This document shows, piece after piece, positions 1-64,000 of a stretch of 64,000 nucleotides of DNA. The position numbers and the translations under genes were made by a program. The stretch comes from Phycisphaerae bacterium (GTDB taxonomy: Bacteria; Planctomycetota; Phycisphaerae; Sedimentisphaerales; SM23-30): the NCBI GenBank assembly GCA_016342495.1, contig JAEIOG010000012.1, positions 2,832-66,831 of the forward strand, given 5' to 3'. The first letter of the stretch is position 1. Every line of letters starts with the position of its first letter. Below the pieces are notes generated by a model, which made no database searches, had not been told where the DNA came from, and worked only from the letters and a program-made list of their open reading frames with translations.

Positions 1-169
1 AGCTGAACTTTACCCAGATGGTATTGAAGAGCTTGATCATGGAGTAGTAATCAGGGATTTATTCCGCTTTTTGGAGTCAAAATGATGTTTATTCAGTTTC
101 TTTATGTTGTTCAATTCATGAACAAATCATTTATATTTGATGTTGTTTTTTCGTCCGTAAGGAGTAAAA

Positions 170-1084
170 ATGCTGTCTAAAAGTTGTAATATTTATAGCC
201 CAATGCATGATAATGGTAATAATCAGGGGCTAAATAAGGTCCATCAATTAATTCCAGCCCAAGCTGAATCCGATGAGCAACTTCTCAAGCTCTGGCTTCA
301 TGGAAGAAGTAAGCACACCCAAAGAGCATATATCAAAGATGTCTCTGGCTTTTTAGAATTTGTCCAAAAAGAAATTTGCCTTATAACCCTTGGAGATTTA
401 CAGGATTATTCAGAGCAGCTCTTTGGGAAGGATTTGTGTCAAGGCTCAATCCGAAGAGCATTGGCATCGATTAAAAGTATGTTCGGGTTTGCACATCGTA
501 TCGGGTATATTCAATTTGACATAGGCAGACCGCTTAGGGTTCCTACTCCCAAAAACGCTCTTGCACAGAGAATATTATCTGAAGAAGAAATTCAAACAAT
601 AATCTCATCAATTGAAAATAGTCGAAATAAACTTATGGTCAAAACATTATACTATACTGGCTTGAGGATTTCAGAACTTGTATCCTTGAAATGGTCAGAT
701 GTTCAGCCCCGAGATATGGCAGGTCAAATTACTGTCCAGGGCAAAGGGAGCAAAACTAATAATATACTTATTCCTGAGCACCTATTTGATGACTTGGTAA
801 TACTCAGAGGTTTGTCATCTGACCAATCAGCAGTATTCAAAAGCAGAAATGGCGGTCACTTAAACTCTGACCACGTAAGGAAGATGCTTAAAGAAATTGC
901 AATCAAAGCGATAGGCAAAGGAGCTACCCCTCACTGGTATAGGCATAGCCATGCAAGTCATGCCCTTGATAATGGATGTCCGATCCATTTGGTGCAGAAG
1001 CAATTAAATCATAGCTCAATTGCCACGACCGGAAGATACCTTCATGCTCGACCAACGGAAAGCAGTAGTAAATACTTGAAATAA
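170..1084 (+). CDS. Tyrosine recombinase / phage-type integrase (XerC/XerD-like)
   Basis: 304-aa ORF. The catalytic signature is visible: LRISELVSLKW (Arg box), HWYRHSHASH (H-x-x-R), GRYLH (Tyr nucleophile). The N-terminus is core-binding-like (LWLHGRSKHTQRAY). Confidence 0.85.
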   Translation: MLSKSCNIYSPMHDNGNNQGLNKVHQLIPAQAESDEQLLKLWLHGRSKHTQRAYIKDVSGFLEFVQKEICLITLGDLQDYSEQLFGKDLCQGSIRRALASIKSMFGFAHRIGYIQFDIGRPLRVPTPKNALAQRILSEEEIQTIISSIENSRNKLMVKTLYYTGLRISELVSLKWSDVQPRDMAGQITVQGKGSKTNNILIPEHLFDDLVILRGLSSDQSAVFKSRNGGHLNSDHVRKMLKEIAIKAIGKGATPHWYRHSHASHALDNGCPIHLVQKQLNHSSIATTGRYLHARPTESSSKYLK

Positions 1085-1144
1085 AATCCCGAAGCGGTAA
1101 AATCATTTAACTAACGTATCCATTATCAAATTAAGGAAAATTTC

Positions 1145-1666
1145 ATGTTAAAAATCAATAACTCAATTATCGAACTTATCGAGGGCGATATTACTGAACT
1201 CGCTACTGATGCAATCGTAAATCCAGCAAACGCTGATCTGATCTTAGGTGGAGGCGTTGCAGGAGCAATAAGAGATAAAGGCGGAGTTACGATCCAGCAA
1301 GAATGCGACATAATAGGTAGCATTTCAGTTGGAGAAGCTGTGATAACTACTGCTGGAAATCTAAAAGCAAAATTTATCATCCACGCCGTTGGTCCTATGG
1401 CTGGAGAAGGCAATGAAAGCGAAAAACTCCATAAAGCTACTTTGAATAGCTTAAAATTAGCAACAGAAAACAACTTAAAAAGCATAGCAATCCCAGCTAT
1501 AAGCACAGGCATCTTTGGCTATCCCATTGATGACTGTGCTAAAATTATGCTTCAAACAACAGTTGATTTTCTCAAAAAGGAAGATAGTAAATTAAAAGTC
1601 ATTTTCTGTCTGTTTGACTATGAGGCATTTGACGTTTTTGAAAATGATATGAGAAATTATCGCTAA
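1145..1666 (+). CDS. Macro domain protein (ADP-ribose binding / O-acetyl-ADP-ribose deacetylase-like)
   Basis: 173 aa with macro-domain motifs: AIVNPANADLILGGGVAGAI and SIAIPAISTGIFGYP. Confidence 0.8.
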   Translation: MLKINNSIIELIEGDITELATDAIVNPANADLILGGGVAGAIRDKGGVTIQQECDIIGSISVGEAVITTAGNLKAKFIIHAVGPMAGEGNESEKLHKATLNSLKLATENNLKSIAIPAISTGIFGYPIDDCAKIMLQTTVDFLKKEDSKLKVIFCLFDYEAFDVFENDMRNYR

Positions 1667-1668
1667 AT

Positions 1669-1700
1669 GAAAAAGGCTGTACAGTTAAACCATACAGCCT
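1669..1700 (-). terminator. Intrinsic terminator between converging genes
   Basis: 8-bp perfect stem aggctgta (1674-1681) / tacagcct (1693-1700) with an 11-nt loop. On the minus strand it is followed by a T-run (complement of aaaaa at 1669-1673). Confidence 0.6.
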
Positions 1701-1733
1701 CAGTTAGTTTTGGAATCTATTATATCTTTGAAG

Positions 1734-4040
1734 TTACAAACCGGTATTTCCTACAAATTTAATATCATCAATATTCCAACCAGAATACGAATAAGCATCA
1801 CCAATAACTTCATATCCAAAACGGATATATACCGCCTCTTGACCATCAGCGATATTGCTTACATCATATTCAACATAAATCCATTGGTTGTCGGTTATTG
1901 ATCTTCCATCATGTTCCCAGACTGTCTCCCAATTAGAACCATTATTCGAAACCTCAATAAAACATTGTACGTAATCTGACTCATCAATGTTTAGCCATCG
2001 AGAAAATATTAATTTGATGTTTTTAAAATATCTACAATCAATAGCCTCAGATGTTGCATAAAATGCTTCTGCTGGATTTGTATTATAATCACCACTTAAA
2101 TTTGTGCCTATTACATTGTTGCCTGTATTCCCAGATACAGGGTCTGGATAACCAAATAATTCACCACCAAGCCCCAATGGTTGACCATACTCCCAGTCGC
2201 CACTGAATATCCAATTGGGAAAGTTATTCAGTAATTCTATATAAACTTCCATATCAACCATTTCAAGCCAATTGCTAGCTAAGACAAATAAGTCACTTTG
2301 ATCAACCTGGCTATCGCCATCGATATCAGCCCCATTACAAAGTCCACAGTTGCTATCCATCCAAAAAGAAGTGATTGTTGCAAAGTCGTGCATATTTGCA
2401 ACACCATCGCCATTACAGTCACCATCTAATCCAGTCTTGGCAATGCCACTTGATAGATATATTCTAGGGTTATTTATCTTGATTACAGGTATATAGACAC
2501 AAAATGCAGCAGAGTTCAAGGAGTTGTGTCGTAATTGCAGACTTATTAATCCTGTAGCATTCACAAAGCAGGATATGTCTAAAATATTGTTGGAATTAAG
2601 ATTAACCTCCTGTAAGCTTTGCATTTCCTCCAATACGGAAATATCTGAGATATTATTATTCTCAAAATTCAGCCATGTCAAATTGTTCAAATTAGCGACA
2701 GGTGATAGATCTGCGATTGATCCGTTAGGAAGGTCTAATTCTGTTAGATTCAAAGCATATTCTAATCCAGTCAAATCAGTAATATTATTACCATTCAATG
2801 ACGTTAATTTTAGCATATCGTAATCAATAAACGGAGGATAAAGGTTTGATTTAGCTAGCTCCTCTTCAACTAAAGCTTGTAAATTTGAATCATTAAAATG
2901 AACGACATCACCTTCTGATGTTCCGATATATAAATTAATTGTAATTGAATCTTCATTTGTTCCCAGACCAGTATTACTGACTTTTACTGTCAAAGGATAT
3001 GTTTGTCCTAAATCGGAATAATCAAAAGGACTTCCCATATACAAATAATCAGCAGGCATACTACCAGCTGATTCAACTTTATCAGGAATAGTAAAGCTTA
3101 CTTCTTCAATAAATCCTTGCGAAAACAGAGCATTCAGGGTGAGCTGTGTGTCATCTAATATATCAACGGTAAAAGTATCTCCATTTTCAAGAGCTTGACC
3201 ATTTATCGTAAACTCAAGGGCAGGCTGTTTTAATACTGTAACCTCAGCTTCTACCAAACTACTCCCAGCATTATTGTCCCCAGAGAATCCCAATGCCCAC
3301 TCTTGACTCAATCCATTGGCAATGGTGAACGAATGGGAATATGTTTCATTTAAGTCAGGCTTTGAAATAGTTACCCCATCCCCCCAGTCCATAGACCAGG
3401 AAGTTGGTTCATCTGGATAGCTTAAACTATTTAAAGCGACATTGATATCCGCAACTGACCCACTTGGCGAATTAGTATTAATTCTAATTACATTTGGAGC
3501 GATTTCAAGCACAGGACTGTATACTACTTGATAAAGCTGAATATTGTCGAACGCAGGCTTGAACGTATTTGAATAACCGTTTTTTCTGGTTTTGAAGTTT
3601 ATATTAGTTGTAGAAGTGGAGGCAATCGAAACCTTTGCATAATTACTACTGCCGTCAGACAAACTTTTTTCAAATAGGTTATCAACAACAAAACCACAGT
3701 AGCAATAATCTTTGTATCCAGAGTAGTAACATTGAAATTTATATCTCTTCCCATTTTGAATTTGTATTCCTCGTTGACTTAATGTCCCAGATTGATACTG
3801 ACTGCCATTGACGCCCGTGAAATGAGCGAAGTAGTTATTGTTTCCATTTGTATCTCTAGTTATCCAACGACCATCTCTTAGAGTATTGTCATTTACCCCT
3901 GCCCAGTAATTTAACCCTGACTCAAATGTGCCATTTTTTACAAGATTTGAACCATTCCAAGTTCCAGCCTGAATCAAGCTACAATTTATAATGAGTAAAA
4001 ATACGACTAAAACCAATCCTGCCTTATTATGCATCTTCAT
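1734..4040 (-). CDS. Secreted multidomain protein: signal peptide, jelly-roll/CBM-like N-terminus, Ig/PKD-like region, leucine-rich repeats, dockerin-like Ca-binding repeats, C-terminal MAM/lectin-like domain
   Basis: 768 aa. N-terminal hydrophobic signal (LVLVVFLLIINCSLIQA). LRR block (LTELDLPNGSIADLSPVANLNNLTWLNFENNNISDISVL...). Dockerin-like motifs DCNGDGVANMHDF and DIDGDSQVDQSDLFVLASNW. Confidence 0.7.
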   Translation of the reverse strand: MKMHNKAGLVLVVFLLIINCSLIQAGTWNGSNLVKNGTFESGLNYWAGVNDNTLRDGRWITRDTNGNNNYFAHFTGVNGSQYQSGTLSQRGIQIQNGKRYKFQCYYSGYKDYCYCGFVVDNLFEKSLSDGSSNYAKVSIASTSTTNINFKTRKNGYSNTFKPAFDNIQLYQVVYSPVLEIAPNVIRINTNSPSGSVADINVALNSLSYPDEPTSWSMDWGDGVTISKPDLNETYSHSFTIANGLSQEWALGFSGDNNAGSSLVEAEVTVLKQPALEFTINGQALENGDTFTVDILDDTQLTLNALFSQGFIEEVSFTIPDKVESAGSMPADYLYMGSPFDYSDLGQTYPLTVKVSNTGLGTNEDSITINLYIGTSEGDVVHFNDSNLQALVEEELAKSNLYPPFIDYDMLKLTSLNGNNITDLTGLEYALNLTELDLPNGSIADLSPVANLNNLTWLNFENNNISDISVLEEMQSLQEVNLNSNNILDISCFVNATGLISLQLRHNSLNSAAFCVYIPVIKINNPRIYLSSGIAKTGLDGDCNGDGVANMHDFATITSFWMDSNCGLCNGADIDGDSQVDQSDLFVLASNWLEMVDMEVYIELLNNFPNWIFSGDWEYGQPLGLGGELFGYPDPVSGNTGNNVIGTNLSGDYNTNPAEAFYATSEAIDCRYFKNIKLIFSRWLNIDESDYVQCFIEVSNNGSNWETVWEHDGRSITDNQWIYVEYDVSNIADGQEAVYIRFGYEVIGDAYSYSGWNIDDIKFVGNTGL

Positions 4041-4105
4041 TTCATACGCCCTTCTCTTAAAATATTACACTTGGAAGCACCATAACTACTATCTCACTAT
4101 ATGCC

Positions 4106-4150
4106 GACACTCAACTCGTGTCAAGAAAGTTTGACACTAAAATTGTGTCA
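4106..4150. promoter_or_regulatory. Two operator-like inverted repeats (GACAC-N7-GTGTC and TGACAC-N7-GTGTCA) upstream of, and overlapping, the start of the XRE regulator gene
   Basis: gacac(4106-4110)-tcaactc-gtgtc(4118-4122); tgacac(4132-4137)-taaaatt-gtgtca(4145-4150). The last base of the second repeat is the A of the ATG at 4150. Confidence 0.55.
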
Positions 4151-4395
4151 TGGCTACAAAATCACAACACAATCAAATGTATAAAATCTTGCCTGGCTTT
4201 CTCCGCCAGATACGGGAAAACGCTGATTTAACGCAACGGGAACTAGGAAAAAGGCTCGAAAAACCCCAATCCTGGGTCTATAATTGCGAAACTGCTAATA
4301 GAAGGGTAGATATAACAGAATTTATATCTTGGGCAAACGCCTGCGATTTAGACCCTAAAAAAGTGTTTAATTTGCTTCTCAAAGAGCTTGAATGA
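4150..4395 (+). CDS. XRE-family helix-turn-helix transcriptional regulator
   Basis: 81 aa with the typical HTH_3 pattern LRQIRENADLTQRELGKRLEKPQSWVYNCETANRRVDI. Confidence 0.8.
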   Translation: MATKSQHNQMYKILPGFLRQIRENADLTQRELGKRLEKPQSWVYNCETANRRVDITEFISWANACDLDPKKVFNLLLKELE

Positions 4396-4397
4396 GT

Positions 4398-4688
4398 TTA
4401 TTTTCCACCTGCCTCCGCTATCATTTTTTCAATATGAGCCTGAATTATCGATGGTAGATCAAAAAAGTTGATCAACTTTCCTATTTGTCCCAAGATCACA
4501 AGCTGGTTTCCATTTTCAGCTACTTCTTCAAAATGAGAATCATTTATTCCAAAGTATTCCCCCCATTGAGATATACCTTGATGGCTATCAGGGTTAGATG
4601 ATAAAATTAAACATTTGCCATCCATAAAATAGACAGTATATTTATCCATTATATTTTTCTTTGTTTTTGTTATTGCTCGGATCAACAT
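4398..4688 (-). CDS. Hypothetical protein (cassette 4 of the repeated-promoter series)
   Basis: 96-aa ORF. AAGGA RBS 8 nt before the ATG at 4688, and the conserved promoter motif 51 nt upstream. Confidence 0.55.
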   Translation of the reverse strand: MLIRAITKTKKNIMDKYTVYFMDGKCLILSSNPDSHQGISQWGEYFGINDSHFEEVAENGNQLVILGQIGKLINFFDLPSIIQAHIEKMIAEAGGK

Positions 4689-4720
4689 TATTTATTTCCT
4701 TAAAATTATTATCTTATGTC

Positions 4721-4751
4721 TGTATAAGGATAGATTTTTATCACTCTGGCA
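4721..4751 (-). promoter_or_regulatory. Repeated promoter module, copy 4 (TGCCAGAGTGATA - 12 nt - TATACA)
   Basis: The minus strand reads tgccagagtgata (4751-4739) and then a -10-like TATACA (4726-4721). Architecture and spacing match the copies at 5929, 6770 and 7190. Confidence 0.6.
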
Positions 4752-4781
4752 ATATATCAAAGCCTCATCTAAATATTATAC

Positions 4782-5558
4782 TTAAGCCAAGTTGATATTG
4801 CTACTTACCATACGAATTGCTTCCCCTACATGCTTAATCATGATTTTCTGTTTATCATTTGCTACAGAACAACGTTTGGACCAAAGAAGTAATTCTATAG
4901 CTATCGCTACGTCACCATCTGCTCTTTCGTTTATTTTTTCAAAAATGGCTTTTCGGTCACTGAATTCCCAATTGTAGTAATTTGCCCTTTGACTAAGAAC
5001 ATTAACAATCTCACTTGGGCTATATTGATTACTCAAATGTAATGTAGCATCTGTAGCGTCAATCAAGCTATGAATGGTTTTTGTTGTCCCATTTTCAAAG
5101 GCGACCATCAACAATCCATCATAATAAACTGGAGGATGTTGTCTTTGATTTATCGAAGAAGGGATTTCCAAGATCCGGCACTTCAAAAAATCACATATTG
5201 TCGCTATATTGTAAAGCGATATGTATTCAGCATTACGAACAAGTATACTATCACGACAATGTACCGCTTCCATAAATTTATTCCAATCAATCATCCCCCC
5301 ATCGATTTCACACAGATTTTGGTGTCCAAGAGAGTTGTGTATTGCAAACGCCAAAGTTCTGCGACCACTTTTTCTTTTCCCAACTAAAGCTAGGCTTGGT
5401 GGATGTTGATATGGATTCTCATCTCCCTTGATATTGAAATATTCAGCAACAATAGTTTTGGCTGTACTGACCGCTTGATTATTACTTATATAGGTATAGA
5501 GCGATATTTCGTCAAGAAATGCATTTTCTGCGTCATAGGTAATTATTTGTTTGTTCAT
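4782..5558 (-). CDS. Degenerate AAA+ protein with RuvB / clamp-loader-like layout (predicted catalytically inactive)
   Basis: 258 aa. It aligns by eye with RuvB over its whole length (LALVGKRKSGRRTLAFAIHNSLG vs LLxGPPGLGKTTLAxIIAxEMG; lid and C-terminal helical regions also match). Walker A Lys-Thr is Arg-Arg, and Walker B DEIH is replaced by RNAE. Confidence 0.4.
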   Translation of the reverse strand: MNKQIITYDAENAFLDEISLYTYISNNQAVSTAKTIVAEYFNIKGDENPYQHPPSLALVGKRKSGRRTLAFAIHNSLGHQNLCEIDGGMIDWNKFMEAVHCRDSILVRNAEYISLYNIATICDFLKCRILEIPSSINQRQHPPVYYDGLLMVAFENGTTKTIHSLIDATDATLHLSNQYSPSEIVNVLSQRANYYNWEFSDRKAIFEKINERADGDVAIAIELLLWSKRCSVANDKQKIMIKHVGEAIRMVSSNINLA

Positions 5559-5574
5559 AATTTTTAATCTGCCT

Positions 5575-5715
5575 CTATACTTCCTTGACTCCCGTTATGT
5601 CAGCTCCAGGATAACGACCTCTGATCAGATCGCGAGCCTTAAAGCTATTCGTGGTCGTTATCATTTCTCGGTAAACTTTACCATTCCATCTAAAACTTAC
5701 TTCATAGGTCTTCAT
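5575..5715 (-). CDS. Small hypothetical protein (46 aa; below the ORF-track cutoff)
   Basis: Translated by hand: MKTYEVSFRWNGKVYREMITTTNSFKARDLIRGRYPGADITGVKEV*. It packs tightly between neighbouring minus-strand genes (16-nt and 14-nt gaps). Confidence 0.45.
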   Translation of the reverse strand: MKTYEVSFRWNGKVYREMITTTNSFKARDLIRGRYPGADITGVKEV

Positions 5716-5729
5716 TATATTTTTCCTTA

Positions 5730-5867
5730 TTAAGCTGCTTTTTTTTCTTCATTACGCGATAAAAAGAATTCCGCAATTTCAAAATCAGCCTCTTGCTCAG
5801 CTGTGATTGGTTCGTATTTCTTTCCGCTTAAAATTACCGTTTCCCAAAATTTAATTTCTGACTTCAT
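5730..5867 (-). CDS. Small hypothetical protein (45 aa; below the ORF-track cutoff), first gene of cassette 3
   Basis: Translated by hand: MKSEIKFWETVILSGKKYEPITAEQEADFEIAEFFLSRNEEKKAA*. GGAG RBS (ttttttggagcaaaaaaATG) and the conserved promoter motif 50 nt upstream. Confidence 0.5.
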   Translation of the reverse strand: MKSEIKFWETVILSGKKYEPITAEQEADFEIAEFFLSRNEEKKAA

Positions 5868-5898
5868 TTTTTTGCTCCAAAAAAGTTGTTATTGCATC

Positions 5899-5929
5899 CT
5901 TATAAAAGTCAAAAAATAACACTCTGGCA
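5899..5929 (-). promoter_or_regulatory. Repeated promoter module, copy 3 (TGCCAGAGTGTTA - 12 nt - TATAAG)
   Basis: The minus strand reads tgccagagtgtta (5929-5917) and then TATAAG (5904-5899). Confidence 0.6.
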
Positions 5930-6319
5930 TCAACCAAATACAATCTCTCCCATGGCACATAATTGTAAAAATACATCAGCCGTTTCTGCATCAGCGGTGT
6001 CATTTAAAAGATTCTCAAAATGTCGCATTGGTATTGCTTTGTTATTAATATCTTTTCCATTCGCCATATATTGTAATGCAGCTCTGATACTGTTTCGGCT
6101 CAATGCTCCTAGCAATTCACCTTCTTCAATATCAAAAACCTCAATTTTACCCCCATTCATTGGGATCTGCTCATATGAGCTACATCTATCTTTCCAGTTT
6201 TTTTGAAACTCAAATCTTGCCCAGTAACTACACCCGCCCTCCACAGCTGAGACAATCATGCTATTAATTTGCTTTTCAGTAATTTTAACTGTCGTTTTTA
6301 CTTCGAAATAATTATCCAT
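5930..6319 (-). CDS. Hypothetical protein (plasmid/phage accessory type)
   Basis: 129-aa ORF co-directional with its neighbours. No recognisable catalytic motif. Confidence 0.55.
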   Translation of the reverse strand: MDNYFEVKTTVKITEKQINSMIVSAVEGGCSYWARFEFQKNWKDRCSSYEQIPMNGGKIEVFDIEEGELLGALSRNSIRAALQYMANGKDINNKAIPMRHFENLLNDTADAETADVFLQLCAMGEIVFG

Positions 6320-6328
6320 TACATTTCC

Positions 6329-6706
6329 TTACATTGTTTGATTTTCATATTGTTCATAACTGATTGGAGTTAATTCATACCACTCTTTTCCCGTTGGTGA
6401 GTCGTGATGGAAGTTTTGGATTTTGAGAATATTATCTTCTTTGAATATGTTAAAGCTACAATCAGTATTAGGTAGAACTCTTGAAAGCAAATCTTTAGCT
6501 GTGTTAAATTTGAGAAAAACATAGCCTGATATTTTCTTCCAGCCAAAGTTTTTAACTTTACAAAACCAGTAGCCATCAGGATTGATTTCTTTGATTAGCT
6601 CGTCAAGGTTATCGAGAAGATATTCCCATTCAAATTCTACATCATCTGGTTCAATTTCGTTTGAGAACCATGAAAGTATGGGTTTAATGTCTTTGGTGGT
6701 ATCCAT
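6329..6706 (-). CDS. Hypothetical protein (cassette 2); start re-assigned to the internal ATG
   Basis: The track ORF is 6329-6802. The ATG at 6706 (MDTTKDIKPI...) has a GGAG RBS identical to cassette 3 and the promoter motif 52 nt upstream. The longer version would run through that promoter. Confidence 0.55.
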   Translation of the reverse strand: MDTTKDIKPILSWFSNEIEPDDVEFEWEYLLDNLDELIKEINPDGYWFCKVKNFGWKKISGYVFLKFNTAKDLLSRVLPNTDCSFNIFKEDNILKIQNFHHDSPTGKEWYELTPISYEQYENQTM

Positions 6707-6739
6707 TTTTTTTGCTCCAAAAAAGGTTATCTTTACAAT

Positions 6740-6770
6740 AATATAATAATCAAAAAGTATCACTCTGGCA
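6740..6770 (-). promoter_or_regulatory. Repeated promoter module, copy 2 (TGCCAGAGTGATA - 12 nt - TATATT)
   Basis: The minus strand reads tgccagagtgata (6770-6758) and then TATATT (6745-6740). Confidence 0.55.
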
Positions 6771-7121
6771 TTAATACTCGCTGGGCAAAAGTAATACCCC
6801 ATCTATCAGATAAAATTTGATCTCATCCAAAGGAAAATCTGTAAATGGTATCTTTTGATTTACCAGATAAGGCTCTCCGCTATCTTCTTTCATAGTCAAT
6901 ATCGCTGAACGGTTTTCCTGGACTTTTAGCTCCCATAATTGAAAAGGTTCAGTTCTTCTATAACTACTAATAGTGACAAGTAGCCAATAGCAATCAGCTG
7001 ACTCGTGAAGGTATTTAACGCCATCAGTATAAACCATAGGTCCCAAAACTTCATTTTTGTAATATTGCTCTGTCCCGGTAAATTGAACTAATCCATTTTC
7101 GATTGCTTTTTTTGATAGCAT
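6771..7121 (-). CDS. Hypothetical protein resembling DUF6876-type proteins of conjugative plasmids/ICEs (cassette 1)
   Basis: 116 aa. The segment TGTEQYYKNEVLGPMVYTDGVKYLHESADCYWLL recalls a family I associate with plasmid leading / anti-restriction regions. This is from memory only. Confidence 0.45.
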   Translation of the reverse strand: MLSKKAIENGLVQFTGTEQYYKNEVLGPMVYTDGVKYLHESADCYWLLVTISSYRRTEPFQLWELKVQENRSAILTMKEDSGEPYLVNQKIPFTDFPLDEIKFYLIDGVLLLPSEY

Positions 7122-7159
7122 TTGATTTTTCCTTCAAAATAAGTGTTTTTCATTACAAC

Positions 7160-7190
7160 CTTATAAGGGGAAAAAAATAACACTCTGGCA
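7160..7190 (-). promoter_or_regulatory. Repeated promoter module, copy 1 (TGCCAGAGTGTTA - 12 nt - TATAAG)
   Basis: The minus strand reads tgccagagtgtta (7190-7178) and then TATAAG (7165-7160). AAGGA RBS before the ATG at 7121. Confidence 0.6.
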
Positions 7191-7397
7191 GATAATTGGA
7201 CAGGAAGTGAATGAGAATCGGGCTGGAGTTAGACAAAGGGAGTAGCAGATATTTTGTCACAATGTTACTTATATTCATTTACCACTAGAAGCCATAGGAT
7301 CAATCCTGGCAGGCTTCGCACTTTAGTCATTATCACCCTATTTCATTATTCATCGAAGTGGCACAGGGAGACACTGAGTCAACAGGAGGACCATCTA

Positions 7398-8444
7398 CTA
7401 GCCTGTTACACCCCGAAGACCTTCAATAGCATCAGATAATATTTTTTCCCCTGACATATCGCCTGCTTCAGTTACAAACTCTATTTTCTTTCCGATAACC
7501 AAATCAACCTCATCTATTCCAGGGGTGTCTGGTTGATTATGGATATCCTCTCTATACTTCTTCTCTTGTAGCTCGTGCCTCATATTTTCTTCCAAAAGCT
7601 CTTGGTTTCGTTTTGCTAAGCAATCGATCTCTTCTTGTAACTCTTCTACATCTGGACTATGCTCGATAAGTTCTTTGACCTGCACATTCAGTTTATCGAT
7701 TGTAGATTTGGCTTCTTTTAATTTCTGCTTCAGATCCTTAATTTCCTCATCTTTCTGAGTCAGTTTAACAGGGAATATCTCCTTACCTTTAATAATCTGC
7801 TCAATTTCCTTGATGGTCTTTGGTCCCATCACCCCTTCCATATAATAGAATGGGTTCTGCTCTCCCATAACAAAGAGATTCGGTGTTTTCTTTTTCTGAT
7901 AGATTTTGATCCAGTCATATTTATGCAGGATTTTATTCATATTAGCAATTTTCTCCTTGTAGGCAGTTCTTTTTGTTTTGGCTTTATATTCTTTTTGGAA
8001 TCCCTCGCAAGTGTAATAGTTTCTGGCATCAGATGAATAACCTCCACCAGCAAAAACCTTTTTTGTTATACGGAACAGGTAATATTGCAATTCATCAGCT
8101 GTTATACGCTTTTTGCTTATTCCTTGCATAAATGCAAGATCATCTTCTGTAAGTTTATCCTGAATAAAGCGGAAACAGTTTAAGTTAATGCCAGTGACAG
8201 CCTTTATATCACCATCCATGTTTTCACTTATTTTCTTCAAAACCATATTGAAAGTTGTTTTACAGAAATCGACTGTCTCTTTTTGAAGCAAATCAGAAAT
8301 CCTTTGATCCGAAACATTTAACTGTCTGTACGTTATAATTGCATGATGGTATTGTTTCGTTTTATCATTGAAGGATTTCAGAGATGATATTTTTTCAAGC
8401 ACCTGTTTCTTTATCTGATTTGACAAATTTGATTTTAATTTCAT
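7398..8444 (-). CDS. Hypothetical protein with C-terminal coiled coil; candidate initiator/DNA-binding protein for the adjacent iteron region
   Basis: 348 aa. Heptad-rich region KDEEIKDLKQKLKEAKSTIDKLNVQVKELIE...EELQEEIDCLAKRNQELLEE. The gene starts about 100 bp from the GTAGAC repeats. The function call rests on position only. Confidence 0.5.
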   Translation of the reverse strand: MKLKSNLSNQIKKQVLEKISSLKSFNDKTKQYHHAIITYRQLNVSDQRISDLLQKETVDFCKTTFNMVLKKISENMDGDIKAVTGINLNCFRFIQDKLTEDDLAFMQGISKKRITADELQYYLFRITKKVFAGGGYSSDARNYYTCEGFQKEYKAKTKRTAYKEKIANMNKILHKYDWIKIYQKKKTPNLFVMGEQNPFYYMEGVMGPKTIKEIEQIIKGKEIFPVKLTQKDEEIKDLKQKLKEAKSTIDKLNVQVKELIEHSPDVEELQEEIDCLAKRNQELLEENMRHELQEKKYREDIHNQPDTPGIDEVDLVIGKKIEFVTEAGDMSGEKILSDAIEGLRGVTG

Positions 8445-8545
8445 TTTGATTTCTCCGTTTATATTTCAAGGTTTTTAACCCTTTTGTTATCAATTCCATA
8501 TTTTACGGAATTATCCTGTTTATATTTATACATCGATCAAAAATA

Positions 8546-8698
8546 CTAGAGTAGACTAATAGAGTAGACCAAGAATCCTCGTTTTTAGTTCAATAATCAA
8601 GATTTCATGTTTCAAAGCAGTAAAAACTATTTTTCAGTTTCAACAGTAGACTAATAGTAGACTAAAAAACATATCTAGAGTAGACCAGTAGAGTAGAC
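8546..8698. repeat. Iteron-like direct repeats: six copies of AGTAGAC in three pairs
   Basis: Core AGTAGAC at 8550-8556, 8563-8569, 8645-8651, 8656-8662, 8679-8685 and 8692-8698. Spacing within pairs is 13, 11 and 13 bp. Confidence 0.75.
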
Positions 8699-8831
8699 AC
8701 AACTATTAATACTATTACTACCATTGATTAACTGTTAGGGAATTCAGTTTTGGCTTTTTAATTCAATACCTTAAATATGAATAATACAATGAATTAATCT
8801 ATTATTAAAGTTTCTGTTAAAATTATGGGAC

Positions 8832-8853
8832 AAGAATACCCTTGGGTATTCTT
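8832..8853. repeat. Perfect inverted repeat, 10-bp arms (AAGAATACCC tt GGGTATTCTT)
   Basis: aagaataccc (8832-8841), tt, gggtattctt (8844-8853). Confidence 0.8.
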
Positions 8854-8918
8854 TCCCTTTAGGATCAATGTTCAAAATAATTATTTTTCTGCAATATAAT
8901 GACACAAAATTGAAACTA

Positions 8919-9023
8919 TTCCGCTACAACCTATGAATAATAAATTAATATGATTTCCGCTGAATTATAAAATAAAATGTTATTCCGCTTTTCCATGAAC
9001 TATATTTGAGTTATTGTTCCGCT
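8919..9023. repeat. Four direct copies of TTCCGCT within 105 bp
   Basis: TTCCGCT at 8919-8925, 8955-8961, 8983-8989 and 9017-9023, each preceded by an A/T-rich context. Confidence 0.65.
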
Positions 9024-9026
9024 TTT

Positions 9027-9365
9027 TTACCGACCAGTAATTTTTTCATATACAGTTTGATTTGTACTTGAGCTGTTCCAGCTTTTTAGAAATTCACGTC
9101 TTTTTCTACCGGAACCTTTATATTGACAACCAGCAAGATGTACTTCAAGTTCTGAATAGATGGCTTTTATTTTGTCTTGATTATAGACAAGATTTCCTTC
9201 AAAATCACAATCACATGTTGGACATAATAAACATAATTCTTTAATTGATTTGAGTACATCACTGAGCTTCTGCTTTATTTGAACATCATTCATATGAGCT
9301 GTTTTGATTGGTGTGTTCCTCAAACTTGTTTGCCGACTAATTTCTGATGATAATTCATTTTTCAT
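9027..9365 (-). CDS. Hypothetical protein
   Basis: 112-aa ORF overlapping the upstream gene by 11 nt, which suggests an operon. Confidence 0.5.
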   Translation of the reverse strand: MKNELSSEISRQTSLRNTPIKTAHMNDVQIKQKLSDVLKSIKELCLLCPTCDCDFEGNLVYNQDKIKAIYSELEVHLAGCQYKGSGRKRREFLKSWNSSSTNQTVYEKITGR

Positions 9366-9687
9366 CTTCTTCTCCTTCGATTAGGTATTGTTCTTCTATA
9401 TACTCATCAAACTCCCTTTGCTGTTCTATCAACAACTCTGGGATCTCAGACAAAAACCATTTAAGTTCTGCCTCTGTTGCTAACCATTCTCCAGCATGAT
9501 ATACTGGGTGTCCACAGACTTGGCAAGCATAACCACATCCCACTGGCATCTCGTCATCAAAATCAATATCTGGTTCGCTGTAATTAATATTATCATCTGT
9601 GTCGATATTGGCTGGCATAGTGCTTTTTACATATTTTTGGTAGCTGAGTTGATGGCTACCGCATTTTTTACATTGAAAATTTCTCAT
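9355..9687 (-). CDS. Zinc-ribbon protein with acidic C-terminus
   Basis: 110 aa. Two CxxC pairs (CKKCGSH ... CQVCGHP). Confidence 0.55.
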   Translation of the reverse strand: MRNFQCKKCGSHQLSYQKYVKSTMPANIDTDDNINYSEPDIDFDDEMPVGCGYACQVCGHPVYHAGEWLATEAELKWFLSEIPELLIEQQREFDEYIEEQYLIEGEEDEK

Positions 9688-10036
9688 AATCTTCTCCTTA
9701 AAATAAAATTATTATAAATATTTACACAACAACAAAACAATTACTGTTGCTTCAGTAAATATGATATACAAAACCGTTTCACTTCCGGAATGAATTCAAA
9801 AAAATAATTTATCCGACAAAAAATCTCTGCTGAAAACTAGAAAAGCCACCAAGCGGTGACCTGATGGCTTTAGTTGAGCAACAACAAGCGGAAGGTAAAG
9901 TCTGTCTGAATTAGACAAAGCTTGGCTGCTAAAAATATCAGAATCCGAACTAGACTTTCTTGCTATTTTCTGTTCTAATACTGGGGTCTGAGTCACTCGA
10001 ATCATTGACTTTGTACTCTAATGCAAGGATTCTATT

Positions 10037-11917
10037 ATGAATATCTGGTCTATTTTACTTAAAAATCTGGCTAACCCAACAGGACCATGCGGAATACTAT
10101 CTCCTACCTTGGTTTTTACAATTAACAGAAACCTCACACTAGCCATTCCCACCGAAACAGATACCCTTATCAATGATTACATAGAAAGTAATGATTTAGC
10201 TTACATTTACGCCCTACATAGATCCGCATCAAGGGTTATCGAAGAAGCTTGTTGCAAGATAGTGTTTGACAATTATAGTTCTGAGAAGGATTTTTTGGGA
10301 ATCATCGTAGAAAATCTTGAATATTTCCCTGAGATTACAAATTTGGTTGATTTTCATGTGCTTGCTAATGATTTATATCAAGTTGCAGAGGCATCCTGTT
10401 GGTGCGATGAGGATTTCGACATACCCCACAACATGCATATATTGGGATTAATTGCATACGCAATACAGGAAAAAATTGAAACAAGTGATTTTTCTCAATC
10501 TGATATAGCTGACGCTTTCCTGCACTCTCTCGCCATAGGAAACCCCGAGCACTATGACTCTGAAGCTATTGTCTACATGCTAAGTAGAAAAACTGACTGT
10601 GAAGATGCAGTTGATAAATGGATACCTTATTTACAGAAAATGGCTATTAAGTTCCAAGAGTATAGCCCAGAACAGTTTTCAAACTATAAAACGGCAGCAG
10701 AAATTATGCGGATAGCCCAATATGCAGAAATAGGAAATGTCCCAAATCTCATCGAACTGATTTGCGAGACAATAGTGATTTCACCGCCACCTGCACTTAC
10801 TCCCGATGAAAGCGAAAGCATAAATAAATGTTTCGCTACCCCTTTTCCGCTTTTCAGGTCTGACTTTGCACTTAATCATCTGAGACAAAAACTATCAGAT
10901 TATTTAATTAAAGCCCAAGCTTGGCTCGAACACGCCCTGATTAATCAAAGCTACTCTAATTGGAATGGTGATGCGGAAACACTCAAATTGGCTATAACTG
11001 CCGTATCTTCCAGCTTCATATTTGGCTGCCATCGACTAGGCGGAAATGGCTTTGATGAGAAAATTAAAAATGCGGCGATTAAACACTTGATAACCGTCCA
11101 ACACCCATCTGCCTCGTGGTGGACTCACGATTCTTGGTTAAAATATTTTGCTATTGAAATAACAGCAATATCTATTCATGCATTACATAGTTCACAACCG
11201 TTTGGATGGACAACAGCATGCAGACGAGCAAGCAAGTGGCTGCTTAGCGAACAAGATGCTTATGGTCAATGGTACGAAATTGCCCCAAATCTATCCGCAT
11301 ACCTTACGGTCCTTGTCCTTGACGCTCTTGAATTGGCTAAAGATGGTACACAAGTCACATTTAAACTTCCTGATCCAGCATCTGATTCCGAAGATGAAAA
11401 TACATCTCAATCAGACAGCAACAAAACCACTAATAAGCCCAGCAAAAAACAAAAACCTGCAACCGTAACCAAAAAGTCCAGGAAACCTCTTGTAAAACCA
11501 GACTACCTAAATGATGCAGTGTTTCTAATACATTCGGATAGAAACATATCATTCGTACAAAAAAACAATAGTAAACGCCTTAATTTTGGTCACAAAGGCA
11601 GAGCTTATAAGCTCCTTCTTTTGATGGCTGCCAAACAATCTCCTACGAGCAAAGAGGTTAAGGATCTTGTGTGCACTGCGGGGACCAAACCAAATCAAGC
11701 CGTCAGAGACATAAATAACTCAATCAGCAAGAAGATAAGAGCCGCAGGATTTTCTAACGTTAAGCTTAACACGGAGTTTATTTCTTATTGTCAGGATTTT
11801 GGATGCTATAATTCGCTCATCCCTGTCAAGTCCATTGACGACTACGATAGAGAATATCTCAAAGACAGTGAAGAAATTATTAATGACGCATATGGGAACA
11901 CTAGCTGGGATAACTAA
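10037..11917 (+). CDS. Large protein with prenyltransferase/squalene-cyclase-type alpha/alpha-toroid (QW) repeats, a Ser/Lys-rich linker and a possible winged-helix C-terminal domain
   Basis: 626 aa. QW-like repeats AIKHLITVQHPSASWW and ASKWLLSEQDAYGQWYE. Linker DSEDENTSQSDSNKTTNKPSKKQKPATVTKKSRKP. Tail GHKGRAYKLLLLMAAKQSPTSKEVKDLV. No signal peptide. Confidence 0.45.
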   Translation: MNIWSILLKNLANPTGPCGILSPTLVFTINRNLTLAIPTETDTLINDYIESNDLAYIYALHRSASRVIEEACCKIVFDNYSSEKDFLGIIVENLEYFPEITNLVDFHVLANDLYQVAEASCWCDEDFDIPHNMHILGLIAYAIQEKIETSDFSQSDIADAFLHSLAIGNPEHYDSEAIVYMLSRKTDCEDAVDKWIPYLQKMAIKFQEYSPEQFSNYKTAAEIMRIAQYAEIGNVPNLIELICETIVISPPPALTPDESESINKCFATPFPLFRSDFALNHLRQKLSDYLIKAQAWLEHALINQSYSNWNGDAETLKLAITAVSSSFIFGCHRLGGNGFDEKIKNAAIKHLITVQHPSASWWTHDSWLKYFAIEITAISIHALHSSQPFGWTTACRRASKWLLSEQDAYGQWYEIAPNLSAYLTVLVLDALELAKDGTQVTFKLPDPASDSEDENTSQSDSNKTTNKPSKKQKPATVTKKSRKPLVKPDYLNDAVFLIHSDRNISFVQKNNSKRLNFGHKGRAYKLLLLMAAKQSPTSKEVKDLVCTAGTKPNQAVRDINNSISKKIRAAGFSNVKLNTEFISYCQDFGCYNSLIPVKSIDDYDREYLKDSEEIINDAYGNTSWDN

Positions 11918-12177
11918 ATAGACAGCCTACCTAATACTCCATCATTTCCAACCCTTACCTCCCCCTCCATGATTACTGTACCTCCCTAGGGCGTGAAGCG
12001 GTAATAAAAAAATATATATTCCTAAACATAGACCATATAAGCACTTACACGCCTACAGATATATTTTTTAACTTTAATTACGCTTTACCACCCATATTTA
12101 CCACCCCTTTTAGCAATTTTAGAGCGTTCGCATTGGCAAACGCAAAATCGTTAAACCTTATATTAGGGGACAAATCA

Positions 12178-13746
12178 ATGGAAAATCAAATTAAATCAAA
12201 TCAGACTGGAACAGCAAATGCAGTTGAACTAGAAATAATAACATCAAAAAAGGCATTGCTCAAGCCATTAGACAAGGCTGAATGCGTATTCAGATCTGAC
12301 CCTGAATACAGGGATCACCTTCCCGTTATGCCAGAGGATACATTTGAAGCACTTGAAGCAACTATTAAAAGAGATGGCTTCATAAAAGATTCGCTGGTAA
12401 TTCATCACGGCAAACTACTAGATGGCTATGCTCGTTTTGATATAGCAACTAAATACTCTCTGGATTATTCGGTTGTCGAACTTGATGTCGAAACCATGGA
12501 AGAAGCTCTTATATGGCTTACCGAAACCCATTGTTCAAGAAGAAATCTATCTAAATTTAGCATTATCGAGATGTTTCTTAAACTCAAACCTTACTACGAA
12601 GCACTCGCAAAAAGAAATCTTGGCAGAAAAAAAGAAGGCTGTTCAGACAATGAACAAGATTTCCAGCCAATCAATACGCTTCAAAAGATAGCGGACAAAG
12701 CTGATAGCAGCAGAACAACTGCATATATGGTTGAGAAAATATTAGAAGACCCCATAGTTGCCCAGCAATGCAGAGGAGGCACAAAGAGTATAAGTCAGGG
12801 GTATTTTGCAGTCAAAGACAATAAAGATGATGACAATAAGATGATACCAGTTGAATTCACTAATCCCCAGAAGGATTTTATTAATACAACCATCAATGGT
12901 GAAGTCATTGATATCATGAAGCAGATTAATGTTGAATTGGCTGGTCGGGTTAGTTGCATTCTAACATCTCCTCCATATAACTGCCTAGACAATAAATATG
13001 GGATTGATATGGATGGTAATTCAATCAATGACAACAAAGATTATTACGATGAATATCTACCCTGGCTTGGAGAATGTATTGTTGAGTTCACAAAAGCATT
13101 GCGACCAGGTGGAAGAATGATATTCAATATCGATGCTATTCGACATCAACTAAAAACAAAAGGCGATAGCTTTCGGCACACGATTTACCCAGACCTCATC
13201 AACCTTGTCAAAAAAGTTGCTCCTGAGCTTCGATTCTATCACGAAATCATCTGGCATAAGACTAATCCTAAAATACGGCAGTTTACAGGGACCAGATATT
13301 CATGTAAAACACCACAGCTAAATAGATCCCATGAATATATCCTCGTCTGGTCCAAATCTAAAGACAGTTTCGAGCTTCCCAATCTAAATAATGCTCCTAC
13401 GGATATTGATTCTGAAGAATGGGCAGAACTAACTTCATCTGTATGGAATATTCCATCAGATAGAACATCTAAAAAATATCCTCATCCAGCTAAGATGAAT
13501 CCAAAGATTGCTGAACGTCTAATTAAGCTATATTCATATGCAGATAGTTCAAATATTATTTTGGATCCATTTTGTGGATCGGGCACCTCAGTTGCTAAGG
13601 CTGAGGAAATGGGTAGAAGCCATATTTCAATTGACCTTAATCCTAACTTCTGCGACATGACCCAACGCCGAATCGCCGAGGTAATTGCTGAAAAAAATAA
13701 AGCAGCGACCGACACAGATTCTGGTGCCGAATATTGCAATCTCTAA
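12178..13746 (+). CDS. ParB-like nuclease-domain / beta-class N4- or N6-DNA methyltransferase fusion
   Basis: The track ORF starts at an alternative start codon (TTG) at 12133. The ATG at 12178 has an upstream AGGGGA. ParB-N pattern LVIHHGKLLDGYARFDIA. MTase motif IV ILTSPPYN comes before motif I LDPFCGSGTS, which is the beta-class order. Confidence 0.8.
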   Translation: MENQIKSNQTGTANAVELEIITSKKALLKPLDKAECVFRSDPEYRDHLPVMPEDTFEALEATIKRDGFIKDSLVIHHGKLLDGYARFDIATKYSLDYSVVELDVETMEEALIWLTETHCSRRNLSKFSIIEMFLKLKPYYEALAKRNLGRKKEGCSDNEQDFQPINTLQKIADKADSSRTTAYMVEKILEDPIVAQQCRGGTKSISQGYFAVKDNKDDDNKMIPVEFTNPQKDFINTTINGEVIDIMKQINVELAGRVSCILTSPPYNCLDNKYGIDMDGNSINDNKDYYDEYLPWLGECIVEFTKALRPGGRMIFNIDAIRHQLKTKGDSFRHTIYPDLINLVKKVAPELRFYHEIIWHKTNPKIRQFTGTRYSCKTPQLNRSHEYILVWSKSKDSFELPNLNNAPTDIDSEEWAELTSSVWNIPSDRTSKKYPHPAKMNPKIAERLIKLYSYADSSNIILDPFCGSGTSVAKAEEMGRSHISIDLNPNFCDMTQRRIAEVIAEKNKAATDTDSGAEYCNL

Positions 13747-13820
13747 TAAACATATTTATTAACAAAAATAATTGAGCGGGCGGAACTCATTCCGTCCGTA
13801 TTAATCTGAAGGATATTGTT

Positions 13821-15044
13821 ATGAAAATCAATAAAAAATATATTAAAACACTCAACACAGCATTACTAATCAACGGCGATACACTTAATGAACTTCCCAA
13901 AATGGAATCAAACATAATAGATAGTTGTCTGATTGACCCTCCTTATGGAATAGGATTTCTTGGCAAGGAATGGGATAATTTTTCACCTAAAGCTATTGAG
14001 GAAAAAGTTTTTCACCACCAAAAGATTGACAATAAGAAGCAGTCTGGGCGATCTTCTTCAATGCATGCTGGATCATACGATCTAAGCCTGGCTGGAGCAA
14101 GAGGTTTTCAGGATTGGTGTTTTCTTTGGGCAAAAGAATTAATTCGAGTCATCAAACCAGGTGGACACGTTTTATGTTTTTGTTCAACCAGAATGTATCA
14201 TCGATTGACTGTGGCTCTTGAAGAAGCAGGCTTTGAAATCCGAGATACACTTTCTTGGAATTTTGGATCAGGTTTTCCAAAAAGCAAGAATGTTGCTTTA
14301 GTGATTGATAAAATAATGGGATGCCCCAATCGAGGACACGCCATAGCAACAGCAAGTACATATCAAGTTTCAACAGGTAAGCCACTTCCTCCAGGCGAAG
14401 ACCTTCCTCGATATGAATCTAAAACGAAAGAAAGTAAAGGATGGAACGATTTTGGCACAGCTTTAAAACCTGCTATGGAATTAATTTGTTTAGCAAGAAA
14501 ACCATTAAACGAAAAAACCGTTGCAAAAAATATCCTTAAATGGGGTACTGGTAGTCTTAACATTGATGGATGTCGCATTAAAGATGAATCATCTAAAGAA
14601 CTTCAAGGTCGCTGGCCAGCTAATACTATTTTTGATGAGGAAGCTGGAAAAGTTCTTGATTTACAAAGCAAGACAAATCCTTCACGATTTTTCTATTGCC
14701 CAAAACCAAATAATAAAGAAAAGAATGCTGGCTTGGAAGGAATGCCAAAAGTAAGAAGAGATTTACGCGACGAGAAAGCAACAGGAGTAATGTCGAAAAA
14801 AAGCGTTCAGCCTCAACAGAATTCTCATCCTACAATTAAACCTGTCACTCTGCTTAGATACCTGGTTCGGCTGATAACCCCACCAAATGGAGTTGTTCTA
14901 GATTGCTTTATGGGATCAGGAACTTGCGGCATTGCAACCTATCTGGAAGGCTTCAAATACATAGGAATTGAACTTGAAAAAGAATATTATGAAATCGCAA
15001 AAAAACGTATTCAACATTACATTAATAACAAAAAAATAGCATAG
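13821..15044 (+). CDS. Beta-class N4/N6 DNA methyltransferase (orphan type)
   Basis: 407 aa. Motif IV CLIDPPYG, motif I LDCFMGSGTCG. GRWPAN segment typical of phage/plasmid orphan MTases. Confidence 0.8.
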   Translation: MKINKKYIKTLNTALLINGDTLNELPKMESNIIDSCLIDPPYGIGFLGKEWDNFSPKAIEEKVFHHQKIDNKKQSGRSSSMHAGSYDLSLAGARGFQDWCFLWAKELIRVIKPGGHVLCFCSTRMYHRLTVALEEAGFEIRDTLSWNFGSGFPKSKNVALVIDKIMGCPNRGHAIATASTYQVSTGKPLPPGEDLPRYESKTKESKGWNDFGTALKPAMELICLARKPLNEKTVAKNILKWGTGSLNIDGCRIKDESSKELQGRWPANTIFDEEAGKVLDLQSKTNPSRFFYCPKPNNKEKNAGLEGMPKVRRDLRDEKATGVMSKKSVQPQQNSHPTIKPVTLLRYLVRLITPPNGVVLDCFMGSGTCGIATYLEGFKYIGIELEKEYYEIAKKRIQHYINNKKIA

Positions 15045-15153
15045 AAAAAGTTTCGCTAAAATGCATATTAGAAATGAGGTGACATATGACTTAAATTATT
15101 TACAAGTCCAATCGTATCATAGTATGAAATAGTAATTTTATAAGGACATCATT

Positions 15154-15717
15154 ATGAGTAATAATAAAACAAAAAAACGCCTACAAAAAAAGATCAGGCG
15201 TCAACGTAATTATCTAAAAAGTAAAAACTCCAATTTTAAAAAGGATAATGTTATGGAATCGCCATTTATCATGGTTGAAAACAATGTGACAGATCTCATA
15301 GGATCTAATTATTGGGAAACAGAATTAGCAAAAAAAGGTTTTTTCTATCTGTCAATAAATGCAGGTGCATTCAGACTATTGGTCCCTAAAAAAATGATGC
15401 ATTTAATCCCAGAGTTTAAAACGGGAGAGTATTGTATAATTTCAAAAGGACCATCTATGGAATCTATACACCCATTTGCTTTAGAACTACTTTTTGAAGA
15501 TCACACTTCATGTCCGTATCAACTTAATTTATGTGCAGGACAGGTAGATAGAAATCCATCGAAAACCGATGTAAACAAAAAACATAAACTCTCTATATGG
15601 ACTGAAGGATGCAACAAGGTGTTAGAGATGGATGCCTATTTTCGTACAGTTGGCAAACTACCGTATATGAAACCACTTGACAAAAACTTAAAGAAAGGAC
15701 AGTTAAACAATGAATAA
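15154..15717 (+). CDS. Hypothetical protein with a polybasic N-terminal tail
   Basis: 187 aa. N-terminus is MSNNKTKKRLQKKIRRQRNYLKSKNSNFKK. Overlaps the next gene by 8 nt. Confidence 0.55.
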   Translation: MSNNKTKKRLQKKIRRQRNYLKSKNSNFKKDNVMESPFIMVENNVTDLIGSNYWETELAKKGFFYLSINAGAFRLLVPKKMMHLIPEFKTGEYCIISKGPSMESIHPFALELLFEDHTSCPYQLNLCAGQVDRNPSKTDVNKKHKLSIWTEGCNKVLEMDAYFRTVGKLPYMKPLDKNLKKGQLNNE

Positions 15718-16459
15718 TAAAAGAGCCAACCGCAAAAACAGGAAATTCAAAAAAAATCGTATTAGAAATGCAAGATTGTCAGATTGGATTGAACCTGAAA
15801 GTAAAGACTGTGTTATTTATGTAGGAAGCAATTCTAAGGGTGATGTAGCAAATAGTAATATTATTAAAAAGCAGATAGAATTCCTGGAATCAAAGAAAAG
15901 TAGCCTTTGGAGAAATGGGAAATTGATTGAAATAAGTGACATTATGATTGCCGCACGTGAGCCAATCTCCTTGGAACAACATAGGGCAGAATATACAGCA
16001 AGTGTGATTCCTCAACTAAGCTCTGATGGCATACACCCTGAGGTTCTTAAGAATAATCTTCAGGAACTATATTTACAAGAGATAAACAAAATTCCTCTTT
16101 TTGAACATATCCGTTTAGACAGAAAAATGAGGAAAGATAAGAATACATCCATGGCAGATCGTCCCCCTTTTGCAGTAGTAACTATAAAAGACGAATGTAT
16201 TGTAAGGCTGGAATTCTACAAAGGACATGACAATCTATATAAACATTTAGACTTAAGATGCCCTACATTTTCTGAGAAAAAAATACCGGATACTTTCGTT
16301 GATGAAAATGGTTATGATGTCATTGAAAATGAATACTGGACCGCACTTCTATTTGGTATCAAAGTTAAAGACTTTAAAAACATAGTAGACTACGCTCACG
16401 AAGCATTGCTGTGTGATTACTGTAAATTTTCGTTTGAAGATCATTCGATACAAGGTTAA
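15710..16459 (+). CDS. Hypothetical protein with a polybasic N-terminal tail
   Basis: 249 aa. N-terminus is MNNKRANRKNRKFKKNRIRNAR. The start overlaps the previous stop. Confidence 0.55.
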   Translation: MNNKRANRKNRKFKKNRIRNARLSDWIEPESKDCVIYVGSNSKGDVANSNIIKKQIEFLESKKSSLWRNGKLIEISDIMIAAREPISLEQHRAEYTASVIPQLSSDGIHPEVLKNNLQELYLQEINKIPLFEHIRLDRKMRKDKNTSMADRPPFAVVTIKDECIVRLEFYKGHDNLYKHLDLRCPTFSEKKIPDTFVDENGYDVIENEYWTALLFGIKVKDFKNIVDYAHEALLCDYCKFSFEDHSIQG

Positions 16460-16498
16460 TCATGTAGTATATTTGAATACCTAAAGCAACTGAAGTTC

Positions 16499-16522
16499 AG
16501 TGGTGGCCACCACTTTTGTTTG
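16499..16522 (+). terminator. Intrinsic terminator
   Basis: Perfect 16-bp palindrome agtggtggccaccact (16499-16514) followed by tttgtttg. Confidence 0.6.
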
Positions 16523-16755
16523 AAAACAATACATATTTAATACTGAAAATCTTAAAATTGAAGCTGATCTGTTGCCGAAGTGTTATTCAGGATATTTTAG
16601 TTAAGATAACATTAGTAATGTAAGTGCCATAAAAACAAACACTTAGATTTTTAATATTTTTCCAAAATTACATATTACACATTAACTTAATTTAGCTTAT
16701 AATAGACAATGTACAGAATATTTGGTATTAATTAACTCATGTGGAGGTATGAATT

Positions 16756-17193
16756 ATGGGTTGGACGCATTACTGGAAACGTGACATTAATCTGCCTGAA
16801 GAACCGTTTGAAATGGCAGTTAAGGACTGTAAAAAAGTATTCGATTCATTAGAAATTGAATTGGCAGGATCTTTGGGGCATGGCGATTGTGTCTATGATT
16901 CAGATGAATTGCTTTTCAATGGAGTTGCTGGGGTATGTTGTGAAGATTTTATGATCAAAAAAACACAAATGCCAAAACGTGAGGGGAGGGACTACGTCTC
17001 TTCATTTTGCAAGACCGAACATATGCCTTATGACATCTGTGTCCAAATAGCACTAATCATTCTCAAACATCACCTTGGAGATACTATGTCAGTGTACAGT
17101 GATGGTAAAGAGTCTGATTGGGACAACTCTCGTAAATTATGTCAGGAAAATCTTGGCTACGGAGAAGATTTCAAATTGGACATCGCTGATTAA
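16756..17193 (+). CDS. Hypothetical protein
   Basis: 145 aa, MGWTHYWKRD... GGAGG RBS (tgtggaggtatgaattATG). Confidence 0.55.
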   Translation: MGWTHYWKRDINLPEEPFEMAVKDCKKVFDSLEIELAGSLGHGDCVYDSDELLFNGVAGVCCEDFMIKKTQMPKREGRDYVSSFCKTEHMPYDICVQIALIILKHHLGDTMSVYSDGKESDWDNSRKLCQENLGYGEDFKLDIAD

Positions 17194-17228
17194 TCTAAAG
17201 ACAATAGTCTACAATTTCAGAGGATAAA

Positions 17229-17480
17229 ATGTTAAATTTAGAAATCAATACCATTGATGATGTGAAACGTTTCTTCACTTATCTAGTGCAAGAGAAACAC
17301 TTGAATTTCCATCCAGATACAGATTTTAATGAGTATCTTGATAGTGACACTGACAAAGCTCTTTTTTCTGCTAAAGAAGCTAAACAAATGAATATTTTAA
17401 TGAATAATAGTTTTATTGTATGCCAAAAATGTAATTGCGACATTTTTCAATATGGAATAGAAGCCCTTATAAGCAAATGA
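17229..17480 (+). CDS. Hypothetical small protein
   Basis: 83 aa. AGAGGA RBS before the ATG. Confidence 0.5.
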   Translation: MLNLEINTIDDVKRFFTYLVQEKHLNFHPDTDFNEYLDSDTDKALFSAKEAKQMNILMNNSFIVCQKCNCDIFQYGIEALISK

Positions 17481-17528
17481 TATTGCCTCACAACCCACCA
17501 TACTTTCTTAGTCAAGTTTATAAATATT

Positions 17529-19088
17529 ATGCCCAACAAAAACAAAGTTAAAATTGTTGACCTATTCGCTGGCCCTGGTGGGCTAGGAGAAGGTTTTTCT
17601 TCGTTTAATGGACTAAATAATCGATTTAGCATTGGCGTATCCATTGAAAAAGATGAATATGCACACAAAACGTTATTATTACGCTCTTTTTATCGCCAAT
17701 TTGACCATCGAAAAGTCCCAGAGGAATATTATAAGTTCATAAAAACAGATAAATTCAGCGATGATGGACTCAAAGAACTACTAAATAACTATCCAATCCA
17801 GGGCCAGGCTGCTCGTGCTGAAACGATATGTCGTGAGTTGGGCAAAGATGATGATGACATATTTAGAGCAATCGACAAGGCTATTGGCGATGATATAAAA
17901 ATGAAAAAACCATGGGTTTTGATTGGAGGTCCGCCATGCCAAGCGTATTCCCTAGTGGGTAGAGCCAGAAATAAAGCAGATAAAAGCTATAGTTTAGATA
18001 ACGATGTTAGAAGTAAGCTTTATGTTGAGTATTTACGTGTAATAGCAAGATATCAGCCAGCCATTTTTGTCATGGAAAATGTCAAAGGTATGCTTTCTGC
18101 TGTTGTTAATGGCGATAGGATAATCAATCAGATCACATCTGACCTGAAAGCCCCATCTAAGGCTGTAATAAACTCTAAGACTTTCGCAGGAAAACGTCAT
18201 AAATACAAGCTATACTCTCTTACAATTAAACACGACCCTGAAGCACCATTTAAGCCTGAAGATTTTATAATTAAAAGTGAGAAATATGGCATTCCTCAAA
18301 GAAGGCATCGGGTAATTATTCTTGGAGTAAGAGAAGATTATGATCCAAATACAATCAGTCTTTTAAAGCTACAGAACAAGGTCTCCGTAAACGATGTTAT
18401 ACGTGATCTAAAACCAGTGTATAGCAGTTTTTCCAAACGAAATGTCAATCTTTCTAATTTGGATAATAGTTTAGCTCAACATAGCAGTTGGAAGAAACTC
18501 TTATGCTCCTTTTTTAGTAATGATGAGATATATGACCCTGACACAAGAGAGCAGATAGGTAAATTTCTGCCAAAACTGCAAAAAGCGAAAAAAAGTCATT
18601 TAAAACCTATACATAACGAGTGGTACAAAAATGACAATCTAAGTGGATATGCTTGTAATCACGAACCCAGAACTCATATTCGTTCTGATTTTTTGAGATA
18701 TTTTTTTGTATGTTGCTATGGCAAAGCACACAAAGCATCACCAAGATTAGATAACTTCCCAAAAGAATTGCTTCCTGCACATAAGAATATTAAAACTAAT
18801 AAATTCATAGATCGTTTTAAGGTTCAGCTTGAGAATGAGCCTTCAACAACCATTACTTCCCATATTTCCAAAGATGGGCATTATTACATACATCCCGACC
18901 CAAGTCAATGTAGAAGCCTTACTGTAAGAGAAGCGGCTAGGCTACAAACTTTTCCAGATGATTATTTCTTCTGTAGTAACAAAACACAACAATACCACCA
19001 AGTTGGCAATGCTGTTCCTCCGCTGTTAGCAAAACAAATAGCTGAAATCGTTTGGAATATATTAATAAAATCAGGCAAAGTAAAATGA
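17529..19088 (+). CDS. dcm: DNA (cytosine-5)-methyltransferase (candidate DrmMII of the adjacent DISARM-like operon)
   Basis: All C5-MTase motifs are visible: I DLFAGPGGLGEGF, IV GGPPCQAYS, VI ENVKGM, VIII QRRHRVIILG, IX-X REAARLQTFPDDY...GNAVPPLLA. Confidence 0.92.
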   Translation: MPNKNKVKIVDLFAGPGGLGEGFSSFNGLNNRFSIGVSIEKDEYAHKTLLLRSFYRQFDHRKVPEEYYKFIKTDKFSDDGLKELLNNYPIQGQAARAETICRELGKDDDDIFRAIDKAIGDDIKMKKPWVLIGGPPCQAYSLVGRARNKADKSYSLDNDVRSKLYVEYLRVIARYQPAIFVMENVKGMLSAVVNGDRIINQITSDLKAPSKAVINSKTFAGKRHKYKLYSLTIKHDPEAPFKPEDFIIKSEKYGIPQRRHRVIILGVREDYDPNTISLLKLQNKVSVNDVIRDLKPVYSSFSKRNVNLSNLDNSLAQHSSWKKLLCSFFSNDEIYDPDTREQIGKFLPKLQKAKKSHLKPIHNEWYKNDNLSGYACNHEPRTHIRSDFLRYFFVCCYGKAHKASPRLDNFPKELLPAHKNIKTNKFIDRFKVQLENEPSTTITSHISKDGHYYIHPDPSQCRSLTVREAARLQTFPDDYFFCSNKTQQYHQVGNAVPPLLAKQIAEIVWNILIKSGKVK

Positions 19089-19495
19089 CTGATACCATAA
19101 GCAAAGAAAAACGAAGCTGGAATATGTCCAGAATTAAAAACAAGGACACTAAGCCTGAGCTTATTGTTCGATCGATACTGCACTGTATGGGATATAGATT
19201 TCGCCTACATAGAAAAGACCTGCCAGGCAAACCCGACATTGTATTACCAAAATATAAAACCGCTATCTTTGTTAATGGCTGCTTTTGGCATAGACATAAA
19301 AATTGCAAATTTGCTTATATGCCTAAAACTAGAAAAGAATTCTGGCAAAAAAAATTCAATGACACAGTCAAACGTGACAAAACTAAAAAAGCCGAACTAA
19401 AAAAGCTCGGCTGGAAGATTATTATTATTTGGGAATGTGAAATTGTTAAGCGGAATATGATAAAAAGCCTCCTGAAAAAAGAATTATGTCAATAA
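19085..19495 (+). CDS. vsr: Very-short-patch repair endonuclease
   Basis: The Vsr pattern starts at the internal ATG: MTDTISKEKRSWNMSRIKNKDTKPELIVRSILHCMGYRFRLHRKDLPGKPDIVLPKYKTAIFVNGCFWHRH. ATG 19085-19087 overlaps the dcm TGA 19086-19088. Confidence 0.88.
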   Translation: MTDTISKEKRSWNMSRIKNKDTKPELIVRSILHCMGYRFRLHRKDLPGKPDIVLPKYKTAIFVNGCFWHRHKNCKFAYMPKTRKEFWQKKFNDTVKRDKTKKAELKKLGWKIIIIWECEIVKRNMIKSLLKKELCQ

Positions 19496-19508
19496 AATGT
19501 TATCCTGA

Positions 19509-21293
19509 TTAATCGTTAAAAAAACCTGCTTCTGGATTGACAAGTGTACCTATTAGTAATCCTCTATCAAGCAATCTATTGCCTTCCTCACAACAGGTTT
19601 CTGGCAATAGCAAACAGGTATGACATGCTGCCAAGTTTGAAGAATCAGACCCCTGACCTTTACTTTCTATACATACTGGATCAGATGAGCACCATCTGGA
19701 ATGATTGATTGCTTTTTTTAAAGTCCTTACTAAATTCTGTGGTTTTCCTTGTTGAACAAGACCTCCCATTGTCCCTTCAGTATCTCCGGCAGCGGTATAA
19801 ATAAGAATACCACTCATTGGTGATCCTCCATTTCTATTACAATAAATTCTTTCACTAAGAGATGAACTTCCATAACCACATTCAAAACTAAGTTGCCTGA
19901 TTAGAATATGGCTTATCGCATGTAGTAAGAAAAATTTATCAGGGAGATTTCTTTTATCTCTGTGCCAACTATCAGCCAAGATAGCTTCCCTTTCCAGCAA
20001 GTATTTAATACGCTTTTGTATTATGGGATTTTCTGACCATTTATCGACCTTTTCATCATTTAGTTTTAAGAAAATACCTTCCCCAAAAGTCCTTACCCCA
20101 GGAAGCCATGATTTCCTTTCTAAAGACAATGAACAAAGCGATTCATGGTCGGTTGTTAATCTTGAAAAACCTCGAAGAACTTTTGTAACTGAAAGTTTTT
20201 TTACCAATACAACATTAGAGAAAATATCAGAGAAAATATCGTATTCTAGAATATTCTGTTCATTTGTTATTAATTTGGATTTGTCAATATTTTCGCATGA
20301 TAACAATTCGTTATATTCATCAAGTCTATAATTAACTTCAATTTGATCGTTTGAGATATCTTTGTCATCAGTATCCAATTCAATTCCGTATAAACGATTT
20401 TCAAATTCTTCTATAAAGGCGACATCAATCCCAGCCCCTTCCATTGAAATTTCTATCACTAGTTTGTCGATAATTCCTTCGGCATTAGCTCTTTCTTTTA
20501 ATTTCTTGACTTTCTCAGTATCATTACAAAATAAATCTATTTTGTGCAGTTCTGATGTTTTTTTGCCCGAAGGTATAAGTATGCTACTAATCACTTCTGG
20601 AAAATATACATTTGAAGCACCTCTTTGCACAATTTTTGGTTTCTTTGCACAAACTTCTTTTCCCTCTGAACCAAGCCAAGGTCTTTCTCCGGTACACTTC
20701 ATTCCAGGCACGCCATTCTGAGAATATGCACTACTGATTCCTGTTTTTTTTCCACAATTAACACACATGACACGAATACCGCTTAACCCTGGGCCATAAG
20801 ATTCGAGTTTTAATTTGGGATTGTCGCAAATATCAGCTTTGTCTAAATCAGAATCCTCACTGGAGATTTTATGCACCCATTCTATCCACGGAAAATCTGA
20901 AATATGGCCATTTTCGCATGCGACAACAAATCGAACAGGAGTAGTATTGCTCCGATCACATTTCCAGCATTTGATTAACCCTTTTTTCTCGTCATACCAA
21001 TTTGCCTTTTGTAATGTTGAGCATGTTTTACATTGATACCACAGAGGGAACCTGATTGATAGTAATGGCAAGTTTGGGCTTTCACCACCATCAATAATTA
21101 CTGGTGGTTGAACAAAATACTTTACGTTCATTCGTTTAGCTAAACGGATATCGTCTATAATTTTATCTTTGCTAGAATATTTCCATTGGTCTAAACCTGC
21201 AAGCATAAGACTTTCTCCTGGAAAGTCTACCATTGCACCAATCCCAAATGTAGTTATAATCTGAGTACGCCTCAAAGGTCTCCAGCGTTTCAT
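19509..21293 (-). CDS. drmB: DUF1998-domain protein (DISARM DrmB-like)
   Basis: 594 aa. C-terminal Cys cluster AACHTCLLLPETCCEEGNRLLDRG is typical of DUF1998/MrfA Zn-binding domains. Additional CxxC pairs (CKTCSTL, CWKCD, CVNCGKK). A 4-nt overlap with the upstream helicase gene. Confidence 0.8.
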   Translation of the reverse strand: MKRWRPLRRTQIITTFGIGAMVDFPGESLMLAGLDQWKYSSKDKIIDDIRLAKRMNVKYFVQPPVIIDGGESPNLPLLSIRFPLWYQCKTCSTLQKANWYDEKKGLIKCWKCDRSNTTPVRFVVACENGHISDFPWIEWVHKISSEDSDLDKADICDNPKLKLESYGPGLSGIRVMCVNCGKKTGISSAYSQNGVPGMKCTGERPWLGSEGKEVCAKKPKIVQRGASNVYFPEVISSILIPSGKKTSELHKIDLFCNDTEKVKKLKERANAEGIIDKLVIEISMEGAGIDVAFIEEFENRLYGIELDTDDKDISNDQIEVNYRLDEYNELLSCENIDKSKLITNEQNILEYDIFSDIFSNVVLVKKLSVTKVLRGFSRLTTDHESLCSLSLERKSWLPGVRTFGEGIFLKLNDEKVDKWSENPIIQKRIKYLLEREAILADSWHRDKRNLPDKFFLLHAISHILIRQLSFECGYGSSSLSERIYCNRNGGSPMSGILIYTAAGDTEGTMGGLVQQGKPQNLVRTLKKAINHSRWCSSDPVCIESKGQGSDSSNLAACHTCLLLPETCCEEGNRLLDRGLLIGTLVNPEAGFFND

Positions 21294-24200
21294 TTTTCCA
21301 CCTCCATGTTATCTAAAACTCTTATTTCAGCTTCATTATCTACACCTCGCATGGAAGTCAAGGTTTGCCATGGTAATACTTTTTCCTCGGAATTATACCC
21401 TGGTGTACACATTAGCCAGTTACTTTCTGCTGATACCATACATCTTCCCCATTCTATTCCATTTGCCTTATTGCACCACATATTATATTTGTCCCAAAAT
21501 GTTTGTCTGAAATATTCCTTATGCTCAGGACATATATTATCACATCTTTCCAGCAACCATTCGCAAAGCTTTTCAGCTTTGTTTCTATTATTTTCATTAG
21601 CTATATCTTCAGGTGAAGACATATCCCACAAATGCCTTGCTGCAATAATGATCAAGGAATGAATCACTCTGTCAATAACAGGTATTGAAAAAGGGGTAAC
21701 ACTGGCAGGTTCGACATATTTATAAAATGAATTATGATATGCTTTAAAATGCTCATAATGAGACCTATCTCTTGGCTTTGAAACTCCATAGTAAGTTACA
21801 ACAAGCCCTGGCGATTTAGAACTTCTTCCAACCCTACTAGTTGCCTGAATATATTCTGAAGTCGTTTTTGGCTGTCCATTTACGAGCATCAACCCAAGTC
21901 TGGACACATCTATTCCTACTGACAGCATATTTGTTGACAGCACAATATTAGCAGTGTCAATTTTTTTGTCATAATTAATTTGGGAATAATCCTGAGACAT
22001 ATCTTTAATTATTTCAGGAATTTTTTCAGCATCAAGTCTACTTGTTAATTCTTTTATATTAAAAATATACCTAGTTTTTTCATCCGTATCAAGACAGTTT
22101 TTATGCCTTTCAACTATATCTCTCATGTGATCTGTTATTTCAGGCCTTATCAATGTCATAGACCTGCCTAGCTCTTTAATGCTATTGAAATACCATACAA
22201 GTGTCCAGTATGGATTTCTAATTGCATCTGAATCAGCATTTTTATCTATTTTGATATTGAAACTACTTTGAAGAATGGAAGCGACAATTCTTCTCAGAAA
22301 AGTAAGCGGTGAAGGTGCTGCTGTTGGTAATACGCCAAGATACAATCTGCCGGAACCTTGCTTTCCAAGATCTTCTTTTGCAAAGAAAGAATCAGATATA
22401 TCTAATCCTTGTGGGGGAAATATTGCTATATTTCTGTTGTACAAACTCCTGCATTGTTCTGCCGCACGACATGTTGTTGCTGTCGATGCGATAATTTTAG
22501 GTTTTCTACCTTTCTTTGAACAAAGCAATTCAATTACCGATTCATAAAGTCCCGCAATTGAACCCAGTGGCCCTGAAATAAGGTGTAATTCATCCTGAAT
22601 AATAAGGTCTGGACCTGGTTTGTTATGTTTCAACCCGAAAATAGCTCCAGCAGCATCATTCCAAGCAAGCATGGCAAACTTATCAACAGTGCCAATAATC
22701 AAAGTGGGAGGTGATTTATATATTTCTTCATCGACTACATGAACAGGAATTTCATTGTTTTTTTTACTAAATGGACATTTGTTTTCAGGACAACTAAAAA
22801 CAATCCCTCTAGTCCTGTTTTTATATCCACATGATTTGACATTCTTGTTATCCAGTTCAGTTCCGCACCATGGGCATGTGAGCAATTGTAACTTATTCCC
22901 GCCTCGTCCGTGTCTCCACTCATTAAATGCGGCTTTAGCCCCATTAATCTTGTTTGGCGAAAGTGATTGCCCGACCCAAAGTCCCAAAGAAAATGGTTCA
23001 TTGCCAAGTATTTCTGATTGCTGATTTCTAATTATTTCACATGCACATATAAGAGATGATGCTCTCTGAAATTGTTGTGCGGTCAGTAATCTTAACGTGT
23101 ATCTCATAAAAACAGAACAGCCAGAGTTGTGTTTATTCAATATACGTCTAACAAATATAGTGAAAGTAGATAAACCTAAATAAGCTTCGGTTTTCCCGCC
23201 ACCAGTAGGAAACCAGATCAGATCAACAATTTCTCTTGAGTGACTATATTTGTTTTCATTTTCCGAAATCATCCCTGGGATAGTCATAAGAATGAAGGCT
23301 AATTGAAAGCATCTCCATCTTCCTGAATTAATATCGGTAGGCTTATAGTCAGGCGGAAAAGGTATCCACGTATCACTCAAGGTTCTTCTGCTATTAGCAC
23401 CTCTATTGTAATGAACCTGTTGCATCAACATTGCCCTGTTCATTAATATAAACGCAGACAAAGCCTCTTTGTTCTTTGATAAAAATGTAATTCCATCAGA
23501 TATTCTTTTTTTACATTTTTCACACTTTTTAATGTTTTTTTCTGCGATTGCAATATATTCTTCTGGGATTTCAGTGGAAAGTTCACTCTTTCTGTGATTG
23601 ATCCATTCCTGATATTTTTCAGGTATTATTTTCAATAAATCGACAATGATATCTCTGTTTTTATCCAGTGACAATTCATACATACTGTATCCATCACCTT
23701 TTTCCTCTCGTGGTAGAACTGGCGAAATCTTGACTGTAGGCATAATGGATGTTTCTATTTCTGTCGCATTACCATCTGCATCTAAAATCCAGTCTGCTGC
23801 ACAACCATGACCGACGGCAAATGATTTCCTCTTCCTGTACAGCATTGATAATTCTTTTTCTTCATCCTCAGAATAATCGTTACTGTCTTGACTATAAACT
23901 TGGAAAAAAGAATTATCTTCAACAATAGAAACACTAAATCCTACTTGAAAAAAACAGTTTTTAGCATCTGAACGACGACTTCCCCCAGTTCCAATATTTT
24001 TGTTCAAAAGAGAAATCGTTACATAAGTTGTTCCACCTTTTGCTTTTCTAATATAGTAATGCACCCCCAGGTTTTCAAACACTGTTTTTTCACCACATAA
24101 GGGATATTTACTGTCTGGATCTTTCTCAATTTTAATAGTTACCGGTGTAATTTTTAATTCATTGTGAATCCATACCGGAACACTTTTGTCGCCTGCATTT

Positions 24201-24610
24201 TCATTAATAACTTTTTCATTTTTTTTCTTATAAATAGAAGCTTGGGGGAAAACCTGTATATTTTTTGTATTATTAGTTACGGCAAATGTCAAACCGATGG
24301 ATGAAGGTAAAATTGTATTGGCTAATTGTATAGAATGATCGAATGAATTGTCTTCAAAGGTAATCTTCCCAGTTGACTTTGGCTCATCAATTTCAGACGC
24401 TCCGCTATCCTCCTGCCTACTCCTAACACTTTCAGCAAGAGTCGCTTCAGTATCCTCTCCACTCAATCCCTGTGGAAAAAGAACTCCTGCCGAATAAAAA
24501 TCTAAAGGTGAAGTCCATGAAAACCGTTCTCCTTTACAAAGCGGTCCAACAGTTTCTTTCTTTATGGATTCTACTAATTTATCACGAAATTCTTTTGTAT
24601 GGTTTGCCAT
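21290..24610 (-). CDS. drmA: Superfamily-2 helicase (DISARM DrmA-like)
   Basis: 1106 aa. Motif I FPTGGGKTEAYLG, II IIQDELHLISGP, III IIASTATT, VI QATSRVGRS. The long N-terminal extension and the pairing with a separate DUF1998 gene match DrmA/DrmB. Confidence 0.82.
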   Translation of the reverse strand: MANHTKEFRDKLVESIKKETVGPLCKGERFSWTSPLDFYSAGVLFPQGLSGEDTEATLAESVRSRQEDSGASEIDEPKSTGKITFEDNSFDHSIQLANTILPSSIGLTFAVTNNTKNIQVFPQASIYKKKNEKVINENAGDKSVPVWIHNELKITPVTIKIEKDPDSKYPLCGEKTVFENLGVHYYIRKAKGGTTYVTISLLNKNIGTGGSRRSDAKNCFFQVGFSVSIVEDNSFFQVYSQDSNDYSEDEEKELSMLYRKRKSFAVGHGCAADWILDADGNATEIETSIMPTVKISPVLPREEKGDGYSMYELSLDKNRDIIVDLLKIIPEKYQEWINHRKSELSTEIPEEYIAIAEKNIKKCEKCKKRISDGITFLSKNKEALSAFILMNRAMLMQQVHYNRGANSRRTLSDTWIPFPPDYKPTDINSGRWRCFQLAFILMTIPGMISENENKYSHSREIVDLIWFPTGGGKTEAYLGLSTFTIFVRRILNKHNSGCSVFMRYTLRLLTAQQFQRASSLICACEIIRNQQSEILGNEPFSLGLWVGQSLSPNKINGAKAAFNEWRHGRGGNKLQLLTCPWCGTELDNKNVKSCGYKNRTRGIVFSCPENKCPFSKKNNEIPVHVVDEEIYKSPPTLIIGTVDKFAMLAWNDAAGAIFGLKHNKPGPDLIIQDELHLISGPLGSIAGLYESVIELLCSKKGRKPKIIASTATTCRAAEQCRSLYNRNIAIFPPQGLDISDSFFAKEDLGKQGSGRLYLGVLPTAAPSPLTFLRRIVASILQSSFNIKIDKNADSDAIRNPYWTLVWYFNSIKELGRSMTLIRPEITDHMRDIVERHKNCLDTDEKTRYIFNIKELTSRLDAEKIPEIIKDMSQDYSQINYDKKIDTANIVLSTNMLSVGIDVSRLGLMLVNGQPKTTSEYIQATSRVGRSSKSPGLVVTYYGVSKPRDRSHYEHFKAYHNSFYKYVEPASVTPFSIPVIDRVIHSLIIIAARHLWDMSSPEDIANENNRNKAEKLCEWLLERCDNICPEHKEYFRQTFWDKYNMWCNKANGIEWGRCMVSAESNWLMCTPGYNSEEKVLPWQTLTSMRGVDNEAEIRVLDNMEVEK

Positions 24611-24613
24611 TTT

Positions 24614-27600
24614 TTAGTTTCCATTTCTATGAATTCTGTCGACAATATTAATGGGAGCTGGAACTGTTATGGAGTCGAAATCATCTACTGTCAACACAAT
24701 CAAAGAATCGTCGATATTTACAATGTCATTGGTGTGACTACTCTCTATGAAACTGTGATATACTTTTCTGGCCAAAGATTTTGACGCTGTTAAATGAGCA
24801 CTCCTCACAAGTCCCATTGCTTCAATGCAATTACTGAAATTATTCCTAAGTTTGTTGCTTGATGTTAATTCAATGACAGCCGTTAAGACTTTTTCTGGCA
24901 TCATTGGAGAGAAAACTTCTTTATGCAACCAATTCGCAATTGTTGCTGTGGTTTTTTTTAGACCATGTTTTTGCAGTTTTTCTTGCAATTCTATAATAGA
25001 ACAATTATTAACTTTTTTGTATTCTAACAATTCCTTTCTCCAGCATGTTGCATGCTCCCGAGCTTGTTTTATAGTGCCAAACTTATCTGAATTATAACTG
25101 TCTGCAATAGTTCTTATGAGATCAGTGTCCGCGCCCGTATGAAATAATAATTTATCTCCAATGACAAGATCGGAAGGTGAAATAATATCTATTTCAGAAT
25201 CTTCTTCATAGGCATGATCACCAATTAAATGGGTCACTCTTTTCGCTCTATAACCATCAGATAACCATGCATAATAACCATTTGAAAATAAGAAAAATAA
25301 AGCATTTACTTTTTCTGCACTATCTCCATTCACATTAAAATCAGATATGCGTTTATGAGCGTTAGTATGGATATAAAAGGTATCATTAGCAGAAAACTCA
25401 TCGATTCGATTTTTATTGCAAGATGGGATATTTCTTTTAGTACTCTTGCCAGTTAAGGTAGAGTAAACACTGAGTCCTTTATCGTTTAATCGAATAGATG
25501 TTTTTGTAGAAAGATATTTCTCGTTTTCCAGCTCATAAAACATTAGTGTAACTGACGAAGAAATCGGAGGAGATATCAATTTATTCATATTACCCTCATT
25601 AAGCCATGCAGGAATCACCAAGTGTTTAATCTCAGGACTTGTGTCAATTTCGTTTATTTTAATAAAATTTCCATTGAAACTCATTTCTTTTGAAATTGAA
25701 TGATCAATGCAACTTTGTTGCAATTCTTCGATATTGGTACTATTACGACAAACAATAGTGCATTTTTCTTTACTCATCAGCTCGAATAACAATTCAGCTT
25801 TTGGATTGTTTTTTGCTAGAGCTGATGATAGGGCTTCCACACTATCCATCACTTCACGCAGAGTAGCTTTCACTTTCGAAAAGCCTGTGATTTCATTAGC
25901 TTCATTATTTACTTGAATTATCGAATTTTGTATTTGTTTTCTCAAAGCAGAATTTAATGAAAATGTCATAACACACTGAAGAAGCTGGTTGTATACTTTC
26001 CACATATCAATAAATAGAGCTTTCGGCAAATCCTCAGCTTCCACAAGCCTTCTAAGTTTCACCAGTGATTCATTACACGCATTAACTGCTAAGTTATGCT
26101 CATAGTTGTGAATTACTGATGTTTTTACATTAGACTTTACTCCCTTGGATATTTTTGACTCTGATTTTCCAATTACGCCATTGCTTTCATTTTGGAATCT
26201 AAAAACTTCAAAAATTTCATTATTGTCCCAAAAAATATTATCAAAACCGTAGTTTTCTAAGTGGATTTTCTTAAGTTTACTCTCTGGCGTAACAGTGATA
26301 ATGCGAATGTCTTCATTAATCAGTTCTTCCAAGCATGAGTCATTATCGCAAATATTCGTTGTTCCTGTATCAATAATAATTAGTTTAATATTTTCCGGAT
26401 TAGCAAAAACAGTGCTGTCAAAAATATTTTCCAAGCTTTCAGTAAATAATAGCGACGGAATTAAATTACCGTAAATATTTCCCCAAGTATATATTTTCCC
26501 CCCCTTTCGTATGATACCTGTAGGAAGAACATTACATATCTTTTTATCAAAGAGCCTGACTCCCTTACAAAACTCTTGACTTTTTTTAGTAACAACTATG
26601 ATATTAAAAGAATATTTATGGAATTGGATTGGGATATCCGTTTGAAGCAACCGATCTATAGGTTCAATTTTTTGTGAATCAAAAGAAGTTACAGACTTAA
26701 TTCTTTCGTTAGATTTAGCTTTTCCAGCAGGCATAATCCGAGCTAGATTTCTAATACTTGCAGGCCATTTTCTCATACAAGCAGATTTTGCAGGTTTAAC
26801 TGAAAAATATGTTTTTCCGTTTAATTCTTCATACCCTCCAAATATCATTACTTGCCCGTTATACTTGATCTTGTCACCTTTTTTATAGTCGTCAAGATTG
26901 ACATTTTCTTCTCTTGGCAAAAGGTTATACTGTGCTAATGTTGCAAGGAGTCCTGTCAAGTGAGGTGTGATACCAGTGCTGGGCAATATCAGGTTTATTC
27001 CCTTTTTATGTTCACCCGAAATCGCATTATTTATAATACCTGAGTTTAATAAAGAATACTCTGAAAGTGCATTGGGATAATCGCAATCATTAAGAATTGT
27101 ATGAGCAAGAAACCCATTTTGCTTTATCACGCAGTTTAATGCTTCAGTAATTTTACATGATTCTGGAAACGCTTTTTGTTCTGCCAGCAGTATTGCGTAC
27201 CTGTCATCAAGAATCCCAACAACTCCTAAATCATTTGGTATAACATCATTTACTTCTATTAGATATGATAAGCCCGCTTTAATCCATTCCATATTGCAGT
27301 CATCTCTATTATTCAAAAGGCAATCAATAAAATGCGTAACAATATTCTTAAATCTCCAGAAAAAACTGGTCTTACTTAAACATTCTATTTCAGAAATATA
27401 TTTTTGGGAATTGCTTATTAGAACATCGTCACAGGGAAATTCGTTTGTATCTATGTACTTTGTCAGCTGTTTTTCGATTTCTTCTTTATGTTTATCTGAC
27501 AGTATTTCGCAATTGTACGTTAAATGATTTCCCAAAATCCCATTTGCTTCTTTAATAGCAATTGAGAGAGCATATTGATCATCGTGTAATCCATCTTCTT

Positions 27601-27871
27601 CGTTATCATCAACTAAATCATCTTCTTTAATTAAGTACAATAACGCTCCTCTTGCGATTACTTTTACTCTTTCATCGCAGTATAATAAATAATAACACAA
27701 CGTGACAGCATCCCTGACTATGATAAACTCAAATCCATTTCTGAATTTTGCTGAATACAGATAATGAGTTACTTCTTTAACAATATCACTATCACTGACA
27801 TATTCGTTATCCAAAAGTTTTTTTTGAATATTTGCTATTTTTTGCTTTTCACTGTATGTAAATGACCGCAT
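24614..27871 (-). CDS. Large protein of unknown function in the DrmE position of a class-2 DISARM operon
   Basis: The track ORF starts at an alternative start codon (TTG) at 27892. The ATG at 27871 is preceded by GGGAGGTG with a 6-nt spacer. No Walker, nuclease or MTase motifs seen. Two DUF1232-like segments (ALLYLIKEDDLVDDNEEDGLHDDQYAL and GLSYLIEVNDVIPNDLGVVGILDDRYAILLA). Only a 3-nt gap to drmA. Confidence 0.6.
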   Translation of the reverse strand: MRSFTYSEKQKIANIQKKLLDNEYVSDSDIVKEVTHYLYSAKFRNGFEFIIVRDAVTLCYYLLYCDERVKVIARGALLYLIKEDDLVDDNEEDGLHDDQYALSIAIKEANGILGNHLTYNCEILSDKHKEEIEKQLTKYIDTNEFPCDDVLISNSQKYISEIECLSKTSFFWRFKNIVTHFIDCLLNNRDDCNMEWIKAGLSYLIEVNDVIPNDLGVVGILDDRYAILLAEQKAFPESCKITEALNCVIKQNGFLAHTILNDCDYPNALSEYSLLNSGIINNAISGEHKKGINLILPSTGITPHLTGLLATLAQYNLLPREENVNLDDYKKGDKIKYNGQVMIFGGYEELNGKTYFSVKPAKSACMRKWPASIRNLARIMPAGKAKSNERIKSVTSFDSQKIEPIDRLLQTDIPIQFHKYSFNIIVVTKKSQEFCKGVRLFDKKICNVLPTGIIRKGGKIYTWGNIYGNLIPSLLFTESLENIFDSTVFANPENIKLIIIDTGTTNICDNDSCLEELINEDIRIITVTPESKLKKIHLENYGFDNIFWDNNEIFEVFRFQNESNGVIGKSESKISKGVKSNVKTSVIHNYEHNLAVNACNESLVKLRRLVEAEDLPKALFIDMWKVYNQLLQCVMTFSLNSALRKQIQNSIIQVNNEANEITGFSKVKATLREVMDSVEALSSALAKNNPKAELLFELMSKEKCTIVCRNSTNIEELQQSCIDHSISKEMSFNGNFIKINEIDTSPEIKHLVIPAWLNEGNMNKLISPPISSSVTLMFYELENEKYLSTKTSIRLNDKGLSVYSTLTGKSTKRNIPSCNKNRIDEFSANDTFYIHTNAHKRISDFNVNGDSAEKVNALFFLFSNGYYAWLSDGYRAKRVTHLIGDHAYEEDSEIDIISPSDLVIGDKLLFHTGADTDLIRTIADSYNSDKFGTIKQAREHATCWRKELLEYKKVNNCSIIELQEKLQKHGLKKTTATIANWLHKEVFSPMMPEKVLTAVIELTSSNKLRNNFSNCIEAMGLVRSAHLTASKSLARKVYHSFIESSHTNDIVNIDDSLIVLTVDDFDSITVPAPINIVDRIHRNGN

Positions 27872-28235
27872 TCCAGACACCTCCCTGAACAACTCAGTAA
27901 ACTTCTTACATGCGACAAACTATCTTAATTTCCTCGCATTATGAAATAAAATCTCAATTATTTGAAAAACCGCCTTCTAGAGCGTAAAACCCTCTTAAGG
28001 TCATACCAAAACTACATTTTACCTACCTAGCCAGCTAAATGCAACTATTCAGAACATAATTTTCAAAATAATACTTCTCCCATAAAATCCTTTATCACAA
28101 CCCCCCACCAGCCTCACCAGAGCCTACTAACCCCATATTACCCTAATATATGGCTCATATATATAAAGAACCACCAGAAAGATCTGGTAAAGCTGTGGTA
28201 CATACTGATCTAATAATCATTTTAAAAACGTCTTT

Positions 28236-28245
28236 GTGGACGATA
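28236..28245. repeat. Candidate integrase arm-type site (TGGACGATAT)
   Basis: Exact 10-mer shared with 30176-30185. It lies about 140 bp upstream of the xis start. Confidence 0.4.
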
Positions 28246-28383
28246 TCCCTTCCTAAACCTATCAAATCATCCTCCAAAAAGTTAAACTTTTTTTCAAATC
28301 CCCCATTTTTACTCTGAATAGTGAAAAACAATTCCTTAAAATAGAACTTATAATCGTTAATCCTAACTATAAAAGAGGTTTAT

Positions 28384-28656
28384 ATGAAAGGAAAAGATAA
28401 AGTAGGGCAGTACCAAACATTAAGCTATTTCGCAGATGGGGCACCTGTCCCAGACTTGCTAACAGAGGAAGAGGCGATCCGTTTTTTACGATTGGATGAT
28501 GGGGGAACTAAATATCCAGCCACAACCTTGGAGTATTACCGCTCAGAAGGGATGCTCAGAGGTACCAGAGTAGGTAAAAGGCTTAGATATCTAAAATCAG
28601 AGCTAATCAATTTTCTTGAAATTCAAACCCAAAGAACAAATGGAGAAGTTTCCTGA
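28384..28656 (+). CDS. xis: Excisionase-type helix-turn-helix DNA-binding protein
   Basis: 90 aa. LLTEEEAIRFLRLD...GTRVGKRLRYLKSELINFLE (MerR/excisionase-like HTH). Directly upstream of the integrase. Confidence 0.7.
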   Translation: MKGKDKVGQYQTLSYFADGAPVPDLLTEEEAIRFLRLDDGGTKYPATTLEYYRSEGMLRGTRVGKRLRYLKSELINFLEIQTQRTNGEVS

Positions 28657-28719
28657 TTGCCGCTTGAATGTGATTTATCGCAGCGGTAGTATTGGGCACT
28701 AATTTTGAGGAATTCAGAT

Positions 28720-29949
28720 ATGCATATACGAAACGATGTGGTTGTAAGTAAAAATAAAAGAAGCAAAAGTCGCCCCTGGACTGTTCGCTGGTGGGGTAAA
28801 TATGATATAATTATTGAAAAGCAGCCCAGGCACAGCAAGTCATTTTCTACCAAGAAAAAGGCTGAAAAATATGCTCAATCATTAAAAGATGACATCTATG
28901 ATGGCATCTCGGTTGAACCAATGAATATAACAGTAGCTAAGCTCTGGGAGAAATATCTTAACATCGAAAAGAATAAACTTGAGCCTTCCAGTCTCAGCAA
29001 CTATCGACAAACGGCAGGCAGGCTCATAAATTATTTTGGTTCACATAGGAATATTAAATCAATTAATAAAGAACAGGCTGAAGAATTTCTCGCTGATATT
29101 AAACTCTTAGACGGCAAAGGTCCTTCGGACTCTACCAGAGCCAGGCACTTGAGAAATGCCAAGCTCATTTTCAACAAAGCGGTCGAATGGGAATATATCC
29201 GAAAGAATCCCTTTAAGGGGATTAAATTAGGCAAACCGGAAACTGAAGACTGGCGTTTTATTACCCCAGATGAGTTTAAATGCTTAATAAATGCAATTGA
29301 CTCAATCCCAATCCGAATCAAGGTTGAAAAACTGGGCTACGAACGTAAAACCATGCTCAAAGCCTTTTACTCGATTATGTATGGATGTGGTTTAAGATTT
29401 GGGGAAGCTGCCAATTTGATGTGGGACAACGGAAATATTGATTTTATTAACTCAAAAATCAATTTATCCAATAGGAATAGTAGTAAAGAGTTACCTCCCT
29501 TCAAGTTGAAAAATCATCAAGCCAGAACTATTCATGCCCCAAATTGGGTTATGGGTCCACTAAAAAACCTGAAAGAAATATCCAGTCCCAATAGTCCCTT
29601 TGTCTTTTTGAATCCAACAAGGCTGGGTTATGTAAAAGCCAAATGGCAGGAACTCAAAGAGCAGGGCAGAGAAGATAAATGGCTCAACAGTATGATGATT
29701 CTTAATACCCACAGAAAATTTCATCTTTACTGTCAGAAAGCTGGTATCATTACTAACGATAGATTGTCGGTTCATTGCTTAAGGAAATCTTATGGAACCA
29801 ATTTAGCTGACGCCGGAACTCCAGTTCATACATTAAAAGATATGATGGGGCACTCTGATATAAAAACTACAATGTCTTTTTACATCAAATCAACCGATGC
29901 TAACAAGCAAAAAGCAGTTGAAGCTTTGGAGCGGATGATGGGGGCGTAA
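28720..29949 (+). CDS. int: Tyrosine integrase (phage/ICE type)
   Basis: The track start at 28705 is an alternative start codon (TTG); the first ATG is at 28720. Catalytic boxes GLRFGEAANLMW, HCLRKSYGTNL and GHSDIKTTMSFYIK. Adjacent to the tRNA gene. Confidence 0.88.
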   Translation: MHIRNDVVVSKNKRSKSRPWTVRWWGKYDIIIEKQPRHSKSFSTKKKAEKYAQSLKDDIYDGISVEPMNITVAKLWEKYLNIEKNKLEPSSLSNYRQTAGRLINYFGSHRNIKSINKEQAEEFLADIKLLDGKGPSDSTRARHLRNAKLIFNKAVEWEYIRKNPFKGIKLGKPETEDWRFITPDEFKCLINAIDSIPIRIKVEKLGYERKTMLKAFYSIMYGCGLRFGEAANLMWDNGNIDFINSKINLSNRNSSKELPPFKLKNHQARTIHAPNWVMGPLKNLKEISSPNSPFVFLNPTRLGYVKAKWQELKEQGREDKWLNSMMILNTHRKFHLYCQKAGIITNDRLSVHCLRKSYGTNLADAGTPVHTLKDMMGHSDIKTTMSFYIKSTDANKQKAVEALERMMGA

Positions 29950-30174
29950 GAATAAAATATTTTATCATTTTAATTATTTTCATTACTCGTTCCCCAAAAA
30001 AATATTTCTCTCAACCTGAAGTTAGAATCTCATGATAATGTCACCAATGATAAACATTTACTGCTTATTACACTTTTTGAGTATTTAAACAAGTAAAAAT
30101 GTTAAAATAGATAGTTTTGATATTAGCATCACCAACTCCCTCCTCACCAGCTATCCACTCCCAACTAAAATAAA

Positions 30175-30194
30175 CTGGACGATATCTGGACGAT
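30175..30194. repeat. Tandem direct repeat CTGGACGAT-at-CTGGACGAT (candidate integrase arm-type sites)
   Basis: ctggacgat at 30175-30183 and again at 30186-30194, between the int stop and tRNA-Phe. Confidence 0.5.
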
Positions 30195-30228
30195 TTACCT
30201 TTGAAAAACTCAAGAAATTAATCATTTA

Positions 30229-30269
30229 AAATAAAAAACCCTCATTTCTGCATTAGAAACGAGGGTTTT
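30229..30269 (-). terminator. Intrinsic terminator just downstream of tRNA-Phe
   Basis: Arms aaaaccctc (30235-30243) and gagggtttt (30261-30269), with an inner tttct/agaaa extension. On the minus strand the stem is followed by a U-run. Confidence 0.65.
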
Positions 30270-30273
30270 CATA

Positions 30274-30346
30274 TGGGCAGAACTGGACTTGAACCAGCGA
30301 CACAGGGATTTTCAATCCCCCGCTCTACCAACTGAGCTACCCGCCC
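30274..30346 (-). tRNA. tRNA-Phe (anticodon GAA)
   Basis: The reverse complement folds by hand into a 73-nt cloverleaf: acceptor GGGCGGG/UCUGCCC, D-arm GCUC/GAGC, anticodon stem GGGGA/UCCCU with loop UUGAAAA, T-arm GCUGG/CCAGU with loop UUCAAGU, discriminator A. CCA is not encoded. Confidence 0.9.
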
Positions 30347-30639
30347 AGGGTAAATTTGAATGACAATTTGCTCACTCAAATTGAGCATAGTATTTTACTG
30401 ATACAGGTTGTTTCATGCAAGGAAATTTTAGCAATTTTCTAAAAAATCATCTCTTTAATGGCAACAATGGGCATAAAATAGCCGAATTTTGATTCGTTTC
30501 TCCCTTTTCTTCATTAAAAAATAACTTTTCAGTCAAAGTAGTATGTTCATTTTAATCATTATCTTGACCTTAGCTGACGGTCTGTTAGAATGTAACAGGC
30601 TACTTCAATGATAAACTTTGTTATAGTGATGGTCTATTT

Positions 30640-32373
30640 ATGATAACTAATTTGACATTTTTTGATATTCCTGGTGACATTCGTGCTGCGATGGCTGTTG
30701 GCTTCGCAACTAAGCTAGCTAATGGTACCCTTGATATCAAAGCAACAGCCAATACTCCCGCCTTAGCTGATCCCATTGCCATTGCCGTGATGGCCGAACA
30801 TGGCATCGACATATCTAATATAAAAATTCAAAATATTGCCAAAAATAACACCCCAGGTGACATTATCGTTTCCATGTCTGCCGATTCCAGACCCGATGGG
30901 CCTGCGATCCCAGGTCTGGCCATCAGAATTGACTGGGACATACCAAAAATTTCCAAAGTCGATAACATCGAGCATTATCGTTTTGTATGCAATGATATTC
31001 GCAAGCACGTCAACAGCTTATTCCAGACATCGCTATTGCCCGTGGTTGTCGATCTTAAAAGAACTAATGAACTTATTCTGGATCATTTCACCGAAGGCGT
31101 TCTGGTTCATGATACCAATCGCATTATCACCTGGTTTAATAAAGCCGCCGAAGAAATTACCGGCTTTGACCGCAAAGAAGTTCTGGGTCGTGATTGCCAT
31201 GATGTTTTTAGCGGTGGGTTCTGTGCCGGGAAATGTTCATTTTGTGATAACGACATAACTCCAAATATGAATAATTGTTCTTATGCTCTAAACTTTAACG
31301 CAAAAGATGGTTCAAAGAAACAACTGAATATGTCGGTGCAGGCTCTTCGAGATAGAGACAATGTCTTTCAGGGTATCCTTGCTTGTTTTAAAGATGTTAC
31401 CGAAGTCGAGCATTTACGCCGCAGGCTTAAAAAGGTTCAAAGCTTCCATGGCATCATTGGTCGTAACGAAAAAATGCAGGAAGTTTATGAACTGGTCCGC
31501 GATCTGGCCGACAGCAATGTTCCTGTTTTAGTATTAGGCGAAAGCGGTACCGGCAAAGAACTTATCGCAGGGGCCATTCATGGTGAAAGTGATCGTGCCG
31601 GGAAAACTTTCGTGACGGTTAATTGTGGCGCTTTACCCGAGGGTATTTTAGAAAGCGAATTGTTTGGACATGTCAAAGGTGCCTTCACCGGTGCTATTCG
31701 TGACAAAAAAGGGCGATTTGAATTAGCTGATGGTGGCACGCTTTTCCTTGATGAAATTGGCGAACTAAGTCAAAATATGCAAGTTAAACTCTTGCGGGTT
31801 TTGCAGGAAGGAACCTTTGAACCCGTTGGCGGCGAACATCAGGTTACTGTTGATGTCCGTGTGCTAAGTGCGACTAATCGTGATCTGCGTGACATGGTTA
31901 AAAAAGGTTTATTCCGTGAAGATTTATTCTATCGATTAAATGTAGTACCAATCGAATTGCCAGCTTTAAGAGACCGACGCAATGATATCCCGCTTTTAGT
32001 GGATTTTTATGTTAATCGATTTATCAGTGAATCTAACCGGGATATTCAGGGTATTGCCGCTGAAACTATGGATAAAATGATCGATTATCGTTGGCCCGGT
32101 AATATCCGTGAATTACAGAATGCGATTCGATACGCATTTGTCAAATGCAAAGGTGAAACGATTATGCCTGAACATCTTCCGCCGGAAATTTACAATTATA
32201 ATATGCCAACTACGGTCGCTAAAAAATCATCCCGCAAAAAAATACTTGATGTCGAAAAAGTCAGGCAGGCATTAAAATCGACCAATGGAAATAAAACCCT
32301 CGCCGCTGAAAAACTCGGCGTTGGCCGCGCAACTCTACACCGCTTCATTAAATCCGACATGCCTGGATACTAA
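30640..32373 (+). CDS. Sigma54-dependent transcriptional activator (degenerate ArsC/LMW-PTP-like domain, PAS, AAA+, Fis-type HTH)
   Basis: 577 aa. AAA+ motifs [21 protein letters not shown] and ESELFGH. C-terminal [24 protein letters not shown]. The N-terminal 130 aa align by eye with thioredoxin-coupled ArsC. Confidence 0.88.
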
Positions 32374-32689
32374 GTCTTTTAAAATGCCAGGGATAGATCA
32401 ATCATCATTACCACTATATGTTGCCAACTCAGCTCAGCGTTTATTCGCCCAATCTGCCAAATCCGTGTTCTATTCTTAAATTTTCCCCCTGCCAGAAAAT
32501 AATCTCACCCCCCACTCCTAATGTACTCAATTAATATGGTTGTGTCAGGGCCAATTGATTGATATAATTAAACACTCTGTGCGAACGTATAGGCACAATA
32601 TCAGCAAAATCGCTATTTGCGACGCTGTAATGCGGTTTTCCGCCTGAAAACAAAAACCGAAACTGTATTAATAATGGATAATAACGTAG

Positions 32690-33448
32690 ATGGCTAAATT
32701 TGCTGTTATCTCTGACCTGCATTCTAACCTCGAAGCGCTGACCGCTGTCTTTGAAGATATTGACAAACGCAATGTCAAAGAAGTCTTCTGTCTGGGTGAT
32801 ATTGTAGGATATGGACCAAACCCGCGTGAATGTCTGGACCTTATAATCGACAGAAATGTCGTTAGTATTATGGGAAACCACGACCATGCTGTCTTTTATG
32901 AACCTACTAACTTCAACGTTGGTGCCGAACGTGCCAGCTACTGGACCCGCCAATGCCTGGACGATGAACCCGACCGCGAAAAACGTAACCGCCGATGGGC
33001 TTTTTTGGCCCGGCTCTCCATTAGGCTCCAAATGAGCGATATTATGATGGTGCATGGCTCACCGCGTAGACCGGTAAATGAATATATTTTCCCCGATGAT
33101 ATATATAATAATACCTCAAAAATAGTGGCTATCTTTGAGCTCGTCGACCATTTATGCTTTGTTGGCCATACCCATGTCCCTGGTGTATTCCTGGACGACC
33201 CGGATTTCTACAGCGTATCCGAATTGGAATATGTCTATAAAATTTGCAAAGAAGAAAAAGCTATTATCAATGTTGGCTCCGTCGGTCAGCCTCGCGACCA
33301 GGACACCCGCGCCAGCTATGTCGTTGTTGATGATGAAAAGATAGAATTCTGCCGCGTCGAATATGACATTGAAAAAACGGTTAAAGCTATTATGGGCACA
33401 CCAGCCCTGGATGATTTTGAAGGCCTGCGCCTTCGCGATGGAAGATAA
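32690..33448 (+). CDS. Metallophosphoesterase (calcineurin-like, YfcE/MJ0936-type)
   Basis: Motifs AVISDLHSN, LGDIVGYGP, GNHD, MVHGSP and GHTHVP. Confidence 0.85.
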   Translation: MAKFAVISDLHSNLEALTAVFEDIDKRNVKEVFCLGDIVGYGPNPRECLDLIIDRNVVSIMGNHDHAVFYEPTNFNVGAERASYWTRQCLDDEPDREKRNRRWAFLARLSIRLQMSDIMMVHGSPRRPVNEYIFPDDIYNNTSKIVAIFELVDHLCFVGHTHVPGVFLDDPDFYSVSELEYVYKICKEEKAIINVGSVGQPRDQDTRASYVVVDDEKIEFCRVEYDIEKTVKAIMGTPALDDFEGLRLRDGR

Positions 33449-33548
33449 AAACAATTGGCCTTGCGAACTTATCGCAGGGCTTATTAATATAATTTGAACT
33501 TCACCACAACGATTTTCAACCAAACCTCGAATTTGAAAAGTATAAAAT

Positions 33549-35567
33549 ATGGATCAAGATACTCTAAAAAGATTTACGACTTCAATGATATTGTGCATGG
33601 GACTTTTGTTTGCATGGCAATATTTTAACTCCCCCAAAAAAGATGACCAGCCCGCTAAACAAGATCAGCAGCAATCTTCAACCGATACTGAAAATGCAAG
33701 CAAATCCAGCGATGACCCCGCCACATTAACCGCTCCCACTGGCCAATGGTCCCTTGTTGCGGTTCCCGAAACCAGGAATGTCACCATGGGCTCCCTTGAC
33801 AGCAAAGATGGATATGACGCCCAGATTATTTTTGATTCAGCTACCGGCTCGGTCAGCCAGGTACTCCTGAATCAATATAAATATAAAATTGATGACGAAG
33901 CTAATGGCTACCCCGTATTAAACCCCATCAAAGATGCCGATGACAATATTATCAATTCTTTCATGCTCGAAAAAATGACTATCGAAGGCCTGACCTATCC
34001 TTTTATGCTTAATGGCAAATGCTGGAAAACATCTCAGGTTACCACCGGTTCCGATGGCACCCAATCCGTTTCTTTCACCGCCACTGTTAATGATGGCGAT
34101 GGCAAAGCCGCATTAGAAATCATCAAAAACTTTTCATACAAAAAAAATGATCATGAAATAGATTTCTCCATCAAACTGGTCAATAAATCTACTAACTCCA
34201 TCGACATCAAAGGAATAAAATTCTATGGCCCCGCTGGTGTTCTACGCGAAGATTCCCGTACCGATAGCCGTGCCGTCACTTTGGGACTTTTGGATGAAGA
34301 TAATGAATTCGATACCACAAGGTCGACCGTTAAGGATCTTAATGACAAAAAAGATTTCTTTGGCACAGAAACCTTAACCCTGGAAAACAACCAGAAATTC
34401 CGCTGGTATTCAGTCGGTAACAAATATTTCGCTGCCGGCCTGAGACCTAAAACTTATGAAGACGACAATGCATTATATCTTTCGGAAGGTTCAATTCTCG
34501 CCCAGGGTTTCATCCTTAATGATCCACCCGAAAAACTCACCGGCCCAATTAATACCTTTGGCTTTTCTACCAAATTAAAACCTGCCAAAACCCTCGATGC
34601 CGGCAAAACCGTCACCTTTGATTTCGCCGCCTATGTAGGACCCGTTGAGCGTCAATTCTTCAAAGAAGCAAAATACGCTGGCCTCAATTATGACCAGATG
34701 ACAACAACCCGTTCTTGTGCTTGCTGCACATTTGGATTCTTACAGGTTGCCGTTGTGGGCCTGCTCGATGGCATCCACAAAGTCATCCCTAATTATGGCA
34801 TTGCCGTTATATTCATGGTCTTACTGGTCCGCCTGCTCTTGCACCCAATCAGTAAAAAAAGCCAGGTCAACATGATGTCAATGAGCAAACTTGGCCCCAA
34901 AGTTGAAGAAATCAAAAAGAAATATGCTGGCAACCCTCAGGAAATCCAAAAGCAGACCATGCTGATTTATCGCGAACAGGGTTTCACCCCAATTTTGGGT
35001 TGCCTGCCAATGCTTCTGCAAATGCCGATCTGGATTGCGCTATTTACCACAGTCAGCACTCATATCCCACTTCGGCACAGTGGCATGTTCCCGGCCAGCT
35101 TTGGTTGGCTCAATGACTTATCCGCTCCGGATAAACTTATCGCCTTTAGCTCAATTGGAATCCCCTCTTTTAATTTCCCATTGGTTGGCGAAGTTAATGC
35201 GGTTAATCTGTTGCCAATCCTTCTTGGTGTGGCGATGTTCCTGCAAATGAAATATTCGCCCCAGTCCAACATGCAAACTCAGACCAACCCCCAGGCTGCC
35301 CAACAGCAAAAGATGATGATGTGGATGATGCCGATTATGATGTTCGTGATGTTCTACAATGGCTCCTCTGGCCTGAACCTCTACATCATGGCCTCGACCT
35401 TCGCCGGCCTGATCGAACAACACTTTATTCGCAAACACATAAAAGAAAAAGAAGCTATGGAATCGCTTGCCGGCCCATCAAAAAATGTTATTGTTATCGA
35501 TGGCAAGGCCGCAACCAAAATAGGTGAAAAGAAAAAGAAACCCAAGCCTCCATTCAAAATGAAATAA
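33549..35567 (+). CDS. yidC: Membrane protein insertase YidC
   Basis: 672 aa. N-terminal TM, a large periplasmic domain, and the conserved C-terminal core (LLVRLLLHPISKKSQVNMMSM...GFTPILGCLPMLLQMPIWIALF...SSGLNLYIMASTF) with a basic tail. Confidence 0.9.
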   Translation: MDQDTLKRFTTSMILCMGLLFAWQYFNSPKKDDQPAKQDQQQSSTDTENASKSSDDPATLTAPTGQWSLVAVPETRNVTMGSLDSKDGYDAQIIFDSATGSVSQVLLNQYKYKIDDEANGYPVLNPIKDADDNIINSFMLEKMTIEGLTYPFMLNGKCWKTSQVTTGSDGTQSVSFTATVNDGDGKAALEIIKNFSYKKNDHEIDFSIKLVNKSTNSIDIKGIKFYGPAGVLREDSRTDSRAVTLGLLDEDNEFDTTRSTVKDLNDKKDFFGTETLTLENNQKFRWYSVGNKYFAAGLRPKTYEDDNALYLSEGSILAQGFILNDPPEKLTGPINTFGFSTKLKPAKTLDAGKTVTFDFAAYVGPVERQFFKEAKYAGLNYDQMTTTRSCACCTFGFLQVAVVGLLDGIHKVIPNYGIAVIFMVLLVRLLLHPISKKSQVNMMSMSKLGPKVEEIKKKYAGNPQEIQKQTMLIYREQGFTPILGCLPMLLQMPIWIALFTTVSTHIPLRHSGMFPASFGWLNDLSAPDKLIAFSSIGIPSFNFPLVGEVNAVNLLPILLGVAMFLQMKYSPQSNMQTQTNPQAAQQQKMMMWMMPIMMFVMFYNGSSGLNLYIMASTFAGLIEQHFIRKHIKEKEAMESLAGPSKNVIVIDGKAATKIGEKKKKPKPPFKMK

Positions 35568-35574
35568 AATTTAA

Positions 35575-35605
35575 GCCCGGCGAAATCAATCGTCGGGCTT
35601 TTTTT
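35575..35605 (+). terminator. Intrinsic terminator of yidC
   Basis: gcccggcg (35575-35582) / cgtcgggc (35591-35598) followed by ttttttt. Confidence 0.75.
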
Positions 35606-35612
35606 AATTCAT

Positions 35613-35642
35613 CAAAAAAAACCCTCAACGCAATGTTGAGGG
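35613..35642 (-). terminator. Intrinsic terminator of the aldolase operon
   Basis: ccctcaac (35622-35629) / gttgaggg (35635-35642). On the minus strand it is followed by T8 (complement of aaaaaaaa at 35614-35621). Confidence 0.75.
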
Positions 35643-35673
35643 TCGAAAAATAATCCTTGGGGGACAAGTAGGA

Positions 35674-36564
35674 CTATTTTGTATATTGAGCTTTAAGATC
35701 GTTATACATTTCCAAAGCCTGCTCTGGCTTCATGTTCTTATGTACGACCGCCTGAATCGCTTGAACCATCGCCAGCGGTGAATCGCTCATAAAGATATTA
35801 CGACCCATATCAACACCAGCGGCGCCTTGGTCAATAGCTTTATAACACATCGTCAATGCGTCAAGTTCAGGAATTTTCTTACCGCCTGCGATAACAATCG
35901 GTACCGGGCAAGCTGCAACTACTTCATCAAAACCATCTTCGATAAAGTAAGACTTAATTACATGACAGCCCAGCTCAGCTAAAATACGAGTCGCCAACCC
36001 GAAGTAGCGGGCATCGCGAACCATATCTTTGCCAACCGCGGTGATACCCATAGTTGGTATACCATAACGATTGCCCTGATTGATTAGGTATGACATATTA
36101 GCCAGTGATTCTTTTTCGCATTCGCCACCAATATAAGCCTGGGTGGTGATAATCGCTGAGTTCATTCGAATCGCATCTTCAATTTCGATACCGATGATTT
36201 CATTACTCATTTCTTTAAGAATCGAAGCACCGCTGCTGCACCGCATCGCGATTGGCTTTTTAACCGTTGGCATAATGCTGGTTCGCAAAATACCGCGACT
36301 GCACATCAAACAATCAACGTATGGTTCCAAAGGAGGAATTACCAGATCAATTCTTTCAAGACCAGTTGTTGGCCCCATAATATAACCATGGTCAAAAGCC
36401 AGCATAACTGTTTTGCCATCATTAGGATCAAAAATCTGAGCCAGGCGATTTTTCATCCCCCAGTCAAGATTGCCGCTGCCGCGCAAGAAAAAACCATTAT
36501 CCTGCATTGGCACGCCAACCGCATAATTTTTCATTCCGCCAACACTTACATCTACATCTACCAT
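35674..36564 (-). CDS. Class I aldolase, DhnA/FbaB/LsrF family
   Basis: 296 aa. GMKNRLAQIFDPNDGKTVMLAFDHGYIMGPTTGLE matches the family N-terminal signature. AAGGA RBS. Confidence 0.75.
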   Translation of the reverse strand: MVDVDVSVGGMKNYAVGVPMQDNGFFLRGSGNLDWGMKNRLAQIFDPNDGKTVMLAFDHGYIMGPTTGLERIDLVIPPLEPYVDCLMCSRGILRTSIMPTVKKPIAMRCSSGASILKEMSNEIIGIEIEDAIRMNSAIITTQAYIGGECEKESLANMSYLINQGNRYGIPTMGITAVGKDMVRDARYFGLATRILAELGCHVIKSYFIEDGFDEVVAACPVPIVIAGGKKIPELDALTMCYKAIDQGAAGVDMGRNIFMSDSPLAMVQAIQAVVHKNMKPEQALEMYNDLKAQYTK

Positions 36565-36604
36565 TATTATTTTTCCTTAAAATTTGTAATCTATATTTAG
36601 GCCG

Positions 36605-36649
36605 ATGGGCTATGCCCATGCTGATAAAATATCGTCGCACAGCGACCCC
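36605..36649. repeat. Dispersed hairpin repeat, L-module copy L1 (between aldolase and dhaL)
   Basis: atgggc-tat-gcccat hairpin, then GCTGATAAAAT, then gtcgc-aca-gcgac hairpin. Confidence 0.7.
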
Positions 36650-36652
36650 TTT

Positions 36653-37309
36653 TTAACTTTTTAACGCTTCCAGCATCCCTTTAAATATCAAAGACACACT
36701 TGTTGCCCCCGGGTCTTGATGGCCTAAATTGGCATCGCCGGCATTTTTCGCCCGGCCAAATCTCGCCGAGATATCCTTTGTCGATTCGGCACCGGCCAAA
36801 GCTGCTTTATACCCGGCTTCAAAGATTGTCTTGATGTCATCACTGCCAGATGCAGCTTCAATAGCCTCAACCGCCGGGATCAAAGCATCCATAATAGTCT
36901 TATCGCCAATCGTCGCCTTGGTTTGCTTCTGAATCGAAACCAAACCGCCACGAAATATTTCGCCGGTTTGTTTAGCCGCAATTTCATCGGTAGCAGGTGA
37001 TGCTTCACTCATACCCATAAACAGCGAACCAAACAGCGGACCAGTCGCTCCGCCATCAGTGCCCATAACTGCCCAGGCAATATCCATAAGTAAACTCTGG
37101 AATTGACCGGAAGTATCTTTTTCGATTGCACCGATCAGATTATTCATAGCCCGGGCCATGGTTGTGCCATGGTCGCCATCGCCACCAAAACTATCCAGTT
37201 CACCCAGCATAGCTTCGTTGGCCTTGATCTGACCAGCCGCTGCCAGTAACATTTCTGTAAACTTGCCAATATTAATTGTATTAGCCACAAAATTTCCTTT
37301 CAAACTCAC
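36653..37309 (-). CDS. dhaL: Dihydroxyacetone kinase, ADP-binding subunit DhaL (start codon uncertain, GTG at 37309)
   Basis: DAK2 signature LDSFGGDGDHGTTMARA. Confidence 0.85.
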   Translation of the reverse strand: MSLKGNFVANTINIGKFTEMLLAAAGQIKANEAMLGELDSFGGDGDHGTTMARAMNNLIGAIEKDTSGQFQSLLMDIAWAVMGTDGGATGPLFGSLFMGMSEASPATDEIAAKQTGEIFRGGLVSIQKQTKATIGDKTIMDALIPAVEAIEAASGSDDIKTIFEAGYKAALAGAESTKDISARFGRAKNAGDANLGHQDPGATSVSLIFKGMLEALKS

Positions 37310-37316
37310 AGCTAAG

Positions 37317-37364
37317 ATTCGCTTCGACCATACCGAAAAAAACCATATGAGCGAAGCGAATACC
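37317..37364. repeat. Dispersed repeat, L-module variant L2 (between dhaL and dhaK)
   Basis: 10-bp perfect arms attcgcttcg (37317-37326) / cgaagcgaat (37352-37361). Shares ATATGAGCGAAGCGAATACC with other copies. Confidence 0.65.
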
Positions 37365-37384
37365 TAAACTGTTAATTTTTATGC

Positions 37385-38383
37385 TTATTCAATTGTAAAC
37401 GCAGGACTTGAAGCCGGCATATCATAATATTTCAAAAGTTCATCATCCATACGACATACGATCATTTGGAACCCGCCCATTTCCTGAACGGTCAAAAATT
37501 CACCCGCTGCCGAACGAGCCATTTCAATGCCCTTTTCAGTCAGCATATTCTTACAATCGTTAAGAACAATATACTGTTCCATCAGAGTTGTAGAGCCTAC
37601 ACCATTAATCATAACCATAACCTTTTCGCCTTTTGCGATGCTCAAATCTTCAAGAAGAGCTGGCAGCATAAAAGCAACGGTTTCTTTTGCGGTTGGCAAT
37701 GGCATCTGACCAGAACCGGCTTCGCCGTGTTGGCCCATACCAATGATAACATCTTCTTCTGGAACTTCAGCTATGACCTGACCAGTCGATGGATGAGTCG
37801 CAGATGTTGCCGCTACAGCTAAGGTGGCCATATTGTCGGCTACTTTCTGAGCAATGCGGGTTACTTCTTCCAGATTTTCACCAGCTTCAGCGGCGGCACC
37901 GGCGATTTTGCAAACTAACAGGCAGCCAGCTAGACCGCGGCGTTCTTCTGGTTTTTCACGTGGACCGGTAGAAATATCTTCACAGGTCAAAACTTCGCTA
38001 ACCTTAATGCTTTCTTTTTCCGCCATCTGTTTGGCCATGTTGGCACTCATTACATCACCTGCGTGATTCAAAGTTATCAGCAATGTCCCAGCATCGCGTT
38101 TGGCTTTGCGAAGTGCCGCCAACAGCTTTGGAGGACCAGGAGCAGCAAAAATTTCGCCCGGTACACTGATGTCCAGCATCCCTTTACCAACAAAACCACT
38201 CAATGCAGGTTCGTGGCCGCAGCCACCTAAAGTAACTACCGCAACTTTATCTGCTGATTTAGAACTCTTCCGACAAACCAGGCCATCTTCAACGACGACT
38301 TTGTCTGCATTAGCCATCGCAAAACCCGATAGCAGTTCGCTAACTAAATTTTCCGGGGTATTAATAAATTTCTTCATTTTCAT
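37385..38383 (-). CDS. dhaK: Dihydroxyacetone kinase, substrate-binding subunit DhaK
   Basis: DAK1 signature KFINTPENLVSELL...TLGGCGHEPALSGFVGKGMLD. AAGGTG RBS. Confidence 0.88.
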   Translation of the reverse strand: MKMKKFINTPENLVSELLSGFAMANADKVVVEDGLVCRKSSKSADKVAVVTLGGCGHEPALSGFVGKGMLDISVPGEIFAAPGPPKLLAALRKAKRDAGTLLITLNHAGDVMSANMAKQMAEKESIKVSEVLTCEDISTGPREKPEERRGLAGCLLVCKIAGAAAEAGENLEEVTRIAQKVADNMATLAVAATSATHPSTGQVIAEVPEEDVIIGMGQHGEAGSGQMPLPTAKETVAFMLPALLEDLSIAKGEKVMVMINGVGSTTLMEQYIVLNDCKNMLTEKGIEMARSAAGEFLTVQEMGGFQMIVCRMDDELLKYYDMPASSPAFTIE

Positions 38384-38400
38384 AACTTCACCTTATTCCT

Positions 38401-38447
38401 GGGGTGGACTATGCCCACGCTAATAAAAACCGTCGCGAAGCGACACC
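38401..38447. repeat. Dispersed hairpin repeat, L-module copy L3 (dhaK leader)
   Basis: ggggtggactatgcccacgctaataaaaaccgtcgcgaagcgacacc, the same two-hairpin layout as L1. Confidence 0.65.
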
Positions 38448-38515
38448 TTAACTTTTCACTTTTAACTGTTAGTTTTTAACTTTCAAACTGGCATCAGTCA
38501 GTTTGAGTTATCTAA

Positions 38516-38833
38516 CTACTTTACCGGCGCCATAAACTCTATAACCGCCCCATCAATATTAACAAAAGCTATCTGTAATTCATCACTTATCGCAGTCGGT
38601 GGCAACAATACTTTTTTGCCTGCGATAGCAACATCAATATCATCAACTTTATAGGCGATATGGGGAATATTCTGAATATCTGCTGGCATCGTAGCACCTT
38701 CCTGAAAACGCAGATATTCAATTCGCAAAGGATGTTTTTCTGGGTCAGTCAGATACAGTTTCATATCTTCTGAGTACATTTCGTTTTCTTGAACAACAGT
38801 GGTTGGAACGCCAAAATGATGGAATTCAGCCAT
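38516..38833 (-). CDS. VOC/glyoxalase-family protein
   Basis: Start moved to MAEFHHFG (GAGGTG RBS with a 7-nt spacer). HHFG, HIAYKVDD and IEFM are metal-ligand-like positions. Confidence 0.6.
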   Translation of the reverse strand: MAEFHHFGVPTTVVQENEMYSEDMKLYLTDPEKHPLRIEYLRFQEGATMPADIQNIPHIAYKVDDIDVAIAGKKVLLPPTAISDELQIAFVNIDGAVIEFMAPVK

Positions 38834-39123
38834 AATCTTCACCTCTTTCATTAATGTTTTATTATCTTGCCAGTAAAATGCTCTTTTTGCGACAATTTCT
38901 GTCTGAAACACGCTTTTTTTTGAAAAACGATTATACCAGCAAAAAAAACCAATTTCAATAAAAGTATATAAAGTTTTTTTGCTACAGAGAAAACGTTTGT
39001 TTGATAGAAAAAACGGCTATATTTCATTTTATATTGTAGCCGACCGCCATATCCTTATTTACAACACTGATATAAGGATTAAATGCATCTAAGAAACCAA
39101 AAAACAATCCCCACATAAAAAAA

Positions 39124-39177
39124 CAACCCTCCCCAGAGCTGCCCCCCCAATCTAATAGATTAGATTTCCTTTATATT
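39124..39177. repeat. About 52-nt repeat, copy 1, related to the 3'UTR/terminator module at 43297-43350
   Basis: accctccccagagctgcccccccaatctaatagattagatttcctttatatt vs acccttcccagagctggcccccaaatctaatagattagatttcctttatatt. Contains the palindrome aatctaat-ag-attagatt. Confidence 0.7.
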
Positions 39178-39253
39178 AAGTCACAAAAACTAACCCTACA
39201 ACCCAAAAAAATAAGCCAGACAAGAAGACAGAACCCTGAGCCTGAGACCAGCA

Positions 39254-39478
39254 GGGTGGACAGCTTCTGCCCATGCTGATAAAATAGCAATGAGCAAAGC
39301 GAACACCGCAACCAACCAGTGTTCCAAACCCATTCCCATCAAAAGCAGAAACCAACGGAAAATCTATCCTGTCCAAAATAGTGCAATTTCAAGTTTGAGC
39401 CTAATTCACCATCGACCTGCTTCACAGGTCACTGCCACCCCGGTCATATATTAAACATCTGGTCGCGGGCACCCGACG
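39254..39478 (+). repeat. Composite repeat element, copy 1 (L-module L4 + R-module R1), about 225 bp
   Basis: Aligns along its length with 40227-40481: GCCCATGCTGATAAAAT, ATGAGCAAAGCGAACACC, CAACCAACCAG..., AAGTTTGAGCC, CACCATCGACCTGC-hairpin, TGCCACCCCGGTCATATATTA, GCGGGCACCCGACG. Confidence 0.75.
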
Positions 39479-39489
39479 ACCTAAACCAA

Positions 39490-39717
39490 TTAATAATCAT
39501 CATCTCGAAAATCTCTATCTTTTCTTGCTAATAAATATAGGATAAATCCAAGTAACACCAATAGCATTATGACTATTATTACTCCATAGACGACACCCAT
39601 CATATTTCCCCCACCCATAGTTTTGCTAATCTTGCTTCCTAACATACTTCCTATTACAAAAAGTGGTAATATTATAAGCCAAGGTCTTAATTGTTCAAGC
39701 ATTAGTATATACCTCAT
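39490..39717 (-). CDS. Small two-TM membrane protein
   Basis: 75 aa with two hydrophobic helices and a charged C-terminus (RKDRDFRDDDY). Confidence 0.45.
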   Translation of the reverse strand: MRYILMLEQLRPWLIILPLFVIGSMLGSKISKTMGGGNMMGVVYGVIIVIMLLVLLGFILYLLARKDRDFRDDDY

Positions 39718-39871
39718 CTTTGATTTGCATAATATAGAGAACCACCCAAAAAGCCACCGGCTCCTATCAGCCAGGTAGGGTAAATCATTTACCTACCCCG
39801 TTATCATGTTTTACCTCAACCGCAAACACGAAGCAGTCGGACCTACAAATACATCTACCAGCGATCGGTAG

Positions 39872-39920
39872 GGTGGGCCATGCCCACGCTGATAAGAATT
39901 ATATGAGCAAAGCGAATACC
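39872..39920 (+). repeat. Dispersed hairpin repeat, L-module copy L5
   Basis: gtgggc-cat-gcccac hairpin, then GCTGATAAGAATTATATGAGCAAAGCGAATACC. Confidence 0.7.
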
Positions 39921-40016
39921 TATAAATCACGCCTTTCACATTCAATATTATCCCCAAAATCTATATCATCAAGAAAATTTCAATCAAAATTATTATATAA
40001 CCCTTTCTCGCAAAAA

Positions 40017-40113
40017 CGCCGGGGGCCCGCAACTTGAAAATCTCAAAAAACAACCGGGGTGGCATTGACCCGCCGCAGGTGGGTCGATGGAGCAGTCGTC
40101 TCAGTCTTGAAAT
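40017..40113 (-). repeat. R-module copy in inverted orientation
   Basis: The reverse complement reads ttcaagactgag...ctccatcgacccacctgcggcgggtcaatgccaccccgg...gttgcgggcccccggcg, matching R1/R2. Confidence 0.7.
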
Positions 40114-40226
40114 AACTACCTCGGCCACAAATCTTTATCTATTTTTAGCGGTTCATCGGTTAAATCCATCCATGCTACCGCACTTGAATAATACCACTGC
40201 TATGGCAGCTCCACAAGTCACGTCCG

Positions 40227-40481
40227 ATGGGCAGCTACTCTGCCCATGCTGTTTAAAATTTTCATGAGCAACAGCGAATACCACAACCAACCAGCGCGGC
40301 AAACACATTCCCACCGCCAGCAGAATTTCAAACAGTCACCAACCAAAACCAACAGAAAATCCTGCTAATCATGTCAATGAAATGCAATTTTAAGTTTGAG
40401 CCTACATCACCATCGACCTGCTGCGCAGGGCAATGCCACCCCGGTCATATATTATCATTTTCAGGTTGCGGGCACCCGGCG
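40227..40481 (+). repeat. Composite repeat element, copy 2 (L6 + R2), about 255 bp
   Basis: See copy 1. The hairpin is atgggcag-ctact-ctgcccat. Confidence 0.75.
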
Positions 40482-40661
40482 TCTTTTGGCCCTCAGGTTG
40501 TCGCCGTCTTGTGGGTTGTCGGCGGCGATCAGTTCCAAGGCACGGCGCAGCAAGGCGGCGGCGCCGCGGGGACATTCGGCATCGAGGCAGGAGATTGCTT
40601 CGCGGCCGTATTCTTTAATTAACTTGGGCGTTCGGCCCGGCAATGTGTAATTATGCGACAT
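40482..40661 (-). pseudogene. N-terminal fragment of a DUF4145-like gene, truncated at the repeat element
   Basis: The ORF 40461-40661 starts MSHNYTLPGRTPKLIKEYGREAISCLDAECPRGAAALLRRALELI, a pattern I recognise from DUF4145 N-termini. Similarity stops where R2 begins. The patch is locally GC-rich. Confidence 0.35.
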
Positions 40662-40765
40662 GGGTTAAATATAGCCTCTCTGAGCGGTATTGTCAAGGCT
40701 CTTGTGGTTAGGTGAAAACAGTGTAAAGAAAAAGCCCGCCGATAACCGCCAACGGGCATGGGAAG

Positions 40766-41551
40766 CTATTCCGGCACGCACGCGGGATCGCCAGGACAAA
40801 TGGCTAGCCAATTACCGGCCATAATCGAGAAATCAAGCAAATCAAACTTGCAATCGTTATTAACGTCGCCGGGTAAATCGTAGTCGCAGTTATCGAGTAT
40901 CATACCCGCTGCAACAGGGTCAAAACCGGCAGGGAATGTTGTGTTGGCATTATATTTGGCTCCGGAAAAGTCGGTGTTGGATAAGTAGGCGTTGGACAAG
41001 CTGGCATTTCGCAAGTTGGCGTAGCTAAAGTCGGCGTAGTACAAGATGGCGTAGGAAAAGTTGACGTATTGCAAGTTGGCGTATTGCAAGTTGGAGCTGG
41101 ACAAGTTGACGTGGATCAAGTCGGCGTTGGACAAGTTGGCGTTGGTCAAAATGGCGGAAGGCAACTGGGCTCTCTCCAAGTCGGCATAGCGCAAGTCGGC
41201 GCCGGACAAATTAACTTCGGACAAGTTAGCTTCGGACAAGTTAGCGTAGTACAAGTTGGCGTTGGTCAAAATGGCGGTAAGCAACTGGGCGTAGGACAGG
41301 TTGGCCTTGTACAAGTAGGCGTAGGTAAAGTTGGCGTAGGTCAACTGGGCGTAGGTCAAGTTGACCCTATACAATTCGGCGTAGGAAAAGTTGACGTCGA
41401 ACAAGTTGGCGTTGGACAAGTTGGCATTGGGCCAGTTAACCCCAGGCCCCGGCGTCTTATCTGATATCTTATTACCAAAAATATCATAAATAGCTCCATT
41501 TGCCGACGCAGCGAACAGACAAACCAACACACATATTATCATTATTTTCAT
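40766..41551 (-). CDS. Secreted pentapeptide-repeat protein with a dockerin-like C-terminus
   Basis: Start moved to MKIMIICVLVCLFAASANG (signal peptide). Long A(N/D)LxY-type pentapeptide array (ANLSNANLFDVNFSYAELYRVNLTYAQL...). C-terminal DVNNDCKFDLLDFSIMAGNWL. Confidence 0.8.
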   Translation of the reverse strand: MKIMIICVLVCLFAASANGAIYDIFGNKISDKTPGPGVNWPNANLSNANLFDVNFSYAELYRVNLTYAQLTYANFTYAYLYKANLSYAQLLTAILTNANLYYANLSEANLSEVNLSGADLRYADLERAQLPSAILTNANLSNADLIHVNLSSSNLQYANLQYVNFSYAILYYADFSYANLRNASLSNAYLSNTDFSGAKYNANTTFPAGFDPVAAGMILDNCDYDLPGDVNNDCKFDLLDFSIMAGNWLAICPGDPACVPE

Positions 41552-41803
41552 AGCTCTTTGCTCATTTGAGCCACTTGCAAAACCCTCCGAAACGCAACAG
41601 GACAGCCCTGTCACTGACCTTTCGGAAAGATTCACTATTCATGCTCTTACGTAGCGAAAACACCGTCAATTGTCAATCCTAAAATTCGTTTTTTTTTTGA
41701 AAAAACCATAACCTCATTATTTATAGGTTATTATGTTCTTTTAATGTGGTATCATACCTGTAATAACTAATATGAAGTTACCCATATTCAGGAGGCAAAT
41801 GGT

Positions 41804-42000
41804 ATGTCCGCAATGGAAAATCTTGGCAGTCTGTGGAACAACATCCAAGCATGGCTCTTTCCGATGTTAGAAGACGAGTTGGGCGAACTCGATAAGAAGC
41901 ACCGGGAATTCATTGCCGTTTGCGAGTTTTGCTCGCCGCGGGCCTATCTGGAGTCCTACCGTTGGGTGGGCAATGGCTGTCCACCCGCCAGTCAGGTAGG
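41804..42000 (+). pseudogene. N-terminal fragment of a DDE transposase (IS4/IS5-like), truncated
   Basis: LWNNIQAWLFPMLEDELGELDKKHREFIAVCEF...WVGNGCPPASQ resembles transposase N-termini (LFP.LEEELGPL...G.GRPP). The ORF ends inside repeat copy L7 and no DDE domain follows. Confidence 0.4.
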
Positions 42001-42037
42001 ATGGGTAAAACTTGTTTTGCCCATGCTGTAAAATATT
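42001..42037 (+). repeat. Dispersed hairpin repeat, L-module copy L7
   Basis: atgggtaaaac-ttg-ttttgcccat hairpin followed by GCTGTAAAATATT. Confidence 0.65.
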
Positions 42038-42047
42038 AAGAGCGGTA

Positions 42048-42815
42048 ATGTTTTTACTGACAATTTTAGTCGTTGGCGTTGCTATTTGGGGTTGGCGGTA
42101 TACGGGCGACCTCAAATATGACAATCGCGTGTATGTATTTGGAATATATCACCTCATTGGTTGTCCTCTGTTAGCAGGTCTGATCGGTGTTGTATTGCCA
42201 TCTATCTACAAAAAACATTGTAAAACTTTTCTTGGTATATTGCTGCTTATCACTTTTTGCTTTTCCAGCATTATATTTCTTGCAAGTAATGATGCCATCC
42301 GCAGACGAAATGGGTTCGATAGTGACGCCCGTATACAATTGGGTTATCTTCATCGTAATTTATTTGACTATATGCACTGCGATGGGAAGATTCCAAGCAC
42401 AGATAATTGGTATGAACAATTAAAGAAGGTGGCCCCGAAAGATGATATGTGGCAATTAAGGGATGAAAATAATTTTGTGTTAAATGTCAATATTGTAGGT
42501 AAAAGTATTCAGGATATACCCGGTAATGTTATTTTACTCATTGAATGTGATAAAAATATGGCAGCTTATGGTGGGCGTGAACTATTAGATATCGAACGCA
42601 AAAAAGACAAGTATTTCACATATCAAAAAGACAGATTCATTTATTTATGTTTTATGGATGGGACAATCGCTAAATATCGTATTGCCGATGGTGCTATTGC
42701 TGAGTTTAACATTAACGATGCTATATCCTCCCCTGATTATATCAACAAGGATGGTCATTCGCCTTACATAAAAGATTCGAAATATCTTCCGCTGCAATGG
42801 GGTAGCCCAAAATAG
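42048..42815 (+). CDS. Membrane-anchored hypothetical protein
   Basis: The first ATG (42048) gives MFLLTILVVGVAIWGW. Three or four N-terminal TM helices, then a soluble domain. The track start 42012 is an alternative start codon (TTG) inside repeat L7. Confidence 0.55.
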   Translation: MFLLTILVVGVAIWGWRYTGDLKYDNRVYVFGIYHLIGCPLLAGLIGVVLPSIYKKHCKTFLGILLLITFCFSSIIFLASNDAIRRRNGFDSDARIQLGYLHRNLFDYMHCDGKIPSTDNWYEQLKKVAPKDDMWQLRDENNFVLNVNIVGKSIQDIPGNVILLIECDKNMAAYGGRELLDIERKKDKYFTYQKDRFIYLCFMDGTIAKYRIADGAIAEFNINDAISSPDYINKDGHSPYIKDSKYLPLQWGSPK

Positions 42816-42863
42816 ACTACAAAAATAGAAAAATAGGGGACAGTCACCTATTTTAGTAGGTCC

Positions 42864-42900
42864 GATGAGCAACTACTTTGCCCATGCTGTTTAAAATACC
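42864..42900 (+). repeat. Dispersed hairpin repeat, L-module copy L8
   Basis: gatgagcaactactttgcccatgctgtttaaaatacc, nearly identical to the L6 core. Confidence 0.65.
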
Positions 42901-43144
42901 TTTCCTAACCAAGACTTTCCACTAATGGCACTATCGACAACGATAAACATTATCATAATGAATGTTTTATAAAATAACAATAATTATCTCAGAGGGTGGC
43001 ACCGCCAGCAAAAAAATCACAAAACCATTCAAATAATCATTATCTCCATCCCAATCAAATCCGCGAAAATCCGCTCAATCCGTCAAAATCCGTGTCCTAT
43101 TCTTATATCCCACCCCGCCACTAAAACTAATTCTCTTTAATTCA

Positions 43145-43242
43145 GCCGGGTGTCCGTGGTTTGCCTCAAATCTCGACATATATCTGGGGTGGCATCGGTC
43201 TGCGCTGCAGCCCGATGGTGAATCCGTCTCAAACTTAAAATC
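43145..43242 (-). repeat. R-module copy in inverted orientation
   Basis: The reverse complement reads aagtttgagacggattcaccatcgggctgcagcgcagaccgatgccacccc...cacggacacccggc. Confidence 0.7.
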
Positions 43243-43283
43243 CCCTTAAATTAACGCTCGCCACAGGTATGCTGATTGCTAAA

Positions 43284-43318
43284 TAAAAAAAAGGGCCAAC
43301 CCTTCCCAGAGCTGGCCC
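43284..43318 (-). terminator. Intrinsic terminator of the 43350-45215 gene
   Basis: Minus-strand RNA GGGCCAGC...GUUGGCCC (one G-U pair) followed by U8. Confidence 0.7.
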
Positions 43319-43349
43319 CCAAATCTAATAGATTAGATTTCCTTTATAT

Positions 43350-45215
43350 TCAATTGTTAACAACACCTAACAAGGGCAATTCATAGGTCGCCAATTTCTG
43401 TTCCAGCAATGCCACACCCTTCTTATTCATCTTCTCAGAAGTCTGAACAAAAATGGCATCTGCGGCATCAACCACACTGCCGCCATCCTGGTCATGCATA
43501 ATCGCCTTTAGTGCACTTGGACAATAAACCACGATGGTATCAAACTGGCGACGCAGTTTCAGCCAACCGATTGTCATGCCAGCCTTATCGGCGGCTTCAC
43601 CCCGAACAACTTTGCCCGCTGGCATAAAGCTCAAACCAGCCAGACTGGTCGCTGCATAAGTCTGTTCAGCTTCGATATCGCCCAAAATCCATTGGCGATA
43701 ACCTTTGTCAGTATCTACATCGAAAACTTCTGATAATTCATTATTTTCAGCTTCGATAATCAGTATGTTTTTTCCTTCTTTTGATAATGCAATAGCCAGG
43801 TTAACCGTTGAAACCGGGGAGCCATAGCCACTAATTAAAATAATCGGACTTACCGCAGAACCTAGCTTTAATACCTGTTTGGCCATGGTTTCATAGTCAC
43901 CCACCAAACCAGTTGGAATATCACCCTGCGGTGCCAAAGCCGCTCTGGGGCTAAGGCTTTTGCCCTTTTGCACCATATAAATTTTATTACCCATCGGGGC
44001 CAAAGTCCAACCCAGAGCCATCCCCAACAAGGTCAATACAATCAGTGCCATATATTGAATAATGCTAATTTGAGAATATGGGTTAAGCGGGCTTAAAGCC
44101 ATTTCCGGGCGAACAGCGTCGGTTAATCTGGCCAACTCTTCAATATCTGCCTGTTCTTCATCAAACTTGGCGACAGCTGTTTCGATTTCACCCTGCAGCG
44201 TATCACATTCCGCCTGAGCGTTTTCTTTTTGACCTTTGGCGGCGATTATAGAGCTTTCCAGACGTCGTATTTCCTGCTCTTTGGCAGTGCGAAGAATTTC
44301 AGTTTCTCTTTCATATTGTTGGCGAAGTTCATCAGCAAGCTTTTCTTTCAGTTCAGTAGCGATAGCCAAAATCTGTTCATCAATTTTACCTCTGGCAATA
44401 GTAAGCTCACGCCGTTCTACAGCAATTGTAGCTAAGAGCAGATTATCTTCTGCCTGGCCAGCTTTGATATCCAGCTCTGCCTGTCTATCGCGATATTCCT
44501 GCTGTTTTTTTAATAATTTCTTGGTATTTTTGTCATTATTAATGAGTTTCTGCACCGTCTGCTGAACATATCCCTGGTAAGCCAACCCATCCTTATTTTC
44601 AATAGCCTCGCCCAGCTTCAATGCTTCAGCGGCCAGCATTTCCTTAACGCCTTCTTGAAGCTCTACATACTTTTCCTGTCTTTGGACAAATTCAGTTTTA
44701 GCTTCCAACTGCCTTTTGCTCAGTTCGATTTGCCCCTGTCGCTGTTTTTGAATTTCCTGCTTGGCCAGCAGATTCTTCTGCATCCGGTTGGCATTGTCAT
44801 GATCCATGTAATGCAGCTTATAATTATCCAGCACCTCAATAAACTTTTGTTTCTGCTGAATAAATAAATCATTATAATGCCTCAAAAAACGATTTGGACT
44901 TTTGTCATAACGCACAGAAAACTGCATCGCGATATCCAATGCTCGCTCGGATGGATCAGGCTTGATTTTATAACTGACCTTCATTTCCGAATGCGACAGT
45001 TGACCATTGACAATTTCAGTTTCCAATGCCTGCTTTTCTTTTTCCAGAAATGCGTCCCAGTCCATACCTTCAGATTCGGCAAATGTCGCAGAAGTAGATA
45101 ATACCTCGTCACTAGCCATCAACCGGTCTATAATTGAATAACCCAAAAGTAATAATACTATGCCACACATAATGGCTATGATAAAACGTTTGATTCTGTT
45201 TAATGTTCCTATCAT
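43350..45215 (-). CDS. Polysaccharide co-polymerase (Wzz/GumC-like) with a degenerate BY-kinase-like C-terminal domain
   Basis: 621 aa. N-terminal TM, a long coiled-coil periplasmic region, a second TM, and a C-terminal ParA/MinD-like fold (ILISGYGSPVSTVNLAIALSKEGKNILIIEAE) that lacks the Walker A lysine. Confidence 0.7.
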   Translation of the reverse strand: MIGTLNRIKRFIIAIMCGIVLLLLGYSIIDRLMASDEVLSTSATFAESEGMDWDAFLEKEKQALETEIVNGQLSHSEMKVSYKIKPDPSERALDIAMQFSVRYDKSPNRFLRHYNDLFIQQKQKFIEVLDNYKLHYMDHDNANRMQKNLLAKQEIQKQRQGQIELSKRQLEAKTEFVQRQEKYVELQEGVKEMLAAEALKLGEAIENKDGLAYQGYVQQTVQKLINNDKNTKKLLKKQQEYRDRQAELDIKAGQAEDNLLLATIAVERRELTIARGKIDEQILAIATELKEKLADELRQQYERETEILRTAKEQEIRRLESSIIAAKGQKENAQAECDTLQGEIETAVAKFDEEQADIEELARLTDAVRPEMALSPLNPYSQISIIQYMALIVLTLLGMALGWTLAPMGNKIYMVQKGKSLSPRAALAPQGDIPTGLVGDYETMAKQVLKLGSAVSPIILISGYGSPVSTVNLAIALSKEGKNILIIEAENNELSEVFDVDTDKGYRQWILGDIEAEQTYAATSLAGLSFMPAGKVVRGEAADKAGMTIGWLKLRRQFDTIVVYCPSALKAIMHDQDGGSVVDAADAIFVQTSEKMNKKGVALLEQKLATYELPLLGVVNN

Positions 45216-45386
45216 TTTATTTTCTCACTTGATGATAACACTAATAATTGACAGCTTAGGCCCGATAATATGTACGTCATAGCCATTATAATACATTAAT
45301 TAGAATTATCCAACCCCACAAATTAACTATTATTGTAATTAATTCATTAAAACTGTTAATTTAGGTAAGATGATAGGTTTTGGTAA

Positions 45387-45974
45387 TTATTGGATTTGCT
45401 GTTGTTTGTGCCAAAGTATGTCTTCAGTTACGGTTTGATCCATAATCGCGGCAATGAAATCCATGCTGACTTGATATCGCACGGGATTATTAACAAAAGA
45501 AGTTGGCACTTCAGTTGGGGTTATGGGTGCTTCTGATTCTATAGGTAGGACCCGATCGAGAGTGGTATCACCAGCAGGCTCGTTTGCGGTAATTACGGGG
45601 ATAGATTCTGGGGTTTCGGGTGAAATTTGAGGTGAAAAAGTTGCATTTTCGGTAGATTTTGGTCGATTTTGTGCATTTTCGGGACTTTTCGTGCCCGAAA
45701 CTGGAGCGTTTTTGCCCTGATTTTCGGCTAAAATCTCCATATCCGCAACACTATTAAGATAGTCTCGTTCCTGCATCGAGACCAGTTCTTCATCGCTATC
45801 ATCGTTAATTTCATCATCTTGTTGCATATTCGATGGCTGGGCAAGTGGGTCATCTGCGGTTAGCTGACCCTGATTTTTCATTTGTTCCAGACATGCCAAC
45901 ATAAAATCACGGCGTGCCTGCTCGATTTCTTTTTGCAGTTTGCCAGCGCGTTGATTTTTGACATTATCTTGCAT
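45387..45974 (-). CDS. Hypothetical acidic / Pro-Thr-rich protein
   Basis: 195-aa ORF upstream of, and co-directional with, the co-polymerase gene. Composition suggests intrinsic disorder. Confidence 0.45.
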   Translation of the reverse strand: MQDNVKNQRAGKLQKEIEQARRDFMLACLEQMKNQGQLTADDPLAQPSNMQQDDEINDDSDEELVSMQERDYLNSVADMEILAENQGKNAPVSGTKSPENAQNRPKSTENATFSPQISPETPESIPVITANEPAGDTTLDRVLPIESEAPITPTEVPTSFVNNPVRYQVSMDFIAAIMDQTVTEDILWHKQQQIQ

Positions 45975-46139
45975 CTGTCCCCTCGGTTTTCAGCATAAAA
46001 ATCTAATAGTTATTTTTTTTTGAGCTTGTTTGGCCACTATTATAAAAAAATTTGCTCAAAAATACAATAGTTGATATAGTAAAGAGTTCATATTGGGCAT
46101 ATAAACAACGTAATTTGCCAAATTAATCAGGAATTTGCC

Positions 46140-47012
46140 ATGAAATCATACGAAATTGTATTAGCAGCTATAGATAAAGGTATTGGGCATGGGCCAATAC
46201 AAGATGTTTTCTTTGCTGGCAGCAAAACACAACCTGCGGTAATGAGTTATGTGGTAAATTTCCCGCGGTTATCAATGCCCATAAGCGGTTTCCATGAAAT
46301 GGAAATCGAGCAGAATGGCGAATCGGTGGTGATCACTCCGGGTGCGGGTCAGGCTATATTTGTCGGGCCAAACTGCTGGAATAAACCTACCTGGGATAAA
46401 AAATGTGAGGTTTTGACATTTTTGTTCGGGAAAAAACAAACTGGGGTGAGCCTGGTACGGTCGAACGGACATGGTTTGGAAGATATTACCGCAACTAAAA
46501 TCGCGATCCGCAAGCCCTTAAGCGGAGTTGGCGGCAATATTTTACAGACAATTATAGATTTACACAAAAAACACGCAGATTTTGGTGCCTTTGGCCAAAT
46601 GATAGAAGTATTGATTCATTGCTGTCGGATTGAGGTTGAAGAAAATCTGGCTAAGATGAACGATAATCAGAAAAGCAAATCATATTATCTACTGGAAGAT
46701 ATTTGTGCTTATATGCAGGAACATTTTCAATATGATATCACAAGGGATTATGTAGCCAAACAGTTTCGGATAACACCGAATCATCTGTCACGAATATTTA
46801 AGACCGAAGGGAATATGAACTTTTCAGATTACCTGACTTTTGTGCGGATAGACCGTGCAAAATTCATGCTGAGCCGTTATAATATGACTCTGGCGGAGAT
46901 AGCCCAGCGATGTGGATACCTGGATGCGGCGTATTTTTGCCGGGTATTTAAAAAGGTTACCAAGAGGACGCCAAATCAATATAGGGTAGAGTTTAATGAG
47001 AGAGAGAGATAG
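46140..47012 (+). CDS. AraC-family transcriptional regulator
   Basis: C-terminal double HTH (ITRDYVAKQFRITPNHLSRIFK...LAEIAQRCGYLDAAYFCRVFKKVTKRTPNQYR). Confidence 0.85.
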   Translation: MKSYEIVLAAIDKGIGHGPIQDVFFAGSKTQPAVMSYVVNFPRLSMPISGFHEMEIEQNGESVVITPGAGQAIFVGPNCWNKPTWDKKCEVLTFLFGKKQTGVSLVRSNGHGLEDITATKIAIRKPLSGVGGNILQTIIDLHKKHADFGAFGQMIEVLIHCCRIEVEENLAKMNDNQKSKSYYLLEDICAYMQEHFQYDITRDYVAKQFRITPNHLSRIFKTEGNMNFSDYLTFVRIDRAKFMLSRYNMTLAEIAQRCGYLDAAYFCRVFKKVTKRTPNQYRVEFNERER

Positions 47013-47064
47013 GAAGCGGCATAATCATACGGGAAAAAATGAACATTAAAAATATAACCCTTTA

Positions 47065-48954
47065 TTGAGCGTAATGGGCACAACTATGTTTCAAAATAAC
47101 ATTTTAATAACAATATATTCTAAATCAATAATAAAAACATGCCCAGTAATATTTATACTTCTTGCAGCGGCTACGGTATTAGTATTACCTCATTATCTTA
47201 AAGGGTTTCCTGTAGGGCACAGTATCATGTTCAATGTTTATTGGCAACAACATTTTACTGAACAATTTTTAGCAGGTGATTTTTATCCTCGCTGGCTGTT
47301 AAATTATCAGGAAGGACTTGGAACCCCGGTATTTTATTTTTATGGACCAATGCCATATTATTTATTAACTGCGATTGAAATGATATTTGGCAGTGATGGC
47401 GAAGGCTTCAGGACCCTGACGATAGGTCACATGTTGATATTTTTTCTATCAGGGGTTTCTTTTCATATATTAATATCGCGTTATACAGATAAATTCTGGG
47501 CAATATTGTTAGCTATTTTATATATGATAATACCCTATCATTATATTGACATAGAACGCAGAGCGGCTTTGGGGGAATCATTAGCTTATGTTTGGATACC
47601 ATTAGTAATCTCTGGTTTATGGAATAAGGAGAAGACCTGGAATCAATTGTTTTTAGCGGGGATATGCTATGGAGGATTGATACTTTCTCATATCCCAAGT
47701 GCAATGCTTTTTGTACCGGCTATAGCTATTTTCTCATTTTTTAGTGGCCAAAAAATAAATGTATTTGCATCTGCAGGGCGAGCAATATTTGTAGGTATCA
47801 CCGGTGCGGCTTTAAGTGCGATATATTTGATGCCAGCTATGACGATGCAAGATACTTTGCCACCGGACGCATGGGTCACAACAGTCGGGCGGGAGTATCA
47901 GGCTACGCAATGGTTATTAGGTGTATCATCACTTCCATCTTTTGGAGTTATGGCCTATATTGCTATTGCTATCAGCTCTTTAATTGGCATATTTTTCACA
48001 TTGTCCTATATTGTAATAAATAAGAAAACAGGACAAAATACTAAATCAACTAAAACAAGATGGAATTTGATTTTTGCATGTAATATCATCATTTTAGGCT
48101 GTTGGTTTCTTATGTCAATTTTCTCGAAACCTATTTGGGAAAATATATCAACATTATCTAAGGTACAATTTCCGTGGAGATTAGGCACTGTTGTTGATTT
48201 TTGTAGTGTATTTTTAATTAGTTTAACAGCACCACATATTTTTAACAATTTATTTTCTAAGCGGTTAATCAGAATAAAACGTCATATTGTAGTAAGAGCA
48301 ATAATACTTAGTTGTTTTTTTGGATTATGTGCTTATGGTTTGATATTGGGATATTTTCCGAAAACAGTAAAATCACAAATAGGTGTTAACGAACTGCCAG
48401 AGATTCAGCCCTGCTTTGATACCACACAAATATTGGCGGTTTGGCCTAGAGAATACCGGCCTAAATGGCTTATAGAAAGTGATATTTATCTAGCAGGTAA
48501 TAAAATTGAAGATCTCAGTGATATTGACATTGCTCCTACGCTGCATGATGATTCTAAAATAATATGGTGCAAGTTTGCTGAACCACTTGAGCCGATTGCG
48601 TCTTTGCGTGAACTGGGGACAGATGAGTCTGTGGTTATTGATATGAGGAAAACAGGAGATTCATTTATTGAAGCCAATTTAGAAGCCCCTGCGACTATTC
48701 GGGTTAAAAGGCTTTATTATCCTCATTGGAAATTGACTGGTAGTGCTGGTCAGGAGATCGAAGTTTATCCTGATAAGCAAAGTGGATTATTAGTTTTTGA
48801 TTTGCCAGAAGGTAAATACAAATTGACTCTAGGGCAGCGTTTGCTTGGGCCGGAAAAAGCTGGAATAGTGATATCACTGGTATCATTAATTGGGATACTG
48901 ATTTGTATTTGTACCTTTGGCCGACATAAAATAAATGAAAAGGTTAACAATTAG
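47065..48954 (+). CDS. Polytopic membrane protein, putative GT-C-fold glycosyltransferase (start uncertain)
   Basis: 629 aa with more than 10 predicted TM helices. N-terminal pattern FYPRWLLNYQEGLGTPVFYFYGPMPYYL. Large C-terminal soluble domain. The function call is tentative. Confidence 0.4.
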   Translation: MSVMGTTMFQNNILITIYSKSIIKTCPVIFILLAAATVLVLPHYLKGFPVGHSIMFNVYWQQHFTEQFLAGDFYPRWLLNYQEGLGTPVFYFYGPMPYYLLTAIEMIFGSDGEGFRTLTIGHMLIFFLSGVSFHILISRYTDKFWAILLAILYMIIPYHYIDIERRAALGESLAYVWIPLVISGLWNKEKTWNQLFLAGICYGGLILSHIPSAMLFVPAIAIFSFFSGQKINVFASAGRAIFVGITGAALSAIYLMPAMTMQDTLPPDAWVTTVGREYQATQWLLGVSSLPSFGVMAYIAIAISSLIGIFFTLSYIVINKKTGQNTKSTKTRWNLIFACNIIILGCWFLMSIFSKPIWENISTLSKVQFPWRLGTVVDFCSVFLISLTAPHIFNNLFSKRLIRIKRHIVVRAIILSCFFGLCAYGLILGYFPKTVKSQIGVNELPEIQPCFDTTQILAVWPREYRPKWLIESDIYLAGNKIEDLSDIDIAPTLHDDSKIIWCKFAEPLEPIASLRELGTDESVVIDMRKTGDSFIEANLEAPATIRVKRLYYPHWKLTGSAGQEIEVYPDKQSGLLVFDLPEGKYKLTLGQRLLGPEKAGIVISLVSLIGILICICTFGRHKINEKVNN

Positions 48955-48989
48955 GTGTCTGCCAAAAAAGGATTTCTTGAGGTTTCATA

Positions 48990-49472
48990 ATGTTTGAGGA
49001 ATATAATATTCGTAGATTCACCGAAGGTGATTTGGGTGGGGTTTATGATTTGATTCATGGGACGATAGATATTTGTTATGATGGTTTTTATTCGGGGAGG
49101 GCGATTGGGTATTTTCGAGGGTTTCATAGCCATGAGGGGATATTGAAACGTGGGAAAAATGATGATGTGGTTGTGATGGAAAACGATGGTGAGATTATTG
49201 CAACCGGGGCTCTTGTCGGCAATGAAATATGTGGGGTTTTTATTAGGGTTGATTTGCAAGGCCAAGGGTTAGGCCGGTTGGTAATGGGTAAGCTGGAAGG
49301 GATTGCCTGCGATAAGGGGATAGAAGAAGTGGTATTGAATGTTTCGCTGCCATCGCGAAAGTTTTATGAGAAGATGGGCTATGAGATTTATGAAGATTGC
49401 CAGATGGATGTTGGAGCGGGGGAGATTCTGGATTATTGGAAGGCGAGGAAGAGGTTGCTAATTGAGAGTTGA
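48990..49472 (+). CDS. GNAT-family N-acetyltransferase
   Basis: Acetyl-CoA-binding motif RVDLQGQGLGRLVMGKLE. Confidence 0.8.
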   Translation: MFEEYNIRRFTEGDLGGVYDLIHGTIDICYDGFYSGRAIGYFRGFHSHEGILKRGKNDDVVVMENDGEIIATGALVGNEICGVFIRVDLQGQGLGRLVMGKLEGIACDKGIEEVVLNVSLPSRKFYEKMGYEIYEDCQMDVGAGEILDYWKARKRLLIES

Positions 49473-49604
49473 GAATTATTGTGTCACTGTGCATTGAATA
49501 AAAACTTGACTATTTGTTGGCATCAATTATATTTAGTAGTGTTTATATTATTTAGTTGTTTTGGGAAGAAATAGCAGTAACATGCCAGATAGAAAGGTAA
49601 TTTG

Positions 49605-50684
49605 ATGTTTATTAAACAGAAATTTAGATTTGTGGTGTTGGTGGCAGTGTTTTGTTCTTGTGCATGGGCGCAAACGGATAGGAAAGATAAACCTGAGGTT
49701 TTTGATTCCAGCAAGGATATCAAAATTGTTGACAATGGCTATGTAGATGAATCGGAAGACAATGTGAGCTGGGAAGTGCAATTTATCGATAATTCATCTA
49801 AAGCTAAGCCCAGGTATGTGGCGATTGTTGATGTTCGCTATCACAATAATGTTGATACAGTTTTTTGGCGTTACCCTGATAGTTTAAAAAAGGCTGGGCT
49901 TGAATTGTCGAACAGGCAAATGGAATACCTCCAGAAAGTTTGGCAATATCGCAAAAATGGTAAGAAGATGGATTTCTCGATTAAAAGAATCGTAGGAAGT
50001 AAGGAGTCAAATTATACTTTCAAAGATGGTACATATAATAATGCTTTTTTTGTTTATCCTGCGGCAAGCAGGGCAGATGCCCAAGCGATGGCAAGGGTCT
50101 TGATAAAACTATTTGACCAGAAGGGAATGGATAACCTCGCTGAGACCCGGAAAGAAATTGCTAAGTTTGAAGCGGATGTTAAAAGATATCAAATGGATTT
50201 ATCGGAGAAGAAAGCCAAACTTAAAAAAGCTTTGGCAAATAATCCGGAAGATTTATCAGATTATTACAATAGTGCTAATGCCGCAGAATGGCTTAAGATT
50301 GTTTCGATGACCGATATTGAATTGCAGAGTATTAATGCCAGACTTGAAATTATCGCGGTTAAGAAAAAAGAATATGAGAAGAGAAATCATATCGCTATTG
50401 TTGACATGCTGGAGCATAAAGAACTTGAATTGCAGATAGAAGCTATCGGGTTAAAAGCCAAACGAGAAAAAGTTTTAAGTGAATACCAGATTTTTATTAC
50501 AAATCAGCAGGATAAGGATGCTATTAAAAACTATCCAAAAAATATAGAGAGTCTGGAGAATGGGATAACCCAATGGCAAAGAAATGCTTTTTCCAGGCAA
50601 AGATGGATTGATGATGGGAGTATGGGTTACTGCCCAGCCAGCAAGTTTATTGTTGAGCCGATATGTATTTGTCCGGTTAATTAG
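49605..50684 (+). CDS. Secreted hypothetical protein with a coiled-coil region
   Basis: Signal-like N-terminus MFIKQKFRFVVLVAVFCSCAWA. The ATG at 49605 follows the track's alternative start codon (TTG). Confidence 0.55.
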   Translation: MFIKQKFRFVVLVAVFCSCAWAQTDRKDKPEVFDSSKDIKIVDNGYVDESEDNVSWEVQFIDNSSKAKPRYVAIVDVRYHNNVDTVFWRYPDSLKKAGLELSNRQMEYLQKVWQYRKNGKKMDFSIKRIVGSKESNYTFKDGTYNNAFFVYPAASRADAQAMARVLIKLFDQKGMDNLAETRKEIAKFEADVKRYQMDLSEKKAKLKKALANNPEDLSDYYNSANAAEWLKIVSMTDIELQSINARLEIIAVKKKEYEKRNHIAIVDMLEHKELELQIEAIGLKAKREKVLSEYQIFITNQQDKDAIKNYPKNIESLENGITQWQRNAFSRQRWIDDGSMGYCPASKFIVEPICICPVN

Positions 50685-50800
50685 TGGCTAGTACAGATAA
50701 AGGAAATATGATAGAGAGTCGGTAGTGGTGTCACAATGGCATGTTTATTTGGGGGGGACGACGGGGATTATTTTCTGTTCTGTGATATTGTAAAATTAAA

Positions 50801-51952
50801 TCAGCTGTGGAATTTCTGGCGGTATTGGCGTGGGGTTTGGCCTTTTACCATGCGGAAGAAGCGGGCGATGTGTTCGACATCGGTAAAGCCGGTGCGGTCG
50901 GCGATCTGGGACATGGTCAGCCGGGTTTCCCGAAGCAGCCGGGCAATATAGTCGCCACGGACTTTTTTGATATACTCATTTACCGAACAATCCAAAGCTT
51001 TACGGAAACGATACTCCAGTGTACGGCGAGCCAGAGCAGTTTCACGGGCGACGTCGGCCACCTGTATGCCATGGCGGGCATTAAGACGAATGTAAGCAAG
51101 AGCATGGGAGATTTCAGGGTCATCGACAGCCAACACGTCGGTTGACTGGCGGGTTTCGATGTGGCTGGCATGGAGGATAAGGCGAGCGTTTTTGTCATAA
51201 GGTTCGAGCCGGAGCATTTTATCCATGAGCTCGGCAGTTTCATAGCCAATCTGTTCAAAATTCACCGCGACCGAAGATAAAGGTGGAGAAGATGAAAGGC
51301 AGATTACTTCATCATTATCGACACTGAGCAAAGCAACATCATCGGGAACCCGTAGCGAAGCACGTTTAGCCGAATCGATAATCTGGCGACCGAGGTCGTC
51401 ATTGCAGGCCAAGATCGCAATTGGCCGGGGCAGGGTTTTAAGCCAATCGGCGATAGCAAGCAATTGGATGTCAAGCGGTACACGACGATAGAAATCTATT
51501 GAAAAATCGGCAAAGCGACCACCGGATTCATTAACCAATCTGGCAAAAGCAGCACCACGCCGAAGAGACCAGCCAATGTCGGCATAGCCACAATAAGCGA
51601 AGTTTTTGAAGCCACGTTGGGAAAAATGTTCCATAGCCATCGCCGCGACACCTTCGGAGTCACCAATGATATTTGGCACGCCATCGATTGTGCCACGCAC
51701 ATCAACGCCGATAACAGGGATGTTCATATCGATTATCTGCTGGGGGATTTTGGAGCTTTCCAGGATCATGCCATCGGCGAGCCAGTCTTCTGAATCAGTA
51801 CCGGGATAATCGACGCTGCGGTAGTTGGGAGATTCCAGGGTGAGGTACCATTGACCATAAAGCTGACAATAACGGCCAACGCCCCGGAGTATGCCCCGAC
51901 CACTGACACGTGAAGTGTCGATTTTCAGCAAGATTTTCGGTATTGACTTCAT
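50801..51952 (-). CDS. XylR-type regulator (periplasmic-binding-protein-like sugar sensor + AraC HTH)
   Basis: 383 aa. LacI/PBP-like N-terminal domain and a C-terminal AraC HTH (LTMSQIADRTGFTDVEHIARFFRMVKGQTPRQYR). Confidence 0.8.
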   Translation of the reverse strand: MKSIPKILLKIDTSRVSGRGILRGVGRYCQLYGQWYLTLESPNYRSVDYPGTDSEDWLADGMILESSKIPQQIIDMNIPVIGVDVRGTIDGVPNIIGDSEGVAAMAMEHFSQRGFKNFAYCGYADIGWSLRRGAAFARLVNESGGRFADFSIDFYRRVPLDIQLLAIADWLKTLPRPIAILACNDDLGRQIIDSAKRASLRVPDDVALLSVDNDEVICLSSSPPLSSVAVNFEQIGYETAELMDKMLRLEPYDKNARLILHASHIETRQSTDVLAVDDPEISHALAYIRLNARHGIQVADVARETALARRTLEYRFRKALDCSVNEYIKKVRGDYIARLLRETRLTMSQIADRTGFTDVEHIARFFRMVKGQTPRQYRQKFHS

Positions 51953-52079
51953 AAAGATATTTTAACCGATTTATTTAAAATTGGCAAGTTTATAGGCAAC
52001 CGTGGCATTGTCTATTTTCTGGTGCAGACAAGGGCCCGCTAATGTGCGGACCCTTGTAATTCTGGTTTTGAGTGTAAAA

Positions 52080-55000
52080 TTATTTTATGGTGATTTTGAA
52101 AGTTCCTTTAATATGGTCGCCGGGTTTTAGGGGTTTATCGAATTTTGATGCATGGCCACGGAAGAAGCCTTCGCATCCGGCATTAGAATAGCCCGCGACC
52201 AGCATTTTTACAGAGTCGGTATCATACCAGCAGCGAACATGGGCATCGGCGTTGGCGTGGATGGTAAGGCCATCTTTAGCATCCGGGCCCAAGGTTGCGG
52301 TATAGACATTAGTCTTGGTAGAGCAGAAATCAACCAGACCGAGATTGGTATTATCCTGAGACCATGGATTAGTTGGCCGGGTTGTCGGGCCGGTTGATGG
52401 GACACGGGTGTCATTAGTGAAAATCGGGGCGGTGCCATTTAGTCGGGCGATATGGTCGTCTGGGTAGGTGGTCCAGATGCCTTTGCGATGCCAGGTTAGG
52501 AATTTGGCATAATCGGTTGGCAAAGAGAAAACCAGGCCCCATTGACGCGGGTTGATTTTTTCGGTGACTTCGAAATCATAGGAAAAATCGAGGATGTCAT
52601 CGGTAATCGTTGCGCTATAGAAACCTTTGGCAGATTTAGATTCGGCATTTACTTTAATGGTATCGCCATTTTTTGTTACGGTGGTTACTTTCCAGTTTTC
52701 AACGGTATTGGTTAAAGGTGGATAAGGTTTATAACCGGGGGTCATTTGAGTGCAGCCTTCGCTGGAAAGCGGCAGTAGCATAAGTTTGGGAGCATGGACT
52801 TTTAAGCGATTGGATGCAATTATAAAATCATTATCCAGGCTGGTCATCTTGATTGGTGATGCTTTAGCTACCGTGGTTTTAAATTCAGTTAGCGGCAGGT
52901 TAAAATCATCGATCATTTGGCCAGCGGCATTAGTAAAAGTCAGGATTAAGCTATCGCCTTGGGTAAATGGTATTTCGAGTGAGCCTTTGGAATGGGGGGC
53001 GATATTGGATTTGACTTTACCGGTACGGTTGGCGATTTTCCAGTTGATATCCAGTTCGCTGGTATTGGTGAAGTCATGACGGTTTTCAATATCGACGATG
53101 ATTTTATTGCCTTTGATGGTTGGCTGTTGAGAAACCAGACGTATGGGAGAATAAGTCTTTTTGACGTGATGATATTCGGGTTTGGGGCGACGCCATGCAT
53201 CGATTGGGCCCCAGGCGCCATAGCCTACGGTTTGGCCATCGGGCAGATGGGTAGTGTCATCGATACCAGACCAGATCGCACCGCCGAGCATCCCATGAGA
53301 ATTATACATATAGTCCCACATATCGCGGAGACCTTCACCCCAGGCGTTACGGATGCCGGGGTCGGTTTCCAGTTCACGGCGATTGTAGCTATTGAGGTGG
53401 CAATATTCACCAAAGATCAATGGGCGAGTGTGTTTGGCGATCATTTCAGGGCTATAGCCACGGCCGGGATAATGGAAGTTGGCAACTTGCGCTTCGCTGT
53501 GAGCATTGTTGTATGTGCCTACGCATTGATCGTGGAAAGAATTTGGTCGGGAAGTATCAAAGATTTCGACCTGGGTTAAAACATCCCGCCATAATGGTGA
53601 CCAGCGTGATTCATTCGCCAGTGACCAGATAATGATACTGGGGTGATTATAATTGAAAGCTATGTTTTCGAGATTGGCCTGCAGGAGGTATGGGTAAATT
53701 TTTCGATCGAGATAATTCCAACCTTGGCGCCAGTTAGTGTTGGCACCGTGCTGAACCCAGCATAAGGCGGTTTCGCATTCTACAAATAAACCGATTTCAT
53801 CACAATAGTCGAGGAATTCTTCGGCAGGCGGATAGTGGGATGTGCGGATGTAGTTGCAATTAGCCTGTTTGTAAAGCTGGGCATCGGTGCGCCACTGCCA
53901 ATCGGTAAGTGAACGGCCGCGCAGTGGGTCGATTTCGTGGCGGTTGACACCACGGAGCTTGATTGGTTGGCCATTGACGAAAACTTCTTTAGAGCGGATT
54001 TCTACCTGGCGGAAACCAAAACGTTGGGTTACGGTTTCGATTACTTTATTGTCGGCGATTAAATCGCATTGGAGATAATAAAGGTTGGGATGTTCGGGGT
54101 CCCATTTATCAGGGTTGGGGACATTGATATTTATGGTTTGATTTTTGAAATCTTCGACTTTGATATTGTCGATGGTTTTTGTTAGCAGTGGTTGGGATGT
54201 TTTGTTTTTTAATAATGATGCACGAACTGAAACGGAGGTCTTGGAATTATTTTCATTGGCAAGGATAGTTTGGACCGAAAGTGTGGCATCGCAATAATTT
54301 TTATCGAAGGTGGTATTAACCCGTAAATTAGCGATATTGATTTCGGGAAGAGCCTTGAGATAGATTTTGCGGGTTATGCCACCGAGCGGATGGACAGCAT
54401 ATTGACTGGCAGAGGCTAAAACGTCGGCTGTTGATTCATTAATTATAGTCATGGCGATAGTATTGGAGCCGGATTTTACCTGGTCGGTAATGTCGAATTC
54501 AAAGGCGGCGAAGCCACCATCGTGGATGCCAACGAGTTGGCCATTGACGTAGATTTTAGCTTCGCCATGAACCGTGTCGCAATGCAGTTTGATGCGTTTT
54601 GTGGCCCAGTCTGTGGGAAGATTGAAAGTTTTAAAATATGCTGCCGGGGTGCCCGGTTCGACATTGAAGCCTTGCATGACCCATTCGCCGGGAACATCAA
54701 TATTTTTGAAGTCGGCAGAAGGTTTTATTATTGTTGAGATATCTTCAGGGGCTTTGGGGTTAAAAAGCCATTTGCCATCAAGATAGAGTATTGGGTTTTT
54801 GACTCCTGCAGTATGGATTGGTTTGGGTGAAATTTTGGTGCCAAAAACTTCGACATGATTCAAGGAAGTTTCCATATTATAGTCATCCTTGCTGGCGGTT
54901 ATTTTTATTTTATTCAGGGATGGGTTATCGAGCTGCCATGATGTTGGAAGCTTGATGATGACTTTGCCGTCGGATCCGGTTTTGGTGGTGATTTTTTGGT

Positions 55001-55583
55001 CGGCAGAGGTGATGTTCACATCGACATTTGGCACAGGAGTATCGTTAAGACGATTAAAGGCATAACCAGTGATAGTGGAATCGATATTGGCGGAGAAAGT
55101 TATTTTGGTCAGCGGGCCAATGACCGGATCGTTGGAATATAATTCGATAGATGATATTACAGCATTAGAACCGGAAATCATTTTGAATTTGAGGTCAATC
55201 TGGGAATCTGTATAATGTTCTTTAGCTATGGTTAAATTGACAGGGGTGAGCTTATTGGATAATAAATTTATTTTGCCATAGGAATTGTCATTAATAAAAA
55301 TTTCCTGGTGACGGGCATCATCAGAAAGGAAAAGCAGTCGCAGGGAATATTGAGCATTGGGGTTTAGACCTTTATAGCGATAAATAACTTCATCGCCAAA
55401 AGAAACATTTCGGGCGATACTGTCCTGATCACCGGGGAAGGTGTAGGGTTGGCCCTTAATGAGATTGGGCTGTTGGCCTTTGACACCGCAATTATCCTGG
55501 GCGACCAGATGCATAATAGAATCGGAAGCTAAAGTAAATTGAGTGAGCATTAACAGGATGGCGATGAGTTTCAGTTTTTTCAT
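52080..55583 (-). CDS. Secreted glycoside hydrolase family 2 protein (beta-galactosidase/beta-mannosidase-like) with extra N- and C-terminal domains
   Basis: 1167 aa with a signal peptide. GH2 TIM-barrel motifs NCNYIRTSHYPPAEEFLDYCDEIGLFVECE and IIWSLANES. Confidence 0.8.
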   Translation of the reverse strand: MKKLKLIAILLMLTQFTLASDSIMHLVAQDNCGVKGQQPNLIKGQPYTFPGDQDSIARNVSFGDEVIYRYKGLNPNAQYSLRLLFLSDDARHQEIFINDNSYGKINLLSNKLTPVNLTIAKEHYTDSQIDLKFKMISGSNAVISSIELYSNDPVIGPLTKITFSANIDSTITGYAFNRLNDTPVPNVDVNITSADQKITTKTGSDGKVIIKLPTSWQLDNPSLNKIKITASKDDYNMETSLNHVEVFGTKISPKPIHTAGVKNPILYLDGKWLFNPKAPEDISTIIKPSADFKNIDVPGEWVMQGFNVEPGTPAAYFKTFNLPTDWATKRIKLHCDTVHGEAKIYVNGQLVGIHDGGFAAFEFDITDQVKSGSNTIAMTIINESTADVLASASQYAVHPLGGITRKIYLKALPEINIANLRVNTTFDKNYCDATLSVQTILANENNSKTSVSVRASLLKNKTSQPLLTKTIDNIKVEDFKNQTININVPNPDKWDPEHPNLYYLQCDLIADNKVIETVTQRFGFRQVEIRSKEVFVNGQPIKLRGVNRHEIDPLRGRSLTDWQWRTDAQLYKQANCNYIRTSHYPPAEEFLDYCDEIGLFVECETALCWVQHGANTNWRQGWNYLDRKIYPYLLQANLENIAFNYNHPSIIIWSLANESRWSPLWRDVLTQVEIFDTSRPNSFHDQCVGTYNNAHSEAQVANFHYPGRGYSPEMIAKHTRPLIFGEYCHLNSYNRRELETDPGIRNAWGEGLRDMWDYMYNSHGMLGGAIWSGIDDTTHLPDGQTVGYGAWGPIDAWRRPKPEYHHVKKTYSPIRLVSQQPTIKGNKIIVDIENRHDFTNTSELDINWKIANRTGKVKSNIAPHSKGSLEIPFTQGDSLILTFTNAAGQMIDDFNLPLTEFKTTVAKASPIKMTSLDNDFIIASNRLKVHAPKLMLLPLSSEGCTQMTPGYKPYPPLTNTVENWKVTTVTKNGDTIKVNAESKSAKGFYSATITDDILDFSYDFEVTEKINPRQWGLVFSLPTDYAKFLTWHRKGIWTTYPDDHIARLNGTAPIFTNDTRVPSTGPTTRPTNPWSQDNTNLGLVDFCSTKTNVYTATLGPDAKDGLTIHANADAHVRCWYDTDSVKMLVAGYSNAGCEGFFRGHASKFDKPLKPGDHIKGTFKITIK

Positions 55584-55642
55584 GTTCTTATTCCTTTAAA
55601 TATTTAAATATTCCATGTCACTTACGCTGCATGATTTATATT

Positions 55643-56686
55643 TTATTGTTTGGCTGCTTCGTAGAAAGTTTGGATATTTTCTAATGATGTATCGGCTTGT
55701 ATATGGTGGGCAGGGGAGAGAATATATCCACCATCTTTGCCGCATTCGTTTTTCAATTTGCTGATAGCCTGATGGATTTGGGCGGGTGTGCCATTGGGCA
55801 TGAGCTGCTGGACACAGACACCGCCAAAAAGAGAAAGCCTATCGCCATAGCGTTTTTTAACTTCGAAAGGACTGATGGCCATCGGCTGAAGTGGATTTAG
55901 AACATCCAGACCGATTTCAATCATATCATCGATGAAATCCATGCAGTTGCCACAGCTATGATAAGCAATTTTAATATTGGGGTTCAGGCGTTTGCAATTA
56001 TCGAAAAGTTCGGCCAGACGAGGTTTAAAGAATTTCCGCCACATCCGCATTGACAACATCATATTCTGTTGACAGGCAATATCATCACCAAACCAGACCA
56101 TGTCTGCACCCATTTCGATGAATTTGGCGGTGGAAACTTTGGGGAATTGCATGACTTTATCTATCAGGGTTGTCGCGTAATCCTGATTCAGGGCCAAATC
56201 AACCATGAAATCTTCCATGCCACGCAGGTACCAACAGGCTTCAAAGATACTGATCTGATTTGAGCCAATCATCCATTTCTCTTTGCCATAGAGTTTCATT
56301 TTTTTACGAAAATCGTCATATTGGGTTTCTTCATAAGGGTCGGGGATTTGAAAATTGTCAATTTTGCTTAAATCTCCGGCAAGGGGATGTTCGTCAATTT
56401 CGGTGAAAGTGCCAAATTCATTATCGATATATTGCCAGGTTATGCCCCATGGGTCAACATAACGGGGGTGTGGTTGGCCATAGAAACTCATTTCCAGACC
56501 TACACAACTTTTGACCATATCATTCCCCAGAGCGACACCCATATCGTATTCGGTAATATTCTGCTCAGTTCGGATAGCTTGTTCGATTTCAGGTACAAAA
56601 GAGGCAAAAAATGGAGTGCGGTCGGGTTGCTGATGGTTCAGAGCCATAGCTATGCGTTGTTTTGAGTTCATAAGTAAAGCTTTCAC
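55643..56686 (-). CDS. Uroporphyrinogen decarboxylase (URO-D) family protein
   Basis: 347 aa with a URO-D/MtaA-like layout (PDRTPFFASF...; YHSCGNCMDFIDDMIEIGLDVLNPLQP). Confidence 0.7.
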   Translation of the reverse strand: MKALLMNSKQRIAMALNHQQPDRTPFFASFVPEIEQAIRTEQNITEYDMGVALGNDMVKSCVGLEMSFYGQPHPRYVDPWGITWQYIDNEFGTFTEIDEHPLAGDLSKIDNFQIPDPYEETQYDDFRKKMKLYGKEKWMIGSNQISIFEACWYLRGMEDFMVDLALNQDYATTLIDKVMQFPKVSTAKFIEMGADMVWFGDDIACQQNMMLSMRMWRKFFKPRLAELFDNCKRLNPNIKIAYHSCGNCMDFIDDMIEIGLDVLNPLQPMAISPFEVKKRYGDRLSLFGGVCVQQLMPNGTPAQIHQAISKLKNECGKDGGYILSPAHHIQADTSLENIQTFYEAAKQ

Positions 56687-57020
56687 AGTGGTTTAAGTAA
56701 GAATTAGCTAGATAGTATATTCAGAGAACCTCTCAAAATTAAATTTTGTTTGAGAGCGAATCTTTTTCCGGCTGAACTGCGGATCGAAAAACCGCAAATA
56801 TCTACAAATATGCACGATTCTTTGTTCTTGTCGGGTGAAAAAAATCTTATACTCTCAGCTCAAAAGCAATTATTAGAGATGCCCTTTAAGTATATCCTAT
56901 CTTACTCGAAAAAACTGAAAAGTCTCAACCAAATATCGCAGAAAACAAACCAGTTTGCGCAAGGTAAAGTGTGGGAAGCAGGTGACGCAGATAAATTTGG
57001 ATAGTGATTGTGGCAATAAA

Positions 57021-57056
57021 AAAATCCTCGAGCTTTCAGGATCGGCTGAGGATTTT
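57021..57056 (-). terminator. Bidirectional-looking intrinsic terminator downstream of recA
   Basis: aaaatcctc (57021-57029) / gaggatttt (57048-57056), with an A-run on one side and a T-run on the other. Confidence 0.7.
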
Positions 57057-57153
57057 TTTAACGATTTGAGGTAATCGTGGGTATTGGTTATTTAATTATA
57101 GCAAGGTCTGATAACTAAAAGTGACTATATGGCCAGAATTTTGTTATTTTTTC

Positions 57154-58299
57154 TTACTTTTTGGTCTTTTTGCCAGTTTTTTTAGTGGTTTTTGTGGGTG
57201 TTGGCTTAATTTCTTCGATTTCATTGGTATCTTCAACGAGGGATTCCTGAAGTTTAGCCTTACCTTCAATGGGATTTCCTTTGGCATCAATGCCATGGAC
57301 TTCGAGCACTTTAGCTTTGATTTCATTATAGAGATCACGGTTTTCTTTCAGGAAAGCTTTGGCTTTTTCTTTGCCCTGGCCAATCATTAATTCGTTATAG
57401 CGAATAAATGCACCAGCTTTGGAAAGAATACCTTCTTCTACGGCCAAATCAATCAGGTCGCCAGATAAACTGATACCCTCATCAAACATAATATCAATTT
57501 CACATTGGCGGAAAGGCGGGGCGATTTTGTTTTTGACGACACGAACTCGCACATGGTTGCCAATAGGGCCGTTTGCGTCAGTAATTGTGCTAACACGTCG
57601 GACATCGAGTCGGACTGAGCAATAGAATTTTAGTGCGCGGCCACCGGGAGTGGTCTCGGGATTACCAAACATAACACCGATTTTTTCGCGAATCTGATTA
57701 ATAAAGATAAGAGAAGTTCTGCTTTTGGAAATAGCGGCTGTGAGTTTACGCATCGCCTGGCTCATCAAACGAGCCTGGAGTCCAACGTGGGAATCGCCAA
57801 TTTCGCCTCTTAATTCAGCTTCTGGGGTAAGGGCGGCTACTGAATCGACGACAATTGTGTCAACGGCATCGCTTTTTACCAGTAATTCGACAATATTAAG
57901 GGCTTGTTCGCCGCTATCGGGCTGGGAAACGAGCATGGATTCCAGATCAACGCCGATTTTTCTGGCCCAGGTTGGGTCAAGAGCATGTTCGGCATCAATG
58001 AAAGCAGCGACGCCACCAGCTTTTTGGGCTTCAGCGACGATATGTAGAGCCAGGGTGGTCTTACCACTGGATTCTGGGCCAAAAATTTCGACAATTCTGC
58101 CACGGGGAATACCTCTGCCACCTAATGCCAGGTCAAGGGAGAGTGCTCCGGTACTGATACCGGGGACTCTGGCGATACTGGAATCATCCAGATGCATGAT
58201 AGTGCCGGTACCAAATTGTTTTTCGATTTGGGAAAGGGCGTTGTTAAGCGGGGTTCCGCCAGTTATGGGTGCTTCGGTTTTTTTAGTTTTTTTAGCCAT
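57154..58299 (-). CDS. recA: Recombinase RecA (with basic N- and C-terminal extensions)
   Basis: Walker [17 protein letters not shown]; FIDAEHALD; L2-region [28 protein letters not shown]. Confidence 0.95.
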
Positions 58300-58770
58300 T
58301 GCCAGCTCCTAAATGATGAAGGATTTTAATGGTAGGTAGATTTTTATTAGTTTAACGATATTTCTTAATAAGCCTAGTATTTTTTTGATTGTCAGTTTAC
58401 TTTAAGTTTTTGTTAGCCCTAACGCTACACTTACAAGGGTTAGGTCTAAGTTAGGTATGAATATATATCGGCAAGAACTGTAGTGCAAGCTTTAATTTAA
58501 AAAATATTTTTAAATTTTAGCTATTTCATGCAATAAATGGCCATCTGATAATTAAATTGAACATGGGCGATGCGGATTAAGAGGGATTTATCAAAAGATT
58601 GAATTTAGGGAACCCTATACTTGACGCTCTAATTCTACAGTAGTATGTGTGGTTTATTTGTCCTTTTGCCAGCTAATGGGTTGGATTATTAATGACAATA
58701 AATCGTGGTTGTGTTATGCTAATATTTTGATAATGTTAAGATAAATTTATTCTGTATTTGAAAGATAGTT

Positions 58771-59511
58771 ATGAAGAAATACCGTTGGCAAATATTTTTG
58801 GGGTTGGCTTTGATGACGGCATCTGCCTTTTTTTATGGGATGCATTATTTGATTTTCAAGGATTCTCATCATATCTGGATTTACCTGGTGGGTGATATTG
58901 CATTTGTACCGATTGAAGTGTTGTTAGTTACGCTGATATTGCATGAGTTGTTAGCTAAGCGTGAAAAAGCCGCAAAGATGAATAAGCTCAATATGGTTAT
59001 AGGCACTTTTTTTAGTGAAGTTGGAACCGAACTGCTGGATATTGTTTCTGAGACTGACCCGAAATCCGGTAAACTAACAGAGGCATTGGAAGTTGATGGC
59101 CATTGGACTGATGGGGATTTTAAGATAGCGCGGGCTAAACTTGCCAAACATGATTATAAAGCAGATATTGGGCGGGGCCAGTTAGGCAGTCTTTGTGTGT
59201 TTATGGTCGCCAGGCGTGAATTTATGGTTTCGCTTTTGGGTAATCCGCTATTATTAGAGCATGATAAATTTACGGATTGTTTGTGGGCGGTGTTTCATCT
59301 GGTTGAGGAGTTGTCAGGTCGCAAGGATTTTACCAAGATTTGTGATAATGATCTGGAGCATATCCGGGGCGATATCAACCGGGCTTATCAGCGAAGTACC
59401 CGCCAGTGGATTGATTATATGCACCATTTGAAAAAAGGATATCCATATTTGTTTTCTTTGGCAATGCGAACTAATCCATTTAATCCGCATAGCGAGATAC
59501 AGGTTGCTTGA
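58771..59511 (+). CDS. Membrane-anchored hypothetical protein
   Basis: 246 aa with two N-terminal TM helices followed by a soluble domain. Confidence 0.5.
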   Translation: MKKYRWQIFLGLALMTASAFFYGMHYLIFKDSHHIWIYLVGDIAFVPIEVLLVTLILHELLAKREKAAKMNKLNMVIGTFFSEVGTELLDIVSETDPKSGKLTEALEVDGHWTDGDFKIARAKLAKHDYKADIGRGQLGSLCVFMVARREFMVSLLGNPLLLEHDKFTDCLWAVFHLVEELSGRKDFTKICDNDLEHIRGDINRAYQRSTRQWIDYMHHLKKGYPYLFSLAMRTNPFNPHSEIQVA

Positions 59512-59565
59512 AAAAGTGTAACATTTATTGAAGATTTGTAGTGAAGTTTTAGAGGGTTATAAGTG

Positions 59566-60126
59566 ATGGCGATTGAGCTGATTGAAACAAAATTGTCAGA
59601 TATGAAAGTTTTTAAACTGGCGATGTATAAGGATGACCGCGGTTTTTTTATGGAAACTTTTAATGCGGATCATTATCGCCAATATGGTGTTGATAAGGTA
59701 TTTGTGCAGGATAATTATTCGCGCTCGGCTAAGGGTGTTATCAGGGGGATGCACTATCAGCTGCCAAAGCCGCAGGGTAAATTAATTCATGTTACAGCGG
59801 GAGAGATACTTGATATTGCTGTAGATATTCGAGTTGGCTCGCCAACGTTTGGACAGTGGGCTTCGGTGGTGATGTCGGCGGAAAATCAGCTGCAGGTCTA
59901 TATCCCTGAAGGTTTTGCCCATGGATTTCATGTGCTCAGTGATACCGCTGATGTGATGTATAAATGTACCAATGTTTACAGCCCTGGTGATGACCGGGGG
60001 ATATTATGGAATGATGATGAAGTTGGGATTGTCTGGGAACTTACAGATGATGTTGTCGTTTCGGATAAGGATAAGGTTAATCCGAGGTTGAGTCAGGTGC
60101 CTGTGAATCAGTTGCCGGTTTATTAG
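59566..60126 (+). CDS. rfbC: dTDP-4-dehydrorhamnose 3,5-epimerase
   Basis: DDRGFFMETF, RGMHYQ, KLIHVTAGEILDIAVDIRVGSPTFGQW, PEGFAHGF. Confidence 0.9.
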   Translation: MAIELIETKLSDMKVFKLAMYKDDRGFFMETFNADHYRQYGVDKVFVQDNYSRSAKGVIRGMHYQLPKPQGKLIHVTAGEILDIAVDIRVGSPTFGQWASVVMSAENQLQVYIPEGFAHGFHVLSDTADVMYKCTNVYSPGDDRGILWNDDEVGIVWELTDDVVVSDKDKVNPRLSQVPVNQLPVY

Positions 60127-60209
60127 CGGGTTGGTGTTAAGAAAAGAACACGAATCGGACGAATTTGTTTCTTTTCTGTTATGCCTTGAGTCGTGGGATT
60201 GCTTGATTT

Positions 60210-61616
60210 TTATCCTAATGCACTTTTTAGTAGTGTGTAGACTGAACCGGCGTTTTCGGTCATGCTGGATAATATTGACATTGTCATTTGTTGTAATAAG
60301 ACTAAGCGGTCATTATTGGCAGCTTCGATGACAAGGTCGGTGTCTTCAAGGTCGCTTAAGGCTGAGGTTAGTTGGGTTTTGGATGCTTCGAAGCTGTTCA
60401 GAACAGAATCTACGGCATAATTCTGGATTGCACCGATTTTGCCGCGACTGAAATTAATCTGGCTTTCAGCTTCAGTTACGATATTTGCTGCCTTGGAAAG
60501 GTTGCCAGAATCTAAATCATTAGCTCCACCGGATTTCAGGCTTGATAGATAACCTAAATCATTTGACCCTAATGATGAAGTTCCCATGTCATTGATGCCC
60601 AGTTCGACTTTACTGGATGCGTCGGTACCCAGGGCAAAACCTGCGCCGCTACCAGAAACAGAAAAGCTTGCCGTGGAGACTGCGACAGAATCATAGAAGC
60701 CATCCTTAAGTGAAATGGTGCCGCTGACATCGCTGGTGCTGACATTGATGCTTTTGCTGGTGGAATCCAGAGTGGCGGTCTGGCCATTAACAGTGATTGT
60801 GGCATCTGTACCGGTATAAGTTGTTGAGCTTTGGCCACCGAAAGTTATATCGCTGCCAGCGGTAACATTTAGGGTGATAGATTCTGAGGCCCCTGCATTA
60901 GCGGATTTAAAAGTTATTGCTCCACCTTCATTTACAGCGGTAACACCAGTATCTCCTACGACAGCCTGGATGCCAGCCTGAACATCAGCCCGGGTATCGC
61001 CAGTTGTAAAGTTGAGGGTTTCGGTACCATCGGGACCGGTTATTTCAATAGTTGCATCTTCAGTTAATGCTACAAAAGCATCAGAAGCGGTTGAAGCGAT
61101 AGTTGCTCCGCTGGCGCTGACGGTTAGCGTGGTGGTGCTTAGGGAATTCGCAGAATTGATGCGTATATCAGATATTTTGTCGGTATCATTATTGGTGGTA
61201 GTATAATCTTTGGAGCCATCGAGAAGTTTTTGTCCCGCAAAATTTGTATTACCAACCAGGGTGTCGATCGCGTCGATGGCCGTATCAATTTCGGCCTGAT
61301 AGGTGCTGATATTGCCGGGGTCGCCAGCGGCGCTAAGGATCGCGGTGTCGATATCGTCAAGCAATGCAGAAATTCCGCTTAGGCCAGCATCGGCGGTATC
61401 CAGGACGGAATTAATGCGTTGGCCATTAGTGCTCATCGCGTCAATTTGGGCTATTTCGGCTTTGAGGTTATTAATTTTGACAATACCGCTGGGGTCATCG
61501 CTGGCACGGTTGATCTTTTTACTGGTCGATATTCTTTCATTGGATAGTTTGATCTGGTTGCCAAGCTTGACTAAATTATTAGTCAATGTCATAAAACTTG
61601 AATTATTCAAAAACAT
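60210..61616 (-). CDS. fliC: Flagellin
   Basis: Start moved to MFLNNSSFMTLTNN (AGGAG RBS). Conserved N-terminal D0/D1 (ERISTSKKINRASDDPSG) and C-terminus (ALSDLEDTDLVIEAANNDRLVLLQQMTMSIL), with a Thr/Ser/Gly-rich variable centre. Confidence 0.85.
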   Translation of the reverse strand: MFLNNSSFMTLTNNLVKLGNQIKLSNERISTSKKINRASDDPSGIVKINNLKAEIAQIDAMSTNGQRINSVLDTADAGLSGISALLDDIDTAILSAAGDPGNISTYQAEIDTAIDAIDTLVGNTNFAGQKLLDGSKDYTTTNNDTDKISDIRINSANSLSTTTLTVSASGATIASTASDAFVALTEDATIEITGPDGTETLNFTTGDTRADVQAGIQAVVGDTGVTAVNEGGAITFKSANAGASESITLNVTAGSDITFGGQSSTTYTGTDATITVNGQTATLDSTSKSINVSTSDVSGTISLKDGFYDSVAVSTASFSVSGSGAGFALGTDASSKVELGINDMGTSSLGSNDLGYLSSLKSGGANDLDSGNLSKAANIVTEAESQINFSRGKIGAIQNYAVDSVLNSFEASKTQLTSALSDLEDTDLVIEAANNDRLVLLQQMTMSILSSMTENAGSVYTLLKSALG

Positions 61617-61665
61617 TTCTATGCTCCTAAAAGCGTTCGTTTGCCCTGGATAAGCAAATAAAAAA

Positions 61666-61688
61666 GGCACCGTCTTTTTAACGATGCC
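61666..61688 (-). terminator. Terminator-like hairpin inside the flagellin 5' leader
   Basis: Minus-strand RNA GGCAUCGU-UAAAAAG-ACGGUGCC followed by U6, about 44 nt upstream of the flagellin ATG. Confidence 0.45.
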
Positions 61689-61938
61689 TCTGGTTGGCTT
61701 GTAATATTTAAACCGCTGATACATGCAAGTACCACAAGTTGGCTATTTTGCTATAAACTTCCATCCTAAACATAAAATGCAAACCGGTCATAAGCAATTG
61801 AACTACAACTTTTGCCAGGGTATTTTCGAGAAAAGATTGAGGTAGAGATGGTTTTGTGCTGGTTGTAACGATTGTTTGCAATATAATTTTATGCTCAATC
61901 TTAGCATAATTACAGATTCGCTTGATTTGCTGTGTGGC

Positions 61939-61962
61939 AGAGACAAGGCATGCCTTGTCTCT
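61939..61962. repeat. Perfect 24-bp palindrome AGAGACAAGGCATGCCTTGTCTCT
   Basis: Read directly from the sequence. It lies in the divergent intergenic region between flagellin and the 62298 gene. Confidence 0.85.
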
Positions 61963-62133
61963 ACGGGTCGGGGAGATGTGAGGCAGGTTTTGCGCGAGGT
62001 GCGTAATAATTGCCGAATGTATGAGCTGAAATTGCATACAACAAAACGGGTTCGATAATTGTAATAATAAATATTGTTTGTTAATCCCTGCATGATAAGG
62101 CTTTACGGTTTCTTGAGATGCGAAAAAAAGTTT

Positions 62134-62149
62134 TGGCATGGTTTTTGCT
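62134..62149 (+). promoter_or_regulatory. Sigma54-type promoter (TGGCAT-N5-TTGCT)
   Basis: tggcat (62134-62139), ggttt, ttgct (62145-62149). GG and GC have canonical spacing. It lies 149 nt upstream of the ATG at 62298. Confidence 0.55.
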
Positions 62150-62297
62150 TTATGCTTAATAGCTGAACATTTTATTGAGTTCAAGGATGAGCTTTTACGA
62201 TGACAGCTGAGCTTGGATATCAGCAGGATGCGGATATTCAGCAGTCAATTTATTTTATGCCAGGGCGGAGTCCTGGTCTTAATGCTTAGGATGAGCT

Positions 62298-64000
62298 ATG
62301 ACAATTAAAAATGGCCAATCTAATGTAGAAGTCCTTTGCGCGCAAGCGTTGAGGTTAGCCGATGCTGTGTCTCGATATTACCGGACGATTTTAGCTGTGA
62401 GTTTGCTGTCTTTGGTTATCGGGGCGGTGTACCTGTCTTTGCAAAAGCCAGAGATGGCAAATGCTGCACGCACTGTGATTACTGAAGTTTCATTTGAGCA
62501 AAATGATTTTTCTAAAGAACTTGAAGAACTTGAAAATCAAAAAGAGCAATATTTGCTGACTCATACACGGCAGCAAAATATCAGTGAAGAGTTGGCCCGG
62601 CAATTGCAGGCCATCGAGGTCGAGGGAGTAAATGAGAAGCTCCAATTGCTTCAAAACACTTTGGAGCAATCAGAAGGGCAGCTGGATAAAGTACAAGAGC
62701 AATACAATAGTGTTAATGAAATATTAGCAGACCCGGTTAAAATTGTTGCTCTGGTCGAAACGCTTAAGGTTCAGGTGGGTTTTGGTGATTTGGTTAAGCA
62801 GCTTGATGAGCAAGAGCAAAAAATTACCGAGCTGGAGAAACAATTAAATCAGATTTATGAAATAAATGCTATTGTCGATGAAAATGAAATTCTTAATGGT
62901 CGGCAAATGCTGGCTTTTCATCAGCTTAAGCTACAAACCATTCAATCTGAAATAGTTATAAAACATCGACAAAAGCTAATTGAGGCGATTTTGGCAGGCC
63001 AATCGCATAATATCAAGCTCCGTAATGAAATATTTGCCATACAGAAGGAAAAAACTGGTATTGATGCTTTAGCAAGTCGGTACGAGTTGGAGCAGGGTAA
63101 ATTGCAGGATTTAAGCGAGGCCCTGGCAATTATTGATAAAAAGATTGATGAGGTTGATAGCAAAGTTCGGGAAATTCAGTTGGCTTCTAATGATATCAAA
63201 TCGGTTATTGTTCCGATTATTCAAAAAAGCAAAAATACCTTTAGAGTTTTATTTTACGCATTAGCACTAGGTTTGGCGGTAGGTATGTCGATGATATTAT
63301 TTCGTCATTGGCGGGGGCGTCGATTGTTCTGTGGTGATAAAATCAATTCGGTTTCAACTTATCCGATTATAGCGACGATTCCTTCGATGCCTGGCCGTGA
63401 GAGTTTTTGGGCACGGGGACTAAAGGTTCATTTCAAACCTCATTCATTTGCTACTGAGGCATTTAAGTCTCTGGGGAAATATCTGAATTCTTCAGCGGGG
63501 TTGATAAATGGTACTCTTGACAATCAGGCCAGCGAACTTATTGAGTTGGCTGGGCGTAATACTTTGGCGGTTTGTTCGCCGGAGCACGGTCAGGGCAGTT
63601 CGACGGTAGCCAGCAATATTGCAATTGCATTAGCTAATGGCCGGCAGCGAACTTTGATTATAGATTGCAATTTGCACAAACCGGAATTGCATAAAATATT
63701 CAAGCTTAAAGTTGGGGCTGGGCTAATTTCGGTTTTAGTTGAGAAGGCTAATGTTAAAAATGTAATTAGTCCAACGATGGTGGATAATCTTTCGGTTTTG
63801 CCATGTGAAATGAATGATGATGCTTCAGTTGATATCAATGCGTTGATCAGTAGCGAACGTTTTAATCGTTTATTAAAGATGCTCAGGGGCCGCTATGACC
63901 GCATAGTGATTGATACGCCTGCGATTAATTATGATAGCGACGCAGTTGTTATTGCTGAACTTTGTGATTGTGCGTTGCTGGTACTCAGGCAGGGCCATAT
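62298..64000 (+). CDS. Polysaccharide co-polymerase / BY-kinase-like protein (partial; runs off the window and is absent from the ORF track)
   Basis: Translated by hand from ATG 62298 with no stop to 64000: MTIKNGQSNVEVLCAQALRLADAV... It has a TM, a coiled-coil region, a second TM (FRVLFYALALGLAVGMSMILF), then SPEHGQGSSTVASNIAIALANGRQRTLIIDCNLHKPELHKIF...YDRIVIDTPAIN. Confidence 0.75.
   Translation, partial: MTIKNGQSNVEVLCAQALRLADAVSRYYRTILAVSLLSLVIGAVYLSLQKPEMANAARTVITEVSFEQNDFSKELEELENQKEQYLLTHTRQQNISEELARQLQAIEVEGVNEKLQLLQNTLEQSEGQLDKVQEQYNSVNEILADPVKIVALVETLKVQVGFGDLVKQLDEQEQKITELEKQLNQIYEINAIVDENEILNGRQMLAFHQLKLQTIQSEIVIKHRQKLIEAILAGQSHNIKLRNEIFAIQKEKTGIDALASRYELEQGKLQDLSEALAIIDKKIDEVDSKVREIQLASNDIKSVIVPIIQKSKNTFRVLFYALALGLAVGMSMILFRHWRGRRLFCGDKINSVSTYPIIATIPSMPGRESFWARGLKVHFKPHSFATEAFKSLGKYLNSSAGLINGTLDNQASELIELAGRNTLAVCSPEHGQGSSTVASNIAIALANGRQRTLIIDCNLHKPELHKIFKLKVGAGLISVLVEKANVKNVISPTMVDNLSVLPCEMNDDASVDINALISSERFNRLLKMLRGRYDRIVIDTPAINYDSDAVVIAELCDCALLVLRQGH

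Follow-up and report, generated by a model that had tools for sequence, protein, structure and literature searches.

A predicted class 2 DISARM locus without DrmC, with a linked methyltransferase-Vsr pair, in a Phycisphaerae genome

Described systems and the layout of the locus

The class 2 DISARM system of Bacillus paralicheniformis 9945a has the gene order drmE-drmA-drmB-drmC-drmMII (Ofir et al. 2018, as relayed in PMC9142583, PMC9252829 and PMC11529989). DrmC is dispensable and often missing in DISARM (PMC9142583); the PADLOC rule for type II DISARM demands it (PMC9252829). Methylation also bears on the helicase core, since 5mC lowers the ATPase activity of DrmAB (PMC9142583). Two further systems serve for comparison. 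These are the class 1 DISARM of Serratia sp. SCBI, known from cryo-EM (7S9V/7S9W), and the dcm-vsr pair of E. coli (CCWGG Dcm; Vsr structure 1CW0), in which the two genes overlap by several codons.

The locus described here belongs to a Phycisphaerae MAG. It spans approximately positions 17529-27892 of a 64-kb stretch of DNA, referred to below as the window. On the minus strand, drmE, drmA and drmB are closely packed into a single operon, and their catalytic and zinc motifs are intact. A plus-strand operon, drmMII and vsr, converges on it and encodes an intact C5-methyltransferase (MTase) and a canonical Vsr (Table 1). The gap between drmE and drmA is 3 nt. The helicase and DUF1998 modules are separate genes, and the start of drmB overlaps the stop of drmA by 4 nt (ATGA). 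The convergent stops of vsr (19495) and drmB (19509) leave 13 bp between them. The ORF list and the sequence agree with the preliminary description of this DNA on all coordinates, overlaps and the convergent gap. With ORFs of 594-1106 aa in DNA of 35% GC, and PADLOC matches from 3e-223 to 1e-31, the genes are well past chance.

Like the B. paralicheniformis system, as summarized in the accounts cited above, the locus has DrmE, a split YprA-type DrmA, a DUF1998/MZB DrmB and a DrmMII-type C5-MTase. Unlike that system as those accounts give it, the window has no drmC, its MTase gene is convergent with drmB from the other strand and is coupled to a vsr, and DrmE is long, with an N-terminal extension of about 270 aa that contains DUF1232.

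The sole PDB sequence matches of the DrmA and DrmB pair are their Serratia homologs (7s9v_A, 6e-153, and 7s9v_B, 2e-73). The two systems presumably share an ssDNA-loading helicase core inhibited by 5mC. In contrast to class 1, the window has neither DrmD (SNF2) nor DrmMI (N6A MTase). Because the alignment of the window DrmA starts after the Serratia trigger loop (residue 228), nothing in it can be aligned with the class 1 N-terminal domain and trigger loop.

As in E. coli, vsr overlaps the 3' end of the C5-MTase gene, here by 4 nt, and the catalytic, zinc and intercalating residues are conserved. Unlike the E. coli pair, that of the window is part of a defence system carried by a mobile island, and its MTase differs from Dcm in its target-recognition region.

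Table 1. Predicted features of the locus and its flanks, in window positions.
Feature	Position	Strand	Matched by
145-aa ORF, no family match, upstream of drmMII	16756-17193	+	
83-aa ORF, no family match, upstream of drmMII	17229-17480	+	
drmMII, C5 cytosine DNA methyltransferase, 519 aa	17529-19088	+	PADLOC, Pfam
vsr, very-short-patch T:G mismatch endonuclease, 136 aa	19085-19495	+	TIGR00632, Pfam, PDB
drmB, DUF1998/MZB zinc-binding DrmA partner, 594 aa	19509-21293	-	PADLOC, NCBIfam, Pfam, PDB
drmA, SF2 YprA-family helicase, 'short' DrmA form, 1106 aa	21290-24610	-	PADLOC, NCBIfam, PDB
drmE, long form, 1085 aa	24614-27871	-	NCBIfam NF038316
HTH_17 excisionase-like ORF	28384-28656	+	Pfam HTH_17
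Tyrosine integrase	28705-29949	+	Pfam Phage_integrase
tRNA-Phe	30273-30347	-	ARAGORN

Identity of the core genes

DrmA matches the PADLOC DrmA model at 3.1e-223 and scores 973.6 against a cutoff of 950 for the NCBIfam equivalog NF038325 (DISARM_DrmAS). Its helicase motifs I, II, III and VI are intact (GGGKTE at residue 470, DELH at 673, STATT at 709 and QATSRVGR at 922). DrmB matches the PADLOC DrmB model (5.4e-84), NCBIfam DrmB_fam (455.7, cutoff 240) and Pfam MZB. Its zinc cluster consists of CHTC at residue 557 and CC at 567, and every Cys or His position that is invariant over 32 homologs is present. The helicase motifs and the CHTC...CC cluster that had been noted previously are thus found in the genes to which they were assigned.

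An identity as MrfAB, Druantia DruE or Dpd DpdJ was considered and rejected. The match to DpdJ is weak (1.9e-11, against 3e-223 for DrmA), and the two genes are unfused. Among the PADLOC models, DrmA gives no Druantia signal and no DruE match. The only match bearing the Mrf name is the MZB/DUF1998 domain of DrmB (Pfam 'MrfA Zn-binding domain'), a domain expected in DrmB. No non-DISARM family therefore fits the pair better, and DrmA passes the cutoff of its DISARM equivalog.

The third core gene had been described as an unknown protein of 1085 aa. Its size and place were right, but it is a divergent long-form DrmE. The ORF runs from 24614 to 27892, and the likely start is the ATG at 27871, which has a GGAGG Shine-Dalgarno sequence ahead of it. 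NCBIfam NF038316 (DrmE_fam, cutoff 80) matches aa 270-1065 at 243.6 bits. Neither Pfam DrmE_C nor the PADLOC DrmE models match this protein, so that NCBIfam alone identified it; DrmE_C is matched in 28 of 40 long-form relatives. A word-indexed homolog search returned just two to three proteins, even with an eight-sequence profile. An exhaustive HMMER search of 1.84 billion representative proteins was needed, and it yielded 470 relatives, the nearest at 28-29% identity.

DrmE begins with the all-helical extension, continues with an SF2-helicase-like body and ends with the DrmE_C region. The DUF1232-like motif lies at aa 199-228 (E=0.016), and DUF1232 is matched in 38 of the 40 long-form relatives. 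The AF2 model has a pLDDT of 83.3, and its Foldseek matches are the helicases MDA5, RIG-I, Hef and XPB. The body has no Walker A motif. The predicted fold can be called SF2-helicase-like, with a degenerate P-loop, with good confidence, and DrmE is probably an ATPase-dead helicase-like protein. This fold hints that class 2 DrmE and class 1 DrmD (SNF2) may have analogous roles.

Since the large ORF is DrmE by NCBIfam, the locus is, judged by sequence, a class 2 DISARM (DrmE, DrmA, DrmB, DrmMII) without DrmC. The earlier reading as a class 2 core is borne out, as curated models match each of these four proteins.

Related loci, DrmC and the methyltransferase-Vsr pair

Related loci were sampled at species level with a DrmB profile. 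The 80 loci counted below are the best 80 of at least 591 DrmB matches, and all fractions refer to these.

The absence of DrmC extends well beyond the locus. No HxKxxxxD (PLD) motif occurs in any ORF of at least 60 aa in the whole window; the pattern agrees with the HKD motif of Nuc. No ORF scanned in the window matches the PADLOC DrmC model either. The earlier observation that no PLD-type ORF lies in or beside the locus thus holds through all 64 kb, including the DNA just outside the region scanned at that time, and a PLD gene could sit elsewhere in the genome. In the best 80 loci, a regex and Pfam scan of 149 neighbouring ORFs found a PLD gene in none. Five plasmid DISARM loci (H1, H3, H6, H21 and H22), sought as a positive control for drmC, also have no annotated PLD gene.

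DrmC is treated here as accessory rather than disqualifying, because the literature cited above calls it dispensable and often missing. Since it is missing from 80 of 80 relatives, its absence is ancestral for the clade and not a recent loss, and does not mark an unusual variant, as had been supposed. The PADLOC rule needs DrmC and the PADLOC DrmE models miss the DrmE of the window, so strict rule-based tools would not call the system complete. An entire clade of class 2 DISARM will go unseen or be ranked too low by finders that require DrmC or use present DrmE HMMs.

DrmE was found in 67 of the 80 best loci and a C5-MTase within 3 kb in 59, so that the three-gene core does co-occur with a C5-MTase. 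Vsr is linked in 42. It is adjacent to the MTase in 19 of these, fused to it in 11 and elsewhere in the operon in nine; in three no MTase was seen. The occurrence of Vsr goes with that of the MTase (odds ratio 8, p=0.017) and shows no association with the other nuclease-bearing gene, that of the NERD-helicase (p=1.0), in Fisher tests whose significance is overstated because the 80 loci are not phylogenetically independent. The MTase, Vsr or both converge on drmB in eight other loci of the sample. In 11 of the 80, a Vsr-domain gene lies on the same strand no more than 250 nt past drmB, and in one of them (L010) it overlaps the drmB stop. The arrangements of Vsr include MTase fusions and genes translationally coupled to drmB.

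A NERD and UvrD-like helicase gene is present in 44 of the 80 best loci (for example L003, L004 and L083). Like the window, these loci have DrmE, DrmA, DrmB, a C5-MTase and often Vsr, with no DrmC. Unlike them, the window lacks the gene of about 580 aa that encodes the NERD-helicase, which lies there between drmE and drmA or after drmB.

The suggestion of a DISARM variant with a Dcm/Vsr module therefore stands in part. The MTase does appear to be the DrmMII of the system; the linked Vsr and the convergent MTase, both taken as unusual, recur among relatives. Since DrmC absence and a linked Vsr are both common there, the locus is fairly ordinary for a known kind of phage-defence system. Taken alone it matters little, as one more class 2 DISARM on a tRNA-Phe island, here divergent and from the Planctomycetota. 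The frequent link between DISARM and Vsr, including MTase-Vsr fusions, is apparently undescribed in the literature.

The MTase carries motifs I, IV (PCQ), VI (ENV), VIII (QRRHR) and X (GNAVPP). Its top PADLOC model is DrmMII (PDLC02649, 1.9e-91, 305 bits); the best generic model, MTase_II, reaches 231 bits, and Pfam DNA_methylase matches at 3e-49. Three further DISARM loci (L009, L012 and L074) have full-length homologs of it with 41-43% identity. In L012, a deltaproteobacterial MAG, the closest homologs of both proteins (MTase 43%, Vsr 63% identity) form an ATGA-overlapped pair, co-directional and contiguous with drmE and only 44 bp upstream of it. In L009, an MTase of the same subfamily abuts drmE. 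The position of the L012 pair directly upstream of drmE indicates that the MTase/Vsr module belongs to the DISARM system. By its sequence relationships, then, the convergent C5-MTase is the predicted DrmMII and not an unrelated neighbour.

Genes for Vsr usually accompany those for C5-MTases, which they can stabilise (PMC12907096). The vsr ORF extends from 19052 to 19495, and the real start is the ATG at 19085. This ATG forms with the TGA of the MTase gene the ATGA overlap (19085-19088) by which the two genes are translationally coupled, as had been reported. Vsr scores 151 against the TIGR00632 cutoff of 97.85 and matches Pfam Vsr (5.7e-32), PADLOC Vsr (1e-31) and E. coli Vsr in the PDB (1cw0, 6e-30). 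Residues D51, F67, W68, H69, W86 and D97 and the Zn ligands are conserved, and D51, H69, W86 and D97 are kept in 44 of 44 DISARM-linked Vsr domains. The intercalating F67, W68 and W86 and the catalytic residues match the E. coli pattern, which points to specificity for T:G mismatches rather than general nicking.

A mechanism can be proposed from published DISARM work and Vsr biology. The self-mark would be a host motif methylated by DrmMII. DrmA and DrmB would form a helicase complex that loads on invading DNA, either unmethylated or with 5'-overhang ssDNA, and its ATPase would be damped by 5mC. DrmE, predicted to be an ATPase-dead SF2-helicase-like protein, may act as the class 2 accessory protein. 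Interference without a dedicated PLD nuclease could proceed by a replication block or through a borrowed host nuclease. Vsr would nick 5' of the T in T:G mismatches left by deamination of 5mC made by DrmMII, allowing short-patch repair to begin. Such repair would offset the mutational cost of an island-borne methylase and may also make losing that methylase costly. The MTase-Vsr pair would then be a portable sub-module of DISARM and not an independent neighbour. That about half of these loci have a linked Vsr suggests that the mutations brought about by the DISARM methylase carry a cost on which selection really acts.

Alternative readings and the mobile island

The reading favoured here is likely on the evidence of sequence: a functional-looking, DrmC-less class 2 DISARM that resides, with the MTase-Vsr pair as its portable sub-module, on a low-GC island integrated at tRNA-Phe. 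A different role for Vsr is suggested by related ARMADA and Druantia-like systems, whose YprA-family helicases carry fused nuclease domains of the Vsr type, PD-(D/E)xK (PMC12458937). Vsr might replace the PLD nuclease DrmC as the effector and nick invader DNA unwound by DrmAB. None of the best 80 loci has a PLD gene, and the Vsr-domain gene of the 11 loci mentioned above, including the overlapping one, fills the usual DrmC slot after drmB. However, it is with the C5-MTase that Vsr goes, not with a lack of the other nuclease-bearing gene, and about half of the surveyed loci have no Vsr at all. The window vsr is also coupled to the MTase on the strand opposite drmB, and its residues and TIGR00632 score are those of an E. 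coli-type Vsr. Since Vsr and the other nuclease gene are not anticorrelated, a role as substitute for DrmC was rejected, and it is quite unlikely. It is also unlikely, if a little less so, that Vsr is an integrated part of DISARM, acting either as a nickase on DrmAB-engaged DNA in DrmC-less systems or as an enforcer that makes loss of DrmMII lethal. If true, such integration would account for the occurrence of Vsr in about half of class 2 loci, in at least five gene arrangements.

The preliminary description had also allowed for two modules lying side by side. The pair would then be an orphan or repair-type Dcm/Vsr abutting a DISARM core whose cognate methylase is missing or elsewhere. Many genomes do have stand-alone dcm-vsr pairs (PMC12907096). 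The pair here is encoded on the strand opposite drmB, probably in a transcription unit of its own that also holds two unrelated small ORFs, and two further MTase genes (N6/N4) lie 2.5-5 kb from it. Those genes and their neighbours have no counterpart in any DISARM locus, the only exception being a weak match (E about 4e-6) to one ORF on the margin of L024. The C5-MTase, in contrast, has DrmMII as its best model, and a C5-MTase accompanies 59 of the best 80 cores within 3 kb. Convergence on drmB recurs in eight loci, and the same subfamilies adjoin drmE in L012 (MTase and Vsr) and L009 (MTase). Independence of the two modules is accordingly improbable. Still more improbable is decay, in which a five-gene DISARM would have lost drmC, been rearranged as the island evolved and left behind a non-functional remnant. 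DrmC is indeed missing, the gene order is unlike that of the B. paralicheniformis prototype, and DrmE is very divergent. Every gene is nevertheless full length relative to its homologs, with all catalytic and zinc motifs intact, and the lack of DrmC is shared by all of the best 80 relatives and hence ancestral. The tight ATGA overlap, found twice, indicates that translational coupling has been maintained.

The 145-aa and 83-aa ORFs upstream of drmMII have no family match in PADLOC, Pfam or NCBIfam and no homologs in the best 80 loci. A promoter-like site (16674-16703) and a terminator-like hairpin (16499-16514) lie upstream of both, so that the two ORFs probably share a transcription unit with drmMII; their membership in the system is uncertain. 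The upstream N6/N4 MTase cluster was rejected as a part of DISARM for its lack of counterparts in related loci, the weak match in L024 aside. For a 626-aa ORF at 10037-11917, searches of PDB, Pfam, PADLOC and NCBIfam returned nothing.

The excisionase-like ORF, the integrase and the tRNA gene (28384-30347) make up the right end of the mobile island that carries DISARM. No second att site, as a copy of the tRNA-Phe 3' end, was found in the window. The GC content rises at about 30 kb, from 0.33-0.37 on the left to 0.40-0.49 on the right.

Gene content and family assignment

Judged by gene content at the sequence level (DrmE, DrmA, DrmB and DrmMII), the locus is a class 2 DISARM system. It fails the PADLOC rule for type II DISARM solely on DrmC, which that rule demands (PMC9252829). 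DrmC is treated as non-essential in the experimental DISARM literature.

The genes are arranged in two convergent groups. As read from the nucleotide sequence, drmE-drmA-drmB form an intact, translationally coupled operon, with a spacing of 3 nt between drmE and drmA and an ATGA overlap at the drmA/drmB junction. By the same reading the C5-MTase is intact, with motifs I, IV, VI, VIII and X all visible in translation, and is coupled to a canonical Vsr, whose ATG shares ATGA with the MTase TGA stop. The start of drmE is most likely the ATG at 27871, behind GGAGG, giving 1085 aa. In translation, DrmA carries the helicase motifs GGGKTE (470), DELH (673), STATT (709) and QATSRVGR (922), and DrmB the cysteine motifs CHTC (557) and CC (567). 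The ORF coordinates of the preliminary description were reproduced by a six-frame ORF list, and its motifs, overlaps and gaps verified by translation. Its failure to see a PLD-type gene holds for the whole 64-kb window, where HxKxxxxD is absent from all ORFs of 60 aa or more.

The stop codons of vsr and drmB converge with 13 bp between them. Since this gap holds no terminator, the convergent transcripts probably overlap. A terminator-like hairpin with a T-run lies at 19390-19412 (minus), about 100 nt past the drmB stop and antisense within the vsr ORF.

Features of the window (drm and vsr genes from the six-frame ORF list)
Feature	Position	Strand	Remark
Second tyrosine recombinase	170-1084		low-GC island
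Macro-domain protein	1145-1666		weak DarG-like match
LRR/dockerin/CBM protein	1734-4040		low-GC island
DUF6876 protein	6771-7121		low-GC island
Scaffold-like protein	7398-8444		low-GC island
Separate R-M-like cluster	10037-16459		upstream of DISARM locus
N6_N4 DNA methylases of R-M-like cluster	12133-13746; 13821-15044		
drmMII	17529-19088	+	519-aa ORF
vsr	19052-19495	+	ATG at 19085
drmB	19509-21293	-	594 aa
drmA	21290-24610	-	1106 aa
drmE	24614-27892	-	maximal ORF, 1092 aa
HTH_17 excisionase-like ORF	28384-28656		directly right of drmE
Tyrosine integrase	28705-29949		right of drmE
tRNA-Phe	30273-30347	-	right of integrase

PADLOC HMMs match DrmA (E=3.1e-223), DrmB (5.4e-84) and Vsr (1.3e-31). 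For the MTase, the best PADLOC model is DrmMII (PDLC02649, 1.9e-91, 305 bits); generic type II MTase models reach 231 bits at best. Curated NCBIfam cutoffs are likewise exceeded by DrmA (DISARM_DrmAS equivalog, 973.6 vs 950), DrmB (DrmB_fam, 455.7 vs 240) and Vsr (TIGR00632, 151 vs 97.85). The only PDB sequence matches of DrmA and DrmB are the chains of Serratia 7S9V (6e-153 and 2e-73). The large protein upstream of drmA had seemed unknown because the PADLOC DrmE models and Pfam DrmE_C miss it; its described size of 1085 aa stands, and its identity is given by NCBIfam DrmE_fam (NF038316, residues 270-1065, 243.6 vs a cutoff of 80).

The helicase/DUF1998 pair might instead have fitted an Mrf-type or Druantia family better. 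These do not compete: Druantia gave no match, and the sole Mrf-named match is the Pfam MZB/DUF1998 domain of DrmB, as expected for DrmB. Matches of DrmA to DpdJ are weak (1.9e-11).

DrmA contains an acidic, low-complexity stretch at residues ~48-92 (window 24330-24470). It precedes the region aligned to Serratia DrmA, which begins at residue 228, past the Serratia trigger loop. Speculatively, this stretch might be the trigger-loop analogue of short DrmA proteins.

Related loci and the MTase/Vsr pair

The value of the analysis lies in by-products of a survey: a DrmC-less clade, the frequency of Vsr and NERD-helicase genes, and a predicted fold for DrmE. A DrmB profile built from 32 sequences was searched against one-genome-per-species contigs, yielding at least 591 confirmed loci. 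The best 80 of these, with 10-kb flanks, formed the sample (handles L001 and so on); ORFs were called, and iterated HMMs were built from the window proteins. DrmE occurs in 67/80 loci and Vsr in 42; in 59 a C5-MTase lies no more than 3 kb from the core.

The PLD nuclease signature HxKx4D...GSxN is present in no ORF of the 80 loci, and when the 149 unassigned ORFs closest to the cores were scanned with Pfam, the families with at least two members included no PLD family. Plasmid examples likewise lack DrmC; one from Lactiplantibacillus plantarum has C5-MTase, DrmE, DrmA and DrmB alone. The absence of DrmC is therefore the rule in the surveyed clade, in a sample which, being the 80 best matches and lying outside the Bacillus prototype clade, contains no positive control for DrmC detection.

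A gene of ~580 aa combining NERD with a UvrD-like SF1 helicase (Pfam NERD/UvrD_C; PADLOC 'RTasNERD-Hel') is found in 44 of the 80 loci and is absent from the window. It lies between drmE and drmA or directly 3' of drmB (L003:4804-6579, L047:12278-14032, L083:6125-7864 and 41 more loci). In these 44 DrmC-less class 2 loci its product may serve as nuclease partner. A literature search found no account of it in DISARM loci, nor any description of Vsr as a frequent DISARM companion.

Vsr adjoining a C5-MTase is a textbook arrangement, and the preliminary description had allowed for two independent modules sitting side by side. The survey speaks against this. The MTase/Vsr pair is part of the DISARM system, because core and C5-MTase co-occur in most loci, because full-length homologs of the unusual 519-aa MTase (41-43% identity) lie in three DISARM loci (L009, L012, L074), in L009 abutting drmE, and because L012 has the pair itself. 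There the gene after the MTase encodes a Vsr 63% identical to that of the window, with the same ATGA junction and 'MTD' start, and the pair is co-directional with drmE and 44 bp upstream of it. Convergence also recurs: MTase and/or Vsr converge on drmB in 8 other loci, with a smallest gap of 8 bp (L015). The MTase, with or without Vsr, is thus a portable sub-module that has been reshuffled many times, and its position on the opposite strand in the window is one such case.

The 42 Vsr genes show at least five arrangements. Vsr may follow the MTase as an adjacent gene, as in the window, or precede it. Alternately, the two form single-polypeptide fusions in either order (11 loci), seen within Bacillota DISARM loci (L029:2050-3606, L031:10019-11464 and 9 more). 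Finally, Vsr may lie directly 3' of drmB, with the MTase at the opposite operon end (e.g. L003, L004, L006) or convergent (L001, L007, L048). In two loci an AspBHI-like 5mC-dependent (type IV) restriction gene stands between drmB and vsr (L003:11880-13058, L006:10707-11891), in a system producing 5mC of its own.

The data fit Vsr as a repair partner of the methylase rather than a replacement effector nuclease. Among 46 loci with complete flanks, Vsr accompanies 21/34 MTase-bearing and 2/12 MTase-less loci (odds ratio 8, Fisher p=0.017) and shows no association with the NERD-helicase gene (p=1.0), both p-values being indicative only since the loci are not phylogenetically independent. The window Vsr aligns to E. 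coli Vsr at 6e-30. Residues D51, H69, W86 and D97 are kept in 44/44 Vsr domains, and F67 and W68 in nearly all; these are the catalytic and mismatch-intercalating residues of the E. coli enzyme. That Vsr replaces the missing effector is accordingly improbable, but the idea is worth keeping because YprA helicases of ARMADA and Druantia-like systems, which are related, carry fused Vsr-type nuclease domains (PMC12458937).

A mechanism can be proposed by analogy. DrmAB would load on a 5' overhang or unmethylated ssDNA, defence would need ATP hydrolysis, lowered by 5mC, and a dedicated nuclease would be non-essential (after PMC9142583). Vsr would nick T:G mismatches arising from deaminated DrmMII-made 5mC, which would curb the mutational burden that an incoming methylase imposes, and may penalise methylase loss (after PMC12907096 and the E. 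coli paradigm).

Predicted fold of DrmE

Searched exhaustively with HMMER, 1.84 billion representative proteins yielded 470 DrmE relatives, many of them ~1100-aa 'long forms' and the nearest only 28-29% identical. The identical sequence is on deposit for a Phycisphaerae MAG, where it is labelled a hypothetical protein. Aligned with 40 long-form relatives, DrmE gave a confident AlphaFold2 model (pLDDT 83.3, pTM 0.81), which Foldseek matches to SF2 helicases at probabilities of ~1.0: MDA5 (2.3e-5), DRH-1, XPB, RIG-I, Dicer helicase, RapA and Hef (target-normalised TM-score 0.42). Despite this match, Walker A is absent in 39/40 relatives, the motif I position being degenerate ('LPxxGPxPFLxGF'). 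DrmE is thus probably a helicase-like protein that lacks ATPase activity and serves as a scaffold or binds DNA, possibly the class 2 analogue of the class 1 SNF2 protein DrmD.

Residues 1-270 (window 27070-27871) form an all-helical N-terminal extension of the long forms. It contains DUF1232 (PF06803; motif YLxxxxDVIxDxLGIVGYLDD) in 38/40 relatives (best 1.5e-12; window protein E=0.016), and the window protein has a further degenerate copy upstream of the first. In 17 surveyed loci, from Actinomycetota, Nitrospirae, cyanobacteria and others, DrmE is split into adjacent genes of ~330 and ~515 aa (e.g. L046:1880-4395).

Island and neighbouring genes

The DISARM system rides on an integrative island, as indicated by the excisionase-like ORF, tyrosine integrase and tRNA-Phe directly right of drmE. 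The GC content is 0.32-0.40 in the first ~30 kb (0.33-0.37 in the DISARM stretch) vs 0.40-0.49 to the right. No second copy of the tRNA-Phe 3' end was found within the window, so the left end of the island lies outside it.

Besides its two N6_N4 MTases, the R-M-like cluster comprises a 626-aa protein without detectable family and two unknown ORFs, of 187 and 249 aa. Nothing in the related DISARM loci corresponds to this cluster save one weak MTase match (E~4e-6) in an ORF at the L024 edge. A ~44-nt repeat ending TATCACTCTGGCA occurs in intergenic positions among minus-strand small ORFs (4739-4754, 5886-5929, 6727-6770, 7147-7190), perhaps as a shared promoter or operator.

Follow-up and report, generated by a model that had tools for sequence, protein, structure and literature searches.

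Two families of short DNA repeats that form hairpins, here called L and R, are present in an uncultured Phycisphaerae bacterium, and both are of the REP/REPIN or miniature-transposon kind. They are a fresh case of a genomic repeat type that is already known, and the type of system itself is not new. All 12 modules (eight L and four R) lie within 6.7 kb (36.6-43.3 kb) of the window, the whole 64 kb stretch of DNA that was analysed, and scans of this window with profiles and covariance models retrieved no further copies. The copies are clustered, whereas the initial annotation had described them as dispersed. Nor do they make up the single two-module family that it proposed, since six of the L copies stand alone and other genomes have inverted R doublets but no L. 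Its assignment of the copies to a MITE/REP-like class is upheld, as they are hairpin-bearing, non-coding and intergenic, are missing from the operon spacers of relatives, adjoin truncated genes and have no match in Rfam, and as the R hairpin covaries across genomes.

The L and R modules and their composites

The L unit is composed of a GTAG(G)-like 5' tag, a stem-loop and a conserved, A/T-rich tail of 11 nt (GCTGATAAAAT), often followed by ATGAGCAAAGCGAATACC or by a second small hairpin (Table 1). The base of the stem, (R)TGGGC/GCCCA(Y), is conserved and its tip is variable. With 6-11 bp in the stem, 2-5 nt in the loop and a paired fraction of 94% of cells, the L hairpins fall within the size range of GTAG-type REPs, defined as imperfect palindromes with a stem of 5-13 bp and a loop of 2-20 nt (PMC3733652). 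The L core GCCCAYGCTGWTWAAAT, allowing up to three mismatches, has seven matches, all on the plus strand (36614, 38413, 39269, 39882, 40242, 42019, and 42880), against a mean of 1.4 in shuffled sequences, in which seven was never reached. The variant L2 (37317) lacks this core and differs in its hairpin, yet it is recovered with the L profile (E=6e-9) and is among the carriers of ATGAGCGAAGCGAATACC, which has three matches against 0.06 expected. Some copies are closely similar to each other: L1 aligns with L3 (36606-36661 with 38405-38456, 80%), and L8 and L6 share 92% identity over 38 nt. All eight L modules are on the plus strand, and L was found in the source genome only, as single copies in one orientation.

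The R module is an arm of ~100 nt whose core is a hairpin of 10-12 bp, variable in sequence, between the invariant CCATCG and TGCCACCCCGG. This three-block pattern has exactly four matches (39409 and 40410 on the plus strand, 40020 and 43147 on the minus strand) against none in shuffles. R3 and R2 are arranged as an inverted pair on either side of L6, with a spacer of ~270 nt; they are 81% complementary over 62 nt, and the match continues a few bases outward. The eight L and four R positions in the initial annotation, far above chance in number, were thus all recovered, together with every stem it quoted.

Table 1. Repeat modules, composites and neighbouring gene fragments, with positions in the window
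Feature	Position	Strand	Description
L1	36597..36661	+	tag TTAGG; hairpin ATGGGC-TAT-GCCCAT 36605-36619; tail GCTGATAAAAT 36620-36630
L1 second hairpin	36634-36646		GTCGC-ACA-GCGAC; then A/T-rich end with dhaL stop codon
L2 (variant)	37317..37380	+	long hairpin ATTCGCTTCG 37317-37326 / CGAAGCGAAT 37352-37361
L2 shared motif	37347-37364		ATGAGCGAAGCGAATACC
L3	38400..38480	+	no tag; hairpin GTGGAC-TAT-GCCCAC 38404-38418, one A.C mismatch; tail GCTAATAAAAA
L3 second hairpin	38432-38444		GTCGC-GAA-GCGAC; A/T-rich heptamers also present
C1	39251..39478	+	L4, C/A-rich middle, R1
L4 (within C1)		+	tag GCAGG; hairpin GTGGACAG-CTT-CTGCCCAT 39256-39274; tail 39275-39285; ATGAGCAAAGCGAACACC 39290-39307
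R1 (within C1)	39383-39478	+	core CCATCG 39409 to TGCCACCCCGG 39443
L5	39868..39920	+	tag GTAGG; hairpin GTGGGC-CAT-GCCCAC 39873-39887; tail GCTGATAAGAA; ATGAGCAAAGCGAATACC 39903-39920
R3	40012..40113	-	left arm of inverted pair; plus-strand core CATTGACCCGCC-GCA-GGTGGGTCGATG, 12 bp
C2	40222..40486	+	L6, C/A-rich middle, R2
L6 (within C2)		+	no tag; hairpin ATGGGCAG-CTACT-CTGCCCAT 40227-40247; tail 40248-40259; ATGAGCAACAGCGAATACC 40264-40282
R2 (within C2)	40383-40486	+	right arm of inverted pair with R3
Truncated DUF4145-like ORF (neighbour, not repeat)	40461..40661	-	last codons from R2 outer end
IS transposase fragment (neighbour, not repeat)	41567..41993	+	left end and first 63-64 codons; DUF772/PF05598 N-terminal domain
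L7	41994..42034	+	AG and tag GTAGG; hairpin ATGGGTAAAAC-TT-GTTTTGCCCAT 42001-42024; tail GCTGTAAAAT
L8	42855..42896	+	tag GTAGG; hairpin ATGAGCAA-CTACT-TTGCCCAT 42864-42884, one A.C mismatch; tail GCTGTTTAAAAT
R4	43145..43245	-	plus-strand core hairpin CATCGGTCTGC-GCT-GCAGCCCGATG

As first noted, L and R are joined in two composites, C1 and C2, which are homologous end to end (40228-40481 and 39257-39478; 72% over 255 nt, E=2e-34) and whose flanks are mutually unrelated. The target-site duplication that the initial annotation had suggested as a diagnostic is present at neither composite, and terminal inverted repeats are also lacking. Judging by their sequences, the composites look like HUH-type products.

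Operon spacers and gene fragments

Three L copies are located in the dha operon, as first noted: L1 in the dhaL-aldolase spacer, L2 in the dhaK-dhaL spacer and L3 just upstream of dhaK. All three are within the operon transcript, each directly after a stop codon. L is absent from the dha operons of relatives, where dhaK is followed by a spacer of 39-54 nt and by dhaL, which overlaps the aldolase gene by 8 nt. Here, the dhaL-aldolase spacer measures 88 nt and is occupied by L1, and the segment shared by L1 and L3 takes in the dhaL stop codon together with the last two dhaL codons. L1 provides the dhaL stop codon and parts dhaL from the aldolase gene. In a conserved operon, repeat copies have entered the spacers between genes; copies also border gene fragments. 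At L7, the 90% homology of the neighbouring fragment to an IS transposase gene ends at 41993|41994, exactly at the start of the repeat, 2 nt outside the GTAGG tag. An empty site at high identity was found for none of the L or R copies.

The statement that no transposase partner is present in the window is correct for Y1, TnpB and DDE enzymes, although incomplete, as a DUF772 transposase fragment and two tyrosine integrases are present. Y1_Tnp/RAYT domains had no match in the window ORFs of at least 150 aa or in a six-frame scan of 38900-40870, neither TnpB nor another partner gene was found in the window, no transposase is located between or near any R pair, and the tyrosine recombinases closest to the repeats are at distances of 7 kb and 36 kb. 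The search of Rfam that had been suggested returned a tRNA as the sole match in the window at the gathering score, and at E up to 5 nothing in 36-44 kb overlapped an L or R copy; plasmid and phage matches for L and R were also absent. Because a terminator-plus-palindrome segment is duplicated in this same region (39115-39194 and 43283-43371), local duplication could account for part of the copy number.

The R core in other Phycisphaerae

As inverted doublets, the R core was also found in other Phycisphaerae, namely in L003 and its 93% relative L246, and two times in L247-L251, where the covariance model detected it and the pattern missed it. These doublets fold into long hairpins (z = -6.3 in L003 and -3.2), with a spacer of 18 nt in L003 and, in L247 doublet 1, a palindrome of ~200 bp with arms of ~90 nt. 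The same ends point outward in all of them, and none has a visible target-site duplication. The inverted doublet, represented in the window by R3 and R2, is the natural form of R and is comparable to a REPIN or to the inverted termini of a small palindromic element; L, found only as single copies, shows no such pairing.

These relatives also bear on the proposal that the stems are under selection for structure. From the window, the compensatory signal is modest: two of 12 R pairs are altered on both sides, and for L the covariation is weak (two of 10 pairs, with a score reached by 13 of 500 shuffles). The signal becomes strong for R once relatives are added, with 92% of the stem paired, two-sided changes at four of 11 pairs in a plain MAFFT alignment and at six of 11 in a model-fitted one, and a covariation score reached by none of 500 shuffles.

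Since L256, a 60%-identical relative, keeps a degenerate doublet at the L003 locus, within the same outer inverted repeat, the R doublet has been vertically retained for long. L247 has no element at this locus. The R doublet may be old and not mobile, and its retention fits REPINs and equally a conserved cis-element.

Known repeat systems and proposed mode of spread

A GTAG-type REP is usually present in tens to thousands of copies over a genome, and its cognate RAYT gene is typically single-copy and flanked by the repeat. L resembles these REPs in its extragenic short stem-loops, some of them with an unpaired GTAG-type tag, in its sites downstream of ORFs and inside operons, in its single units without terminal inverted repeats or target duplication, and in its subfamilies, in which the loops vary but are self-complementary and stem residues are exchanged for other complementary ones. 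GTAG-type REPs show such variation too, and an unpaired GTAG (GYAG/GTRG) tag is found at one end in most of their members (PMC3733652). In Escherichia coli and Pseudomonas, GTAG REPs and REPINs are mobilised by RAYT, a Y1/HUH enzyme (survey PMC3733652; REPINs PMC3116915). In REPINs, two inverted units separated by a short spacer can form a single long hairpin, and the R doublets of other genomes are built in this way; R is also similar to REPINs in its long vertical persistence. In contrast to REPs, no RAYT gene was found in the window, the exact GTAG tag is present in only three of seven L copies, the conserved 11-nt A/T-rich tail of L is missing from the surveyed families, the L copies are all single and in one orientation, and R has no GTAG tag, its stem being flanked by conserved sequence on either side.

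Other systems share some of these features. In TIRtrons, genes for TIRYT (a Y1 transposase) lie between long inverted repeats, some with GGGGWSAS, and the repeats occur in dimers or clusters (PMC3733652); following this description, the R arms are similarly long, paired in inversion and provided with self-complementary tracts, and their GGGGTGGC matches GGGGWSAS at 7/8 positions, a short and imperfect match, but no Y1 transposase gene is located between them. The composite repeats of Pseudomonas putida and P. fluorescens, a REP with an unrelated stem-loop (PMC3733652), are by description comparable to L-R, which resembles a degenerate GTAG unit joined to an unrelated stem-loop. IS200/IS605 PATEs also have asymmetric ends with a subterminal hairpin at each, and lack terminal inverted repeats and target duplications, and the single orientation of L would fit the strand bias known for single-strand transposition. 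However, the left and right hairpins of the composites are unrelated, where similar ends would be expected of a PATE, no conserved target tetra- or pentanucleotide is evident 5' of L, although PATEs insert 3' of such a fixed sequence, the window has no TnpA/TnpB gene, and no Rfam RNA family matches.

The BIMEs of E. coli and the dRS3/Correia clusters of Neisseria consist of interleaved short repeat types with linkers, located between operon genes. L and R share with them the interleaved repeats and linker motifs, the insertions between operon genes and a potential role as promoter, terminator or RNA hairpin; the sequences are unrelated, and L and R have neither the terminal inverted repeats nor the TA duplication of Correia elements. 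Rickettsia palindromic elements (RPE) are inserted in frame inside genes and translated. L1 likewise reshapes a coding end, giving dhaL its stop codon and last two codons, although it replaces only the extreme C-terminus.

Taken as a whole, the evidence gives a slight preference to the following account, which we consider probable on balance: the region combines, in a mosaic cluster, two unrelated families of elements that are small, non-coding and non-autonomous, REP/REPIN- or BIME-like, and that would be spread by a hairpin-recognising transposase encoded elsewhere. Some of the evidence can be read differently. The inverted R3/R2 pair with its complementarity extending slightly outward, the palindrome of L247 doublet 1 and the same outward ends of every doublet would also be consistent with R arms as the long terminal inverted repeats of a DDE cut-and-paste IS and doublets as its MITEs, L being an unrelated passenger or a second MITE. 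This reading is nevertheless unlikely, as the target-site duplication typical of MITEs is found at no doublet, no transposase accompanies any pair, single R arms and L-R composites exist without an inverted-repeat partner, and the variable yet compensated internal hairpin suggests that a fold, and not a duplex end, is recognised.

The R doublets, and perhaps L, could instead be non-mobile cis-acting structured elements kept at particular genes by selection, either regulatory sites at the protein or RNA level or hairpins for the processing or stabilisation of mRNA. The L003/L246/L256 locus retains the element or its remnant, together with the outer inverted repeat, at ~60% protein identity, the L003 and L247 doublets occupy promoter regions of divergent genes, and L1-L3 directly follow stop codons in an operon transcript. 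Nevertheless, neighbouring genes are unrelated between sites, the copies in the window are oriented both ways and interspersed with gene fragments, the L003 locus is without the element in L247, and the dha operons of relatives work without L, making this explanation quite unlikely.

A small-RNA family, offered as an option by the initial annotation, is disfavoured. In this reading the L-R composite is a gene in which L provides the promoter (extended -10 TGnTAAAAT) and R a structured 3' domain with the terminator; L4 scores 10/12 as a sigma-70 promoter, with the TG, T runs follow the outer ends of R2 and R3, and the hairpins covary. However, promoter-like sites are no more abundant in the region than in shuffles (18 vs 17.6 expected), a plausible -35 box is present at L4 only (one of eight L copies), R1 and R4 lack a T run, and the composites are not unusually stable as RNA (z = -2.1 and -0.7). 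The R hairpin is better paired on the strand opposite to a transcript from the L promoter (93% vs 84%), with a lower energy there in all four copies, L and R are mostly apart, R occurs in both orientations, and no Rfam family matches, so that we regard a small-RNA gene as improbable. It is very improbable that repeated local segmental duplication and decay in an unstable region, with neither transposition nor function, produced all copies: every copy is inside 6.7 kb, among gene fragments and beside a duplicated terminator-plus-palindrome segment, but dhaK and dhaL, which lie between L1, L2 and L3, are intact, conserved and unduplicated, the R core occurs at unrelated loci in other genomes, and the edges of the copies are sharp and their flanks unrelated. 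An integron attC array was rejected, as the units lack the core sites RYYYAAC...GTTRRRY, L1 and L3 enclose genes of a conserved operon and not cassettes, and the tyrosine recombinases are distant.

In the favoured account, the transposase, whose gene would lie elsewhere in the genome, would recognise the folded hairpin together with its conserved single-stranded flanks. The likeliest enzyme would be of the HUH/Y1 type (RAYT, TIRYT or IS200/IS605-like), acting on single-stranded DNA, which would generate asymmetric units without terminal inverted repeats or target-site duplications, while part of the copies may have arisen by local duplication. Once inserted, the units would be transcribed in the operon mRNA and could fold there, and a putative effect on mRNA stability or termination would be a by-product only.

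Two repeat families in a short interval

The repeats form a real and well-delimited cluster. The L core GCCCAYGCTGWTWAAAT matches seven times, always on the plus strand (1.4 expected), ATGAGCAAAGCGAATACC occurs three times (0.06 expected), and a three-block R pattern gives exactly four matches with none expected. Profile searches of the window recover nothing but the eight L copies (E-values of 4e-13 to 4e-8) and the four R copies (E < 1e-31), and an unfiltered run of the R-core covariance model likewise returns only the four R copies. The composites C1 and C2, in which an L module is joined to an R module, are homologous from end to end (72% over 255 nt). The existence of the repeats described in the initial annotation is therefore confirmed, but not their dispersal, as the twelve modules are confined to 36.6-43.3 kb and the family is thus clustered here.

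The L module opens with a short tag, GTAGG in L5, L7 and L8, TTAGG in L1 and GCAGG in L4. In its stem-loop, the base (A/G)TGGGC...GCCCA(T/C) is conserved, and the tip is a loop of 3 nt or carries an extra self-complementary stretch (CAG-CTACT-CTG; TAAAAC-TT-GTTTTG). The tail GCTGATAAAAT comes next. The 3' continuation is ATGAGCAAAGCGAATACC in L2, L4, L5 and L6, and in L1 and L3 it is another small hairpin, GTCGC-NNN-GCGAC, with A/T-rich heptamers behind it; in L2, the first hairpin is replaced by a 10-bp stem pairing with the ATGAGCGAAGCGAAT motif. With the stems brought into register manually, 94% of the alignment cells are paired and two pairs show a double change, the basal one from A-T to G-C and that at position 8 from G-C to A-T; the mismatches favour neither strand. 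The compensatory changes proposed for the L stem are therefore right in kind, but statistically modest, as their covariation score is reached by 13 of 500 shuffles.

The four R copies all contain the blocks AAGTTTGAG, CACCATCG, the hairpin, (A/C)TGCCACCCCGG, an A/T-rich stretch and GCGGGCACCCGRCG. The core is flanked by CCATCG and TGCCACCCC, and its hairpin of 10-12 bp combines invariant, single-stranded flanks (GGGGTGGCA ... GATGG) with a freely covarying stem, which has a constant G.A mismatch and a U.G/C-G position near its base. On the strand initially taken as forward, 84% of the cells are paired, against 93% on the complementary strand, because C.A mismatches become G.U or G.T there; the folding energy is also lower on the complementary strand in all four copies. 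R3 (minus strand) and R2 (plus strand) form an inverted pair around L6 (62 nt, 81% complementary).

Two other pairs of similar segments touch the cluster. The terminator of the 621-aa gene, together with a perfect palindrome AAATCTAATAGATTAGATTT, has an 81%-identical duplicate with no gene upstream and a decayed stem, which is evidence of segmental duplication within the cluster. A second pair of segments, 69% identical, has AAATCCGTGTYCTATTCTTA in common, one adjoining R4 and the other lying directly after a sigma-54 activator gene.

Positions of the features discussed (window coordinates unless another locus is named)
Feature	Position	Strand	Remark
Composite C1	39251-39478		L4 + R1
Composite C2	40222-40486		L6 + R2
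Stretch common to L1 and L3	36606-36661		L1 copy
Start of L7	41994		
Spurious short ORFs	39290-39454; 40396-40650		
yidC	33549-35567		
DeoC-type aldolase gene	35674-36564	minus	
dhaL	36653-37309	minus	
dhaK	37385-38383	minus	
Pentapeptide-repeat gene	40766-41635		
Periodic 15-nt DNA repeat	40926-41485		
Tyrosine-kinase-like gene	43350-45215		
Duplicated terminator and palindrome	39115-39194; 43283-43371		decayed copy at 39115
Segments sharing AAATCCGTGTYCTATTCTTA	43032-43125; 32400-32499		
IS left-end fragments	41567-41993		window
	712-1138		L252
	5363-5763		L253
	6514-6943		L254
	154-325		L255
Inverted L4-like hairpin	41967-41986		
Low-GC stretch	1-30350		
Tyrosine integrases	170-1084; 28705-29949		second adjoins tRNA gene
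tRNA gene	30274-30346	minus	
DNA methylase genes	12133-13746; 13821-15044; 17529-19088		
MZB-domain gene	19509-24610		
Copies of 70-80 nt	5855-5933; 6704-6774; 7109-7190		
GC skew sign switch	about 45000-46200		
Conserved intergenic blocks	5930-6178		L003
	9780-10000		L256
Small element beside R doublet	15230-15500		L247
Related piece	12200-12345		L256

Relatives of the R core in Phycisphaerae

Among the matches listed for a loose R pattern in genome contigs (at least 118 stretches), only L003, from another Phycisphaerae MAG (CAVSCO01), was a true relative, the others being chance or coding matches, many of them from one conserved gene motif. The strict three-block pattern, which is blind to core-only units like those of L003, gave four matches on metagenome contigs, all due to chance, and scans of viral sequences gave nothing convincing. 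The L module was not found in the other loci (2.17 Mb scanned).

In L003, two inverted R cores, CGGGGTGGCAGT-GGCAAGC-GGC-GCTTGCC-GATGG and CCATCG-GCAAAC-TCGC-GTTTGC-CGCTGCCACCCCGG, lie 18 nt apart between divergent genes. The same doublet occupies the same place in L246, a 93% relative of L003, where, through two substitutions, the stem has a perfect base, CATC/GATG, in place of the imperfect CAGT/GATG. The covariance model, applied without pattern pre-selection, retrieved two further doublets in a third lineage (L247-L251), whose stems are wholly different (GGCAAAC/GTTTGCC and CTCAAGG/CCTTGGG) and which have the left extension GTGAAAAYATCCTGGCA in common; the first is palindromic over about 200 bp, each arm being about 90 nt long. 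The GTGGCA ends point outward in every doublet, as in the R3/R2 pair of the window.

With plain MAFFT, an alignment of seven units has 92% of its cells paired and 4 of 11 pairs changed on both sides; its covariation score is reached by none of 500 shuffles. A model-fitted alignment of 12 rows, which leans to the model and includes one reverse reading of a palindromic match, likewise has 92% of cells paired, with 6 of 11 pairs changed on both sides and again 0/500 shuffles reaching the score. With relatives added, the compensatory changes claimed for the R stem hold, and there is good support for the R hairpin being either under selection or mechanistically regenerated.

L256, whose neighbouring protein is about 60% identical, represents a fourth lineage and has a degenerate R doublet at the locus orthologous to L003, inside the same outer inverted repeat GGAAAACACAAAA...TTTTGTGTGAC, and the element is absent from the orthologous locus in L247. 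Hence, the element at the L003 site is old and has been kept vertically in some lineages, which fits reports that REPINs persist vertically for very long times.

Two further observations concern these loci. L003 and L256 have in common a conserved gene of 210-213 aa, of unknown function, and the region upstream of it keeps several blocks (CATGCTAACAGA, GGAAAACACAAAA, TTTTGTGTGAC and GAAAGGGTA) at a protein identity of about 60%, a conservation unusually strong for an intergenic region. In L247, the R doublet upstream of a Na/Ca exchanger gene has another small element beside it, which is bounded by TGTAGGTAGACC ... GGAACCTACCTACA as inverted ends and contains the inverted repeat GTCATTCCGACC ... 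GGTCGGAATGAC, and a related piece is found at the same place in L256.

Genomic setting, the dha operon and gene fragments

The window belongs to a 71.9 kb contig of an uncultured Phycisphaerae MAG (locus tags JEZ07_), and the genes around the repeats are ordinary chromosomal ones. After the source's own protein (100% identical), the next best match of the window's DhaK is 70% identical, so the collections searched contain no sister genome. That the copies were added to the genome is supported by the operon comparison and the gene-fragment junctions below, and by the flanks and ends of the composites. In three related dha operons, dhaK is followed by a 39-54 nt spacer, dhaL and an 8-nt overlap with the aldolase gene, and none has an L module. 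In the window, by comparison, dhaL and the aldolase gene are separated by 88 nt, filled by L1. The stretch that L1 has in common with L3 includes the dhaL stop codon and last two codons, and DhaL ends in ...EALKS, against ...EGVQQHG in the relatives. The 105-aa gene upstream of dhaK in the relatives has no homology to the window's upstream gene.

The sequence left of L7 matches an IS transposase gene (DUF772 N-terminal domain) at 90% of nucleotides, and this match stops exactly where L7 starts, at the point where homologous transposases go on as ...CPPAS-RLALCKAF.... Since no continuation of the IS lies beyond L7, a simple insertion of L7 into it is ruled out and the site is a truncation junction. 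Neither L nor R was found at the break points of IS fragments in other metagenomes. The IS left end and the first 60-130 codons of the DUF772 transposase recur in several metagenome contigs, each fragment being broken elsewhere, and a paralogue (JEZ07_16500, 81%) is present in the same MAG; this fragment may be a miniature IS derivative in its own right. The inverted L4-like hairpin next to L7 belongs to the transposase's own coding sequence (WVGNGCPP), which homologues conserve. A DUF4145-like ORF is truncated as well, and its final codons are supplied by the outer end of R2.

Elsewhere, the pentapeptide-repeat gene shows a 15-nt periodicity (24 overlapping copies in the repeat scan) that is ordinary for its protein family. 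The left part of the window has a low GC content (0.34-0.38 vs 0.41-0.46 further on), ends at a tRNA gene adjoining a tyrosine integrase and, with three DNA methylase genes, a helicase-like 1106-aa gene, an MZB-domain gene and a 1092-aa gene without family match, looks like an integrated defence island. Three copies of 70-80 nt (71-79% identical, CATTTTTTTTGCTCCAAAAAAG...AATAACACTCTGGCA), each at the start of a small minus-strand ORF without family match, look like a promoter or leader common to a small set of paralogous genes. Immediately to the right of the repeats, the GC skew switches from negative values on the left (about -0.1 to -0.2) to positive ones on the right (+0.15 to +0.24), regardless of gene strand, which marks a replication-strand switch or an inversion breakpoint; the window has neither a DnaA-box cluster nor a dnaA gene.

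Nature of the repeats

As in the GTAG-tagged REPs defined in PMC3733652, the L stem is short and has alternative residues that stay complementary, the loops vary but are self-complementary, and the copies lie behind ORFs and within operons; the tag is an exact GTAG in three of seven copies. The R features match REPIN-like inverted doublets or the long inverted repeats flanking some Y1 transposase genes, which have in common a GGGGWSAS motif (PMC3733652) where R has GGGGTGGC. Composites of a degenerate GTAG unit and an unrelated stem-loop are also described (PMC3733652). We thus interpret the cluster as a BIME-like mosaic, made up of two families of the REP/REPIN type. They would have been spread by a hairpin-recognising enzyme encoded elsewhere, most likely of the HUH type; none of the copies has an empty counterpart site at high identity. 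As the initial annotation stated, the window encodes no transposase partner (no Y1, TnpB or DDE gene), the related items being the DUF772 fragment and two tyrosine integrases.

Four main rivals are to be weighed against this mosaic. For R, an ordinary MITE with long inverted ends would fit the long palindrome of the third lineage; at C1 and C2, where target-site duplications had been suggested as a check, neither these nor terminal inverted repeats were found. A conserved cis-element has on its side the orthologous doublets of L003 and L256, to be set beside its absence at that locus in L247. A small-RNA gene would account for the covarying hairpin; the composites are not unusually stable as RNA, and the Rfam search proposed earlier matched neither L nor R, whether the cut-off was the gathering score or E up to 5. 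Pure local duplication would suit the tight clustering; the flanks of C1 and C2 are unrelated, and R has relatives in other lineages. It seems rather improbable that R is the folded recognition site of an enzyme undescribed in Phycisphaerae (a structure-specific recombinase/nuclease or domesticated HUH protein) or a lineage-wide structured regulatory element, its doublets being functional and long kept, not selfish. Searches with blastn against plasmid and phage collections gave no match. Finally, we discarded L as a promoter (only L4 qualifies, TGGACA-17-TAAAAT with TG, and the region's site count equals that of shuffles), coding composites (their short ORFs differ in frame and content), attC sites (core sites absent from L and R) and a DnaA-box/origin link (20 boxes vs 21 expected).

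REP/REPIN-type families are well described in Proteobacteria and, to our knowledge, only sketched in the PVC group. The kind of repeat is thus already known and no new mechanism is opened; what is new is a covarying R-core motif in several Phycisphaerae lineages and a clear operon remodelling by L units. The repeats explain the odd spacers of the dha operon and the changed DhaL C-terminus, as well as several spurious short ORFs. They also provide a defined, searchable R-core model for Phycisphaerae, with clear covariation and evidence of long retention at one orthologous locus. This model could guide a search for the cognate enzyme and mark genome dynamics in uncultured Phycisphaerae.
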